A DNA stretch of 59,244 nt, the filler included. It is 5 parts of 5 records of this genome, joined end to end, with 100 filler letters (N's around TTAATTAATTAA, not from the genome) between each part and the next. Parts side by side here need not be neighbours in the genome. Positions count along the whole stretch, not along the records: positions 7,597 to 36,889 come from SRR2962707_922; 4 more parts are not named here. One strand, 5' to 3'. The notes below the pieces were generated by a model, which had not been told where the DNA came from, made no database searches, and saw nothing but the letters and a program-made list of their open reading frames with translations. Of this stretch, positions 1-59,244 are shown one piece after another; positions within the stretch are counted from its first letter, which is position 1; each line of letters opens with the position of its first letter. The position numbers and the translations under genes were made by a program.

Positions 1-26
1 ACACACACACACACACACACACACAC
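1..26. repeat. (AC)n microsatellite at contig end
   Basis: 13 perfect AC units; degenerate CA-rich sequence continues to about 180. Confidence 0.95.
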
Positions 27-495
27 GTACATGCACGGGGTCCAGATCCACTCACACCCTCTGCAACCACACCCAGTGCGCACACACACAACGGCACACA
101 CAGAAAACACAGCACACACACACACGGAGACGCGCACGCACGCACTCGTACGCACAGACAGGCACTCACACGCGCACACGCTGTCCGATCAATCGCGACA
201 ACTGCTGCGCGTGACGACGGTCACTCCCACGCTTACTTGAGCGGCTGCGCTGTTGCTTGAATCACTGAGGCGTGTCGTTGATCGGAACCCCATCCGAAGT
301 CGACAGTGGAAGAACCCAGGCGCGAGTCCCTGAAGAAGAGTTTTATTATTATTTATTATTTTTTTTTCAAAATTTTCGCTGTGCTTTTTTACCCTAACCG
401 TTGGGCCTGCTTGTGCCGTCGGTGGTTGACCGGGCCAACGTCCGGTCTGCGTGCGTGTGCGTGTGTGTGCGTGCGTTCGTGTGTGTCTGAAAAAA

Positions 496-3400
496 ATGTT
501 TTCAGCGCAGCTGGCGCAGCGCGGGGGGTCGCCCCCTCGGCTGCCAGATGTGATCTCGAAAAGGCTGCGCGAATGCTCGTTCCGCCAGCGACCTGGGAAC
601 GACATCCCAGCGAAGGACCGCATGCAACTGCTGCAGCCGCGCTTGTTTGAGGCAGTGCAGGCCGTTCAGTATGATGAAGCGGCAAACGAGGGCCTCGGTG
701 AAGGGCTCTGGGAGCTCGTGCTGGAAAGCATCGATTGCGTGGTGCAAGCTCTGGAAGAAGCTGTGGAGCAGGCCCCGTCGTTGGTCGATCCTCTACGCTC
801 ACGCAAGCGCGAAATTGTGTCTCCGCAATTCACCATTGCAGCGAACAGCGTCGTCTTTGTCTGCACGCGGTTGCGCGGGGTCACTTCGCCGCATATCCGC
901 ACTGCGTACTCGCAAATTGTTGAAGACTTTTTGGTGACGACCGTGCTACCTCGGGTGCGTGTGCTAAATTGCAACAAATGGGATGCTTTTTTGGGGGGTT
1001 TGCGAGTGTTGGCGTTGTGCCAACGGGTGAAGAAGTGCAACTTTGGTTGGCAGGTACGCGCCGGAGCGACTGCTGCACAGCGACTGCGATTGTACAAGGA
1101 TTGGTGGGAGCAACACAAAATATTCTCTGAGTTTACGCGGAGGTTTTTCATGGTCCACGACAAGCATGTGTTCAAGGTTCGAGTTGTGATGGCGTGAACG
1201 GTTGCCATGGGCAATGTTCCTTGCGTGTACCAACTCAACTCCAAATCACTCTCTGCACATACGGCTCATGTGTGAAGGACACTGGGGATCTATCGCTCTC
1301 GCAGCCAGATAGTCTCAGTGCTGCAGCCATACGGGGCTGGCACAATTGGCTTTTCGATCGACGAGACGTGAAAGACGAATTTATGCGCAGCTTTATGGAC
1401 ATTGTGAATCTTCATCGGGACAGGTGCGGAGGATTTATTGCCGTCTCGCACGAATGAGAGGACTTCATCGCGTCCTCCAACTGTGTTATGTGCTTGTTTC
1501 TTGTTCAAGTGATGCAGAGGATCCTGAAAGCCTGAGCTTGTTGCGTGAAGTGGTGGAAATCTTTGTATCGATGGGACTTGTTGAACAAACAGAATTCAAG
1601 AGAATAAAGTGCTTCGTTAGCTCGAGCCTGCTGACTCGGGGCCGCTTCGAAGTCCCAGTGCAAGTGCCACTTCTTGAATACCTGTATCAGTCAGATGTAA
1701 GTTTGCCATCGACGCGCTGAGCCGCAGGCTTTCTGTTTCAAAAACAAAGCTGCCTTGTAATTTGTAGCGCTTATCTCATTTCTCTTGTCAGGAGGACAGT
1801 ACACAACCTTGCTGCATCGACAGCACGGCGTCTCTGCAGTGCTACAAGGTTCGTGTGCCATTCATTCACGCTCCGATTTTTTTGTTTTTTTTGGTGGCCT
1901 TCGAATTGTGGTCTTACCGCGTGGGTTGTTCAAACCTGACCAGCGGGTGGAAGATAAGTTTCTGGAGGTCTCCCGAGAGTATCTGATGAATTGGCGACGG
2001 GAATGGGGCAGTGATACAACACTTGCAGAGTACGTGCAAGCTGCGACAATCTTGTTTTTTTTATTTGTGTGCCTGTCCATGTTGTCTGGAGAGTTCATCT
2101 TCGAGTTCTGAATGCCAGGTATGCGCGTCATGTGGACCGGTTTATTCGGTCAGAGCAGCGGCGTGTCAAAGCTTATCTCGTCGAGACGACCTGGCCACGC
2201 TTGATCAAGTACGTCGATTTATTGCGTTGTCGGCAGCGCCTGCATTGCATATATGCAATTAATTGCGACGTTTCTGTTGTGTATTAGCTGCATTGTGGAA
2301 GAACTTCTCGTTGCAGCTCAACGCGAGCCGCACTGCTTGGTCAACCTCGGGGGCGAAGGTCATACAGCGCAAGATTTAATGCACAGCGACCGACGAAAAG
2401 ACCTTCGGTATGTCACCATGCTTGCAGTAGAAAGCCACGTCATTTGACCGAACGGTATTTTGACTTTGCTGACCGCTCGCAATGCAGGGTGGTTTTCTTA
2501 CACCTTCTTCGGGTCGAAGAGTGGAGTCAAGCGCGCCGGGGAAAGCCCGAATCACCGGATTTTGTAAAGGTGATTTCCCTGGTGAAGCCGAGGTGCTTGT
2601 CATGCGCGCACCCAGCTCAATTCAGCCTTGGCTGTGCTCACTATATCTGGCTTTGCTGGCAGGATGATGTGCCAAATGAAAATATTGGGCTGGAACCACT
2701 TGTCAATTCCTTTGCTGCATTTTGCATATCACTCAGCAAAGAGGCCGCAAATAAATATCTGTGCGTTGTCAGCTCACAGTTCAGCGCATGCCATGCGCGA
2801 CGCCTGTCGCAGAGTGCTCTGTAATAGCTACTGTCCTGTGTGTGCGATGCAGCTCGGTTGTTGCAAGGCCTCAAAACGCCAACGCCGGGCTGAGGGTATC
2901 GCAGTCAGTCGTTAATTCTGCCGCTGCTGCCATGCACCTCGTCCTTGCTCTGGGCGAAATTCTAGCTCGGTTAAGAGACATGGCGGCAACCGACTTCGCC
3001 GAGCGGGTAATGGTGATCCGCAAGCTGCATGGCCTGCGTGAGCTTCAACGGCGATGACTCGGCTTCACTCACGCAACACCATCTGTTGTTTATGCTTGTC
3101 GGTGCAGCCTTCTCGGTTTCGACGTTCGATTGAAGCTGCGATGGCAAGGGTGGTGAACCGCAAGGAGTTGCAACTTCACTCTGGCTTGGCACATTGTCTC
3201 GATAGCATTCTGAGAGGAACTGTCCAGGTACGCATGCAATGACATCGAAAACGCCTTTCTGTGAAAATTCAATCCATACGTTGTGCTCAATGAATTGTTT
3301 GGTGCGCACTGTTTGTGCAAAGTCCCCCACGGACATTGGAGAGATGGATGTGTCCAAACGAATGGAACTGGGTTCACGAACCATCGCTATTTTCGAGTTT

Positions 3401-5364
3401 TTGCATGACAAGGATATGTTCCAGCAAGTGTACACCATATTGCTACAGCAGCGATTGCTGGAATCGCGGGAAGTCTACAACGTCGCGGCCAATCTTGAGC
3501 TGGAGCACAAGTTTTTGCACCTTTTGCTGGAGGTGCGTTGGTTTGAAGTAGAACGCACCTATCTCCGATGGCACTGCTCCGTGGCTCGCAGCGTGAACAC
3601 TTGGCGGTCTTGTTTAGGTTCAGGATATTACGTTCACCAAAGGCATGCAAAACATGATTGACGATATTACGTCTGATTCAAGCAAGGAGTTACAACGGGT
3701 GAGCTGCTCTCTTGCGCCGGAGCGTGGCAATGGCTGACGCGGTGAAGCGATGCTTTCAGTTTTATTTTGGGCTATTCTTTTAGGACTTCACGAAATTTCT
3801 TGGGAATTTGCCAAAGCAGTCTGTGGAACAGCTGCCCAGGTCATCACAGGTTAAACAAACGTCGAAAGTCGAACTTTGCCAACTCTGCGTTGGACTGAAT
3901 ATGGATTTTTCCTGACGTTGGCTGTGCACTCTTTGACAGGTGTTAGTTCTCACCAAAACCTCGTGGCCACAAGCAGCGGTCAACACGCCACTAAGAAATC
4001 CGCCGACCGCTCTGAGAGATTTGTCGAGTTCCTTCCTGAATTTTTACAAGGTATGGCGAGCTAACCGAGTCAGTGTGTCTCTCTTTGCTCCGCGGTACGA
4101 CGTGATTGATTCGTTGCGCGTTTGCACGGTCTAGACGCATCATGCTCATCGCGAGGTGATGTGTCATTGGAACGACACGTGCGTCGTGCTGCAAGCCACT
4201 TTTCCAAAGCAGCCGTCGTGCGAATTTCACGTCACCGCGGTCCAGGCTACATTGCTGAATGTTTTCCGCAAAAAGAAAAAAGTTTGTGCTTGGCCTGTGC
4301 ATTGATCTCTCAGTTTGAGTTGTTTTCCGAATTTGGAGCGCCAGTTTGACTGCGTTTCGATTTTGACACCCGGCGCCACAGGTTGTGAGCTTACACGACA
4401 TTGCGCGGCAGTTCGACTTTGCATGTGCGTGTGCGTGCCGATGTACCGCGTGTGTTTGAAGTTCGCCAGCATTTGTTTGCAAACATGGATTGGAACTGAG
4501 ATAACGGCCATCTTGCTTGTTGTGGTGCAGTTGACGAACACGCAAGAGATATTGTGGACGTAGACGAAAAGGTGTGCCATCTGGTTTCACTGCAAGTGCT
4601 TGGAAACGTTGTCATGTCATCCGTTGACTGTGGCGGTGATCGTTGTAGGCTCTTGTTGATGCGGTCTTGGACACTTTTACGAACAAGGCAAAAGCCCCGT
4701 CAAATTGTAAAGGCCAGGCACTTATCCTCATATCTACGGCCAAAGTAGACAAAGCCAAAGACTCCTGCAGTGAAACACTGTACGTCGCCGAACGCGTTCC
4801 ACATCATTTGAGCTGTGCTAGTTCTGGTTGACGGTGTTGTGCGTCTTGCGTGTAGGTACAAGCTGAACAAAAACTTTACCCCTCATGGGCGGCGTGTTAT
4901 TTTTGAAAAGCCAAGTATTAGCGGAAACATCAACGATGCTTCCAGCAACGCGCACCGAGAGCGCATGACGGTCTGTTTGGTATTTCATTTGCCCACCGAG
5001 GCAGAAAATTTGAAATGTAGTGCTTCACGCTCATGGATCGGCCATGTGATGGCTTCTGACAGGCACTTCGAATGCCAGTTGTGATGGCTGCCGCAGTGAG
5101 AATACTGAAGTCCAGGAGTTTGATGCAGCATGCAGACCTTTTCGGCGCCCTATGCTCCGACATCACGATTTTTCGTTGTGACAAGCGCATGTACGTGTTG
5201 TCATGAACTGTAATCCCGTTGCTCGTCCTGTATTTATTTTGTAGCCAACGCATTGTTCGTTCGCTCCCCACGGCAGGTTCAGACAGTGCATGCAAGATTT
5301 GATTGACCGCAGCTACGTTCGGCGCGACGACGAGGATCATGGACTTTATCATTATGTTGCTTGA
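496..5364 (+). CDS. Cullin (multi-exon, eukaryotic; internal exon boundaries only partly resolved)
   Basis: Exon translations include LLREVVEIFVSMG, HDKDMFQQVYTILLQQRLL, VLTKTSWP...FLNFYK, YKLNKNF, the neddylation motif AAAVRILKSR (Lys codon 5108-5110) and C-terminal QDLIDRSYVRRDDEDHGLYHYVA* (TGA 5362-5364). Many short GT-AG introns. Confidence 0.9.
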
Positions 5365-5376
5365 CGAGGCTGCTCC

Positions 5377-7406
5377 TCATGCATCCTGCCTTGTCAGAAA
5401 TGCGCTCGGGCCGCGCAGTTTGAGTTTTGTGTAAGCTGACAGTACCTCTGCGTTCAATTTCGCCGTCGAAACGGTTGGGTGCAAAAACTCGGTGGTAAAA
5501 TGTTGCACTTCCGCCAGTTGCTGCTCCGAGCTGGAGTTTCCACCCACGGCACTGTCCAGCTTCAAGGCCTGCTCCGCCAGTCGTGCAGCGCGGGGATCAG
5601 CGACGTTGCTTGGATCGACCACCACGGAGTAACGAATCCACGCTGCGACCATATTTGAAATAATCTGCCAACGAACGGCAACAACAACACCACGATCACA
5701 CTTATCAGGGATCGTGCATTTGCTGACAAGCAATCGAACATTGTGCACGACAGAGAAACACCACGTTGCCGATGTTGACCTCGTGGTTGTGGCTCAAATC
5801 ATTCAGGCGCTGCTTCTCTTTTAGAATCGGGACAATCCACCCAACAAACTTCTTCGAGCTATCTTCACAAAGCCGTGATACTTGGTCGGAGATATCAGGA
5901 TTCGCAAACCGCCGCAGCAGCCCAGCCTGGACGATCAATTCGATGCTGCCATGAGCGCAACCACAGTAAGCGCATTCAAACGTCCAATCGTGTCCAACCA
6001 AAACACACCTTGTATTCAGTCAGGTCCACGCCTGGTACCGCTGGGACAGTATGGGTGACGCTTTCCATATAGCTACACACATATGAGGCAATGGATGGGT
6101 CGGTCATTGCAGCGTCCACTGTCTGAAAGCCAGCCAGCGTGGCGATGTGAGCAAGCGCCAGATGCCCTCCATTCAACAGGCGCAGCTTCATTTCTTCAAA
6201 AGGAGCCACATCCGGAACAAACATGACGTTGTTTCTCTCCACGGACTCCCAAGCGGGTCTGCCAGCAATGAAGTCTTCCTCGACCACCCACTGCAGAAGG
6301 CAGACACCGATGGGTCACATCGTCGAACCCACACGGCAACGCTAATCAAGGGCAAACCAGCAACAAGGACGGCACACCTGTGTAAAATCTTCTGCAATGA
6401 CAGGCCATGCGTCGTCAACGCCACATTCCTCACAGAATCGTTGCTTGAACGCCGCGGTTGTTGCTGGTGTAATCCGGTCGACCATGGAGTTTGGGAAGGC
6501 ACAACTCCTGCGTGGATACAACCGAGATGGAAAGGTGATTAAGGTGGTCCATCATCTGCAATGATTCAAAAATACAATCCAACAGCACGCGCTACTGTAC
6601 CTGGTCCCAGATTCACAATTCCCGACCCAATCAGCCGTTGATGGGGCTGCCTCGTCCAGAAAAGACATCACAACTTGTCGCAGGACTTTTCCGTTGTGCT
6701 GCAGATTATCACAAGAAAGCAGCGTTATCGAGGCAGCCTCATTGCGATGCCGGGACACAAGCCCTGCCGCAAGCAGCCCCAGTGCAGTCTGAAACTTTTC
6801 CTGTGCCTCATTCCCGGCCGCAAGTGCCTTTACGATGGCCACATCGCTCTGCACATCCGCCCGGTCAAAGTCAAGGTTCCCGTCCGCGTCTTGGCAGTAC
6901 CCCTTTTCCGTGATGGTCAGCGACGCGATCTTGGTGGTCGGTGCGCGCAGGAGCCCCAGCGCTCTCTGTTGGCTGTCGAAGCCAGCTCTCGGCAGCCAGT
7001 CGAACGCTGCGAGACTGCCAACAATTCGACGGTCTGCCCCACCAGGCAGCGTCAAGAGCCCGAACAAACCATCCTGCGCTTGCAGCGCCTCTGCCGCAGC
7101 ACGCTCCGCGGGCGTGTCCATGACTCCGACCCCGTGAATGAGCCACTGCGGAGGAAGAGCAGAAGCTGATGAGTCTCGAGAATCCTTGTCGCCGGTGTTG
7201 ACTGCTGTTGCGTGTTCCTGCTCAAGAAGTGCATCGGTGTTGGCTGCGAGGTGCGATTTGAAGAAATTGCCGACGCCCAAGTGAGCGATTCCGGGCGCCG
7301 CCAGCGCCACGGCGTCTCGTGGATACGACGGGACCGACACGCGACCCGCTGCGCGAATGGAATTCAGCGCAGCCTGAGTCAAGCGAACGGCAGCTGCGCG
7401 CTGCAT
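5377..7406 (-). CDS. Long-chain mannitol 2-dehydrogenase family protein (about 5 exons)
   Basis: Motifs HLGVGNF, SLTITEKGY, LLSCDN, FPNSMVDRITP, WVVEEDF, EEMKLRLLNGGH, RFANP, VAAWIRY. GT-AG introns at 6508-6600, 6291-6377 and 5927-6008 restore the frame. Confidence 0.92.
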
Positions 7407-7468
7407 GACTCTTTGAAACGCTGCTGCCTTGCACCTTCTGTCTCTCTCGTTGCCTCCCAACACCGGTG

Positions 7469-7496
7469 CTTCCTTCCTTCCTTCCTTCCTTCCTTC
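7469..7496. repeat. (CTTC)n microsatellite at contig end
   Basis: Tandem cttc units run into the N spacer. Confidence 0.9.
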
Positions 7497-7596
7497 NNNN
7501 NNNNNNNNNNNNNNNNNNNNNNNNNNNNNNNNNNNNNNNNTTAATTAATTAANNNNNNNNNNNNNNNNNNNNNNNNNNNNNNNNNNNNNNNNNNNN
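7497..7596. other. Artificial contig spacer
   Basis: N44 + TTAATTAATTAA (stops in all six frames) + N44. Confidence 0.99.
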
Positions 7597-7716
7597 GTTA
7601 TGGAAGCCCCCTGCCCCACAATCCTCAAAGCCAGTGCCTTAAGCGGGACCATGAACGGTCTGGCGGCTTTGACCTTTCCCTTGACCCTTAGTAGGCGTAC
7701 ATGAGCCATGTTTCCT

Positions 7717-9555
7717 CTACCTCAAGGCGCGCAGCGCATTCAAGATTACGGCCACATCGATGAGTTCCTGCAGCAGAGCGCCTTGAACTGGCGATAAGTA
7801 GCCAAGGGCGGCTGCAACCATCGCCAGGATGGACAGGCCCAGGCCAGCCACTACGCTTTGTAGCGCGATGCCCCGCGTCCGCTTCGCAATGGTGATCGCT
7901 TTGGCAAGAGGGGCGAGTTCATCGACCAGCAGAACGACGCCTGCAGCGTCCGATGAAGCCGCAGTCCCACGGGCGCCCATCGCCACACCGACATCGGCGG
8001 CGGCCAACGCGGGCGCGTCGTTGACTCCATCTCCGACCATCATGGTGTGACCGCCAGCGGCCTCTTGCCTGATGACCGCAACCTTTCCCGCTGGGTCGAG
8101 GCTGCCCAGCACCATATCGACGCCAAGGCTCCTGCCGACAGACTCGGCGATCGCGGAGCGATCACCTGACGCCAGTACAATCCGGCGCACACCCGCGGAG
8201 CGCAGGTTGCTCAGCAACTGACCCGCGTCGCTGCGCACGCGATCCTCAAGTACAATAAGTCCCGCAAGGATCCCATCACAGGACACAGCAACGGTCATCA
8301 GGTCGGGCGGGATGCCATGTTGGTCGGGTGTAGGACCAGCTGCGTCGACCCATCGGACAATGTAGGCCTCAGACCCTACGGCTACCGTCCTGGCGTCGAC
8401 AAGGCCGACGAGACCCGCGCCGGCCGTCTCGTCAACCCCATGGGGGACTGACAATGTGAGCCCACGTTTCGTGGCTTCCTCGATCAGCGCTGCGGCGACG
8501 ACATGGCTCGAAGCCTGGTCAAGGCTCGCAGCGAGACGCAGGACCTCATTCTCGCTGAATCCACTGGACGCTCGAATGACTGACACTGTTGCGCGGCCAT
8601 GTGTCAACGTGCCGGTCTTGTCGAGAACGACCGTTTCGATGCGTGCCATCGCCTCAAGAATGCCCCCTCCCTTGACCAACACCCCGATACGGGCGGCACG
8701 CGAAATGCCCGAGATGATGGCCACGGGCACAGCGAGGATCAGCGGGCACGGCGTGGCGACGACCAGCACGCTCAGCGCGCGGATCGGGTCGCCTGTCACG
8801 AACCAGGCAGCCGAGGCGACGGTGACAGTGAAGGCCAGGAACCAGATAGCATAGCGATCGGCGAGCCTGACCATCGGCGCCTTGCTCGCCTGCGCGCCTT
8901 CAACCAGCCGAACGATTGAGGCATAAGTGCTATCGGCCGCAGGGCGGCTGGCGATCAAATCGAACGGTGCGCCAACCGAGGTAGCGCCGCTCAGGCCCTC
9001 GCCGCCCGGCGCGACCTGCTCAGGCATCGACTCGCCGGTCAGGGCGGAAAGGTCGAGCATGGCGGTGGATGTCGCAACGTGGCCATCCACCGGGAGCGTT
9101 TCACCCTTGCGGATCAACAGGCGGTCTCCCGGCACGATCTGCGAGATCGGCACCTCGTCCAGATCGTCCTTGCCATAGCGCATGGCGGTGCTGGCGACGC
9201 GGCCAAGGAGCGCTGTCATCTCGCGCCGCGCACGGCCCTGCGCAAACAATTCCAGCAACTGACCGCCGGCATACATCAATGCAACGACGTTGCCCGCCAG
9301 CGTCTCGCCGAAAACCAGCGCAGCGGTCATCGACAAGGCCGCCACCAGATCCAGACCCACGTCGCCACGACGCAGCGACCCGATGATCTCGATCACAAGC
9401 GCGAGCAGGACGGGAAGAGTTGCAGCTCCCCAGATCAGCCCGGACAGGTCCGTGCGGCCGAGCCAGAAGGCGGCAGCGCCACTTGTCAGCCCCAGCAGGG
9501 CAATTGCAACAAGGCCGTACTGGCGCATCCCAAACCAGCCTGCGCCCGGCCCCAT
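7717..9555 (-). CDS. Heavy-metal P1B-type ATPase, P1B-5-like (start may be 9555 or 9528)
   Basis: LTGES, VATPCPL, DKTGTLT, GDGVNDAP, and last-helix QELID (QExxD). Confidence 0.93.
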   Translation of the reverse strand: MGPGAGWFGMRQYGLVAIALLGLTSGAAAFWLGRTDLSGLIWGAATLPVLLALVIEIIGSLRRGDVGLDLVAALSMTAALVFGETLAGNVVALMYAGGQLLELFAQGRARREMTALLGRVASTAMRYGKDDLDEVPISQIVPGDRLLIRKGETLPVDGHVATSTAMLDLSALTGESMPEQVAPGGEGLSGATSVGAPFDLIASRPAADSTYASIVRLVEGAQASKAPMVRLADRYAIWFLAFTVTVASAAWFVTGDPIRALSVLVVATPCPLILAVPVAIISGISRAARIGVLVKGGGILEAMARIETVVLDKTGTLTHGRATVSVIRASSGFSENEVLRLAASLDQASSHVVAAALIEEATKRGLTLSVPHGVDETAGAGLVGLVDARTVAVGSEAYIVRWVDAAGPTPDQHGIPPDLMTVAVSCDGILAGLIVLEDRVRSDAGQLLSNLRSAGVRRIVLASGDRSAIAESVGRSLGVDMVLGSLDPAGKVAVIRQEAAGGHTMMVGDGVNDAPALAAADVGVAMGARGTAASSDAAGVVLLVDELAPLAKAITIAKRTRGIALQSVVAGLGLSILAMVAAALGYLSPVQGALLQELIDVAVILNALRALR

Positions 9556-9560
9556 CGCGT

Positions 9561-9971
9561 TCAAGCGCCAATGCCTGCTCGACACGTCCCGGTCAGCGGC
9601 ACGGACAGAGCGAGCGTGTTGGAGATGGTGCCGTATTTGCGCACATTGGTGTGCAACAGCTCCAGGCGGCGTGTCGGCTCGTCCGTATCCACAATCAATT
9701 CGTAGTCGATGGAGACCAGCAGCGGCGGCGCGTCCTGCCGCACCGCGCGCAGGCGGACGCTGACCGCCCGGAACTGGAAGTCGAGCATTGGCGCACTGCG
9801 CTCAACGCCCTTGATCATGCAGGCGGCAAGAGATGCCAACAGCAGCTCGACGGGATTGAACGCGTCGTTTCGCCCGACCAGTGCGGTATCGAGTTGAACC
9901 TCCGCGGCCCGCGCCGAAGCGATGCTCCCCGATGGGCCCTGCCGCATGGCCGTTACCGCATAATCGAGCAT
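9561..9971 (-). CDS. OsmC/Ohr family protein
   Basis: NPVELLLASLAAC motif; 136 aa; the second Cys is absent (KYGTISNTL). Confidence 0.85.
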   Translation of the reverse strand: MLDYAVTAMRQGPSGSIASARAAEVQLDTALVGRNDAFNPVELLLASLAACMIKGVERSAPMLDFQFRAVSVRLRAVRQDAPPLLVSIDYELIVDTDEPTRRLELLHTNVRKYGTISNTLALSVPLTGTCRAGIGA

Positions 9972-10023
9972 GGCTGGTCTCGCTTTGAGTGGACGAACTT
10001 ATCCCGGTGGTCGCTACGACGGC

Positions 10024-10037
10024 TTGATCAGAATCAA
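10024..10037. promoter_or_regulatory. FixK/FNR box (perfect consensus) upstream of the osmC-ATPase pair
   Basis: ggc-TTGAT-caga-ATCAA-gcc, about 55 bp upstream of the 9971 start; overlaps the permease stop codon. Confidence 0.85.
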
Positions 10038-11371
10038 GCCTTGCTTTGATTGAGCCCCCGCGCTCGCAGCGCGACATGAAGGCACACAATGCCGGCAAGC
10101 ATCGCGCCGGCCAGCACCGGCGCCTGCCAGTCCCCAGAACTTGCGCGCACCACAATCAGCGCGACACAGACCATGGCACCTGATGCCGGGACCCATCGTG
10201 GCACCTCGAATTTCCCATTCGTCTCGCCAGGGCGACCCTGCAGCATGAACAACGCGGCATTGACGACAGCGAACACGACCAGCAGCAGCAATACCGACGC
10301 CGATGCCAGCTGGGCGATGCTGCCGAAGAAGGCCAATGGAATGAGCAGGACCAGCAGGACGGCCGTCGCCATGTGCGGCGTCTGCGTGCGGTGGTGCACC
10401 AGTCCGAGCGCCTTGGGAAGCAGGCCCTGTCGGGCTATACCATAGACCATGCGCGAACTGGTGACGTAGTTGACCAGCGCCGTGTTGGCGACTGCAAACA
10501 GGGTAATGCCGGTAAATACCAGCGCCGGGATGGTCGGTGCAGCGCGCTGCATGACCTCAGTCAATGGGGCTGGCGCCAGGGCGAGCTCCTGCCACGGCAC
10601 GACAGACACGGCCGTGATAGCCACGGCGACATAGATCAGTGCTCCGATCAACATCGCCGATACCAGCGAGATTGGAATGGCCCGCTGTGGATCATGGCAC
10701 TCTTCAGCGATATTGAGTGTGTCCTCGAAGCCGATGAAGGCAAAGAAGGTCAGCACCGCCCCCTGAAACACCAGCACGACCAAGGCGTCCCCGCCGATCA
10801 TATTGGGCGTCTCCAGCAGATCAACCGAACCCCAATAGGGAATGCCGACGGCAATGACCAGAAGCAGTCCGGCAGCCTCGATCAGAGTACAGACAACGTT
10901 GACCCACATCGATTCCCGGATGCCGCGCAGCACCAGACTCGTGAGGATGAGCAGAAATCCTATGGCAATGGCCCAGACGGGCAAGAACGTCAGCTCGAGC
11001 AGGGCGCTCAGGTTGACCGCGAAGACCTGGGACTGCGTTGCGATCGATGTCAGTCCCGAACAAACGACGGCCAGCCCAACCACGAAGCTGAGCAACGGCA
11101 TGCCGAAAGCCCGCTCCGCCACATAGGCCGCGCCGCCTGCACGCGGATAGCGCGACCCCAGTGAGGCGTAGGACAGAGCGGTCAGCAGAGCCGCGATCAT
11201 GGCAACGAGAAACGCCAGCCAGACGGCATTGCCGGTCTGGCCGGCAGCCTGGCCGATCAGGCCGTAAATGCCTGATCCGAGCATGCTGCCCAGGCCATAG
11301 AGTGTCAGCTGGAACGGGCCGACCGACCGGCGCAGCGCTGAAGGTTGAGCAACAACGCTTGTCTCAGTCAC
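10034..11371 (-). CDS. APC-superfamily amino acid permease
   Basis: GSMLGSGIY, FAFIGFE and about 12 hydrophobic segments; GTG start at 11371 just after the SDR stop. Confidence 0.92.
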   Translation of the reverse strand: MTETSVVAQPSALRRSVGPFQLTLYGLGSMLGSGIYGLIGQAAGQTGNAVWLAFLVAMIAALLTALSYASLGSRYPRAGGAAYVAERAFGMPLLSFVVGLAVVCSGLTSIATQSQVFAVNLSALLELTFLPVWAIAIGFLLILTSLVLRGIRESMWVNVVCTLIEAAGLLLVIAVGIPYWGSVDLLETPNMIGGDALVVLVFQGAVLTFFAFIGFEDTLNIAEECHDPQRAIPISLVSAMLIGALIYVAVAITAVSVVPWQELALAPAPLTEVMQRAAPTIPALVFTGITLFAVANTALVNYVTSSRMVYGIARQGLLPKALGLVHHRTQTPHMATAVLLVLLIPLAFFGSIAQLASASVLLLLVVFAVVNAALFMLQGRPGETNGKFEVPRWVPASGAMVCVALIVVRASSGDWQAPVLAGAMLAGIVCLHVALRARGLNQSKA

Positions 11372-11378
11372 CTGCGGA

Positions 11379-12134
11379 CTACTGGGCCACGTAGCCACCA
11401 TCGACGAGGTGGTAGCTACCGGTGATGAACGAGGCCTCATCCGACAACAAGAAACAGGTCAGCGCCGCAACCTCCTCGGAGCGGCCCAGCCGCCCGATTG
11501 GATGCATTCCGGCGATTGCGCCGAGTGTGGCTGCATCGAGGTTTTTCGAGAGCAGTGGCGTGTCGATAAAGCCCGGTCCCACCGAATTAATGCGGATGCC
11601 CTTGGCCGCATACTCGACGGCCGCGGCCTTGGTCAGGCCCAGCACGCCGTGTTTTGCGGCGACATAGGCAGACGAATTGGCGAAGCCGACCGAGCCAAGA
11701 ATGGAGGCCATGTTGACGATGGCACCGCCACCGGCGCGCAGCATCGCGGTAATCTCATATTTCGTGCAGAAGAAGACCGCGTTGAGATTGACGTCGATGA
11801 CCTTCTGCCAGCCATCGAGTGGATAGTCGCCCGTTGGTGCGCTTGGCCCTCCAATGCCGGCATTGTTGACCGCCAGATGCAGGGCGCCATAAGTGCGCTC
11901 GGCGAACGACACCATTGCTTCTACTTCCATTGGATCGGCGACATTGAGTTCGAAGGGTGATGCGATGCCGCCAGCCTTTTCAATGGCCCGAACGACAGCC
12001 TCCGCACCGGACGCGTCCAGGTCGGCAACAAGAACCTTGGCCCCTTCTTTGGCGAGTTGCAGCGCGACTGCCTCGCCGAGGCCGGACGCGCCCCCCGTGA
12101 CCAGGGCAACCTTCGTTTCAAATCTCATGCTCAC
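11379..12134 (-). CDS. Short-chain dehydrogenase/reductase
   Basis: TGGASGLG, NNAG, YVAAK, PGFIDT. Confidence 0.95.
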   Translation of the reverse strand: MSMRFETKVALVTGGASGLGEAVALQLAKEGAKVLVADLDASGAEAVVRAIEKAGGIASPFELNVADPMEVEAMVSFAERTYGALHLAVNNAGIGGPSAPTGDYPLDGWQKVIDVNLNAVFFCTKYEITAMLRAGGGAIVNMASILGSVGFANSSAYVAAKHGVLGLTKAAAVEYAAKGIRINSVGPGFIDTPLLSKNLDAATLGAIAGMHPIGRLGRSEEVAALTCFLLSDEASFITGSYHLVDGGYVAQ

Positions 12135-12138
12135 TGGC

Positions 12139-12501
12139 TCAGTCCTTTGTGTTGCTCGGCAGGGACGAACCGGCCTGCGCCGGTTCGAGTGTCTTGAGGT
12201 AAGCGATTATGGCTGATGCCTGATCAGGATCAAATTCGAACGGCGGCATTTCAGGATGCGCCGTGACGATGCCTTCCACCAGAGCCTCGGCAAGGTGCTC
12301 GACGTCGTAGCGCAGGTGGAGATCTCGAAATCTCGGCGCGATGGCCAGCGGGCTTTCGCCGGTCATCTCCGTTGCATGGCAATCGGTGCAGTACATCTGC
12401 ACAAGAACCTGGCCCGCGACCACTGCGTCATCGGCCAGGGTCGGAACAGCAGCAGAGGTAAGGAGCATTACTCCAATGGTTAGCCGGACCAAGCCGTTCA
12501 T
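12139..12501 (-). CDS. Small periplasmic monoheme cytochrome c
   Basis: Signal peptide, CTDCH, distal HPEMP. Confidence 0.9.
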   Translation of the reverse strand: MNGLVRLTIGVMLLTSAAVPTLADDAVVAGQVLVQMYCTDCHATEMTGESPLAIAPRFRDLHLRYDVEHLAEALVEGIVTAHPEMPPFEFDPDQASAIIAYLKTLEPAQAGSSLPSNTKD

Positions 12502-12899
12502 GCTGAAGCGATCGCGCGCTCGACCTCTGTCATAGAATGCCCTGTCAGATCCTTGGCAATCTCACCCTGGAGCAGGGCTACCAGGGTCTTGTGATAGTGC
12601 TTGCGCATTTCACCGAGCGCGCGCGGCGCGGCAATGATGACCAGCCCCTTGATGGCGCCGCTCAGAACCTGCTGGTTGAGATAGTCGACCGTGCCGGCCG
12701 AAAATCCGTCTTCGCCGGCTTGGCCGTGATCGGGGTTGCCCGAACTGTTCTGGTGCCCGCCACTCGTGCTGGCGCTACTTTCGATGGCAAGGCGCGGCAG
12801 TGCTTCGAGCTTGAGGCCGGCCTCGTCACCGGAGTTGCGGAACAGGTTGAATTTTTCGCCGTCGGCAACGGCGATTGTCGTGCCCTTTGCAAGCATCAT
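12498..12899 (-). CDS. Host-attachment family protein (AtsE/baeRF12-like)
   Basis: VADGEK..LFRN, LVIIAAPRALGEMRK, EIAKDLT; AGGAG RBS. Confidence 0.85.
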   Translation of the reverse strand: MMLAKGTTIAVADGEKFNLFRNSGDEAGLKLEALPRLAIESSASTSGGHQNSSGNPDHGQAGEDGFSAGTVDYLNQQVLSGAIKGLVIIAAPRALGEMRKHYHKTLVALLQGEIAKDLTGHSMTEVERAIASA

Positions 12900-13074
12900 A
12901 GGGAGTCTCCTGGTAGCTAGTGAAAATGACGTGGATAGCCGACCATTCTGCTCTCGCTGCCCGAGGTTGCCGGTCGCAAAGCGGACCGGTCAGGTGACCT
13001 CGTGAACTGCCTGACTACAGTGCGCCACAACCTGAATGGTTGCGGCAGCATGTCAGCAACAGCCAAGAGCCGCA

Positions 13075-13088
13075 TTGTCCTGGATCAA
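13075..13088. promoter_or_regulatory. Imperfect FixK/FNR box upstream of the host-attachment operon
   Basis: TTGTC-ctgg-ATCAA; one perfect half-site; same form as the box at 28218. Confidence 0.5.
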
Positions 13089-13146
13089 GTGAGCGAACTA
13101 AGTTGAGCACATGTAGATCGACCGACGGTCGCCGACGGCTAAACGC

Positions 13147-13341
13147 TCACCCCGAACAGGCGGCCAATGAGTGCCGTGACAGCCTCGACCATCTGTGGCC
13201 AACAGATGGAACAAACAGTTCAAGGGGACAAACTTCTGCGTGGCTCGCGAAAGTCGCTGCAAGCCGGAGCAAGCTACTGACCGTGTCAGGTGCATCTGGG
13301 GTCGGATAGGCTTGCAGCGGGAAGAGAACGTCACTTAGCAT
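13147..13341 (-). pseudogene. Truncated universal stress protein (N-terminal remnant)
   Basis: MLSDVLFPLQAYPTPD...LAATFASH resembles rhizobial USP N-termini; GGAG RBS; stops after 64 aa. Confidence 0.55.
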
Positions 13342-13395
13342 AGCGCTTACTCCAAAAGTGGCTCAGCTAACCTAAAGGGCCACTCTCGAACGCCT

Positions 13396-13409
13396 TTGAT
13401 TTCAATCAA
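13396..13409. promoter_or_regulatory. FixK/FNR box (perfect consensus)
   Basis: TTGAT-ttca-ATCAA, 55 bp upstream of the 13341 start. Confidence 0.85.
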
Positions 13410-13522
13410 TCCATCGAAGAGAATGTTTGTTGGATGTCGGCACGCACACTCGTTCGGCACCCCACAGCTTGCCCTTGCCTGAGTGGCCTTGAGCTTGATT
13501 GGGCCTCGCACTTCGCTCCAGT

Positions 13523-15325
13523 TCACAGCGGCCAGAAAAACAGGATCGAGGGGACACCGACGGCGATGATGATGGCTTCCAGCGGCAGCCCCATCCGCCA
13601 ATAGTCTCCAAAGCGGTATCCGCCCGGACCCATGATTATCGTATTGTTCTTGTGCCCGATCGGGGTCAGAAAGGCACACGACGCCGCCACGGCCACTGCC
13701 ATCAGGAAGGGGTCGGGCGAGACCTCCAGGGTCTGGGCGATGGACAGGCCGACAGGGGCGGCAATCAGCGCGGTGGCCACGTTGTTGAGGAAGTCGGAGA
13801 GGGTCATCGTGACTATCATCAGCAATGTCAGAATGGCCCAGGTCGGCAATGTGCCTGTGAGCGAAACTATGCCGTTTGCAATCAGCTCGGTTCCACCGGA
13901 GGTTTCGAGGGCCAGCCCGAGCGGGATCAGCGAGGCCAGCAGGACAATGATCGGCCATTCCACCGATTCATAGACTTCGCGCGGGCCAATAATGTTGAAC
14001 AAGGCGTAGATGCTAACGACCATGGCCAGGGCAACAGCCAGTGAAAACAGGCCCATCACCGAGCCGGCCACAGCAGCGGCAAACACGGCAATGGCGAACA
14101 GCGCCTTGCTGCGTTGAATGACGGAGTGACTCCTTTCCGCGATGGGAAGCACACCCAGCCAGTCGATCGCGTCGTTCACGCGGTTTTCCGGCCCTAGCAG
14201 CAGCACGACGTCGCCTGGCTGAATCGGCAGTTTCCGAACGCGCTGGCGGAAACGGCGACCCTGCCGGGCGACGCCGAGAAGCGCCACACCACGCCGGTTT
14301 CGCAGGCCCAGGCCAAGAGCGGTGCGGCCGACCATCCGCGCATTGTCTGGAACTATCGCTTCAATCAGGGTGAGGGACTTTCCTCGGAGCCCGACATGAT
14401 CTTCGGTGCCCAGGGTCTCCAGATTTGCCGCCCCGATGAATGCCTCGATGGACTTCGGATCACCCTCAAGGATCAGCATGTCGGCGGCGCGCAACTCGGT
14501 GCTCGCGGAAAAGCCAGGAAGCCGGCGCCCGTTCCGCACTATCCCCAGAAGGGTGATGTCGTGCTCTTCGGCCAATGGCAGGAGATCGTCCGGAGTTTTG
14601 CCGAGGCTCTTGGACTCCTCCCCCAACACCGCTTCGGCCACGAACAATCCCTTGTCCTGTTCATGGCCCGCGACGGCGGCTCCAGCGGCAGGCAGCAGGC
14701 GCCAGCCGATCAGGGTGACAAAGGCAATACCCACCAAGGCGCAAGTCAGGCCGACCGGCGTGTAGTCGAACATGGAATAGGGTGTGCCCAGCGTGCGCTC
14801 GCGAAATTGCGAGACGACAATATTGGGCGGCGTTCCGATGAGAGTGATCATGCCACCCAAAATTGTGGCGAAGGACAAGGGCATCAGCGAGCGAGCGACA
14901 GAGCGCTTGCCCTTCTTGGCAGCCTCGATATCGAGCGACATGAGCATGACCAGGGCCGCCACATTGTTGATGATCGCCGAGAGGGCCGCCCCGACGATCG
15001 ACATGATGCCAATGTGGCTGGACAGAGCTCGATCAGACGAAATCACCAGCCTGGCGATCAGCTCAACAGCGCCGGCATTGGCGAGGGCCCGCGATACGAT
15101 CAGGACCAATGCGATGATGACGACAGCTTCCTGCCCGAAGCCGGCAAATGCCTGATCTGGCGGCACGACGCCGGCGACGACGGCGATGAGCAAAGCCGCG
15201 AAAGCCACGAGATCATATCGAACCCGCCCCCAGACCAGGAACGCGAACACCAGGCCCATGAGAACAAAGAGAAATATCTGGTCATAGGTCACGTGTTTCG
15301 ATTGCTCCAGTCCGGTTGACGGCAA
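13523..15325 (-). CDS. SLC13/CitMHS-family transporter with TrkA-C domains
   Basis: TLIGTPPN, two central TrkA-C-like repeats, FLTPIGHKNN, GGYRFGDY. Start may be slightly downstream. Confidence 0.9.
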   Translation of the reverse strand: MPSTGLEQSKHVTYDQIFLFVLMGLVFAFLVWGRVRYDLVAFAALLIAVVAGVVPPDQAFAGFGQEAVVIIALVLIVSRALANAGAVELIARLVISSDRALSSHIGIMSIVGAALSAIINNVAALVMLMSLDIEAAKKGKRSVARSLMPLSFATILGGMITLIGTPPNIVVSQFRERTLGTPYSMFDYTPVGLTCALVGIAFVTLIGWRLLPAAGAAVAGHEQDKGLFVAEAVLGEESKSLGKTPDDLLPLAEEHDITLLGIVRNGRRLPGFSASTELRAADMLILEGDPKSIEAFIGAANLETLGTEDHVGLRGKSLTLIEAIVPDNARMVGRTALGLGLRNRRGVALLGVARQGRRFRQRVRKLPIQPGDVVLLLGPENRVNDAIDWLGVLPIAERSHSVIQRSKALFAIAVFAAAVAGSVMGLFSLAVALAMVVSIYALFNIIGPREVYESVEWPIIVLLASLIPLGLALETSGGTELIANGIVSLTGTLPTWAILTLLMIVTMTLSDFLNNVATALIAAPVGLSIAQTLEVSPDPFLMAVAVAASCAFLTPIGHKNNTIIMGPGGYRFGDYWRMGLPLEAIIIAVGVPSILFFWPL

Positions 15326-15430
15326 ATCTCTCAGGGACTGCCGATGCTATACTGTCGGGGCGCTGGGGCAAGGAGATGGCGCAGTGCCAAGGTTGCATCC
15401 AGGCGCGCGCCTTGGCGCTTCATACCGCCC

Positions 15431-15832
15431 TCAAGACAGTTGGACAAAAGCCCGCAGCAGGTCCGAACGGCTGAGCAGGCCCACGAGGCGGCCGTCCTCG
15501 ACTACTGGAAAGCGTCGGTACGGTGTGGCCAGAAAACGCTCCGCAGCCGAGACGATGTCGAGCCCGGCATCCAAGGTCTCGGGCGCTCGGGTCATATACT
15601 GGTCCACGGTGCCGCCCCATTCCTTGTAGTAGGCCGCATTTAGTGCCGCCTTGAAGCAATCTTTCTTGGTAAGCATGCCGACAAGCTCGTCGGCCTCCTC
15701 CACCACAGGTGCTCCTGACAGTTTGCGATCGAGCAGCAGCCTGACAGCGTGAAGGATTTCCATGCCGGGCGGCACGGTGAGGACGTCGGTGACCATGAAG
15801 TCGGCTATGGTGCGGCGTTCAGTCATGGGCAT
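15431..15832 (-). CDS. CBS-pair domain protein
   Basis: SGAPVV...LVGMLT and RRFPVVEDGRLVGLLSRSD; RBS before the ATG at 15832. Confidence 0.9.
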   Translation of the reverse strand: MPMTERRTIADFMVTDVLTVPPGMEILHAVRLLLDRKLSGAPVVEEADELVGMLTKKDCFKAALNAAYYKEWGGTVDQYMTRAPETLDAGLDIVSAAERFLATPYRRFPVVEDGRLVGLLSRSDLLRAFVQLS

Positions 15833-16004
15833 TCTCCCCTCCATGCCGATGCGGACAAGCCTCGCAATCAAGCTTGCCGATGCATGACAGGCCTCCGCAG
15901 GACCCCTTGATCGGCGCCCGGCCCGCCATGACCCCGAGTGCCATGGCAGAGACGGCGAGCCCAAAAACCACTAACGCGGACAGAAACACAGCCATCGTCG
16001 CCTC

Positions 16005-16970
16005 CTAGACTTCAACCGCGGCAGAGAAGTCACCCGTGAAGACCGAATGCAGCCTGTCGTCTTCGCGTACGAGAAACAAGGCATCAAGGCCCCGTTGCTC
16101 GGCCAGCGCCACGCCCTTCTCAACACCGGCGGCAGCAAGCGCGGTCGCCCAACCGTCGGCCAGCGCCGGGTCGCGCCCGAGAACGGATACCGAAGCCAGT
16201 CTCGTATCCGCTGCCCGTCCGCTCGCCGGATCGACGATGTGTCCGTAGGATCTGCCGGCATGCGCGTAGCTCTGGACACTGTTGCCGGACGTTGCCACCG
16301 TCCGGCCGTCCAGCCGAAGGATATGGGAAACCCCGCTGCCGCCCGGCATTTCAACGCCCACCTGCCAGCCGCGCCCCTCCGGGTGCTGGCCACGGGAGAT
16401 GACCTCGCCGCCAAGATCGAGCAGATAGTCGGTGACGCCTGACTGCGCCAGCGCTGCCGCCATACGACCGAGAGCCTCGCCCTTGGCGATGCCGCACAGG
16501 TCCACTGTCAACCTGCCCCGATGCTTGCGGACCGCGCCCGGTTGGGCGGCAAGCTCCTCGAAGGATCCAGTGACCCCGCTGATCGGGCCGAAGCCCTGCC
16601 GCGCCACTGCCGGCCCCACTGTCGGTTCGAAGACGCCGCCACAAGCTTGTGCCAGCGTCAGACTTTGCCCGACAAGCGTGCTGAATGCGTCTGGCACCAC
16701 TTGCCAGTCCGTGCCGTCATGGCGGTTGAATTGCGACAATACGCTGTCTGCCCGGTAGGGAGAAAAGAGCTGGTCGACCTCGGCGATGATGTAGGAAAAG
16801 CTTATGCTGACTGCGTCATGATCGATCCCCTGAGGCACGCTCAGCCGCCAATATGAGCCGAAGGCCCTGCCGCCAAGAGTGGCAAGCTGACGCGCCAGCG
16901 CCGGCACGGCACCGGTCACAAGGGTTGCGGCGGAGAGGGCCATGAAATTGCGTCGTGTCAGCATGATCAT
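16005..16970 (-). CDS. apbE: FAD:protein FMN transferase with Tat signal
   Basis: TRRNFM Tat motif, DLCGIAKG, VATSG, HIVDP, ADGWATAL; last gene of the nqr operon. Confidence 0.92.
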   Translation of the reverse strand: MIMLTRRNFMALSAATLVTGAVPALARQLATLGGRAFGSYWRLSVPQGIDHDAVSISFSYIIAEVDQLFSPYRADSVLSQFNRHDGTDWQVVPDAFSTLVGQSLTLAQACGGVFEPTVGPAVARQGFGPISGVTGSFEELAAQPGAVRKHRGRLTVDLCGIAKGEALGRMAAALAQSGVTDYLLDLGGEVISRGQHPEGRGWQVGVEMPGGSGVSHILRLDGRTVATSGNSVQSYAHAGRSYGHIVDPASGRAADTRLASVSVLGRDPALADGWATALAAAGVEKGVALAEQRGLDALFLVREDDRLHSVFTGDFSAAVEV

Positions 16971-18187
16971 ATCCCGAAATCGTCGTTGAAGATGGCGTGC
17001 GGCTCTACCCCGCAGCTGTCGAGCATCCCCAGCACCGCCTGAATCATCAGCGGGGGGCCACAGAGGTAGAATTCGCAGGCCTCGGGCGCCGGGTGGTCCT
17101 TCAGATAGTCACGCAGCACGACTTCGTGGATGAACCCTGTCGCACCGCGCCAATCATCCTCAGGCTGCGGCTCGGAGAGCGCCAGCGTCCATCGGAAATT
17201 GTCATGTGTCCGCGTTAGCGCATCGAACTCGTCCTTGTAGAACACATCGATCCCGCTGCGCGCGCCATACCAGAAGGTGATCTTCCGTTTCGTGCCTGCG
17301 GCGAGCTGTTCATGGATCATTGCCCTCAATGGAGCCATACCGACGCCGCCACCGATGAACACCATCTCGCGGTCCGTATCCTGCACGTGGAAGTCGCCGA
17401 ACGGACCGGACACGGCCACGCTGTCTCCTTGCTGCAGGCCGAAGAGGTATGACGAGACAATGCCGGGCGGCACCCCTTCATCCGCACCGGCCGGCGGCAC
17501 CGCCAGGCGGATATTGAGAACGATCAGCCCCTCGTCCTCGGGGCGGCTCGCAACCGAATAGGCCCGGTGCACCGGCTCCCGGCTGACCGATTTCAGCCGC
17601 CGCCATCCTTGAGTTTCCCAGTGAGAGGCGTAGCCGGGCTCGATCTGGAGTGACGCGAAATCGAGCGTATATGGCGGTGCCTCGATCTGGACATATGACC
17701 CCGCTCGAAACGCGAAGGTCACCGCCTCGGGCACTTCGAGAACCAGCTCCCGGATCAGTGGCGCCAGCATGCGGGCCGAGCGCACCCGCGACGTCCAGCT
17801 CTCGGCGGCGAGAATGTCGTCCGCAACCCCGACGGACAGGGGTCCGCGCACCATCACCTGGCAGGCAAGCCTCTGTCCTTGCTTGAGATCGCTCCGCGAC
17901 AGACGCGCAAGTTCGGTCGGTAGGGGCGCGCCGGCACCGTCGATCACCCTGACCCTGCACAGCCCACAGGTTCCGGCTCCGGCACAGGCCGATGGGACGG
18001 GGATGCCGGCGCCGTTGAGAACGCTGAGGAGCTTCTCTCCGGTGTGACCGGTGATTTCTGTGCCGCCATTGATGGTGATTGGCACCGGTCCAGATGGCGA
18101 AATGACCGACCGCACGCCGATCACCACACCTGACAGGACGAGGATCAGCACAATGATCAGAACCGTGCCGAGCGCGATCTCCATCAT
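16967..18187 (-). CDS. nqrF: Na+-NQR subunit F
   Basis: N-terminal TM helix, [10 protein letters not shown]...RLACQ (2Fe-2S), [22 protein letters not shown]. Confidence 0.96.
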
Positions 18188-18783
18188 AGTTGCACCCCAG
18201 AAAAGGCGGTGAAACCCATCGACATCAGTCCGGTGACGATAAACGCCATACCCAGCCCCCGCAGACCGACAGGAATATCGGCATAGTTCAGCCGCTCGCG
18301 GATCGCGGCCAGCCCCATGATGGCAAGCGCCCAGCCGATACCCCCGCCGAGACCGAAGACGACGCTCTCGGCAAAATCATAGTCGCGCTGTGCCATGAAC
18401 AGGCTGCCCCCGAGAATGGCGCAATTCACGGTGATCAGCGGCAGAAAGATGCCAAGCGCGCGGTAAAGCGCCGGCACGAAGTGATCGAGCGCCATCTCCA
18501 GGACCTGCACCACCGCCGCGATCACCCCGATAAAGGCGATGAGGCTGAGAAAGGTGAGATCGACGCCGCCAAGTCCGAGCCAATCCCAGGCATTGGGCGC
18601 GAGCAGGCGCGAGAGGATCAGGTAGTTGAGCGGTACGGTGATTGTCTGCACCACGATGATCGCAATGCCGAGTCCCATCGCAGTATCGAGCCGCTTGGAC
18701 ACCGCCAGGAAAGTGCAGACCCCTAGAAAAAAGCTGAGGATCAGATTGTCGGCAAAGATCGAGCGAACAAAGAGATCGATCAC
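18184..18783 (-). CDS. nqrE: Na+-NQR subunit E
   Basis: [29 protein letters not shown]. Confidence 0.96.
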
Positions 18784-19436
18784 GGCGCTCTCCTGTTCGG
18801 CTCGATGGAAATCTCATAGTCGGCGGGCTCGATCTGGGCAGGGCGGACCGACCGGATGGCCCAGATCAGAAGTCCGAGCAGGAAGAAGGCGCTGGGCGCC
18901 AGCAGCATCAGATTGAGCGGGGTGAACCAGCCGCCATCATGGATGGTTGGAAACACCGTTTGTCCGAACAGTGTCCCGGCACCGAACAGTTCACGCACAA
19001 AACCGATGAGCAGCAGCACCAGCCCATAGCCGAGCCCATTGCCAAGCGCATCAAGAGCGGAAAGTCCCACCGGATTGCGCATGGCGAAGGCCTCGGCCCG
19101 CCCAAGCACAAGACAATTGGTGACGATCAGGCCCACAAAGATCGAAAGGCGCTGGCTGATGTCGAATGCAAAGGCCTGGATCGCTTGGTCGGCGACGATC
19201 ACCAGCGATGCGATGATGGTGATCTGCAGGATGAGGCGGATGGAGCTGGGGATATGGTGCCTGATCGCGCTGATGATCATGCTGGAGGCAACAAGCACCA
19301 CAATCAGTGCCAGCGACATTACCAATGCCGTCGTCATCGAGGTTGTGACCGCTAGGGCCGAACAGATGCCTAGAATCTGCAGGGTGACCGGATTGTTGTC
19401 GATCAAGGGAGCGTAAAGATGCTGCAGCCGCTTCAT
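18780..19436 (-). CDS. nqrD: Na+-NQR subunit D
   Basis: [36 protein letters not shown] overlap with nqrC. Confidence 0.96.
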
Positions 19437-20242
19437 TGCAGTCCCGTCCCTTGCCGCAGATTGGCCAGCACATCTTCGAAGCCGTATTCGCCGAGCCAGA
19501 AATGGATCGCGGCGGTGATGGCGTTGCCGGTGCGGGTCGCCCCGGTGATGCCATCCACCTCGAATGCGCTGGTCGCCCGGCCCCTGACGACCGACAGCCT
19601 GATCTCGCCATCCTCTCCGGCGAGTTCCTTGCCCGGCCACAGTGCCTGCCAGGCGGGCTCCTCGATCCGAGCGCCCAAGCCTGGGGTCTCACCCTGTTCG
19701 ATGATCGAGAGCCCGGCCACAGTATTGAGATCGCCCTCAAGGGCCAGATGTGCCCGAATGGTTGATTGATAGCCAACCGCCCAGATCGGCAGGATCACCA
19801 GGCGCAATTCACTGTCTGCACGCAGGATGTGGATAGGGGCCAGGTCGGCCCGGCGCCCGAGGCCGGCTATGTCCGCCTCGCTGGGTATGGCAGAGGACGT
19901 TTCGGGGTCTTCCGCCGCCGCTGCGATATCAAAGGTGGCCGGGTCGATATCGGTCGGCTCACCGGTCTCGAGGTCGACGACGACCGTTTCGAGGCTGTCC
20001 GCGCCATATTGGGCGACAATGTCGGCGAGGCCGGGCATGCTCTCGAGCATTGCGGCCAACCGCGCTTCCCGTTCGGCCGTGAGATTGGCATCCCGCATCG
20101 GCGCCAGCAGCACGGCAGCGCTCGAAACGAGCAACGCGCAAATGCCCGACACGATGAACGCCATGGAGATCGTCTTTGTCCGGCTCTCATTGGGCAGGGC
20201 CAGGAGTCGCGCCCACCAGTTCAGTGGATTGAGATCAGGCAT
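19433..20242 (-). CDS. nqrC: Na+-NQR subunit C
   Basis: N-terminal TM helix, GETPGLG, flavinylation motif DGITGATRT. Confidence 0.95.
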
Positions 20243-21020
20243 GGCCGCCCCTCCATTTTCGCGTTACCACCGCGATTGCGGCCGCATCGAGCAGTGGCGC
20301 AAAGAGCGAGGCAAGCAGGGTGGCGAACACCACCGCCTGCGGCGCATCTATGCCTGCATCCGCCCAGCCGAAGATCGCAACCAGTGCTCCGGCCAGCGCG
20401 CCATATGCCCAGCGCCCCATTCTGGTGGACGCCGAGGCGACCGGGTCGCCGATCAGGAAAACCAGTCCAAAGACAAGGCTGCCTTCAAGAAACGGCGCCG
20501 CAGGGTCTTGGCCGAGCGCAAACGTAGCCAGCACCAACCCCATGGTCGCTGCCACAGCGATCCGCCACGAAAGCACGCCCATCACCAGCAGAAGAAGCGC
20601 GCCGAAGCCCGCCGCAACCGCAACCAGCGGACCGGTGCCGGTGTGCAGTACTTCGGGGAAGGCGAAATAGAAGAAGGCCAAGGTGACCACGCCTGCATTG
20701 ACGACATTGCGCCCCCAGCCGCCGAATATCTGTTCACCCATGACGGTGCCGAAGCTGGCTGCAAGCACGATCTGCCACATCTCGGTGGTACCCGACGCCA
20801 GCACGGCAACCGCAAAGGCGGTGACCAGCGCGATGGGGGACAGCGGCTGGGCCCGTGTGAACAGGAATACGCCTTGCCAAAAGCTGATCACCGCAAGCGC
20901 CACACCGAAGCGCTGCATGGTGGCAAATCCGAGATCCAGGCTCGCGGCCACTACCACCGGAAGCATCGCCGAGACGATGATCCAGGAAACGGTATCCCTG
21001 TGCCAGATGCCGCGCATCAC
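20235..21020 (-). CDS. nqrB: Short NqrB/RnfD-family subunit (261 aa)
   Basis: IFGGWGRN, AFFYFAFP, SWRI, GDPVASA, WAYG, LFAPLLD; lies between nqrA and nqrC; no (S/T)GAT motif. Confidence 0.88.
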   Translation of the reverse strand: MMRGIWHRDTVSWIIVSAMLPVVVAASLDLGFATMQRFGVALAVISFWQGVFLFTRAQPLSPIALVTAFAVAVLASGTTEMWQIVLAASFGTVMGEQIFGGWGRNVVNAGVVTLAFFYFAFPEVLHTGTGPLVAVAAGFGALLLLVMGVLSWRIAVAATMGLVLATFALGQDPAAPFLEGSLVFGLVFLIGDPVASASTRMGRWAYGALAGALVAIFGWADAGIDAPQAVVFATLLASLFAPLLDAAAIAVVTRKWRGGHA

Positions 21021-22258
21021 GCCGCCTCGAGCATGTCGAGCACCGCTCGCAGCCGCGCTCCGAAATCGGTTTCACCGCCCGTCGCATAGGTCGCGAGGGC
21101 CAGATCGTCTTCCCCCAACTGCAGACAACCCATTTGTGCTGCCCGGTCCGCATCGCCAATGCTGAGCGCGCGCAACAGTGGAACGGCCGGCATGTCTGGT
21201 CCCAGGGTCCTGTCAACTGCTGCAGTTGGCACAAAGGCCGCCGGTGCCGAGGCGCGGCCCAGCGCCGCGATAAGCCAGTTGCGGGCGCGCGGTTCGACGC
21301 GGGCCACCACGCTCGCCTGCAGGTGATAGCGAGAGAGAAACTGCGCTTCGCGCCCGTCGAGTATGGCGCCAGAAAGAATGCGTTTGGGTCCAGGCGTCAG
21401 TTGCGGGCGGGATAGGGCGTGAAGGTCTGCTCCCATCGGAACCCGCAATAGCTGCGGCTGTTGCGTGCCAGGTCCGGCAAGGCTGATGCTGCGCGAAAAA
21501 TCGATGGTGCCACGCGCGAGCAGTTGTCCGAGCGCTGCCACGTCCTGATAATTGATATGCCACACAGGTGCGCTGGACGTCGCCGGATGCAGGCTAGCGA
21601 TGTGGGTGCCGGGAAGTCCGGCGGGATGGAATCCGGTGAATCGCACCACCGAGACACGGTCCTGCGGCTCCACCAGATCAACGCCGTCACCCTGGCAAAC
21701 ATAGACTTGGCCTTGCGTCAGAAGGCTGAGCGCGCCTACGCCGCGAGCGAAGCTATCTTCCATCCCACCCAGGACCACCGCAGGATCAGGCGCATGAGGA
21801 CGCGTGTCGATCGCAGTGACGAACACCGCCGCTGGCTCGGCATCGGGTGCCGGTATCCGGTCGAACGGCCTACTGCGAAGAGCCGGCCAAAGCCCGGCCT
21901 GCTGCATCAGCGACCGCACTCCCGCCGGCGTGCCGGTTGCCGCCAGTTCAAATCGTACCGTGTCCTCCCCCTCGGCTAATATTGTCAGCAGGGAAAGCCG
22001 CCGCTGAGGGCCGATTTCGATCTTCTCGATCCGTCCGGACAATGGAGACGTAATCACTATCTCCGTTCGCTTCCGATCCTGAAACAGCGGGCTGCCACAG
22101 GCGACTGCCTGCCCTGCTTCGACCAGTATTTCGGCGCGGATGCCGGGATAGTCGGCGCCCGCAAGCCCTATTCTGGGGACACGCGTTGGGACAAATTCCC
22201 CGTCCGGCAATGCCCCTGCAAAAGGCAGCGGAAGCCCGTGACGAATGACTATATTCAT
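21017..22258 (-). CDS. nqrA: Na+-NQR subunit A
   Basis: LFQDRK, SPLSG, GLWPALRSRPF, HPAGLPGTHI, LLRAL, LGEDDLAL. Confidence 0.92.
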   Translation of the reverse strand: MNIVIRHGLPLPFAGALPDGEFVPTRVPRIGLAGADYPGIRAEILVEAGQAVACGSPLFQDRKRTEIVITSPLSGRIEKIEIGPQRRLSLLTILAEGEDTVRFELAATGTPAGVRSLMQQAGLWPALRSRPFDRIPAPDAEPAAVFVTAIDTRPHAPDPAVVLGGMEDSFARGVGALSLLTQGQVYVCQGDGVDLVEPQDRVSVVRFTGFHPAGLPGTHIASLHPATSSAPVWHINYQDVAALGQLLARGTIDFSRSISLAGPGTQQPQLLRVPMGADLHALSRPQLTPGPKRILSGAILDGREAQFLSRYHLQASVVARVEPRARNWLIAALGRASAPAAFVPTAAVDRTLGPDMPAVPLLRALSIGDADRAAQMGCLQLGEDDLALATYATGGETDFGARLRAVLDMLEAA

Positions 22259-22312
22259 CCTCGCCTCATTTGCTTTCCGCCAAGAGCATAAGCCAAAAAT
22301 TTGACCGGCACA

Positions 22313-22326
22313 TTGTTCTAGATCAA
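22313..22326. promoter_or_regulatory. FixK/FNR box centred between divergent nqrA and the cytochrome gene
   Basis: TTGTT-ctag-ATCAA (1 mismatch), about 55-60 bp from each start codon. Confidence 0.7.
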
Positions 22327-22386
22327 TACTCCCTTGGACCTTTTACTGATAAGTTGCGTGACAACTTGGGCAGGGAGGAGAACGCA

Positions 22387-23439
22387 ATGTTCAGGCTGAC
22401 TAGGTTCGCTTCCGTTGCGGGTATGCTTCTGGCGGCATGCGGGTCCGCATTTGCCCAGCAATCGCCAGCCACTCTGGAGATTATTGAACTGTGGCGGCAG
22501 TCGGGGCATGCCGATTCCTCGTCTGCATCGTTTACGCACTGGCAAGGCGAGAGCGAGGTTCCCGCCAATTGTGCTACCTGCCATTCCGGAGAGGGCTTCC
22601 GCAGTTTTTACGGAATTGACGGTTCAGCCAAAGGCGAGGTGTCGCACCCGATCGTCCCTGGCGGAGTCATCGACTGCGCGACTTGCCACGAACCCGGTGT
22701 GTCGGATATCGGCAGCGTTCACTTCCCGTCTGGCCTCGAGGTCAGTCCGCCCGACGGCACAGCTACCTGCATGACCTGCCATCAGGGCCGTCAATCCGGT
22801 ATCGACGTGGCGTCAGCAACCCAGGAACTACCGGACCACGACGTCAATTCCGAGTTGCGCTTCATCAACCCGCACTATGCAGTGGCCGCAGCGACCCTGT
22901 ACGGCAGCGAGGTCAAAGGCGGTTATGAATATCCTGGGCGCACCTATTCGGGGCGCTTCGCCCACGTGCCGTCTTTTGCCGCCTGTGCAGATTGTCACGA
23001 CCCTCACAGCTCGCAGGTCCAAGTCGAGACCTGCACCGGCTGCCACCAAGTCGCCGAACTCACAGCTATCCGCACTTCAGGTGCCGACTTCGACGGCGAT
23101 GGCAATATCTCAACCGGCATTCATGCGGAGATCGCAGCGCTACACGCACAGCTGCAGGACACAATCACTCACTATGCCGCCAACGTCGCCGGCATACCGA
23201 TCGCTTATGCGGACCGTTTCCCTTACTACTTCGTCGGTGGCGCAGAGACGACGCCGGCTAACCGCTACGCGGGCTGGACACCGGCGCTTCTGCGGGCTGC
23301 TTACAACTATCAGTTTATTGCCAAGGACCGTGGCGCATATGCCCACAATCCGCATTATGCCGTGCAGCTGCTTCACGACAGCATTACCGACCTTGCCCAG
23401 GCAAGTGGCATGAATGCAAACTTGGGTGAGCGTCCGTAA
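22387..23439 (+). CDS. Periplasmic pentaheme c-type cytochrome
   Basis: Signal peptide; CATCH, CATCH, CMTCH, CADCH, CTGCH; GGAGGAG RBS before the ATG at 22387. Confidence 0.92.
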   Translation: MFRLTRFASVAGMLLAACGSAFAQQSPATLEIIELWRQSGHADSSSASFTHWQGESEVPANCATCHSGEGFRSFYGIDGSAKGEVSHPIVPGGVIDCATCHEPGVSDIGSVHFPSGLEVSPPDGTATCMTCHQGRQSGIDVASATQELPDHDVNSELRFINPHYAVAAATLYGSEVKGGYEYPGRTYSGRFAHVPSFAACADCHDPHSSQVQVETCTGCHQVAELTAIRTSGADFDGDGNISTGIHAEIAALHAQLQDTITHYAANVAGIPIAYADRFPYYFVGGAETTPANRYAGWTPALLRAAYNYQFIAKDRGAYAHNPHYAVQLLHDSITDLAQASGMNANLGERP

Positions 23440-23574
23440 GCGAGTGGGCGGGAAGGCGCGTTCTGCGGTCTTAAAGCCATGTTCGCGGCCCAGTCGTTCA
23501 GAACGGCCAGCAGGTCAAGCTGACCGTCTACGGCAAGTTGCCGCATTCTCCTACAAGCCGGAGGACAGAATCTG

Positions 23575-24555
23575 ATGGAGATATGGTTTCTGCTCCTCGG
23601 AGGGCTCGTTCTGCTGGTCGTGGGCGGCGAGCTTCTGGTCCGTGGCGCCGTGCAGGTTGCGACCCGTCTGGGTGTTTCGCCGCTCGTGATCGGATTGACT
23701 CTGGTCGCCTTTGGTACTTCGGCTCCGGAACTCGTCACCTCGCTGCAAGCAGCGCTCGCAAATGCGCCTGGCATCGCCTATGGCAACATCGTCGGTTCAA
23801 ATATTGCGAATGCGCTGCTCATTGCTGGTGTTGCGGCCATAATAAGCCCAATGATGATCGCTTCAACGGCATTGAAACGTGACGGCATCGTGATGCTTGC
23901 TGTCGTAACGGCCTTTGTAGCATTCGCATTCGTCATGCCGCTTGGCCGGGGCATTGGCATCGTCTTTGTCGGTGCGCTTGTCGCCTATGTCTACCTTGCC
24001 TTTCGGCAGGAGCGATCGTCAGCTCCACAGGGCCATGGGGCCATTTACGACAAGAGTCTCGCGCTACAACAAACGGATGTCGGCCTTGCGCCGTCGAAAA
24101 GGCTGGGGGGCTCGGTTGTCGTGTCAGGCCTGATCGCGCTGGGAGGCCTTGTCCTTGTCATTCTCGGCGGACGCTTTCTCGTTGATGGGGCGGTTTCCCT
24201 GGCGCGCGGGTTCGCTATTTCGGAAACAGTGATTGGGCTGACCATTGTCGCAGTCGGCACATCCATGCCCGAATTGGTAACTTCGGTCGTAGCAGGGCTA
24301 CGCAAGCAGGGCGATGTCGCGTTCGGCAACATCGTGGGCTCGAATATCTACAACATCCTCGGTATCGGTGGCGCAACGGCCCTTATTGTACCTGGCGCGG
24401 TCCCCGCTGAGATTGTCGACTTCGACAATTTTGTCATGCTCGGTGTTACCCTATTGCTCGTGATCTTCGCTTGGACAGGATTGCGCATTGGCCGCCGGGA
24501 AGGTGCAATTCTCCTCGCCGGTTACGCTGCCTACATCTATTTCATCTTGCCTTAG
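23575..24555 (+). CDS. Ca2+/Na+ antiporter (CaCA/YrbG family)
   Basis: Two alpha repeats: GTSAPE...GNIVGSN and GTSMPE...GNIVGSN. Confidence 0.94.
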   Translation: MEIWFLLLGGLVLLVVGGELLVRGAVQVATRLGVSPLVIGLTLVAFGTSAPELVTSLQAALANAPGIAYGNIVGSNIANALLIAGVAAIISPMMIASTALKRDGIVMLAVVTAFVAFAFVMPLGRGIGIVFVGALVAYVYLAFRQERSSAPQGHGAIYDKSLALQQTDVGLAPSKRLGGSVVVSGLIALGGLVLVILGGRFLVDGAVSLARGFAISETVIGLTIVAVGTSMPELVTSVVAGLRKQGDVAFGNIVGSNIYNILGIGGATALIVPGAVPAEIVDFDNFVMLGVTLLLVIFAWTGLRIGRREGAILLAGYAAYIYFILP

Positions 24556-24632
24556 GCCTCTGACGCCGCCCCACCGGTATCGGTGGTCAAGAAGCGGCAA
24601 GCCGAGATAAGTGCTCTGTGCATATTCAGGTC

Positions 24633-24800
24633 CTAGTTCCAGTTCTGGCGCCGGTGTTCCCACGGCGACACCTTTCCATCCGTGTCTGCGGCATGGTGAT
24701 GGGCCGTTGCCGCGCCGAGGAATTCGTACTTGGAGACCTTGCCGTCGCCATCGGGAACCATGCCGTTGAAGCACGCGTGGTGACTCGCGGTGAAGGGGTC
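24633..24800 (-). pseudogene. Degenerate EF-hand protein remnant
   Basis: FNGMVPDGDGKVSKYEF and ADTDGKVSPWE are decayed EF-hand loops; no credible start. Confidence 0.5.
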
Positions 24801-24867
24801 CGGGCGGTCGGATCGGATCGGTGCCGAGCGAGGCCGGTCGAACGATCGGGCCTTTACCTTCGGCCAT

Positions 24868-24881
24868 TTGATCCCAGTCAA
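24868..24881. promoter_or_regulatory. FixK/FNR box upstream of cytochrome b561
   Basis: TTGAT-ccca-GTCAA, 70 bp upstream of the ATG at 24951. Confidence 0.75.
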
Positions 24882-24950
24882 GTATGGGGTCGGCAGGGTC
24901 AGATAATACTGTCCGGATGAACCGGGCCCCACAGAACTGGAAGATACCTG

Positions 24951-25439
24951 ATGGCACCGCAGACCTATTCGAAGACCCAGATTGCTCTGCACTGGATAAT
25001 TGCGCTTCTGGTCCTGTTTCAGATCGTGGTGCATGACGAGATTGTGCGACTCTGGGCCGGACGAATTGACGGCACGCTACCCAATGCTCCGGCCCCGGCA
25101 CCGAACGCTCATGTCGCCATCGGAATCCTGATCTTGGCTCTCGTCGTCTGGCGCCTTGTGCTTCGCCTCACCCGAGGGGTGCCCGCGCTTCCTGCAGACG
25201 AGCACCCGGCGCTGAAACTGGTGGCAAGCGGCACGCATATCCTATTCTACGTGCTGCTGATCGGCATGCCGCTGTCCGGCGCCGCCGCCTGGATACTGGG
25301 CGTGACCACGGCCGCTCAGGCGCATTCGATCGCAGAAAAGCTCCTGATCCTGCTTATTGCTCTGCACCTGTTGGCGGCCTTGACCCAGCACTTCTGGTTC
25401 AGAACAGACGCCCTGAAGCGGATGCTCGGCAGAGCGTAG
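24951..25439 (+). CDS. Cytochrome b561 (CybB-like di-heme membrane cytochrome)
   Basis: YS..QIALHW, HVAIG, HILFY..L..MPLSG, HLLAAL.QH. Confidence 0.9.
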   Translation: MAPQTYSKTQIALHWIIALLVLFQIVVHDEIVRLWAGRIDGTLPNAPAPAPNAHVAIGILILALVVWRLVLRLTRGVPALPADEHPALKLVASGTHILFYVLLIGMPLSGAAAWILGVTTAAQAHSIAEKLLILLIALHLLAALTQHFWFRTDALKRMLGRA

Positions 25440-25526
25440 CCCGATATCGCCAGGGCCATGCCGTCGCTTCTGCACCGGCCAGCCGAGCCCGTTTCGCCCA
25501 TATCCCAACGCAAAGGAACCAAGACA

Positions 25527-26156
25527 ATGTCACTTCACATCGGCGACACCGCGCCTGATTTCAGCATCGAGTCCTCGAAGGGCCTGATCAGCTTTCATCA
25601 ATGGGCGGGAGACTCCTGGGTGTTCTTCTTTAGCCATCCGGCCGACTTCACACCGGTCTGCACTACTGAAATGGGACGGACGGCCCAACTTGCCGGCGAA
25701 TTCGCCAAGCGCAACACCAAACCGCTCGGGCTCTCGACCGATACGGCAGTCGAGCACCTTAAGTGGATCGACGACGTCAACGTGACGCAGCACACCAATG
25801 TCGATTTCCCAATTCTCGCCGATGCCAGCCTCGAGGTGGCAAGGCTCTACGACATGATCCATCCGTTGCAGAGCGCTACCGAGGCGGTGCGGTCGGTGTT
25901 CATCATAGACCCGGACAAGAAGATCCGGCTCACCCTTACCTACCCGATGAATGTCGGGCGCAACTTCGACGAAATCCTCAGGGTCATCGATGCGCTGCAG
26001 TTTGCCGACAAGAAGCAGGTGGCCATGCCGGCGGACTGGCGGCCGGGTGACAGGGTCATCATACCGCTCTCGGTAACCGACGACATGGCCAGAAACAGGT
26101 TCCCTCAGGGTTGGGAGGCGCCCCGTCCATACCTTCGGCTCACCGAGATGAAGTGA
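25527..26156 (+). CDS. 1-Cys peroxiredoxin (Prx6)
   Basis: HPADFTPVCTTE, GRNFDEILR. Confidence 0.96.
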   Translation: MSLHIGDTAPDFSIESSKGLISFHQWAGDSWVFFFSHPADFTPVCTTEMGRTAQLAGEFAKRNTKPLGLSTDTAVEHLKWIDDVNVTQHTNVDFPILADASLEVARLYDMIHPLQSATEAVRSVFIIDPDKKIRLTLTYPMNVGRNFDEILRVIDALQFADKKQVAMPADWRPGDRVIIPLSVTDDMARNRFPQGWEAPRPYLRLTEMK

Positions 26157-26230
26157 CGCTGGACGTTCCCAGATCGTCTGCGGCCTCGTGCCGTGGCGGT
26201 TATCGTATTCCATCAGGCAAGGAGATCAGC

Positions 26231-26617
26231 ATGTACACTTTCGACAAGCAGCTACGGGGCATCGCATTCGATGATGCAGTAGCGCGCACCAAGCAAGTGC
26301 TCGCAACGAAAGGCTTCGGTGTGCTCACCGAGATCGATATGCAGAAAACCATGAAGGCCAAGCTGGAGGTCGACATTCCAGCCTATGTGATCTTGGGCGC
26401 CTGCAACCCAAAGATGGCGTATGAGGCGCTGAAACTGGAGCCGCGCGCCGGCGCCATGCTGCCCTGCAACGTGATCGTGCGACAGCTGGAAGACGGCGCC
26501 ATTGAAGTCAGCGCCATTGATCCAGTGGCGTCCATGACCGCTATCGACAACGATGCGCTGCAGGCGGTCGCCGGCAAGGTTCAGGGCCTGCTCAGCCAAG
26601 CCGTAGACGAGATCTAG
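26231..26617 (+). CDS. DUF302 domain protein
   Basis: GFGVLTEID, ILGACNP, MLPCNVIV; AAGGAG RBS. Confidence 0.92.
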   Translation: MYTFDKQLRGIAFDDAVARTKQVLATKGFGVLTEIDMQKTMKAKLEVDIPAYVILGACNPKMAYEALKLEPRAGAMLPCNVIVRQLEDGAIEVSAIDPVASMTAIDNDALQAVAGKVQGLLSQAVDEI

Positions 26618-26799
26618 TCCCTTCTACGGCCGTCTGCTGCGCGTATTGAAAAGCCAGGCTGGCCTGTACCGAAGCCTTACTATTGCGGCGACTTGGATCA
26701 CCAGCCGGTACTTGCGGCGCCAAGTTGCCACGCTTGTCCTGGCCAACTTTCTCCTGCGCCGCGCCCCCTCGCCGAGATGGAAGAAAGTTGTCGAGTCTG

Positions 26800-26941
26800 C
26801 TGTGCGGCACCCTGGCTGGCCGTCATTACCGCCATTGCCGGGCTTGTGGCCAAGGTCAAGATCATGATTGTTCGGGAGGCCCCGCCATCGGACGCTGACC
26901 AGGACCATGACGGCGGTGGCGTTCCGCCCAGCAAGACCTAA
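26800..26941 (+). pseudogene. DUF4342-like C-terminal remnant
   Basis: AAPWLAVITAIAGLVAKVKIMIVRE matches my recollection of the DUF4342 C-terminus; the upstream part is not recognisable. Confidence 0.45.
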
Positions 26942-27049
26942 CAGGTATGGCGGTCCACGGCCGACCGGATCATGCTCCAAGTGAACCCGCGGGCGTCAGC
27001 AAATATTCAGTCGCTGCGGCCCACCCACGACCGAGACAAACCGGAACCG

Positions 27050-27709
27050 CTACTCGGCCAGCCCGCAGAGGCCGGCCAAGTCGAGGACTTCGATCTGGCT
27101 CACGGTGGGGAGGCGTATCAGTCTTGCGTCCTTGAGCGTCTTCAGCACACGCGACACAGTTTCAAAAGTAAGGCCAAGATAGTCGGCGATATCGTTGCGC
27201 TGCATCGACAGATCGATAATTCGATCAGCGTCCTGTCGCTCATGGAGATCGACTAGGAATGCGGCCATTTTCTCCGATGCGTTCATTCGCCCAAGCAGCA
27301 GCAAATGGTCTTGGATACGGGCCATTGTCCGCAGCGCGATGGTCAGGGCATCCTCTCCAAGCCTAGCATCGGAATTCGGGCGAAGCAGCCGAATACCGGT
27401 GCCGTCCACGCTTTCTGCATAGTTCTGATGTTCCCTGCCGGGCTCGAAACCGAAAACCTCACCGGCAAAGTGGAACGAATTGATCTGTCGGCGGCCATCA
27501 GCCGTTAAGCGACAAATCCGTACGGTGCCGAATTCCACGAGATAGAGTGGACCACTGGTCTCACCCTGGCCATAGATTGCTTCGTTCGGATTGTAGAACG
27601 ACACCGCGCAAGGGCGGGCTTTTGCCAGCAGCGACCGCAGCACAGGATCAAATTGGGTTACAGGTGCGGCCATATGCGATGAAGAAGGGTGAAGCGACTG
27701 GATCAGCAT
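27050..27709 (-). CDS. fixK: CRP/FNR-family regulator FixK
   Basis: DGRRQI, GEVFG, DIADYLGLTFETVSR; no N-terminal Cys cluster; downstream of fixLJ. Confidence 0.93.
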   Translation of the reverse strand: MLIQSLHPSSSHMAAPVTQFDPVLRSLLAKARPCAVSFYNPNEAIYGQGETSGPLYLVEFGTVRICRLTADGRRQINSFHFAGEVFGFEPGREHQNYAESVDGTGIRLLRPNSDARLGEDALTIALRTMARIQDHLLLLGRMNASEKMAAFLVDLHERQDADRIIDLSMQRNDIADYLGLTFETVSRVLKTLKDARLIRLPTVSQIEVLDLAGLCGLAE

Positions 27710-27789
27710 GGCCGTGTCCTCGGTTTCCAATGAACCGAAATTGGCCGAATTCTTCTCACGAGAATATTCCGGTGCGACTCCTAGGGGGT

Positions 27790-28146
27790 TTACTTAGCGT
27801 CCCCGCGGCCCCGCTCTGCCGAACGAAGAGCAGCCTCGACAGCAGCAATGAGCGGTTCGCCCAGAAGCGGTTTGCGAACCACGCGAAAGACCATGTCTTC
27901 GAGCCATGGCGATGTACTGCCAGCGAGCAGGACGATAGGCCCCGACATCACCTGCAGCTCCGCGAGGCTTCCAGGTCTCTCAATCGCCCGATGGTCCAGG
28001 ACGGCGCAGTCGAAGAGTTGATCCTTGGGGATGGTGGCGATGTCAGCCTGAGGCGTAACCGCATACCCTGCGGCCTCAAGTAGGAACTCCAGCGATCTCC
28101 GCAGATCGCTATCTGGCGCAATGATGAGCAGGCGGCGTCTAGGCAT
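27790..28146 (-). CDS. Single-domain response regulator, FixT-like
   Basis: LRRSLEFLLEAAGY, CAVLDH, KPLLG; located between fixJ and fixK; degenerate acidic pocket (IIAPD). Confidence 0.75.
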   Translation of the reverse strand: MPRRRLLIIAPDSDLRRSLEFLLEAAGYAVTPQADIATIPKDQLFDCAVLDHRAIERPGSLAELQVMSGPIVLLAGSTSPWLEDMVFRVVRKPLLGEPLIAAVEAALRSAERGRGDAK

Positions 28147-28217
28147 GGAGCTGGATTCCCGGCGCCACAATGAACCACGCGCCTTGATCTCTTGTAGCGC
28201 CCCTAGACTTTGGTGGG

Positions 28218-28231
28218 TTGTCCTAGATCAA
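28218..28231. promoter_or_regulatory. Imperfect FixK/FNR box upstream of the fixT-like gene
   Basis: TTGTC-ctag-ATCAA overlapping the fixJ stop codon. Confidence 0.55.
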
Positions 28232-28870
28232 GAACGAATCCGATGAGTCATCACCTTTCTGAGACTCGATGCTCAAAATCATCCGGACCAGTTCCGGGAG
28301 GTTCTTAGCCTGCATCTTGGACATCAACCCCGCGCGATAGACTTCCACCGTTCGCGGGCTGATGCCGAGCTCGAAGGCGATGGTCTTGTTCGGCTCGCCA
28401 GACACCACGCCGTTGAGAACCTGCATTTCGCGTTCGCTTAGCGTGCCCAGCCGCTGGCGCGTGGCCTCGATGGTGGCCTCGTTTCTTTGGTGCGTCTGCG
28501 CGGCGTTAACAGCCCGGCGGATCGACTCGATCAGGACATCGTCACTGAAAGGCTTCTCGATGAAGTCCAGGGCACCGTTCTTCATGGCCTCTACGGCCAT
28601 CTGCACGTCACCGTGGCCAGTAATGACGATCGCGGGCAGAAGTGTGCCGGCTTCCCTCAATCGCTTCAGGAGCTCGACTCCGCTCATGTCCGGCATGCGA
28701 AGGTCGGTAACGAGACAGCCCGCCCGGATGCTAGCAGCCTCACGTATGAAGTCTGTTGCGCTCAGGTGTGTGCGCACGGCGAAGCCCGCACTTCCGAGCA
28801 GAAAAGCGACTGAATTCCGGACTGCTTCCTCATCGTCAACGATGTGGACCACGATGTTGACACCGCTCAT
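28223..28870 (-). CDS. fixJ: Response regulator FixJ
   Basis: VHIVDD, DLRMP, TGHGD, DFIEKPF, Lux[15 protein letters not shown]. Confidence 0.96.
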
Positions 28871-30324
28871 CGACTGGCCTCTTCAATTGTCGGCAGCGTA
28901 AACTGAAATGTGGCGCCGCCAGCACCGTTTCGGCTGGCTTCTATCGTGCCGCCGTGCGCTTCAATGATGCGCCTGGATATCGAGAGGCCAATGCCCATCC
29001 CGGTTGGCTTGCTGGTTATGAACGGCTGGAACAGCTGAGGCGAAACATCTTCCGATATCCCCGGCCCGGTATCGGAAACCTCGACCATAATCCGCTCGGC
29101 TGTAGCCAGGCGAGCGCTAACCGTCAGATCCTTGACCGAACTGTCGCGCATTGCCTCCATCGCGTTTCGCATTAGGTTAATGAGCACCTGCTGGATCTGA
29201 ACCCGGTCGACCAGTACCAGTTCCAAGCCTTCGCCATAGTCGAACACCGTTCGAATGCCGCGCTCACGGGATCCCACCAGAGCAAGTGCGCCCGCCTCCT
29301 CGATGAGGTTCTTGACGTCCTCAGCATGGCGCTCGGTATCGCCTCGCGTGATGAACTCTCTGAGATGACGAATGATTTCTCCTGCCCGAAGCGCCTGCTT
29401 GGCCGCCTCAGACAGGGCACCCCGCATACGGGTTGCTGGTTCCGAGTCGATCTTGTCGAGTATTCGGATGCAACCCTGCACATAGTTGGCGACCGCCGAT
29501 AGCGGTTGATTGAGCTCGTGCGCTAAAGTCGACGCCATCTCGCCGAGCTCGTTTAGGCGCGAGAGGCGGGCAAGTTCGCTTTGTGCTTCGTTGAGCCTGG
29601 CCTGGCTTTCCTCCTGCTCTGTCAGGTCACGGATGAACCCGGTGAAGTATGTCACGCTACCTGAGCGCATTTCACCAACAGCGAGCTTCATCGGAAAGGT
29701 CGATGCGTCCTTGCGCCGGCCCACGACCACTCGGTCGATCCCGATGATCCGCTTTTCACCAGTGCTCAAATAGCGCGCAAGGTAGCTATTATGCTGCTCG
29801 CGATAGGGGCCCGGCATCAGCATGCTGACGTTCTCGCCAACCACCTCCTCGGGACGGTAGCCGAACTGCCTCACCGCTGCGGCATTGAAGGAAACGATCG
29901 TACCGTCCGTTTCGATGACGATCGTCGCGTCGGGCACCGTGTCAAGGATCGACTGGAGGTGGGCTTCGCGACGATGGAGTGCGCGCGTACTCTCCTTCGC
30001 CATGGTATGTGCCCGTTTGAAAGAACCACCCAACCAAGCGATGGTAGCGCCAACAACGACGAAAAGAAGAATGTTGACCACGACCGTCGCTGCATCGTCT
30101 CGGCCCAACGCGAAATATACGACCAGAGGTGCTGACACTGCAGTGCTCAGCAGCCCCGGCACCAAGCCGCCTGCAATTGCGCCCACCAGTATGGCGGGCG
30201 TGAACAACAGGCCAATGGCCGAATTCGGCAGGACGTCGTGGATGCTAAACCGGATCAGGAAAGCAACGAGGATCAAGGCGCCCGAGAGGACGTATGCAGT
30301 CCACCGTCCCTTCAGCGATATCAT
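28867..30324 (-). CDS. fixL: Membrane-anchored heme-PAS O2 sensor kinase FixL
   Basis: N-terminal TM helices, [46 protein letters not shown]. Confidence 0.96.
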
Positions 30325-30476
30325 GTGGCCACCTGCCCGCCCATTTGCTGTGGTCAGTTTCTGAAATGACTGCACCGCATTTGTAAGCTGCCAGCAGCTT
30401 AATGGCGATCATCCGTCCTTAGCAAGCACCCTTCATCACCCAAGGCCGACGCAGCGTCGTGGCATGCCAAGGGCCT

Positions 30477-30875
30477 CTATGCCGACGGTTGCGTCGTCTG
30501 CATGAAAATCTCCGTTTCAAAATTGGCTTCCTCGGTCGTTCCTGGTCCGCTGAGATAGACCTCCCAGGTGAGGCCGCTCGGTGAAAGGGAAGCTTCCTTC
30601 ATTGCTTGTCCAAGGCGGCGACAGACAGCGTTCAAACCTGAATAGGCGCCATTATGCAGCAGCCTCAGGGCACTTGCATCGGGGCTCTTTCCTGCCAGAA
30701 CGTTACCGGAGGCCTTTGCCAGTTCGTCCGGACCAACCGGGAAGCCTACCTCGACGGCCATCGTATTGCCGTCCCAGTCCCTGTAGATGGAAAGTGGGGG
30801 TCCGACAGGGATGACATGGTTCTCCGTGAAGAAACCTTCCAGTGTCCTGAATGACTTGTCCATTACAGATCCCAT
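30477..30875 (-). CDS. GyrI-like small-molecule-binding protein
   Basis: GPPLSIY, VEVGFPV, HNGAYSGL, WEVYL..P, ETEI; GGAGG RBS. Confidence 0.85.
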   Translation of the reverse strand: MGSVMDKSFRTLEGFFTENHVIPVGPPLSIYRDWDGNTMAVEVGFPVGPDELAKASGNVLAGKSPDASALRLLHNGAYSGLNAVCRRLGQAMKEASLSPSGLTWEVYLSGPGTTEEANFETEIFMQTTQPSA

Positions 30876-30919
30876 GATCGCCTCCGCCGGATAAGGGCTA
30901 CAGAGTGGGGGGCGTCAAT

Positions 30920-30933
30920 TTGATATGGCTCAA
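30920..30933. promoter_or_regulatory. FixK/FNR box upstream of the GyrI-like gene
   Basis: TTGAT-atgg-CTCAA (1 mismatch). Confidence 0.65.
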
Positions 30934-31116
30934 GGCCCAGGAACGGTGCCTTGAGAGCGGCGTAACCGCAGGGCCCAGTGCCACCCATCATCATCAGCCC
31001 TGTCGCAGCGGCGAAAACGTGCATTCGCCGTCCACCGCCCCGTGGCCTGCCCAACCCGGCATGGACCCGATGAGTTCGGTCGTAATTGCAACACGCCTGT
31101 TGGGACGTCTTCCGAA

Positions 31117-31130
31117 TTGACCTAGATCAA
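31117..31130. promoter_or_regulatory. FixK/FNR box upstream of the BON-domain gene
   Basis: TTGAC-ctag-ATCAA, 60 bp upstream of the ATG at 31190. Confidence 0.8.
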
Positions 31131-31189
31131 CATCTTGGTCGGCGCGGTATGCCACTTTGCAGCCTGGCTTCTGCAAACTGGAGGCACAT

Positions 31190-31942
31190 ATGCAACGGCC
31201 CCGCTCTCCATCCGCGACGATCCATCATTTTTCGACCCAATCGGCAACGTGTTTGTCCCCGACCACCGAGTGTGCTCGCGCGGCCATGGGCAGAGCCCTT
31301 GCGGGATTCGAACATCAGGTCAGCGGGACAATTGAGCGTGGTCGGGCACTTCTCTCAGGCGAGGTCAGCAGCGAGGCAGAAGAACAACTCATTGTGCGGT
31401 CGGTTCTGCGGCTTCATTGCGTGACCGATGTTATTGACGACATAGTCGTCCGTCCTCCGGAGCGGGCCACGTCCGCTCCTCAGCATCGTTCCTGGGATTC
31501 GGCGGAGAAAGTTCAACCCATCATTTTCCGCACCAGCTTTTGCTCCCTGCTCGAGGCCCCACTTGCCAACAAGGTCGAAGATGACTTGAAGGTCTTGATC
31601 AGGGAACTCGATGGCGACGGCGGGCCGCCCGCCGATGAAGCTTACGTGTTCTACTATGGCTGGCACAATGATGCCGCGCTGGTTGATGTCGCCATCCCTG
31701 CGGCTGGTGCACTGGAACGGCGCCGAACCAACGATGTTCGTGCATCGATAATGCCCAGTGGTAGGCATTGCGTCGTGCCATCCGGGGGGATAACCGGCCT
31801 CAAATCGGCTCGGCGGTTCCTGCGTCTGGCTTCAGGGGCGACGATCTCGGATCAGCTCTTCCGTGTATGGCAACGGGTGCCACTGGAAAAGGGGAGGCTG
31901 CCTCACGACTGGCTGAACGCGCCGCTCCATAGCGCCCTTTAG
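31190..31942 (+). CDS. BON domain plus degenerate GyrI-like domain protein
   Basis: GRALLSGEVSS...VTDVIDDIVV (BON-like); C-half YVFYYGWHNDAALVDVAIP resembles the neighbour's SIYRDWDGNTMAVEVGFP; GGAGG RBS. Confidence 0.65.
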   Translation: MQRPRSPSATIHHFSTQSATCLSPTTECARAAMGRALAGFEHQVSGTIERGRALLSGEVSSEAEEQLIVRSVLRLHCVTDVIDDIVVRPPERATSAPQHRSWDSAEKVQPIIFRTSFCSLLEAPLANKVEDDLKVLIRELDGDGGPPADEAYVFYYGWHNDAALVDVAIPAAGALERRRTNDVRASIMPSGRHCVVPSGGITGLKSARRFLRLASGATISDQLFRVWQRVPLEKGRLPHDWLNAPLHSAL

Positions 31943-32029
31943 CCCTTGCCAACCATCTGGGCAGTCCGAGCCAAAGCACATAGTGCATGGGCGAAGCATC
32001 AATTCCGATACTCTGGCCGCCAACGCCTC

Positions 32030-32043
32030 ATGATCTATATCAA
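32030..32043. promoter_or_regulatory. FixK/FNR box upstream of sqr
   Basis: ATGAT-ctat-ATCAA (1 mismatch), 45 bp upstream of the ATG at 32089. Confidence 0.65.
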
Positions 32044-32088
32044 AACCTATGGTGTGCGGTTCGATATGGTGTCGCATGGAGGACCAAA

Positions 32089-33384
32089 ATGGCTCATGTT
32101 GTTGTTCTAGGTGCTGGCCTTGGTGGCACCATTATGGCTTACGAGTTGCGCGACGCGCTCGGCGCCGACCACCGGGTTTCCGTGGTCAACAAGGGGACCA
32201 AGTTCAGCTTTGTCCCGTCCAACCCGTGGATTGCCGTTGGTTGGCGCGACCGTGAGGACGTCGAAGTCGACCTGACAGAGGTCTTTGCGCGGCGCCACAT
32301 CGCTTTTTTTCCGCAAGGCGCCGAGCGGGTGCATCCGGAAAAAAAGCAAGTGAAGCTGTCGGACGGTACGGACCTCGATTACGACTACCTGGTCATCGCC
32401 ACCGGCCCCGAACTTGCCTTCGACGAGATCCCAGGCTTTGGCCCAGAAGCGGGGACGCAGTCGGTTTGCCACATCGATCATGCCCTTGGCGCCAGGAACG
32501 CGTTCGACAGGCTGGTTGCCAATCCCGGGCCGGTTGTTGTCGGCGCCGTCCAGGGGGCCTCGTGCTATGGCCCGGCCTATGAGTTCGCCTTCATCCTCGA
32601 CAAGGCCCTGCGCGACGCCAAGGTACGCGACCGTGTGCCCATGACCTTCGTGACGGCCGAGCCCTATATCGGGCATCTTGGCCTGGACGGCGTTGGCGAC
32701 ACCAAGAGCCTGCTCGAGAGCGAAATGCGGCAGCGGCATATTCGGTTCATTACCAATGCCAAAGTCGATCGCTTCGAGGATGACAAGGCGTTCGTCAGCG
32801 AGATCGCTGAGGATGGTTCCGTGCGCCAGGCGCATGAGGTCCCCTTCGTCTACACCATGATGATCCCGGCCTTCCGCGGGGTGGCGGCAGTACGCAATAT
32901 CGAAGGCCTAACCAATCCGCGCGGATTCGTCCTGGCAGACCAGTTTCAGCGCAATCCGACATTCACGGACATTTTTTCGATCGGCGTCTGTGTTGCCATC
33001 CCGCCGGTCGGCAAGACGCCGGTGCCGGTTGGCGTCCCCAAGACCGGCTTCATGATCGAGTCGATGGTGACTGCCACAGCCCAGAACATCGCCAGCCTCG
33101 TCGCTCGAAGAGAGCCAAGTGCGATCCCGACATGGAACGCAGTCTGCCTTGCCGATTTTGGCGATGGCGGCGTAGCTTTCGTGGCCCAGCCACAGATTCC
33201 GCCTCGCAATGTCAATTGGTCGGCTTCAGGCAAATGGGTGCATACGGCCAAGATCGGCTTCGAAAAATACTTTCTGCACAAAATCCGCTCCGGCACAGCC
33301 GAGCCGCTGTATGAAAAGCTGGTCCTGCAGGTCCTCGGCATCGAGAAGCTTCGGGCCGTCAAGCAGGATAAGACCGGCACGTGA
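32089..33384 (+). CDS. sqr: Sulfide:quinone oxidoreductase (type I-like)
   Basis: GAGLGG, FVPSNPW, SVCH, GASCYGPAYE, VPKTGFMIE, WNAVCLADFG; GGAGG RBS. Confidence 0.93.
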   Translation: MAHVVVLGAGLGGTIMAYELRDALGADHRVSVVNKGTKFSFVPSNPWIAVGWRDREDVEVDLTEVFARRHIAFFPQGAERVHPEKKQVKLSDGTDLDYDYLVIATGPELAFDEIPGFGPEAGTQSVCHIDHALGARNAFDRLVANPGPVVVGAVQGASCYGPAYEFAFILDKALRDAKVRDRVPMTFVTAEPYIGHLGLDGVGDTKSLLESEMRQRHIRFITNAKVDRFEDDKAFVSEIAEDGSVRQAHEVPFVYTMMIPAFRGVAAVRNIEGLTNPRGFVLADQFQRNPTFTDIFSIGVCVAIPPVGKTPVPVGVPKTGFMIESMVTATAQNIASLVARREPSAIPTWNAVCLADFGDGGVAFVAQPQIPPRNVNWSASGKWVHTAKIGFEKYFLHKIRSGTAEPLYEKLVLQVLGIEKLRAVKQDKTGT

Positions 33385-34129
33385 TTCATGTCGTGCGTTC
33401 GCATTGCGGGGCGACCTATCGGTGGGTCGAAGACTGAAACCTCGCGGCGGGAGTGTATAGCCTGACTCACGGATGTTGAACTAGGGTCAAACGCATGGGC
33501 AGCGCGGCTACCATACGACACTCAAATCACCTGATGGGTCAAAAATCCGACTGCCTGACATCCCATTCGCGACCATATTGCCAGCTTAACAGACCGTCAG
33601 CTTTCGGTGGATCTCACCAGCGGCCTTAATGACTGATCTGGGGCGCCTACCTGCACGGCAGCTTTACCTCCAAGCACTGTTAGTATCGAGAAGCTGTGTG
33701 ACGGTTAACCATGCTGGGCGAATGGACATGACTTCCGGCTCAACAAGTGCCAGCGTTTCCCACGGACATTCCCGTCCACGCCGCCTTGGTAAGGCGGCCG
33801 CCAATCCGGCTGGAACCCGGACTGACGGCCTGACCAAAGCGGCACCTGCAGTCACAGGAGACACGCTATGGCTATGGCCATCTATTCGGCGTCGGAGATT
33901 CGACGCAACCATTTCCCCCATTTTTGCGCGTTCAGGGTGCCCATACTGGACTCTGGCAATTTGAGCAAAGCCCTGGCTCTCAGGGATCGCAGCTAGTCTG
34001 ACTGCTTTGCTTTAGCAGGACAGTGGATGCCCATGTCGGCGGCTGAAGCATCGTCCTTCCCATTGTTCGTGATCGTCTCGTGCCTAGCGCTGTCCTGGCC
34101 TCGATGGCGCTCGCGCTGGATTCGCAATC

Positions 34130-35269
34130 ATGACCAAAAACGAAAAGAAGCCAGCCTCGCTGAAGGCGGATGAACCCAAGCCCGCATCCACTTCAAATGA
34201 AGCACAGATGTTCGGGCCCGACCATGAAGAGCCGGAGATGCCCCCGCCAAGTGGCGAGGGCGACCTCATGGACTTCGATGATCTCGATGCAGAAGAGGAT
34301 CGGTTCGCCGACTACGAGATCCGGCTGCATGCCATGATGCGGGCTCGGCTCGGCCGCCCAGTTCGCTATCGCACCTCAGAGGGTGAGAAGACCATCGTGC
34401 GTTTGGCGGACCTGCCCCAGGCGGACGCTGTCGACGGTAGCTCTGACAGGGAACGGCGGAGCACCATGCGGGCGCAACGCAACCAGCTGATCGAATTCTT
34501 CGCCCTTGCCGGGCCGTCGGATCACCATCAGATCGACGAACTCGCGGCGGATCTCTTTGCCCAGCACATGCTGCTGGGGCCAGCTATTGAGCATATCCGA
34601 TCCAGCAGCCAGCTGGCATTGAACCGCGGCGCCAGCTGGTTCGCCTTCCATCCGCTGCTGATTGCCTCGCCGCCGGGCTTGGGCAAGACCAGCTTTGTGC
34701 GCAGCCTGGCGGCGGCAAGCGGTCTGCCGGTCATCTACATCGACTGCAGCCTTGAGAAGACGCTGACCAGCATTACCAGCGGCGACAGCGTGTTCGGCAC
34801 CTCGCGCCCATCCGCCCTGATCAGCGGCCTGGCTGAACACAAGGTGGCCAATATCCTCGTGGTTCTCGATGAGATCGACAAGCTGACGGACGTGTCTCGC
34901 AATGCCTCGGCGATGCCGAGCGAGAACCTGATCGGACTGGTGCAGCGCGAGACTGCCAAGGTGTACCGGGACAGTCACCTGCAGATGACGGTTGACCTGA
35001 GCTATCTCAACTTCATCTTCCTGGCCAACGACCTCAGCCGGATCGCGGCGCCCTTTCGCGACCGCGTGAAGGTCGTTCAGCTCGATCCTCCGACCGCCCG
35101 GCAAATCGCTGACATTGCCACACGCGAGGTAGAAAGGCGTGGCCTTGATCCAGGGCTGGTGCCGATCCTGCGCAGGGCAACAGCCACGGGCAAGATCAGG
35201 AGCCTTCGGAAGCTGCATAAGCTGCTCGACGCCGCCCAGGCGACCAAGTCTCGGCCGCTGCTCAACTAA
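34130..35269 (+). CDS. Lon-like AAA+ ATPase lacking a protease domain
   Basis: Walker A SPPGLGKT, Walker B VVLDEIDK, DLSYLNFIFLAN, PFRDR; ends after the lid subdomain. Confidence 0.85.
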   Translation: MTKNEKKPASLKADEPKPASTSNEAQMFGPDHEEPEMPPPSGEGDLMDFDDLDAEEDRFADYEIRLHAMMRARLGRPVRYRTSEGEKTIVRLADLPQADAVDGSSDRERRSTMRAQRNQLIEFFALAGPSDHHQIDELAADLFAQHMLLGPAIEHIRSSSQLALNRGASWFAFHPLLIASPPGLGKTSFVRSLAAASGLPVIYIDCSLEKTLTSITSGDSVFGTSRPSALISGLAEHKVANILVVLDEIDKLTDVSRNASAMPSENLIGLVQRETAKVYRDSHLQMTVDLSYLNFIFLANDLSRIAAPFRDRVKVVQLDPPTARQIADIATREVERRGLDPGLVPILRRATATGKIRSLRKLHKLLDAAQATKSRPLLN

Positions 35270-35360
35270 GCAGCCCACCCCTCCCCAAGATCATCACCGC
35301 GGAGCCATCAGGTCCGCGAACGCCCCAACCTTGTCTCAAGACGACCGGAAAGAATCCACG

Positions 35361-36710
35361 ATGTGTAACCGCACCATCAGAACTGTGACCTCCCCTTCTG
35401 CTTTTGGCGACCTCGTCATTCACAGTGACAGTATCCTTGACCGGATGCAGTCGGCCCAACTGGCCGAACAGCGCCTTGCCATCACCACGGCGAGGGCCAA
35501 AGGCGAAGCGCTCTATCGCTGCCATGAATGCGGGGAGCCCGTCTATATTGCCCGAACCTTCCAGGCCGACGGCAATGGGGGCCTTCACTTTCGGCACTTC
35601 CAGAGCGAGGAGGCCAAGGCCTGCAAGTGGCGCATCGGCGGCAATGTTCGGGATCTTGGCGCCATCCGTTTCAATGGTCAGCAGGAAGGCGATGAGCACT
35701 TCCGCCTTAAGCACGCTCTGGCTGAGGCCCTCGCCCAGGATTCCTACTTCTGGTCCGTCGCGGTTGAAAAGCAGATTGTGGGAGAGACCACCGGCACGCG
35801 GCGCCAGCCCGACGTCTCGGCGCGGTTCCTGAGCGGGGAGCTTGTGGGGTTTGACCTGCAGCTAGCCGGCATGTCGGTGAAGGATATTGCCGGACGCAAC
35901 AGTTTCTACCTGGAGAACGACATCCACCACGTGTGGCTGACCGCGGCGTCGGACCTTGAGCGGCTCAAGACCCAGAGCTTTCAGGACATCTACTTTGCGG
36001 CAGGTGCATCCATCTACTGTGCCTCCCCGGCCGCGCTGGAGGCCAGTGAGGCCGAGGGGCAGTTGCAGCTTGATGAGCTGCAGATCGTGCCGAACCTTGG
36101 AGACACGGGGATCTATTGCAGCTGGCAGGTGGCGCGGGTTGGCGTCGAGCGCCTGCTGCGTGATCTGCCAACTCGCCAGGCCTATGGCATCACCGCCTTT
36201 GGCCGGGCCTTTTCCGATCAGGTCGATCAGGACACCCATCAGGCCGTCCGACGCCTGCGCGACGCCTGCATGGCGGGAGCGTCCTGGCCGTCAGTGGCTG
36301 CGGACTGGACCATTGTCGCCAAGGCTGCCCATGGACGGAACGGCAAGATGGCACAGTCGGACAATGTTCATCTGATGCTGGCTTGGCTGGCCCTTGCCGA
36401 AGAGCTGACCCGTGTAGCGGCAGCGCCGGACGGATATGCCGCGGAGTTCAATCGCCGGACGGCCCGTCTGCTTGCGGTTCGGAATTCGGCCAACTGGGTC
36501 TCGCTCATCGACCTGGTGTTGACCCGACACCCGTCCCTGAACAACCACCTCGGTCCAGATCATCTGCAGCAGATCGGCCAGTTGCGTCGGCGGCGTGTGG
36601 CCGGCCACTACCAGCAGTTTCACCGCTCGATGATCGCGATCTGCTTCCCGTTCCTCGCCTACTGGCTGCTGGCAATAGCCCCTGACTTTCCGCCGAGCTT
36701 TCGGAACTGA
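35361..36710 (+). CDS. CoiA/DUF6035-like Zn-ribbon plus PD-(D/E)xK nuclease
   Basis: CHEC...HFRHF...C, EGDEHFRLK, VEKQI, RRQPDV, FDLQL. Confidence 0.75.
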   Translation: MCNRTIRTVTSPSAFGDLVIHSDSILDRMQSAQLAEQRLAITTARAKGEALYRCHECGEPVYIARTFQADGNGGLHFRHFQSEEAKACKWRIGGNVRDLGAIRFNGQQEGDEHFRLKHALAEALAQDSYFWSVAVEKQIVGETTGTRRQPDVSARFLSGELVGFDLQLAGMSVKDIAGRNSFYLENDIHHVWLTAASDLERLKTQSFQDIYFAAGASIYCASPAALEASEAEGQLQLDELQIVPNLGDTGIYCSWQVARVGVERLLRDLPTRQAYGITAFGRAFSDQVDQDTHQAVRRLRDACMAGASWPSVAADWTIVAKAAHGRNGKMAQSDNVHLMLAWLALAEELTRVAAAPDGYAAEFNRRTARLLAVRNSANWVSLIDLVLTRHPSLNNHLGPDHLQQIGQLRRRRVAGHYQQFHRSMIAICFPFLAYWLLAIAPDFPPSFRN

Positions 36711-36723
36711 GATGAGCTTCAAG

Positions 36724-36827
36724 GCATGGGCAATCACTTGCCCATGCAAGGGACCGCCTCTCCGGGCGGTCCTGCGGCCCCTCTCGGGGCCTTTGGCTGG
36801 GACAGAAAGACGGGACCGTTGGTCCCG
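36724..36827. other. Four tandem perfect hairpins (terminator, ncRNA or DNA structure)
   Basis: GCATGGGCAA-tcac-TTGCCCATGC; GGACCGCC-tctccg-GGCGGTCC; GGCCCC-tctc-GGGGCC-ttt; CGGGACC-gtt-GGTCCCG. Confidence 0.75.
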
Positions 36828-36889
36828 GAAAGAAGAATGAAGACTGCCGCGTCAGACTGGAAGCTTGAAGGCGGTTGACGCCGAGACAG

Positions 36890-36989
36890 NNNNNNNNNNN
36901 NNNNNNNNNNNNNNNNNNNNNNNNNNNNNNNNNTTAATTAATTAANNNNNNNNNNNNNNNNNNNNNNNNNNNNNNNNNNNNNNNNNNNN
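36890..36989. other. Artificial contig spacer
   Basis: N44-TTAATTAATTAA-N44. Confidence 0.99.
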
Positions 36990-37075
36990 CTCTTCCTTCT
37001 CTTCCTTCTCTTCCTTCCTTCCTTCTCTTCCTGCCTTCCTTCCTTCTCTTCGTTCCCTTTCCTCTCTTCCTTCTT
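36990..37075. repeat. Polypyrimidine (CTTC/CTCTT) low-complexity tract at contig end
   Basis: Almost entirely C and T. Confidence 0.9.
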
Positions 37076-37474
37076 TTGTTTCATTGTTCTCGCTCGAGAA
37101 CCGACCTCCCTCCCTCCCAAGCTGGCTGGCTGGCTGGTTGCGTGAGTGCAACCTTCACACACGACTGTGCGAGTGTGCTGCTTCTCACTCCCAGCCACCC
37201 GCACTCGCTGACGGAGCCTTGGTCTTTCGTTCTTCTCCTGAACAAACGGACGACTTCCCTGGTCTCCGCCTTGACAAGAACAGGAACGTGCCCTGCCCAG
37301 GTCATAAGCGAAGGGCAACGAGAGGAAGCAGAACCAAAAAGGCTGCACTACTCCCCGCTACCTTCACTGGCTGTATCTGGCGGTAACTGCCACCGCCTGT
37401 GTGCACAGCCATTCCCTTGCTGCCGTCCTCAACAACAACAAACAGACCACAACAACAACAACAACAACAACATC

Positions 37475-39853
37475 ATGCGCCGCTCTCTGTCGGAGTTGAA
37501 CCTGAAGGCCCGGGACCTGGAAGCCAAGTCCCGCCGTGAGCTCATCACACTGGTCCAGCGGCTGCAGTCCCAAGCCCGCACCATGTACCAGTCTCTCGAG
37601 TACAAGAGTGGCGTGCTGGATCGTATTCGAGACACGATCCTCAATGTTGAGGACAACCAGCGGCGGTTCTACGTGCTCAAACCGGGTTACTTGCTGTGCT
37701 TCGAGTCTGCAACCATCCGCAACCTCCGTGGTGAGATCCCGCTGTTTGAGTCGTCGACGGTCAAGGCTGTTGATGACTCGAATGGGCGATTCGTGTTCCT
37801 GGTGCTGTCGTACAATCAGAAGCTTCGCTTTGTTGCAAGCAGTGCCGAAGAGCGAGCCGCGTGGATGAAGGCCATCAGGTCAGCCGCCAAGGCCGGTGGC
37901 ATGAGGCCCGCAGATCTTGAGGACGAGGTCATCGACGAAGGGGGATTGCGCAGTCCAGCACTCAGTCCCACTCAACTTCGTCAGCGCAAGGGATTTGGTG
38001 TTCAATCAGCGTCCAACAAAAGCGTGTCGGCTACGTCTGCACGAGACGCCGGTCTTGCTGCCTCAGCGGCAAGTGGCTCAATAAGCACTCAAACCGCTTC
38101 CTCCGCGCAAGCCGCCATCTCTCGTCGAGGCGATACCGGCGCATCACGGTCCCCTCTGTCGTCGTTGTCAGAGCAAAAGGCCACAGAGCCCCTACCAGCG
38201 ATTCCTGAGCACGCACCGTCCACAGTCGTACAAAACACTCAAGACACCTCTGCATCCCGCCTGATGCACAAAATATCGCGGCCTTCGCTGCTGTCGTCTG
38301 ATTCGACCGCCCCCCAGAGCTACCGAGGTCTTTTCAACCTTCTCGCTATCGTTGCAGTCGTATCGAATGTTCGGTTGATCGTGAGTTTTGTTGGTCGCGC
38401 GACTTCTCGACCAAATTTCAGCACTCTGCCTCGTCCCTGAGCTACACATCTATCACCCCATCTGTTTGGTGTGTCATTCGCTTTTTGTCTTGCCTGTTTG
38501 CAGGTTGAAAATTTCATCAAGTATGGCTTGCTCGTCGGGTCAACGTGGTTTCGCACGTCTGAGTCCGACAATGACCACTCATCACTGGGCGGCATCATCG
38601 CTTTTTCGTTCATCATGGCCCTCAACATTGTGCTCGCGGTCGGTGCCGAAAAAATATGCAGCTGGGGTCTTCCGGCTATCGGCTCCATGATTCATGTTGT
38701 CAACAGTGTCTCGCCACTCTTGACGCCACTGATCGTGGGAGACATCTTTGCGCTTGGAGGTTTTGTCTCCGCGGTCATGGTTATGCTCGGCACGGTGATG
38801 TTCATGAAGCTCGTGAGCTACGCCCACGCCTGTCATGATTTGCGACAAAAGAAGGCGCCTTCGTATTCGGAGTGCATCTCGCTTCGTCGCGTAGCACTGT
38901 TCATGGCGTTCCCGACCCTTGTGTACCAGACGGCGTACCCTCGCACCGCACGCATTCGAAAGCGATGGCTTCTGAAGCGTGTGTTTGAGCTGGTGCTCGT
39001 GGCCAGCTTGATGATTATTATTCTGGAACAATTTCTCGTGCCGACAATTCGCAATGCCTCCAAGCCAATGCGAGACATGAACATCCCGCGCATGCTCGAA
39101 AGGCTTCTCAAACTGGCTATTCCGAGTCTTATTCTGTGGCTCATGATGTTCTACGGCCTGTTCCACATCTGGCTCAACATCCTTGCTGAAATTACGTTTT
39201 TTGGTGATCGACTTTTTTACAAAGAATGGTGGGAGGCGAAGCGCCTGGACGTGTACTGGCGGCATTGGAATCTCCCAGTGCACAATTGGCTTGTGCGCCA
39301 TTGTTTTTTTCCATTCATGAACTGGGGCTTCTCCAAGAGCACTGCAGCAATTGCGGTGTTTCTCTTTTCGGCTGCAATGCACGAGTTCCTTGTCTCGGCT
39401 CCTTTCCGCATCTTCCGGCTGTGGGCGTGCGTACCGGCATTGTTGCTTTCCTATGCTTTTGCACATTGCCCGTTCAAAGTGCCCCAGTTTGTTGCTGTTG
39501 AAACGTGCTCCTGAGAGTACTCGCAAGCAGCTGATGTGTGTATCCCTTTTCACCGATGGTCGTGCAGCTTCTCGGGGATGATGGCTCAAATTCCCCTGAT
39601 TTACATCACAAAAGAGCTGGACAAGAAGTTGCGGGGCTCACACTTTGAGCAGGTGCGCCGTCCCTGCAGTCTTGGCGTGCGTTTGACACGCCCATTTTGG
39701 TTGTGTTGGCTGATCAATTTGTGTTGGATTCCTGCTCCCCATATGCGCCGCCGCGTGTAGGTGGGCAATGTCGTCTTTTGGTGTTCCTTCTGCATTGTGG
39801 GGCAACCACTGTGCATTTTGCTCTACTATTTCGACCTATCGCAGACATCTTAG
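37475..39853 (+). CDS. DGAT1: PH-domain diacylglycerol O-acyltransferase 1 (4 exons)
   Basis: PH domain (KSGVL...RRFYVL...EERAAWMKAI), then SLLSS..SYRGLFNL, NVRLI|VENFIKYG, PTLVYQ..YPRT, FYKEWW, WNLPVH, SAAMHE, GQP. Introns at 38381-38503, 39427-39567 and 39653-39760. Confidence 0.95.
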
Positions 39854-40021
39854 TTTTGAGGTCTGCGATTGCGTCACGTCCGGTATGATGCGGGCGTGAA
39901 CTGAAGCAATGTGCTAAGTGCATTTCGACTTTTTGTTTTCGTGTAAAGTTTACAAGTGGGTAAGAAAACAGCTGTAGGCACGACTTGCGGGTCTCGACCG
40001 CGGGCATTCAGAAACAGAGAC

Positions 40022-42528
40022 TTACTTCTTCCCTTCCTGGAAAGCTGGCCATGACCAGTGCGAATTCTTCTTGGTTTCAGAGCATGGTTCTAAAACCAAA
40101 GAATTCTTCTTGATCGCTACACACTTGGCACCAGCGCGACTTGCACCACCGAGTCCCATCGACAGTTGCCCAGTCTCGTCGTCAAACGTCCAGTATGACT
40201 CATCGTTTTGGCTACACATTTTGAACCGGAAGTCTGAACCCGTCACGCAGAGGTCGAGGTCATCAGTTGCGCTCCAATGACCGTTTGCAAAAAGAATGAA
40301 AGCCTATTGTGCGTATTGCACCATGTGAGAGTAATAAATTGCTGGGGTCACAGCGCCATTGGAACGCCGACAGGCACCCACAAGATGGTCAAGACCATAC
40401 CTGCGACCCGCCCATGCCGTGGCAGGAATACGTTCCGATGGCTTGATTTCGGCCATGGTGCAACGTGTCAACGCACATCTGCAAGCCAGTTGCTGCGAAA
40501 GGCGGGGGCGAGCTTCCTTTTTGCCAAGGATGGAACTGCATGGGGCCGAGGTGATCAAGATCTTGCAGCGACCGGATTTTCGATTCGGGATACACGTTTT
40601 CAAGAAACCAACCGAACGACTTGCACTGCCAAAGGCATGGTCAAGCAAAGGGTTGGGACACAGAGAACAGCCATGCACACACCAGAGCACACCAGAACAC
40701 ACACACCAAAGCACCTCTTCAAAAATACACGAAACAATGGCCCAGAAAATCGCGGAAACGATCAAATCGTTCGCGTCAAAGTAGTCTTCACGAGGAATTC
40801 TCACCTGCAGACGCTCTCTCAACGCGACCATTTCTGAAATATCCTCTCGAACCTCGACCATCTCGGCCTTGCGCTCTGGAGTAAAGCCAAGACCATACTC
40901 AACGACCGGAGCAAACTCGTCCATCCAAATTGCTGCGGTTCGCAGCTTGTTTTTCGCCAAGTGCGTCCCTGGCATGTCATACGCCGAGCCGCCGTGTCGA
41001 AACACGTGGTAGACTCGGCTACACGGCATGCATTCAAGCAACCCCCCACATTGCCAAATCCGAAACGAAAACTCAATGTTCTCTGTGCCCCAAAAGCCCC
41101 ACTTGCGGTCATATCCGCCCAAATGCATGAAATAATCTTTCCGAGCACTGAAAAGGCCGCCTGCCATGGTCGGGGATCGAATGCTATCAACGGCTGAGTC
41201 ACGGCGTACCTGCTCCTGATGCTGGAGTGGAATGACGTGCTCAATCAGAGACCACAGAAATCCCAACGAGCAGCCAATTCCGCCTCGTCGGGGCGTGAAT
41301 GTCGCCGAGTCCGTAGAGTCAATCATGGGCATGACAACGGAATGAGGGCTCTCTCCGATCTGTTGCATCAATGGCTCCAGCCAACCCGTCTGCGCCTCGA
41401 TGTGACTGTCGAGGATCGTAAAGGTTTCAGCTGTGGCCTCCTCTACTCCACGTAGGCGAGCCTCCACGAGCCCAAGTCTCGCAGGCTGGCGATAGAGCCG
41501 AACTTTCGCAGGGAGAAGCTTGATGTACTCTTCGAGTTGTGCCCCAAGTTCAGGACGGGTCTGTAGGTCACTAAAGTCATCGATCAGTACGATTTCTTTC
41601 AACAATTGCGGCGGGGATCGATTCAAAACCGAGTGGATAGACCGCAGCAGTGTCGAGAGAGCCTCGTTGCAGAACACGAACACCACCGTCGTCTGAGGCA
41701 TGGATCCAAGGTCGTAGTCCAGCGCCTTGCACTGTGCATCACGATTGGCAGGCACCGTGCGGTCGAGGCTCAAGCTGTCGCTGAGTTCTCTTGAGGACCA
41801 GTACCAACACGAGGGAAAATGTCACCAGAGACATGTCGTGCACCCAAAACAACACACAGGGCCAAGGCACGCGGCGTCGATGTTGCAGGATAGCACGAAT
41901 GAATCAACGCATCAACAGCAGGAAAAATATCACCAAAAACCCGAAAAACACGAAGGCACCATCAACTTTGCAATGGCTTTTCAGGATAGCGCAAATGAAC
42001 CAGCACAGACGGCAGTTCCTACCTGAAAAATCCGTTGTTCTTGACATCCTCGGCAGTTGCAGCTCGGTTCGGTGGGGGCCCCATCTTCCAACCCGGAGTA
42101 CCGTCGGCACGAACACCCAGCCGCCCGTGCAGCTTCTCCGGTCCAAAGGGGCCTCGAAGTGGTGCCTCCCCCCGCACGATTTTGATTCCGTTCTTGTCCA
42201 CAGACCGGGAATCTTCATCATTATCGAGTCGGCTGTAACTATCATCTGACATCTGCTGCTGCTGCTGCTGCTGCTTTCGCAGTTCGGCAGCAGACGGATG
42301 GGCTTGAGAACGAACTTGGTCTATCTGTTCTCGCAGATCTTCCACGGTGGCACGAGCGATGACACCGACACCACCCACGCCCACGTCATCCGGTGCAAAG
42401 GACAACAAGAACCGCATCCCAAAGAGCACCAGCAGCGCGTACACGGCCGCCACCGCGAGCAGAACCCGCAAATTCCACCCTTTGGACTGCTGGGCTCGCG
42501 CCGCCTGCGAGTGCCGCGGCGGAGGCAT
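40022..42528 (-). CDS. Polypeptide N-acetylgalactosaminyltransferase (GT27) with ricin-type lectin domain (about 4 exons)
   Basis: Type II TM helix, polyQ stem, FCNEA, LIDDFS, DSH, PTMAGGLF, WGTEN, PCSRVYH, LQ|CKSFGWFLENVYPE, CHGMGGSQ. Confidence 0.92.
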
Positions 42529-42712
42529 CGCCACGCAAAAAAAACGACAAGTTGAAGTTGAAAAACTAACTACTCTCCAGAGCGGTGGGTCTTCTCACGC
42601 CCTTTCCGTCTCTGCGCGCGAAGTTCAAGCCCTTGCTTGCGTCAATGTCGAAGAAGACCCAACACGGACGCCCTTCAGGATCGAGAAAAAGAAAGAAAAA
42701 AAAAAAAAAAAA

Positions 42713-42812
42713 NNNNNNNNNNNNNNNNNNNNNNNNNNNNNNNNNNNNNNNNNNNNTTAATTAATTAANNNNNNNNNNNNNNNNNNNNNNNNNNNNNNNN
42801 NNNNNNNNNNNN
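42713..42812. other. Artificial contig spacer (preceded by an A-tract at 42686-42712)
   Basis: N44-TTAATTAATTAA-N44. Confidence 0.99.
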
Positions 42813-42840
42813 CTGTGGGAAGCTGCCTTGGCAGCGAATC
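42813..42840 (+). repeat. REP-like palindrome
   Basis: ctGTGGgaa-GCTGCC-tt-GGCAGC-gaat. Confidence 0.7.
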
Positions 42841-42862
42841 AAGATGTGGATGTGCCAGCCAA

Positions 42863-43402
42863 TCAGTACAAAGGCGCGTTTCTTTCCAGATCGTTGAGAG
42901 CGCTCAGAAAGCGCTTGCGCTCGCGCTTGAAGCGTTCACGTTGCTCCTGTTCAGCGGCGCCGGGATCGTCCAGACGCGCCTTGATCAGATTGCGTGCCTG
43001 ATTGCGCAGCGCCTGGCGGTCCGCCCGCGGATAGAACTCGAGGATCTGCTGAATCACCGGTTCCGCTTCCTTGGCTGAAGCCGCCGCCACGACCTGCTCG
43101 GTCCACTGCAGCAGGCGCTGCTGCCGTACCGGGTCCTTGAGCGCGGCCAGGGCGGAGAGAATGGCATCGGTTTCGGCATCACGGATCAGGCGGCCGACAA
43201 ACAACGCATGACGGCGTTGGGCATCGGCGTTGGTGATGCGGCGGGCCTCTTCCAGTGCCCGCCGCAACGGGTCATTGAGCGGCAGCCGCGCCTGTTGCGC
43301 CGGTTTCAGCGCCATGATGTCCAGCCCGGTCTGCTGCAGCTCCGACATTTCCTGTTTGAGCTGCGTTTTGCTGGGAGGTAGGGGCTCGTTATACTCGGTC
43401 AT
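42863..43402 (-). CDS. yjgA: Ribosome biogenesis factor YjgA/DarP (DUF615)
   Basis: PSKTQLKQEM.ELQ, GRLIR, ADRQALRN; divergent from pmbA. Confidence 0.88.
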   Translation of the reverse strand: MTEYNEPLPPSKTQLKQEMSELQQTGLDIMALKPAQQARLPLNDPLRRALEEARRITNADAQRRHALFVGRLIRDAETDAILSALAALKDPVRQQRLLQWTEQVVAAASAKEAEPVIQQILEFYPRADRQALRNQARNLIKARLDDPGAAEQEQRERFKRERKRFLSALNDLERNAPLY

Positions 43403-43468
43403 TGTCCATGGGAGCCGGTCCGCCGCGACACGAACGCTCCGCCATCAAGCTGAAGGAAACCCTATTTT

Positions 43469-44824
43469 ATGTCCGATCACCCCCGTCCGTCAGCCGATCT
43501 CGGCCCAAATCAGTTGAATGCGGCCAAGGACACAGTGGCTTTTGTACTGGAAGAAGCGCGCCGACAGGGCGCCAGCAATGCGGAAGTCGGCTTGTCTCTG
43601 TCTCAGGGGTTGTCGGTGGATGTCCGTCTCGGTGAGGTGGAAACGGTGGAGTTTCATCGCGACCGGGGTGTGTCGGTGACGGTGTACTTCGGCCATCGCA
43701 AGGGGCAGGCCAGCACTTCGGATGACCGCCGCGAAAGCCTCTGCGACGCGGTGCGCGCGGCCTGCGCCATTGCCCGCCATACCGAGGAGGATCCCCACGC
43801 GGGTATCGCCGATGCCAGCCTGCTGGCGGATCAGGTGCCGGATCTGGATTTGTATCACCCCTGGACCTTGACCACCGACCAGGCCATCGAACAGGCGCGG
43901 CGGTGTGAGGCGGTGGCTCGTGATGATGCCCGCATCGTCAATTCCGAGGGGGCCTCTCTCAGCACCGGCGCCAGTCTGTACGTGTTGGGCACCAGTGCTG
44001 GTTTTCTGCAAGGTTTCGCCGGCACCCATCACAGCCGCAGTTGCGCGGTGGTGGCTCAGGATGAGGCCGGCATGCAGCGGCAATTCTGGTACGACAGCGG
44101 CCGGCGCGCGGAACGGCTGGCCAGTCCGGAGCAGGTCGGCGAAAAGGCCCGTGAGCGTACATTGGCGCGGCTGGGGGCCGAGGTGCCCGTCACCGGCGAG
44201 TTTCCGCTGCTGTTCTCGGCGGAAATGGCGAGTGGACTGATTGGCCATTTGATCGGGGCGATCAGCGGCGGTTCGCTGTACCGGCGCGCCTCTTTCCTGT
44301 GTGACGCACTCGGCTCCCGGGTGTTGCCCGAGGGCTTCCGTTTGGGGGAGCGGCCGTTGATGGCGGCCGGTAACGGTTCCACCCCTTTCGATGGCGATGG
44401 GCTGCCCACCCGGGACCAGGATTTCATCGAGGATGGCGAGCTCAAAGGCTATGCCCTGGGTCTGTATGCGGCTCGCCGGCTGGGAATGTCACCCACCGGT
44501 AACGGAGGTGGAGTACATAACGTCATTCTGAGCGACACCGGGGAAAGCCAGGAAGCTCTGTTGCGCCGCCTGGGAACGGGAATTCTGGTCACCGAAGTGA
44601 TGGGACAAGGTGTGAACCTCGTCACAGGAGACTATTCTCGCGGCGCCGCGGGGTTCTGGGTGGAAAACGGGGTTATACAGCGACCATTGCAAGAGTTTAC
44701 TATTGCCGGAAATCTGAAGGACATGTTCGGAGGCGTTCTGGGCAGTGGCACGGATGTGGATCGAAGGGGGAATATCCACTGTGGTTCGTTACTGTTGTCG
44801 CCCATGAAAGTCGCCGGGCGCTAG
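43469..44824 (+). CDS. pmbA: TldD/PmbA family metalloprotease subunit PmbA
   Basis: VRLGEVETVEF, DLDLYHPW, PFDGDG, GQGVNLVTGDYSRGA.GFWVENG, TIAGNL. Confidence 0.95.
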   Translation: MSDHPRPSADLGPNQLNAAKDTVAFVLEEARRQGASNAEVGLSLSQGLSVDVRLGEVETVEFHRDRGVSVTVYFGHRKGQASTSDDRRESLCDAVRAACAIARHTEEDPHAGIADASLLADQVPDLDLYHPWTLTTDQAIEQARRCEAVARDDARIVNSEGASLSTGASLYVLGTSAGFLQGFAGTHHSRSCAVVAQDEAGMQRQFWYDSGRRAERLASPEQVGEKARERTLARLGAEVPVTGEFPLLFSAEMASGLIGHLIGAISGGSLYRRASFLCDALGSRVLPEGFRLGERPLMAAGNGSTPFDGDGLPTRDQDFIEDGELKGYALGLYAARRLGMSPTGNGGGVHNVILSDTGESQEALLRRLGTGILVTEVMGQGVNLVTGDYSRGAAGFWVENGVIQRPLQEFTIAGNLKDMFGGVLGSGTDVDRRGNIHCGSLLLSPMKVAGR

Positions 44825-44889
44825 CTGTTTTTCGTCTTTCAGAATGATTATTCACTGTTTGGCTTAACCAAGGACAAGGAGCATACATT

Positions 44890-45819
44890 ATGGAATCCAA
44901 TAATCCATATCAGGGGCCCAGCGCGGATGTGCTGGTGACACAGGCGGGATCGGGAACGGTAGGGCAGGCGCAGAAGCGGCCGGTGGGGAACGGCGGCGTC
45001 TGGTGGGCACAGGCTTGGCAGATCGTGCGTCAGAACAAGTTGATGTGGGCATTGGCCACTTTCGTTTTCCTGCTGATTTTCATGGCCATCGGTTTGATCA
45101 CCGCGTTCATTCCTTTTATCGGTACTTTCATTCCCACCCTGTTCGCGCCGGTATTCGTCGTCGGCTTGTATTTCATTGCCCACAGGGTACGTGAGCAAAA
45201 CACGTTTTCCTTCGGTGACCTTTTCGTCGGATTTTCCAATCAGACCGGGCCGCTGTTCATGGCCGGTCTGGCGCAGATCGTGGCGATGCTGGTCTTTTTT
45301 GTTTTGATCGGCATTCTTGGCGCCCTGTTCTTTGGCAGTGAACTGATGATGATGTTCAGCTCCTTTGCCGACCCCTACGCCGCGCCCATGATGAACCCGG
45401 CCTTTGGCATCGCCAAGATGATCCTGTTCGGCCTGGTCTCTCTGTTGTTGATCATTCCCTACATGGCGGCGATCTGGTTCCAGGTGCCTTTGGTGTTCTT
45501 CGGGCAACGCAATGCGTTCGCGGCCATGGTGGAAAGCTTCACCGCGGTATTCCGTAATTTCCTGGCCATGCTGTGGTACGGCATCATCGGCTTCCTGATT
45601 TTCCTGGTGCTGGGTATCGCGGCGGCGATCATTGTCGGAGTGATTACCGGGGTGCTCGGACAGGGCGTGATCAGCGGTATTCTGATGTTCGTGTTCGGTG
45701 TGGTGATGCTGTTGGTGATGTTGGTGCTGATGGCTCTGTACTCCGCCACCATCTATTGCTCGTTCCGCGATATCTTCGAGTTGGGTGAAGCCGCGCCGCG
45801 GCAGCCTGCCTCTGTCTGA
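44890..45819 (+). CDS. BPSS1780-like multi-pass membrane protein
   Basis: N-terminal NPYQGPSA, G..WW..AW, several TM helices, IYCSFRDIF. Confidence 0.75.
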   Translation: MESNNPYQGPSADVLVTQAGSGTVGQAQKRPVGNGGVWWAQAWQIVRQNKLMWALATFVFLLIFMAIGLITAFIPFIGTFIPTLFAPVFVVGLYFIAHRVREQNTFSFGDLFVGFSNQTGPLFMAGLAQIVAMLVFFVLIGILGALFFGSELMMMFSSFADPYAAPMMNPAFGIAKMILFGLVSLLLIIPYMAAIWFQVPLVFFGQRNAFAAMVESFTAVFRNFLAMLWYGIIGFLIFLVLGIAAAIIVGVITGVLGQGVISGILMFVFGVVMLLVMLVLMALYSATIYCSFRDIFELGEAAPRQPASV

Positions 45820-45865
45820 TTCGCTCAGCACGACATTGCCCGGTGCTTGTCGATACCGGGATCCT

Positions 45866-45900
45866 CGCCGGGCGGTTTGATACCGCCCGGCGTTCGTTTG
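45866..45900 (+). terminator. Candidate intrinsic terminator
   Basis: CGCCGGGCGGT-ttgat-ACCGCCCGGCG followed by TTCGTTTG. Confidence 0.6.
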
Positions 45901-45927
45901 AGGACGTGAATGGCGAAAGGAGAGGCC

Positions 45928-47613
45928 ATGGCGATCATCGGTATTGATCTGGGTACCACCAACAGCGCATGTGGTGTGTGGACCGGGCAAGGGGTGGAGC
46001 TGATTTCCAACCGGCTGGGCGACGTGCTGACACCGTCCGTGGTGGGCGTCGATGGCAGCGGAGAGATCATGGTGGGCCGCACCGCCCGCCAACGGCTGAT
46101 TCACCATAGTGATAGAACGGTGGCGGCGTTCAAACGTCTCATGGGCACCGACCACAAGGTGACCCTTGGCGATCAGCGTTTCAGCGCCACCGAGCTGTCC
46201 TCCCTGGTGTTGCGCTCGCTCAAGGAAGATGCCGAGACGTACCTGGGGGAGCCGGTGACGGAAGCGGTGATCAGCGTTCCCGCCTATTTCAACGATAACC
46301 AGCGCCATGCCACCAAACAGGCGGCGGAGCTGGCGGGACTGACGGTCAGGCGGCTGATTAATGAGCCCACCGCCGCGGCCATGGCTTATGGTCTCCACGA
46401 GAAGCAGGAAGGGTTGTTTCTGATTCTCGATCTGGGGGGCGGTACTTTCGATGTGTCGTTGCTGGAATTCTTCGATGGCGTGATGGAAGTGCACGCCAGT
46501 GCCGGCGACAACTTCCTGGGCGGTGAGGATTTCGTCGATGCCATGATCGACGATGTGCTGGCCGAACATGAGCTGAGCCGGGACGCCTTGCCGGCCAGTG
46601 AGATGCAGAATCTGTATCTGCAAATGGAAGGCGCCAAACGCCGGCTGGGCAATGCCCAGACTCTGAGCCTGAAGCTGGGGGACCGGGAGGTGACCCACGA
46701 GGTGACGCCGGAGTGGTTCGCCCGTGTTGTCACGCCTCTGCTGCTGAGAGTGAAGCACCCCATAGAAAGGGCACTGCGGGATGCCAATTTGCATCCTGAC
46801 AAGGTGGATGACGTGGTCTTGGTGGGCGGCTCCACCCGTCTCGCGTTGTTCCGCTCCACCGTCGGCAAGATGTTCGGCCGGCTGCCGTCCTGTCATCTGG
46901 ATCCGGATACGGTGGTCGCCGTGGGCGCGACCATCCAGGCCGGCCTGCTGGCGCGGGGGGAAGGGCTGGACGACGTGGTGCTTACCGATGTCTGTCCCTA
47001 TACGCTCGGCACCGGAGTGATCAACGAGGACAACCCCCGGTTGGGCGATTACTTTCTGCCGATCATCGAACGCAACAGCGTGGTGCCGATCAGCGTGGAG
47101 CGTCATCTGTCCACCGCGTCCGACAACCAAACCAAGATGAAGATCCGGATCTATCAGGGCGAAAACCGTCTGGTGGAGAAGAACGTTTATCTGGGCGAAT
47201 TGAGCGTGACGGTGCCCAAGGGGCCGCGTGGACAGGAAAGCGTGATCGTCCGTTACAGCTATGACATGAACGGTCTTCTGGAAGTGGACGTGAAGGTGGA
47301 GTCCACCGGCAAGACCTATTATCAGTTGATCGAACATACGCCGGGTGCCTTGAGCGAAGACGACAAGGCAAGATCCCTGCAACGTCTGGCGGCGTTGAAG
47401 TTCCACCCCCGGGACGGCGAGGAAAACCGTGCCCTGCTGGCTCGCGGGGAACGGCTGTATGAGTCCAGTCTGGGAGACCGTCGGGAGTTCATCGCTGATC
47501 TGATGGGGCGGTTCGAGCAGGTTCTGGACCGGCAAAATCCACTGGACATCGCCCGGGTCCAAAAGGAGGTCAAGGAGGCATTGGACAGCCTGGAAAGTGA
47601 GGATTGGTTCTGA
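45928..47613 (+). CDS. hscC: Hsp70-family chaperone HscC
   Basis: GIDLGTTNS, VPAYF, NEPTAAA, DLGGGTFDVS, short C-terminus with LKFHPR; about 560 aa. Confidence 0.92.
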   Translation: MAIIGIDLGTTNSACGVWTGQGVELISNRLGDVLTPSVVGVDGSGEIMVGRTARQRLIHHSDRTVAAFKRLMGTDHKVTLGDQRFSATELSSLVLRSLKEDAETYLGEPVTEAVISVPAYFNDNQRHATKQAAELAGLTVRRLINEPTAAAMAYGLHEKQEGLFLILDLGGGTFDVSLLEFFDGVMEVHASAGDNFLGGEDFVDAMIDDVLAEHELSRDALPASEMQNLYLQMEGAKRRLGNAQTLSLKLGDREVTHEVTPEWFARVVTPLLLRVKHPIERALRDANLHPDKVDDVVLVGGSTRLALFRSTVGKMFGRLPSCHLDPDTVVAVGATIQAGLLARGEGLDDVVLTDVCPYTLGTGVINEDNPRLGDYFLPIIERNSVVPISVERHLSTASDNQTKMKIRIYQGENRLVEKNVYLGELSVTVPKGPRGQESVIVRYSYDMNGLLEVDVKVESTGKTYYQLIEHTPGALSEDDKARSLQRLAALKFHPRDGEENRALLARGERLYESSLGDRREFIADLMGRFEQVLDRQNPLDIARVQKEVKEALDSLESEDWF

Positions 47614-48938
47614 TGGATCCCTGGCGCGTCCTGGGGCTCGAAGCCACCGAGGATACCCGGGCGGTCAAACGTGCCTACGCGCGCTTGCTGAAAAGCACCC
47701 GCCCGGATGAGCATCCGCAGCAATTCCAGGCTTTGCACGCCGCTTACAAACGTGCCCTGGGCCTTGCCGAGCAACGTGCCCGTGCCGCTGCCGCCGGTGA
47801 TACGGAGCTGGAAACGGAAACCGGGAAGCGAACGGAGAAGGCATTCACTGCCACGGCCGCCGGGACTCAGCCGCTTCCGCCCGAGACACCGGAATGGGCG
47901 GCGCCGGTGGTTCCGGATGGTCCGCCAGCGGCACCGGTGGAACCTGAGCCGGCGTTCCTGGATCAGCCTCCCCCGCCGGCGCGGGACCCGGAGCCGGCCT
48001 GGGCCGCGGCACGTGAGCAGGAGGAAGAACGGGAGCCGGAAGAAGACGAGTGGCTGGCGGCCAGTCGTGAACACGAACGGCTGTTGACCCAGTGCCAGGC
48101 TTTGCTGGAGCGCGAGGGGCAGCCGGCTGAGGAGAAGGAATGGCGTTTCCTCGCCAACAGTCCCTGGATGCTGGATAGCGCCTTTCACCATGGTTTGGGT
48201 GATGCCCTGATGGCGCGGCTGGTGGAACGGCTTCGGCAGCAGGATAACAAGCCGCCTCTGGATGCGGTGATACTGGCTTATTTGAACAGCCTGTTTGATT
48301 GGGAAGGGCGTCGTGGCTTGCTGGCGGCCCGTTTTGGCGATACCGCCATGGATCGGGTATTGGCCCCCCTGGATACGAATTCTTCCGGCGATCAGGCCTT
48401 ATTACAGGGGTTGCGTGGTGGCAAGGAGACGGTGCCGCCCTCCCGTCAGGCAAACACCGAGCCGGCCCCCGAAACCCTTTATTTCACCGGCATGACCCTG
48501 CGTATGGTCGCTATCGTCATCGATCTGCTGGTAGTGGCGGCGCTGTTGGTCATGCCGATATGGGTGGTGAGCATCGTGGTGGCGGATTTCAACGGAACAG
48601 GGGGCGACATCAGTCTTGAGTCGTTCATGGGCGTCTTTCTGATACTTGCCGCGCCAGCCTATTTGCTAATGGCGTTGGTCATGGAGGCAGGGCCCGGGCA
48701 GGCGACGCCGGGGAAACGGATGCTGGGGCTCAGGGTGACGAGCCTGGAGTTTGAGCGGTTGTCATTTCCGCACAATTTGTGGCGGGTCATGGCGTTCGTG
48801 GTGGTCAATGCGCTGACCAGCAAAGTGGTGATCCTGGTGAACCTGTTCCTGAAAGGGAACCTCCTGCACGATCGCGTCAGCCGCAGTTATGTCATCAACT
48901 GGGCGCGCAGTCAGAGGGAGCAGAAAGACGGGCAGTAG
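47613..48938 (+). CDS. J-domain co-chaperone fused to a C-terminal RDD domain
   Basis: PWRVLGL...VKRAYARLLK.TRPD..P..FQ; R...IVID, QATPGKRMLGLRV, LHDRVSRS; TGATG overlap with hscC. Confidence 0.85.
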   Translation: MDPWRVLGLEATEDTRAVKRAYARLLKSTRPDEHPQQFQALHAAYKRALGLAEQRARAAAAGDTELETETGKRTEKAFTATAAGTQPLPPETPEWAAPVVPDGPPAAPVEPEPAFLDQPPPPARDPEPAWAAAREQEEEREPEEDEWLAASREHERLLTQCQALLEREGQPAEEKEWRFLANSPWMLDSAFHHGLGDALMARLVERLRQQDNKPPLDAVILAYLNSLFDWEGRRGLLAARFGDTAMDRVLAPLDTNSSGDQALLQGLRGGKETVPPSRQANTEPAPETLYFTGMTLRMVAIVIDLLVVAALLVMPIWVVSIVVADFNGTGGDISLESFMGVFLILAAPAYLLMALVMEAGPGQATPGKRMLGLRVTSLEFERLSFPHNLWRVMAFVVVNALTSKVVILVNLFLKGNLLHDRVSRSYVINWARSQREQKDGQ

Positions 48939-48955
48939 ACCGGACCACGGAGCCG

Positions 48956-48977
48956 CTGTGGGAGCCAGCCTGCTGGC
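48956..48977 (+). repeat. REP-like palindrome truncated by contig end
   Basis: ctGTGGga-GCCAGC-ct-GCTGGC. Confidence 0.7.
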
Positions 48978-49077
48978 NNNNNNNNNNNNNNNNNNNNNNN
49001 NNNNNNNNNNNNNNNNNNNNNTTAATTAATTAANNNNNNNNNNNNNNNNNNNNNNNNNNNNNNNNNNNNNNNNNNNN
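48978..49077. other. Artificial contig spacer (followed by (AG)n at 49079-49106)
   Basis: N44-TTAATTAATTAA-N44. Confidence 0.99.
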
Positions 49078-49327
49078 AAGAGAGAGAGAGAGAGGGAGAG
49101 AGAGAGATCTTCTCCACGGTTTCGATATTCACGTTTATTTGTTTTCATCCATCCATTCGTTCGTTTCTTCTTCACTTTTGTGCTGCCTTTGCATCACTTT
49201 GGCACGACTCGAGTTTCGGAATCGACGCGTTTGACGAACGCTCAAGCTCTTTTTTTCTTTTTCTTTTCTCCTTCGTGTGCGTAGGGAATGGCGTGAGACC
49301 GATAGCTCCGTTCCAATATCGATCAAG

Positions 49328-52300
49328 ATGGAGAAGTTCGTAATTTACGGCGCGCCGTTGTACGAGAAACAAGGCGGCAAAGTGTTCAAGGTGCGCGTGA
49401 AAGGAGGGATCGAATTCGTCGCTCTCAAAAGCTACACCAAGGACCGTCTGCGATCCCTCCAGCATGCTGTGCCGCTCCGCTGCGCATTGAAGGTAAGGCC
49501 CAACCGCTTGCTTGATTGAAAGTACATTGTTGTCTTCTTGTGCCAAGCTTGCAAGCTGCCTCTGATTGGTATCGGTGGTATTTTGAACGGCTCCTCATTT
49601 CCTCCTCAGCACCGCAATATTGTCGAGTTTATCGCGTGGTATCAAACTCAGAACCACATCTGGGTTGTGGAAGAGCTGTGCTGCGGTGGCTCTCTGGAAG
49701 AAGTTCACGCAACGGACGCCCAATTGCCGCTGGCGACTATTCTACAATTCGGGCGCGATCTCATGGACGCCCTCTTCTTTCTCCACACAAACAAGGTGGT
49801 TTGCTCGCTTGGGTGACGTGAATGTATGCGGTCATGCACCCGCGCATACTCAATGTGTTTTGGGCGAATGTGCCCTGCTGTGCTGGCAGGTGCTTTATTG
49901 CGATCTTAGGCCCCGAAATGTGCTGGTCGACGAGTTCGGCGTCCTCAAACTCAGCAACTTCGAAGGTGCGCGGCAAGTGCAATCGTCATCTGCCAAGCTC
50001 TGGCTGCCTTTGAAAGAAGCGCTTCTTCTGCAAGAGCAGCAACGGCCGCACGCGCATTTCCTCGCACCGGAACTGTTTTCCTTAACTCCAAGCACCGACG
50101 GCTCTGGGCGGTGCGTGCCGTGGGTGCTTTACTGCCGGAAGGACAGGGTTGTGGCGTTGTGGTCCTTCCACTCAATATGAACATTGTTGGCTGCGTGGAT
50201 GAATGCGACCGGCGTAGGGTACTACCAGGCGTCCACAGCTTCGCGTCGGATTTCTGGGCGTTCGGGTGTGTACTTTTTCAACTATATTTTGGCCATCTGC
50301 CTTTTGCGGCAAGCGGGACCAAAAGTGAGGATCGGGATGCCGCGGAAGACATGACCGGTCTTATTGGCCGCATTTGCAACTCTGACCCATTTGCTGAGCT
50401 CGGTACGTGTAGTTGATGCAAAATAACCAACATTGCGACGCCCAACGCGAAACTGTGCTCCGAATGACATGCGGCACACCATGTTTTGGTTCAGACTTGA
50501 AACAACGCAACGAAGAGAGTGTTGCACTCAGCCCAGTGCCTGATGCAGCACAACGCGACATGTTGCTTGACTTGCTTAAACAGTTGCTGTGCAAGGATCC
50601 CCGCAATCGCATTGCTTGGCCTGAACTTCGCAAGCATCCGTTTTGGCAGTCGAAGCCGCCAGGCAGTTCCGTTGTTGCCGATGGTACCGTGCCAGGCGGG
50701 GTTATTGGAAAGTCTGACCAGGACGTTTTGTCCTTGCTGCCCGACCAAGGTGCATGGCGCGAGTTCGTCGAGTGCCTTGGTCAACTTCGCCCGAACGGGG
50801 CAACGTTAGCGACGAGCGGTGGACCAGGGGGCAAAACAATTACCGAACATGTGCTTTTGGAACGCGACCAGGAAAGTACCATCGTGGACACAAATGCCGT
50901 CCCACATGGCCGAGCTGAGATTAACGTTCCTTCTGCAGTCGATGTCACCGCAGCGGCCACTGTGACCCTGCGCGACCCGCTTGAAGATCCACTGCAGAAT
51001 GTGGACAACGACGAATGTTTGCAAAAATCCCTGCCGCAGTTGTTGCAGATGCTTGTCGTGATTTATACGAGGCTTTTCGCGAGTCCGTTAGCGAAAAAAC
51101 ACTTGCGTGCGCAGTGCGAGCGTGCTGCGAGTCTGTGGGCGCAAACGTACGTTCGTGCAGGATCGTGCGGACATTGTGCTGGTCCATGGTGTTGTGTGAC
51201 TTCACTCCGTCTTTGAATTGTTTGTTTTAGGTACGGGGCCACTACGGTCCGCTCAGACGACGTGCTTTTAGGAGGAAGCTCGATGCCAATCATACCAACC
51301 GAAGTTGTTCAATTTTACGCGGAAAACACCTTACTGCTCTGCAAGTCCGATAGGGTGCGTGCCTATGGTGAGCCTTGACCTCAAGCCGTGATCGCGAGCG
51401 GTGGGAATATTGTCTGACGTTTAGCCTTTGTATGGTGACTAGGACATTTACCCAGTGATAGACCCTCTGCAGCTTCGTCAATCTCTTGAGCGGTGAGGAT
51501 GTGTGCGACCCGGACGACGTATGCTTTGCTTCACTGGTGTACGCTGGCAATGATTGTTGTCGTGAAATTACTGAGCTTTCATCAATGCTCACCCAACAGA
51601 AATCTGCGTTGGGGAGCAATACCAACTACGAGCAGCGAAGGCCCCCCTCGCGATGTACATGATGTCGAGAATTTTTCTCGGCCAGATCTTGCGAGGTGAG
51701 AGCCGCCGTGCTGACACTCACACAAGGTTCTTCGTTCGTTATTTTTGCGTACCACACAAGCAGGCTGACGTTCGCGTTCGGTGCGCTTGCCACTTCCATG
51801 AACGAGCTAGGTTCTTGGGTTTCATCTTCGACAATGCAATCGCTGGGGACGACGTCCACGAGTCGGTGGCTGAAAATGCACTGAACTATCTTGCGTATCT
51901 GGTGCGTTGGGCTTGAGCAAACGGCATATTTTGGACCAGTGAATGCACATGATAATGCTGATGTGCTCAGAATGCAACGTGCCGCGTTCTTTCATTCTTC
52001 GTTGCAAAGGCGGTGCAATCGACCCGCTTGGCAAGCGTGTTGGCAAACAGCTCCGTGCTCGAATACTGCATTGATACCATGAGCAGCTCTACTGTAGCAG
52101 AATCCTTACTGCTAACAGCTGTCACCCTCGCTGGGGCAATCGTGGGCCAGGCAGGCGACGTTCGTGCAAAAGATGAAGCAAGTCAATTGAATTCCAAGAC
52201 TAGTTTGCAGCTGGTACGTGCGCTGATGTGACGATGCGCTGGACTTGTAGTGCTGCTTCACGCATCTCATTCAGAGTGAACCCGACTAACGACTGCTGCG

Positions 52301-55300
52301 CATCGTGGCGTGCATGCCTCAGACACTGTCGAACCTCTTGCGGCACCGTAATCATGCTATTCGGCTGGCTGCTGCCGGCGCTCTTGGTGAGCTTTTATTT
52401 TACACCTGCACTCTGGACAACGGGACCAACGAAGGCCGCGATCACAGCGTTGAGATTGCCTCGCGACACGACTGGGTATTCCCACGGCCGGTCTTTGCTC
52501 GGCTTATTGAGCTTCTCATCCCCCGCGCAGACAGTAGGAGCTCTGCCGCTGCAGCCGCAACGGCGCAACAAGCGTCGTCCGTTGAATTTTCTTCGCTGGC
52601 GATCAGTCTGCGCGTGGTTCACGTTTTGGAGAACTTGTTTGTGCACACCAACACTCGCATTCAGCAACACCAGCAACATCGCGGTGATGCCGGCGCTCAC
52701 GCTGAAAACCCGCTGCCTCCAGTTGCTCGAGTTGCGCTCAATGAGTTTACGACACCGGCAGTTGCTGTATTTTTGCTCCAGGCGTTCACTGAAACGTCGG
52801 GCGGCGCGAGCAACGGTGGCATTGGCGCTGCTGGTGCGCGCCTTGCAAGCGCCCATCGGTTGGTTGCTGGGAACGCTTTGGTGCATTTGCTCGTGTATTG
52901 TCCTTCGTTGATCAGCAAAGTGTTTTCGACCGACACCTCTTTGTCAACCGCCGACTCGAACGGCCAACGCAGCGTTGGAGGCTTGGGGATCTACCTGGAC
53001 GCAATTCTTCGTACGATAGAGGTCGTTTTCGACGTTTCGCCTGCTACAGGATCAGCCAGTACAGTCGTTGATGGTGAGTCGAGCAACGCCAGTGCGAAGG
53101 AAAATAGTTACGCCGCAAAGCACAGCCGGAAAGCCAACAGCCTTGAACACCCTTCGAGCCCACACGGCGGTAGTAGCACTCCGCCGGTACCCATCACTTT
53201 AACCGAGCGTGACGAGGGACTTGTGAGATGCTCGTTGAACTTGTTGCAGCTGCTCTTGTCTCAAATCGCAGTCTGTGGCCCTAACCACGAGCAGAAAGAC
53301 GCCGGCAACGAAGGAGAAGTCCTTCAATATGTTGACTTTGACGATGTGTCTCGCTACGCGGTCCCCACATCTCTGAGAAAGCTCCGAAACTCCCTGCTGC
53401 GTCGTCAGCACCGATTGGCAGCTGCAGTTTTGGGAATATTTTCTCCAAAGGTGACCCAGAGCAGCACAAACTTGTCAGGTTTGACATCTGCCACGCTCCG
53501 CATGCTTTGAAATTGCCGCCTTGCCAAACGAGGGCACCTACTTTCATGGGTTGCCTTGCTTGCTAGGCGAGAGTCGCGCTGTTGTTGCGCCATCAGAGAC
53601 CCTCAGGGCGAAAGCAGCGCTGGTCCTGCGCCAGGCCATTCTGCAGCTCGACGGCGGCCTTGCAACGGTTCTCGAGTGAGTGCTGATCTAGTGCGTGTGC
53701 TGTTTGCTCGTCTTCCACACAGTGCTGCCTGAATGCATTGGGCTTCGACTGGTCAGGCACATATGCAATGCTTCGGATTTAAGTTTCGCGGGTCGCCTCG
53801 AAAATATGCTACGGGCGACCCTTACGATTGGCCAAGATGAAGAAGAAGTCCTGTTGCATGCTCCCAGAAAGCGCCTCACCATTCAGTCCCCTTTCTGCAA
53901 AGCTGCAGTGTGCTTGCTTGCAGACGCTGTTGCGGGCATTCTGCACTCTGGTCTTCAGGTGCATTCTCTGGCAATGTATTGCCTGGTAGCGTCACTGACA
54001 TTGTTACTAGTCAAGGTTTCTGCTGCGAGTAGACATTGCCAACCTATGTATTGGATGATGCGACAATGATGATACACCTAGTTTTTGCAGGATGCAATCG
54101 TGGGTACCTCCCCGGTTGCGCGTCCCAAGGTACAGCACGACAGTCAAGCCGACTCGCTGGCAGCACCACAAACTGTGATGCGGCGGAAGATGACAATCTT
54201 GGTGAAGCATGTCTTCCCTTGCACGTGCTTGCGCCGTGTGGTTGAGGACCATTTTGTTGTGCAACATGCAGCGGCACAGCGACTCGGCGCCTTGGCGGCA
54301 ATGGTATGTTGTTGGCTTGTTGTTATTTCGAGGGGTGGGGCTCATTGTGGTTTTACACCCGACCACACAGTGTGCGGGCAAGTCACCGGTGTGTACTCTT
54401 GTCTTCGGCAAACATGAACCAAAGACTCGCGAAGCCAGGATACGTCCGTTGCCTCCACCACTGGATCGGGTTTTGATCGGAGCTGTGCAACAACTTGCAG
54501 CCAGACTGCCTGGAATGGTACAAACTTGTTGTTCATTGCCTAACCAACAGCACATTGTGTTGGGCGGCTTTTTCCAGCCATAACTACATCACTGCCTGCT
54601 GGCATGGTTGCTTCTTTTTTCACAAGGTATTGTCTGCTTCAGCGAAGCTTTCAGATTCATCGGCTACAACGCTGGGATCCGTACTCGATGCGGTTGCGAC
54701 ATGGAGCTTGCTCGTCGACGCAGCCCAGGTCGTCAGTGCAGCCGAGGAACGAGTTTTGGACGGTGAGGTCGACAGCAAGGACGATAGAACCGGCTGCCTC
54801 TCTAGTGTACTCCTTCCGGCACTTTCACGGGTTGCGGCAGTCGCGTGTGGAGGAGTCGTCATGCAGGAGGGACAACCAGCGCAGCAGCCCCTGGAGGAGT
54901 TGTCTCAGGTGAGTAGATTTTGTGCAGAATCCCCATTTTCCTCATTTCTGCAAGTTTCGAAATTCGGGGCCCAAAACCAACCAATGTGTGCACTTTGTAG
55001 ACGACACTGCATCGCATCGACATCCTTGTTCGTCAACGTGTTTCGGGTTTTTCTTCGAGCTTTGGTGAAAGCCTAGCGCGACACGTTGTCCCAGTTGCGT
55101 CAATGGTTGTGGCGTCATTTACCTCTGCACTGAAGAAAGCTGCATCGGATGCTGTGGATTCCAAGGTCGCACGCAACCGCACCGCCCAGGAAAATGATGG
55201 GAGTGGAAACCCCACCCGTGTCCAAGAAAGCCTTCAGGAGAGCCTCAGAATCATCTTTTCAATCCTGAAAAGGACCATTGCCGGGCCGCCAGCGATCATC

Positions 55301-56849
55301 GTTCCTCAACTCGAAGTCGCAAAAACCTTCACCGAAAGTAATGGGGTGAACGCCGTATCGCCTATTCGTTTGGTCATTCTTTGCATGATATCTTCTGGGC
55401 TGATGGGCGACGGACTCGCCTTTCTTATGGGCTGGCGAGACACACGGACAGCCCCAGTCGCTGCATATTTGATGTATCTCTGTGTCTCGAATCTTCTGAC
55501 TCCAGCCCGTTTAATTGCACCGACGACGTGGAGTGCCGCTGAAAACAAGCCAGGAGATACAAGTACTGTGACAAACATCCCATGGACCAAAGAACAGCAG
55601 GACCTTGTATTGAGTCAAGCGACCTCCGGGTCATGTTGGCGCGACCTGGACATGTTAAAAGCTCTTGCTTGTGCGGACAGTACAGCGAAGGGAAATGGTC
55701 GTGGTTCTGCACCTGTCACGTGCGCGTTGCTCCTTCGGCCACCTTTTCAGGTGTGTGCATTGGCCTTCCAATTGCTGCGGCGAAGCTTGTTAGAGTGAAC
55801 TGACGCTAAAAAACCCGTGCATGTTTGTGACACAACGGCGCGCAGATTGTGCAACATGTCGCGAATGCATTTTCAGTTAAGATTCGAAATGCGGACAGCG
55901 CTGCAATCCAGTTGTTGCACTGCGTTTTAGGTGCTGCAATAGGTTTTGGCTCAGGCCTGCGAATGAGTTATGGTGAGCAAATTCTCTGTTTGCAACCTAC
56001 CTCTTTGACTGTTTGGTGTTCAACGATTTCAGACCTTGCAACGACTGCATGTAAATAGGACTGACACTTGTTGGCCAAACCTCCAGCGCTCTTGGTGACG
56101 GGAACCGCCCCGCGCAGTGGGCAACTCATGTGGCAAGTCCGGTTCTGCGGGCTGCCTTGGAGAATTATATTTTGCCCAAACACATGGATGCGTTGCTTCG
56201 CATTCTCACGCTCAGCACTGAAGTGGTGACGCCACGGCATCTACCACTTGCCAGTGCGCCTGATGGCACCTTCACTCTGACTTCCACAACGTATTCTTGT
56301 TTGGCAACTGAGTGCCTGGGTGTTATGGCACTGTGGTTCAATGGGGGAACACTTCGCCAAACTTCCCAAGGTTCAACTCCAAACTTTGCCGGTGCCCTCC
56401 TTTCCACACTCGCAAAACCGGACAAAAGTTGCGCACGGTTTGTGAGCAGCATCTCAAGCTGTGCCACAATCGAAGAAAGGCTCAAGCGCCAGGTCAAAGC
56501 AAGTTCATGCAGTCCCACGCACGCGCGGCTTCTGGAGCAGAAAGCACGCCAAGTGTCCGTTGGGGTGTTGCTTATCTTGAATTCTGCGCTTGACGCGCCT
56601 GCAGAGGTGGTGCGCCGCTGGAAACCCGGTTTGGAGTCCAACAATTTCTTTTCTCTCTGCCACCGCGCAATTACCCTCGTAAGACCGATTCTTTTGAGTC
56701 GCGACACACCAATTGGCAATGGACGTGATGCCGATGCAGTGCGGCAACTTCTGGACGGTGTCGTGAAGGCTCTTGGCCGGGCACAGGGTGTTGACGGCGA
56801 CTCACAGCAGCAAGGCCGCGGGGCAATGCCGCAAGACGACATTATTTGA
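49328..56849 (+). CDS. ULK4: ULK4/RUNKEL-like pseudokinase with long helical C-terminus (multi-exon; 3' exons approximate)
   Basis: MEKFVIY...KGGIEFVALK, HRNIVEFIAWYQTQNHIWVVEELCCGGSL, FGRDL, YCDLRPRN, LKLSNF, APE, SDFWAFGC, later AAAGALGELLFY. Confidence 0.85.
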
Positions 56850-56947
56850 AGGAAAAAGAGCTCGGCGCTTCGTCATTGCGGCTCAATGACTATTTATTTT
56901 TTTATTTTCAAAAGTCCGTGAAACTGCCGATGTTGTGCATCTTCCCA

Positions 56948-59097
56948 CTACAGCTCCGTACGATGCCTTTTCTTTTTCTTCCTCTTCTTTTTGCGTGTTT
57001 GTGGCTGGCGATCCTGCACTTCCGTCGTTTCGCCACTGCCAATGGACGTACTGAGAGATGCAGGAGCGCGATTTGTCGAAGAACACTGCGGCATTGCTGC
57101 CAATCTTTCTTCAAAGAGTTGCACGGCAAAGTCATACAGCTCTATATCGTACCTGCACGCATACGGTGGCCAAAGTCTGAGCAGGCAGTTGTATGTAGCG
57201 TTTTGCTCAATGGTCGCTGGGCAAAATACGACTTGCCTCAAAAACCTGGAAGCACGTGCTTTCTCCATTTGGACGTCAGAGAATTGAAGCCCGTTTCGAA
57301 TGTACATTCCAGTGCGGACATTCGCCCGCGTCACTATCGACTCATCATCCCACCCCTCATTAATTCGAAGCACATCCCTGACCACACACAAAAATACAAG
57401 GAAAATCATTCTTTGGATCAAGTATCACCGGCAGGCTAAGTTGCTGCAGCATCCCGCCAACAGCGTCCATAAGCACGTACTCCCCGAATGCAGAATGGCG
57501 GAGCAGGCACACACTATCGTCAAACCGCTCTGCAATCCCGAAGAATGCCATCGTGCGCAAGTTTTCTTTGGCCCGACGCAAGGTGTCTGCATTTGCAGTT
57601 TGGTTTCGATGATGCTGCTTTGTGCCCGCAATGAGTCGCGTCTGGAGGTTGTTGCCAGCGTATCTGGCACACGTTGCAGTGAGCAGGATGTGAGTTTGCA
57701 AAGGCCAAATTTATCATGTACTCACGAGCTTCTTGCGCGACCTACAGCGTATTGGTCTCGAGAAAATCGTCAATGTCCATGTCCTCAGGATGAGCATGTG
57801 TGCCAAGAGTATGTTTTCCTGAAGCCCAGTCACGTTTGGCGGTGTACAGAAAAGCACTGCGGACACGCTCCACTGGCTCTCGCAACATGGTTACGACCTA
57901 GAATAGAAACCAGAAGACATCCATGAAGCCTGTGTCACGGCTGGCACAGAGCCTGGTCGCAGGTACATCTGTCGCTTGCCTGCACATTGTTGATGCCGCG
58001 CTGTTCAGCAAATTCCGAATCGTAGAATGAAGAGTGGGCGCTCACGTAGTTGCAGGGTTGCTGGTACCTTCCACAGAGTGACGACATGTTACGAGCTCTC
58101 GACTGCAAAATTACAGGTCTCAACACAATGCAATTCAGTTCCAGTGCATTAGCCGTGCACCCAACGGCTGACTCACTTGGTTGACAACGACCATCCTGGC
58201 GACTTGCACTGCCCAGGATCTGGAGTGCAGGACAGACCCAACTGCGAACGCATTTGCTGAGCATTGGTCATGTACTGAACCTCGTGCTTCGGGTTGTTTG
58301 CGTAATCGAGTTGAGTCTGGGCGCGTCCGCCGTTGCGCAAATCGTGAAACAATGTGAGACACAGACGCGGTGAACAGAGTTCAGGTGACTGCCTGTTTAA
58401 ATTGGCATGAAAGCAATAGCACAACACTGCGCTCACTTGCCTGAATTGTGCCGTGGTCACAGCAAAGCGGCACATAGCAAGGCTCAAGTTCTGGTGACAT
58501 GCGAAGAACGTTGTCGAAGGAAGTGCTTGCAGCTTTGGGAATGGCAATTTGCAGAAGCTTGATTCTACTTGCATTGCACATTGAGTTCCACACATCGCAC
58601 ATCTGCGCCCCACTTCTGTACATTGCGAGTGGCTCTGTGCGAATGCCTGCGCGGCACGCCAAAGCGTTGTAGCGCCCTATTGAGCACCCAACACGCTCCA
58701 GAGGCCATGATTCGGGACTTCCTTCCACGTTGCCCGCCGCCGTTGTTGAGCTGCTGCTGGAGGCGGAGATAGGCTTGGAGACGTTGACGGGCTTGCCACT
58801 TTCCGTAGTGGTTGGATTTGTTCCGGACACTTTGTCTTTGCACGACCTTGACGACGGGTTGTTGCGACAGAAGCGGTTCTGTACCTCGTCCAGCATCTCG
58901 ACCAGCTCCGCATCATTGATCCAGCCCTGTGCGTGCATGAAGCGAAGGTTGTCACCCTCGTTGGCAAAAAACGCTTTCGCATTCGCGTAGTCGGTCACAG
59001 GGAGCACTGAAGCAGTCGGGGCAACGACAAACACTGCGAAGACAACAAGCACACGCATGAGCACTGCCACGCTGCGGTTATTACAACGCATCAGCAT
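56948..59097 (-). CDS. Secretory-pathway sulfotransferase-like protein (multi-exon)
   Basis: Signal peptide, 5'-PSB-like IPKAASTSF, AKENL...FFGIAERFDDS, YDIELYDFA..LF. Confidence 0.75.
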
Positions 59098-59217
59098 TGT
59101 AAAACACTGGTTGAAAAAGTTGTCGGCAGCCCTTCTGAGTACGGCGCCAACCGCTCACAGAAAGAACGCGATCTGGAAGCAAAGCGGGGGCGTTCTAACA
59201 CGCCTGCACTTTGTGCG

Positions 59218-59244
59218 TTTTTCTTTTTTTTTTTTTTTTTTTTT
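59218..59244. repeat. T-tract at contig end
   Basis: Near-homopolymer run. Confidence 0.9.

Follow-up and report, generated by a model that had tools for sequence, protein, structure and literature searches.

Organization of the Devosia locus

The window, by which we mean the whole 59,244-nucleotide stretch of DNA that was analyzed (filler included), contains a Devosia nqrABCDEF-apbE operon on its minus strand and, divergently oriented upstream of nqrA, a gene for an exported pentahaem cytochrome c. The features are listed by position in the window, with V. cholerae abbreviated as Vc:

about 15431..15832 (start inferred), minus strand: stand-alone CBS-pair protein, final operon gene; Pfam CBS, E 2.8e-28
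15819..15995, minus strand: nqrM maturation factor, 58-aa ORF; Pfam NqrM, 24.9 bits (cut-off 22)
16005..16970, minus strand: apbE flavin transferase; Pfam ApbE, E 6.4e-56
16967..18187, minus strand: nqrF, 406 aa; 2Fe-2S, FAD and NADH sites; TIGR01941, 472.2 (cut-off 295); aligned to 8a1t_F
18184..18783, minus strand: nqrE, 199 aa; Cys23, Cys121, Pro115; TIGR01940, 297.6 (cut-off 247.55); aligned to 7xk3_E
18780..19436, minus strand: nqrD, 218 aa, start MKRLQ; Cys25 and Cys108; TIGR01939, 271.8 (cut-off 244.85); aligned to 7xk3_D
19433..20242, minus strand: nqrC, 269 aa; periplasmic FMN subunit, predicted flavinylation site T236; TIGR01938, 154.7 (cut-off 144)
20235..21020, minus strand: short nqrB, 261 aa; no covalent-FMN loop, no N-terminal quinone helices
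21017..22258, minus strand: nqrA, 413 aa; Pfam NQRA_N, NQRA_2nd and NQRA_SLBB; aligns to Vc NqrA 2-341 and 372-443
22313..22326, no strand assigned: FNR/FixK-type palindrome TTGTTCTAGATCAA, in the intergenic region of the divergent nqrA and cytochrome genes
22387..23439, plus strand: exported pentahaem cytochrome c, 350 aa; divergent, upstream of nqrA, predicted NrfA/OcwA-like fold
27050..30375, minus strand: fixL, fixJ, a fixT-like gene and fixK, candidate regulators of the box, from profile matches

The first-pass annotation had described nqrABCDEF-apbE as translationally coupled, and this is borne out by the gene overlaps, each adjacent pair sharing 4 or 8 nt; the gene identities follow from Pfam and NCBIfam matches. 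Past apbE the operon continues with nqrM and the CBS-pair gene, both of which had been overlooked; nqrM is also present in genome G001, and a homologue of the CBS gene follows the operon in 66 of the 67 loci long enough to show this. All six subunits (A–F), apbE and nqrM lie in a single operon. The six subunits, their gene order and the ApbE and NqrM maturation genes are shared with V. cholerae Na+-NQR (PDB 7xk3, 8a1t), whereas the CBS gene and the linked periplasmic multi-haem cytochrome are additions of the Devosia operon.

Cofactor sites of NqrF, NqrD/E and NqrC

The cofactor residues of these subunits match those of the V. cholerae enzyme, and the annotation's reading of intact NqrF motifs, four NqrD/NqrE cysteines and an NqrC TGAT site agrees with our alignments to the V. 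cholerae chains. In NqrF, C68, C74, C77 and C109 correspond to Vc C70, C76, C79 and C111, and the sequences RAYS and GGGVGMAP are present; they fit RxYS and GGGxGxAP, which we take to be the FAD and NADH motifs, respectively. NqrC contains ITGAT, in which T236 is equivalent to Vc T225, and G234, A235 and T236 are invariant among 26 sequences. The NqrD pair C25/C108 aligns with Vc C29/C112 and the NqrE pair C23/C121 with Vc C26/C120. We assume Vc C112 (NqrD) and C26 (NqrE), which coincide with aligned cysteines, to be the remaining ligands of the NqrD/E cluster besides Vc C29 and C120. The latter two are named as cluster cysteines in a passage of PMC10643135. NqrC, NqrD, NqrE and NqrF score above their NCBIfam equivalog cut-offs; unlike in V. 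cholerae, NqrA (286 versus 321.05) and NqrB (91.2 versus 349.9) fall below theirs, NqrA being nearly full length in the alignment to Vc NqrA.

Linkage of the nqr variant to multi-haem cytochromes

The cytochrome linkage, for which a check in other genomes had been suggested, recurs. Among 80 loci, the pentahaem gene is divergent and adjacent in 53 and elsewhere in the locus in 4, a small PF14537-type cytochrome is found in 4 and an NqrC-tetrahaem fusion in 1, and 11 have no cytochrome gene within the flanks; the other 7 are not assessable, which sets the denominator at 73. A multi-haem cytochrome c gene is thus present in 62/73 assessable loci (57 pentahaem, 5 tetrahaem or NqrC-tetrahaem fusion) and absent from the flanks in 11/73, whereas neither the pentahaem gene nor any ORF with at least two CXXCH motifs occurs in the canonical alphaproteobacterial nqr loci used as a control (0/12). 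A survey of 151 Devosiaceae genomes gave the same picture: all 23 genomes with the cytochrome have a short nqrB 1.4–6 kb away, the cytochrome occurs in none of the 119 without short nqrB, and 9 of the 32 short-nqrB carriers have no pentahaem gene. The assembly of genome G129 yielded no NqrB-family gene; its cytochrome gene lies close to a contig end, at a distance of 194 bp.

The tetrahaem domain fused to NqrC belongs to one lineage and is represented by seven protein clusters, in all of which a single TGAT is combined with four CXXCH motifs. The variant ranges over many marine and soil Alphaproteobacteria, some Burkholderiales and Alcanivoracaceae. Contigs from RNA libraries of two studies span the nqr genes and the cytochrome gene, although DNA carry-over is possible.

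The pentahaem cytochrome

The divergent gene starts at ATG 22387 and encodes five CXXCH motifs behind a Sec-type leader ending AFA/QQ, confirming the exported five-haem cytochrome called in the first pass. All five motifs, as well as His 41, 163, 193, 207 and 320, are invariant among 30 sequences, and with five additional histidines for five haems, bis-His ligation can be completed. The AF2 model (pLDDT 80.3) gives VIA Z-scores of 10.6 to NrfA (1qdb; rmsd 4.9, 254 residues aligned) and 10.6 to OcwA (6i5b), with octahaem nitrite reductase and MccA as further fold matches; Foldseek returns OcwA at a probability of 0.99 but an E of 0.02, and nothing at E <= 0.001. As modeled, the protein appears to share the pentahaem core fold and long C-terminal helices of NrfA and OcwA, but it is smaller, is only 15–21% identical, and has no CXXCK catalytic haem motif in any of the 30 sequences. 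Of the sequence families, only Cytochrome_C7 matches above its cut-off (29.8 versus 24.8). The cytochrome family comprises 1665 proteins at E <= 1e-5, and in Anaerolineae proteins copies of the pentahaem module stand in tandem.

These fold matches, together with a weak match to Pfam Cytochrom_C552 and the presence of invariant Arg, Tyr and Asn residues, would suit a terminal enzyme that, like NrfA, acts as a reductase, its substrate being an oxyanion of nitrogen or sulfur or a similar compound, and for which the NQR variant would be a dedicated NADH-driven supply rather than the feeder of a general carrier. We regard this as unlikely, given the lack of CXXCK, the possible bis-His ligation of all five haems, the replacement of the pentahaem protein by PF14537-type tetrahaem carriers in other lineages, and the tandem modules within longer cytochromes.

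A short NqrB with largely conserved riboflavin-site residues

The claim that the 261-aa NqrB lacks an (S/T)GAT motif stands: [ST]GA[ST] is absent, and the stop-to-stop frame leaves room for at most 17 further upstream residues. In the alignment to Vc NqrB, residues ~222–269, including T236, are missing, and the first 128 residues are represented by ~33. The motif is likewise missing in 31/32 short NqrB sequences, whereas it is present in 11 of 12 canonical ones, the twelfth having TSAT. According to an excerpt of PMC10643135, the quinone site is formed by the N-terminal amphipathic helices. Neither these helices (AH-I/AH-II) nor G141 and F159 are retained as features of short NqrB; among 34 sequences, Gly is found at the Vc G141 position in 8 and at G140 in 1, and Phe at F159 in 0. 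The Devosia protein thus differs from its V. cholerae counterpart in the T236 FMN loop, both amphipathic helices and the G140/G141 pair, and NqrB has apparently lost, to judge from its sequence, its covalent FMN and quinone pocket.

The AF2 model (pLDDT 87.8) retains the NqrB core fold (Foldseek against Vc NqrB 8a1x_B: E 1.4e-10, TMq 0.81), and the residues of the riboflavin pocket (Vc T162, G198, N200, N203, D346) are largely kept, with T162 as T/S in 25, G198 in 32, N200 in 25 and D346 in 32 of the 34 sequences. Since these residues are conserved and NqrA is near full length, a cytoplasm-side function of NqrA/NqrB appears to persist.

This conservation raises the question of whether the complex still acts as an NADH:quinone reductase, with the covalent FMN of NqrC docking, in the absence of the FMN loop, into NqrB for direct reduction of riboflavin, quinone being reduced at a remodeled site, and the cytochrome being only a co-regulated neighbor. 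The kept Phe gate and equivalents of Vc D346 and D397, alongside the riboflavin ligands, would allow it, as would the retention of NqrA, and a portion of PMC11334425 describes a model of a Thr-less two-subunit Nqr/Rnf-like system with the partner FMN near the non-covalent flavin site. However, the quinone-site helices described in PMC10643135 are missing, G141 is replaced in most of the 34 sequences and F159 in all, and co-regulation alone leaves unexplained both the NqrC-tetrahaem fusion and the contrast in linkage with canonical loci; we find this reading distinctly unlikely.

The FNR/FixK-type box

The first-pass annotation had placed a FixK/FNR box centrally between the divergent genes. 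The site is indeed there, with 61.5 bp separating its center from the start codon of nqrA and 67.5 bp from that of the cytochrome gene, but it is imperfect, matching 9/10 consensus positions of TTGAT-N4-ATCAA with one core mismatch. Of the 53 orthologous intergenic regions compared, 22 have an exact TTGA-N6-TCAA (0.11 expected) and 31 do not. The fixLJ-fixK genes lie 4–7 kb away in the same window; FixJ exceeds its cut-off (NF006900, 297.8 versus 255), and FixL (513.7 bits) and FixK (164.1 bits) are assigned by best matches that are below their cut-offs. Low O2 probably raises expression through FixLJ-FixK acting at the shared palindrome.

Proposed electron route

From the observed gene content, residues, deletions, linkage and fusion, we infer an outward transfer from NqrC to the cytochrome, and we consider it rather likely that NADH electrons pass from NqrF through NqrD/E and FMN-NqrC to a periplasmic cytochrome, bypassing quinone, with Na+ pumping possibly continuing. 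The NQR-derived membrane complex of six subunits, matured by ApbE and NqrM, would oxidize NADH at NqrF. Single electrons would then travel by way of the 2Fe-2S center of NqrF and the intramembrane 2Fe-2S cluster of NqrD/E, reaching the FMN that is covalently attached to NqrC on the periplasmic side. Because NqrB lacks covalent FMN and a quinone pocket, the electrons would not be returned to quinone but would instead reach a soluble multi-haem cytochrome c in the periplasm, which in Devosia is the predicted bis-His pentahaem protein and in other lineages a small tetrahaem one, sometimes fused to NqrC. The cytochrome would then serve further periplasmic acceptors; among five carriers, candidate acceptor genes are ccoN and nirK (3/5) and CCP (1/5). 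FixLJ-FixK would probably raise expression of this route at low O2. Counting against this reading are the conserved riboflavin-site residues of NqrB, the assessable loci and Devosiaceae carriers that lack a linked cytochrome, the isolated cytochrome gene of G129, the core mismatch in the box, and the uneven occurrence of the candidate acceptor genes.

The broken return path and outward conduit proposed in the first pass are supported: NqrB has neither the FMN loop nor the quinone-site features, and the cytochrome linkage recurs. The break in the return path is nevertheless an inference, since the riboflavin-site residues are conserved. Its further claim, that the complex acts in this way rather than as a Na+ pump, finds no support, as the NqrF-NqrD/E-NqrC segment, held responsible for Na+ translocation in a section of PMC12901251, is fully conserved.

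The link between NqrC and the cytochrome does not itself give a direction, and the Na+ gradient could instead push electrons uphill from a reduced periplasmic cytochrome through NqrC to NAD+, providing NADH from periplasmic donors; RNF can run in reverse, as stated in an excerpt of PMC12174285. We give little credence to such reversal here, because NQR, in contrast to RNF, is argued in a passage of PMC12901251 to be limited to one direction by its two-electron NqrF, complex I is present in the carriers (NuoD in 5/5 searched), FixK-type control suggests electron disposal at low O2, and no conserved lithotrophy genes adjoin the cluster. That the locus is a functionless, decaying NQR remnant with an in-frame nqrB deletion, as the sub-cut-off NqrA and NqrB scores could suggest and as would follow if short NqrB were unique to this contig, is rejected with near certainty, being contradicted by conservation: short NqrB occurs at 239 genomic loci, its deep, separate clade is set apart from NqrB plus RnfD at SH-aLRT 100, the genes are intact across families, the NqrB model is confident, and RNA-library contigs cover the genes.

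Bearing on Na+ translocation

The site of Na+ movement in NQR is currently disputed. Excerpts of Hau et al. 2023 (PMC10643135) place the Na+ path in NqrB, gated by FMN-NqrB, and excerpts of Ishikawa-Fukuda et al. 2026 (PMC12901251) hold that translocation is mediated exclusively by NqrD/E. The short-NqrB clade, which by its sequences has NqrF, NqrD/E and NqrC intact with no NqrB FMN and no recognizable quinone site, is a natural experiment on this question; continued Na+ pumping by this clade would lend strong support to the NqrD/E model. More tentatively, and with more doubt than conviction, we suggest that NqrF, NqrD/E and NqrC form a self-contained Na+ pump, the clade being a Na+-translocating NADH:cytochrome c oxidoreductase that bypasses the quinone pool and bc1 and, when O2 is low, delivers electrons of low potential to multi-haem carriers in the periplasm, with NqrB as a flavin-poor scaffold. 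The proposed route, if true, would be a new respiratory one, in which NADH electrons reach periplasmic cytochrome c directly, with no quinone step, and would provide a function for the large, unnamed cytochrome family.

Relation to known systems

Our literature search found no description of this NQR variant, and the short-NqrB NQR with its linked cytochrome is apparently a conserved, undescribed version of NQR. Part of PMC12174285 describes an RNF in Methanosarcina acetivorans that, with a multi-haem c-type cytochrome, is thought to pass electrons to membrane or external acceptors. It is likewise an RNF/NQR superfamily member with an additional multi-haem cytochrome c, but it is archaeal, ferredoxin-driven and built on RnfB/RnfC, whereas the Devosia system is predicted to be NADH-driven through NqrF/NqrA. 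The Devosia complex is not an RNF: the Fe-S subunits RnfB and RnfC are absent, with NqrF and NqrA in their places.

One-way flow from NAD(P)H to the outside has been proposed for two-subunit Nqr/Rnf-like complexes in passages of PMC8238504 (eLife 2021) and PMC11334425 (mSystems 2024). As described there, these share with the Devosia system an NqrB/RnfD-like subunit without the flavinylated Thr and a flavinylated NqrC/RnfG-like partner, but in them the NqrB-like protein itself bears the NAD-binding domain as a fusion, and they have no NqrA/D/E/F and no cytochrome. Devosia, in contrast, retains all six NQR subunits, and its electrons would cross the membrane via NqrD/E; its NqrB is a separate 261-aa protein and PF00175 lies in NqrF, which sets it apart from the two-subunit type.

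Organization of the operon

The genes of the cluster and the divergent cytochrome gene are laid out in the window as follows.

About 15431–15832, continuing the operon: stand-alone CBS-pair gene
15819–15995, continuing the operon: nqrM (58 aa; Pfam NqrM 24.9 bits, cut-off 22)
16005–16970, minus strand: apbE
16967–18187, minus strand: nqrF
18184–18783, minus strand: nqrE
18780–19436, minus strand: nqrD, starting at MKRLQ
19433–20242, minus strand: nqrC
20235–21020, minus strand: nqrB, short form
21017–22258, minus strand: nqrA
22387 (ATG) to 23439, divergent: pentahaem cytochrome gene (350 aa, Sec-type leader, five CXXCH motifs)

Every neighbouring pair in nqrABCDEF-apbE overlaps by 4 or 8 nt, which bears out the translational coupling proposed in the first-pass annotation; its gene content stood as far as nqrABCDEF-apbE is concerned, but had overlooked nqrM and the CBS-pair gene. 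A scan with one genome per species yielded 239 loci with a short nqrB, 80 of which were kept for locus analysis. Among the 67 kept loci that extend far enough, 66 have the CBS gene after the operon and 63 contain apbE.

A public Devosia sp. MAG record (L001) matches the window almost exactly. In 500-bp bins, identity is 99.4–100% on both sides of 15900–19000 and 89–97% over apbE, nqrF, and nqrE within that interval, with frames open in both versions; the drop could be due to strain recombination or to two strains having been co-assembled.

Short NqrB forms a separate clade

A word-indexed protein search with NqrB returned 160 relatives at E ≤ 1e-3. Among the best 120 of these, nearly all are 250–275 aa long, and the sources are Devosia, Maritalea, Pelagibacterium, Hoeflea, Paracoccaceae, Alloalcanivorax, and Burkholderiaceae. 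Cultivable carriers include Maritalea myrionectae, Pelagibacterium halotolerans, and Devosia marina. A quickly computed maximum-likelihood tree with 55 sequences (34 short NqrB, 12 canonical alphaproteobacterial NqrB, and 9 RnfD) separates the short NqrB from canonical NqrB and RnfD by a branch with an SH-aLRT of 100. Decay unique to this contig, the possibility against which the first-pass annotation had set its reading, is thus ruled out by the 239 loci and the separate clade. Within the tree, Alloalcanivorax stands beside Cucumibacter and Burkholderiaceae are nested among alphaproteobacteria, and this mixture of taxa suggests horizontal transfer. At loci L117 and L118, too, nqrB is of the short type, and nqrC, nqrD, and nqrE come after it. 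The nearest genome among those searched has a single NqrB/RnfD-family gene, the short nqrB itself. NuoD was found in all five carriers searched, so the short-NqrB complex would be an accessory NADH dehydrogenase.

What is lost from NqrB and what is kept

Nineteen short NqrB proteins were combined into a profile, which was aligned to Vibrio cholerae NqrB. Profile positions 34–126 correspond to V. cholerae residues 129–221 and positions about 127–259 to residues about 270–411; because the alignment skips 222–269, approximately this segment, including the FMN-bearing T236, is missing from short NqrB. The first 128 residues are reduced to about 33. According to PMC10643135, the V. cholerae N-terminus provides the amphipathic helices AH-I and AH-II, which with G141, F159, and L138 make up the ubiquinone site; the riboflavin ligands are those given in its Extended Data Fig. 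6. Residue counts at the equivalent positions show that the riboflavin ligands, the gate residues, and D397 are mostly retained, and that the quinone-site positions are not.

Residues of 34 short NqrB sequences at V. cholerae-equivalent positions
G141, quinone site: Gly in 8/34
G140, quinone site: Gly in 1/34
F159, quinone site: Phe in 0/34
T162, riboflavin ligand: T in 19 and S in 6 of 34
G198, riboflavin ligand: 32/34
N200, riboflavin ligand: 25/34
N203, riboflavin ligand: 19/34
D346, riboflavin ligand: 32/34
F338, gate: 21/34
F342, gate: F in 20 and Y in 5 of 34
D397, conserved acidic residue: 34/34

The motif [ST]GA[ST] is missing from 31/32 short NqrB; it occurs in 11 of the 12 canonical NqrB, the remaining one having TSAT. 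A relocated flavinylation site in Hoeflea NqrB (locus L048, TGAS) was considered and rejected, as its sisters read SGAQ and SGAE there. Judged from these alignments, the covalent flavin and the quinone pocket are gone from short NqrB, and riboflavin may be retained. The AlphaFold model of the window NqrB is confident (pLDDT 87.8) and superposes on V. cholerae NqrB with a TMq of about 0.8, so short NqrB is predicted to be an intact membrane protein.

For the other subunits, residue equivalences come from alignments of the window proteins with the V. cholerae chains of PDB entries. NqrF C68/C74/C77/C109 correspond to C70/C76/C79/C111, with RAYS and GGGVGMAP also present; NqrD C25/C108 correspond to C29/C112, NqrE C23/C121 to C26/C120, and NqrE P115 to P114. 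NqrC T236 aligns with the flavinylated T225, and G234-A235-T236 does not vary among 26 homologues. NqrA, which falls below its family cut-off, can be aligned to V. cholerae NqrA almost end to end.

NCBIfam scores of the window subunits
NqrA: 286, cut-off 321.05, fail
NqrB: 91.2, cut-off 349.9, fail
NqrC: 154.7, cut-off 144, pass
NqrD: 271.8, cut-off 244.85, pass
NqrE: 297.6, cut-off 247.55, pass
NqrF: 472.2, cut-off 295, pass

Linkage to multi-haem cytochromes

The association of the cytochrome with short nqrB, first noted on this contig, recurs elsewhere: a multi-haem cytochrome c gene is found at 62 of the 73 assessable short-nqrB loci, as against none of 12 canonical alphaproteobacterial nqr loci with flanks, which contain neither the pentahaem nor any ORF with two or more CXXCH motifs.

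Cytochrome genes at the 80 short-nqrB loci
Pentahaem gene divergent from and adjoining nqrA: 53
Pentahaem gene at another place in the locus: 4
Small multi-haem ORF: 4 (three PF14537 tetrahaems; one with three CXXCH that looks cut)
NqrC with C-terminal tetrahaem domain: 1
No cytochrome gene inside the flanks: 11 (one with a fragment)
Upstream DNA too short to judge: 7

Among 151 Devosiaceae genomes, 23 encode the pentahaem and 32 a short nqrB. All 23 pentahaem genomes carry short nqrB on the same contig, 1.4–6 kb away, with two such pairs in one genome, and in the 119 genomes lacking short nqrB the pentahaem is absent throughout. Nine carriers lack the pentahaem; of their loci, six were inspected, one of which has a PF14537 tetrahaem 6 kb off. 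The two pairs in the complete Devosiaceae genome G492 lie on contig C1 at 1422987–1426183 and 2465842–2469038, and both short-nqrB copies score identically (363.6 bits). A class-wide sample of 401 genomes contains the cytochrome in two. One of these two, genome G129, is an exception to the linkage: the cytochrome lies 194 bp from a contig end and the assembly has no NqrB-family gene; this contig-end homologue (locus L090, contig C10, 9789–10868) adjoins a gene for a 541-aa FAD-dependent oxidoreductase.

The NqrC of a Bauldia MAG (L024) is extended by a tetrahaem domain, joined to it by a Pro/Ala-rich linker, with FMN_bind at residues 155–248 and Cytochrom_c3_2 at 306–387 (E 3.9e-18). When its C-terminal part served as a database query, seven 90%-identity clusters of 387–396 aa were recovered from separate sources, all with one TGAT and four CXXCH apiece. 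That the periplasmic FMN domain and a haem carrier are covalently joined here speaks more strongly than any other single observation for a possible exchange of electrons between FMN-NqrC and the cytochromes. At 3375–11955 this MAG locus consists of two divergent units, nqrA-nqrB-nqrC (the fusion) and nqrD-nqrE-nqrF-apbE-CBS.

The pentahaem cytochrome

Thirty homologues have in common five CXXCH motifs and the invariant histidines 41, 163, 193, 207, and 320, which suffice for five bis-His haems; all motifs are CXXCH, with no CXXCK among the 30. The leader of the window protein contains LAAC, but a lipoprotein was rejected, as the Cys is not kept among these homologues. The family comprises 1665 members at E ≤ 1e-5, labelled in the sources only as 'cytochrome c3 family protein', 'cytochrome C', or hypothetical. 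In Anaerolineae and Planctomycetota MAGs, the pentahaem module is repeated in tandem in forms of 550–610 aa; four proteins from Anaerolineae and other MAGs (P0131, P0149, P0203, and P0233) have two tandem modules that are 39–46% identical to the window protein.

With VIA-align, the structural model (pLDDT 80.3) matches NrfA (Z 10.6 over 254 residues) and OcwA (likewise Z 10.6), with slightly lower scores for an S-layer undecahaem cytochrome (Z 10.2) and an octahaem nitrite reductase (Z 10.1). Foldseek against the PDB gave nothing at E ≤ 0.001, the best match being OcwA (E 0.02). Based on the bis-His counting, the interchange with PF14537 tetrahaems, and the tandem arrays, we favour a carrier role; an enzymatic role is less probable.

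Proposed mechanism

The conserved half of the complex would run from NADH through FAD and 2Fe-2S of NqrF and 2Fe-2S of NqrD/E to FMN of NqrC, and the degraded half would be the return path from FMN of NqrB through riboflavin to quinone. As described in PMC12174285, FMN-NqrC of V. cholerae swings between NqrD/E and NqrB. In the simplest reading, FMN-NqrC would instead deliver its electron to the periplasmic multi-haem cytochrome in place of NqrB. We have moderate confidence in this model as a whole, mainly because it does not account for the retention of NqrA or for the conservation of residues at the riboflavin site.

Na+ translocation is assigned exclusively to NqrD/E, coupled to the NADH-to-FMN(NqrC) segment, in PMC12901251, and is located in NqrB in PMC10643135. 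With translocation by NqrD/E as in the former source, the variant may well still pump Na+. Judged by its sequences, the variant falls outside Na+-NQR proper: it lacks two of the defining features for which it was tested. It also differs from RNF and is separate from the two-subunit Nqr/Rnf-like complex of PMC8238504 and PMC11334425. Its working would most resemble the one-way exporters of these two sources and the Methanosarcina RNF–cytochrome association in PMC12174285. The literature searched and read yielded no description of an NQR of six subunits in which NqrB lacks its flavin or a cytochrome is linked; the supplementary cluster tables of PMC8238504 may list such operons under ordinary NQR. 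As universal terminal partner, ccoN, nirK, and CCP_MauG were rejected, being above cut-offs in three, three, and one of five carriers, respectively.

Surroundings of the cluster

Few neighbours beyond the core cluster are conserved across 50 loci; 10 of these have a Na+/H+ exchanger, 6 a Na+/Ca2+ exchanger, and 5 a CitMHS transporter, which no more than hints at a Na+ cycle. In the window, the cluster is flanked by a CitMHS/Na-symporter-type transporter with TrkA-C domains (13523–15325) and a Na+/Ca2+ exchanger (23575–24555). The window ends (1–6500 and 48000–59244) have a G+C of 0.50–0.55, compared to about 0.60; 17 ORFs of 120–400 aa there gave no Pfam match at E ≤ 1e-5 and no PHROG match.

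Regulation and expression

The shared FixK/FNR box proposed earlier corresponds to an imperfect FNR/FixK-type palindrome between the divergent genes: TTGTTCTAGATCAA (22313–22326, in the 128-bp nqrA–cytochrome intergenic region) has one mismatch to the FNR/FixK consensus. The start codons of nqrA and the cytochrome gene lie 61.5 and 67.5 bp, respectively, from the centre of this putative box. An exact TTGA-N6-TCAA occurs in 22/53 orthologous intergenic regions, compared to 0.11 expected from shuffles, and is centred 58.5–71.5 bp upstream of nqrA in 13 of the 22; a Paracoccaceae-rich subgroup is without it. Scanning for sigma-70 promoters and terminators was uninformative, with 3 promoter-like sites where 1.7 are expected. 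In two studies, RNA libraries contain short contigs that match nqrA, nqrC, nqrD, nqrF, apbE, and the cytochrome gene, indicating presence in RNA libraries rather than levels or transcript ends.

Located 4–7 kb from the cluster in the window are fixL (513.7 bits, below cut-off), fixJ (297.8, cut-off 255), a fixT-like gene, and a gene whose best match is fixK, below cut-off. The window contains five exact boxes (10024, 13396, 24868, 30920, and 31117), compared to 0.9 expected, and the region around them looks like a FixK regulon island. One exact box precedes a cytochrome b561 gene (24951–25439) by 83 bp, and the interval between fixL and a BON-domain gene contains two. At 12139–12899, downstream of one of the FixK-type boxes, a baeRF family 12/Host_attach gene is followed by a gene for a monohaem cytochrome c.
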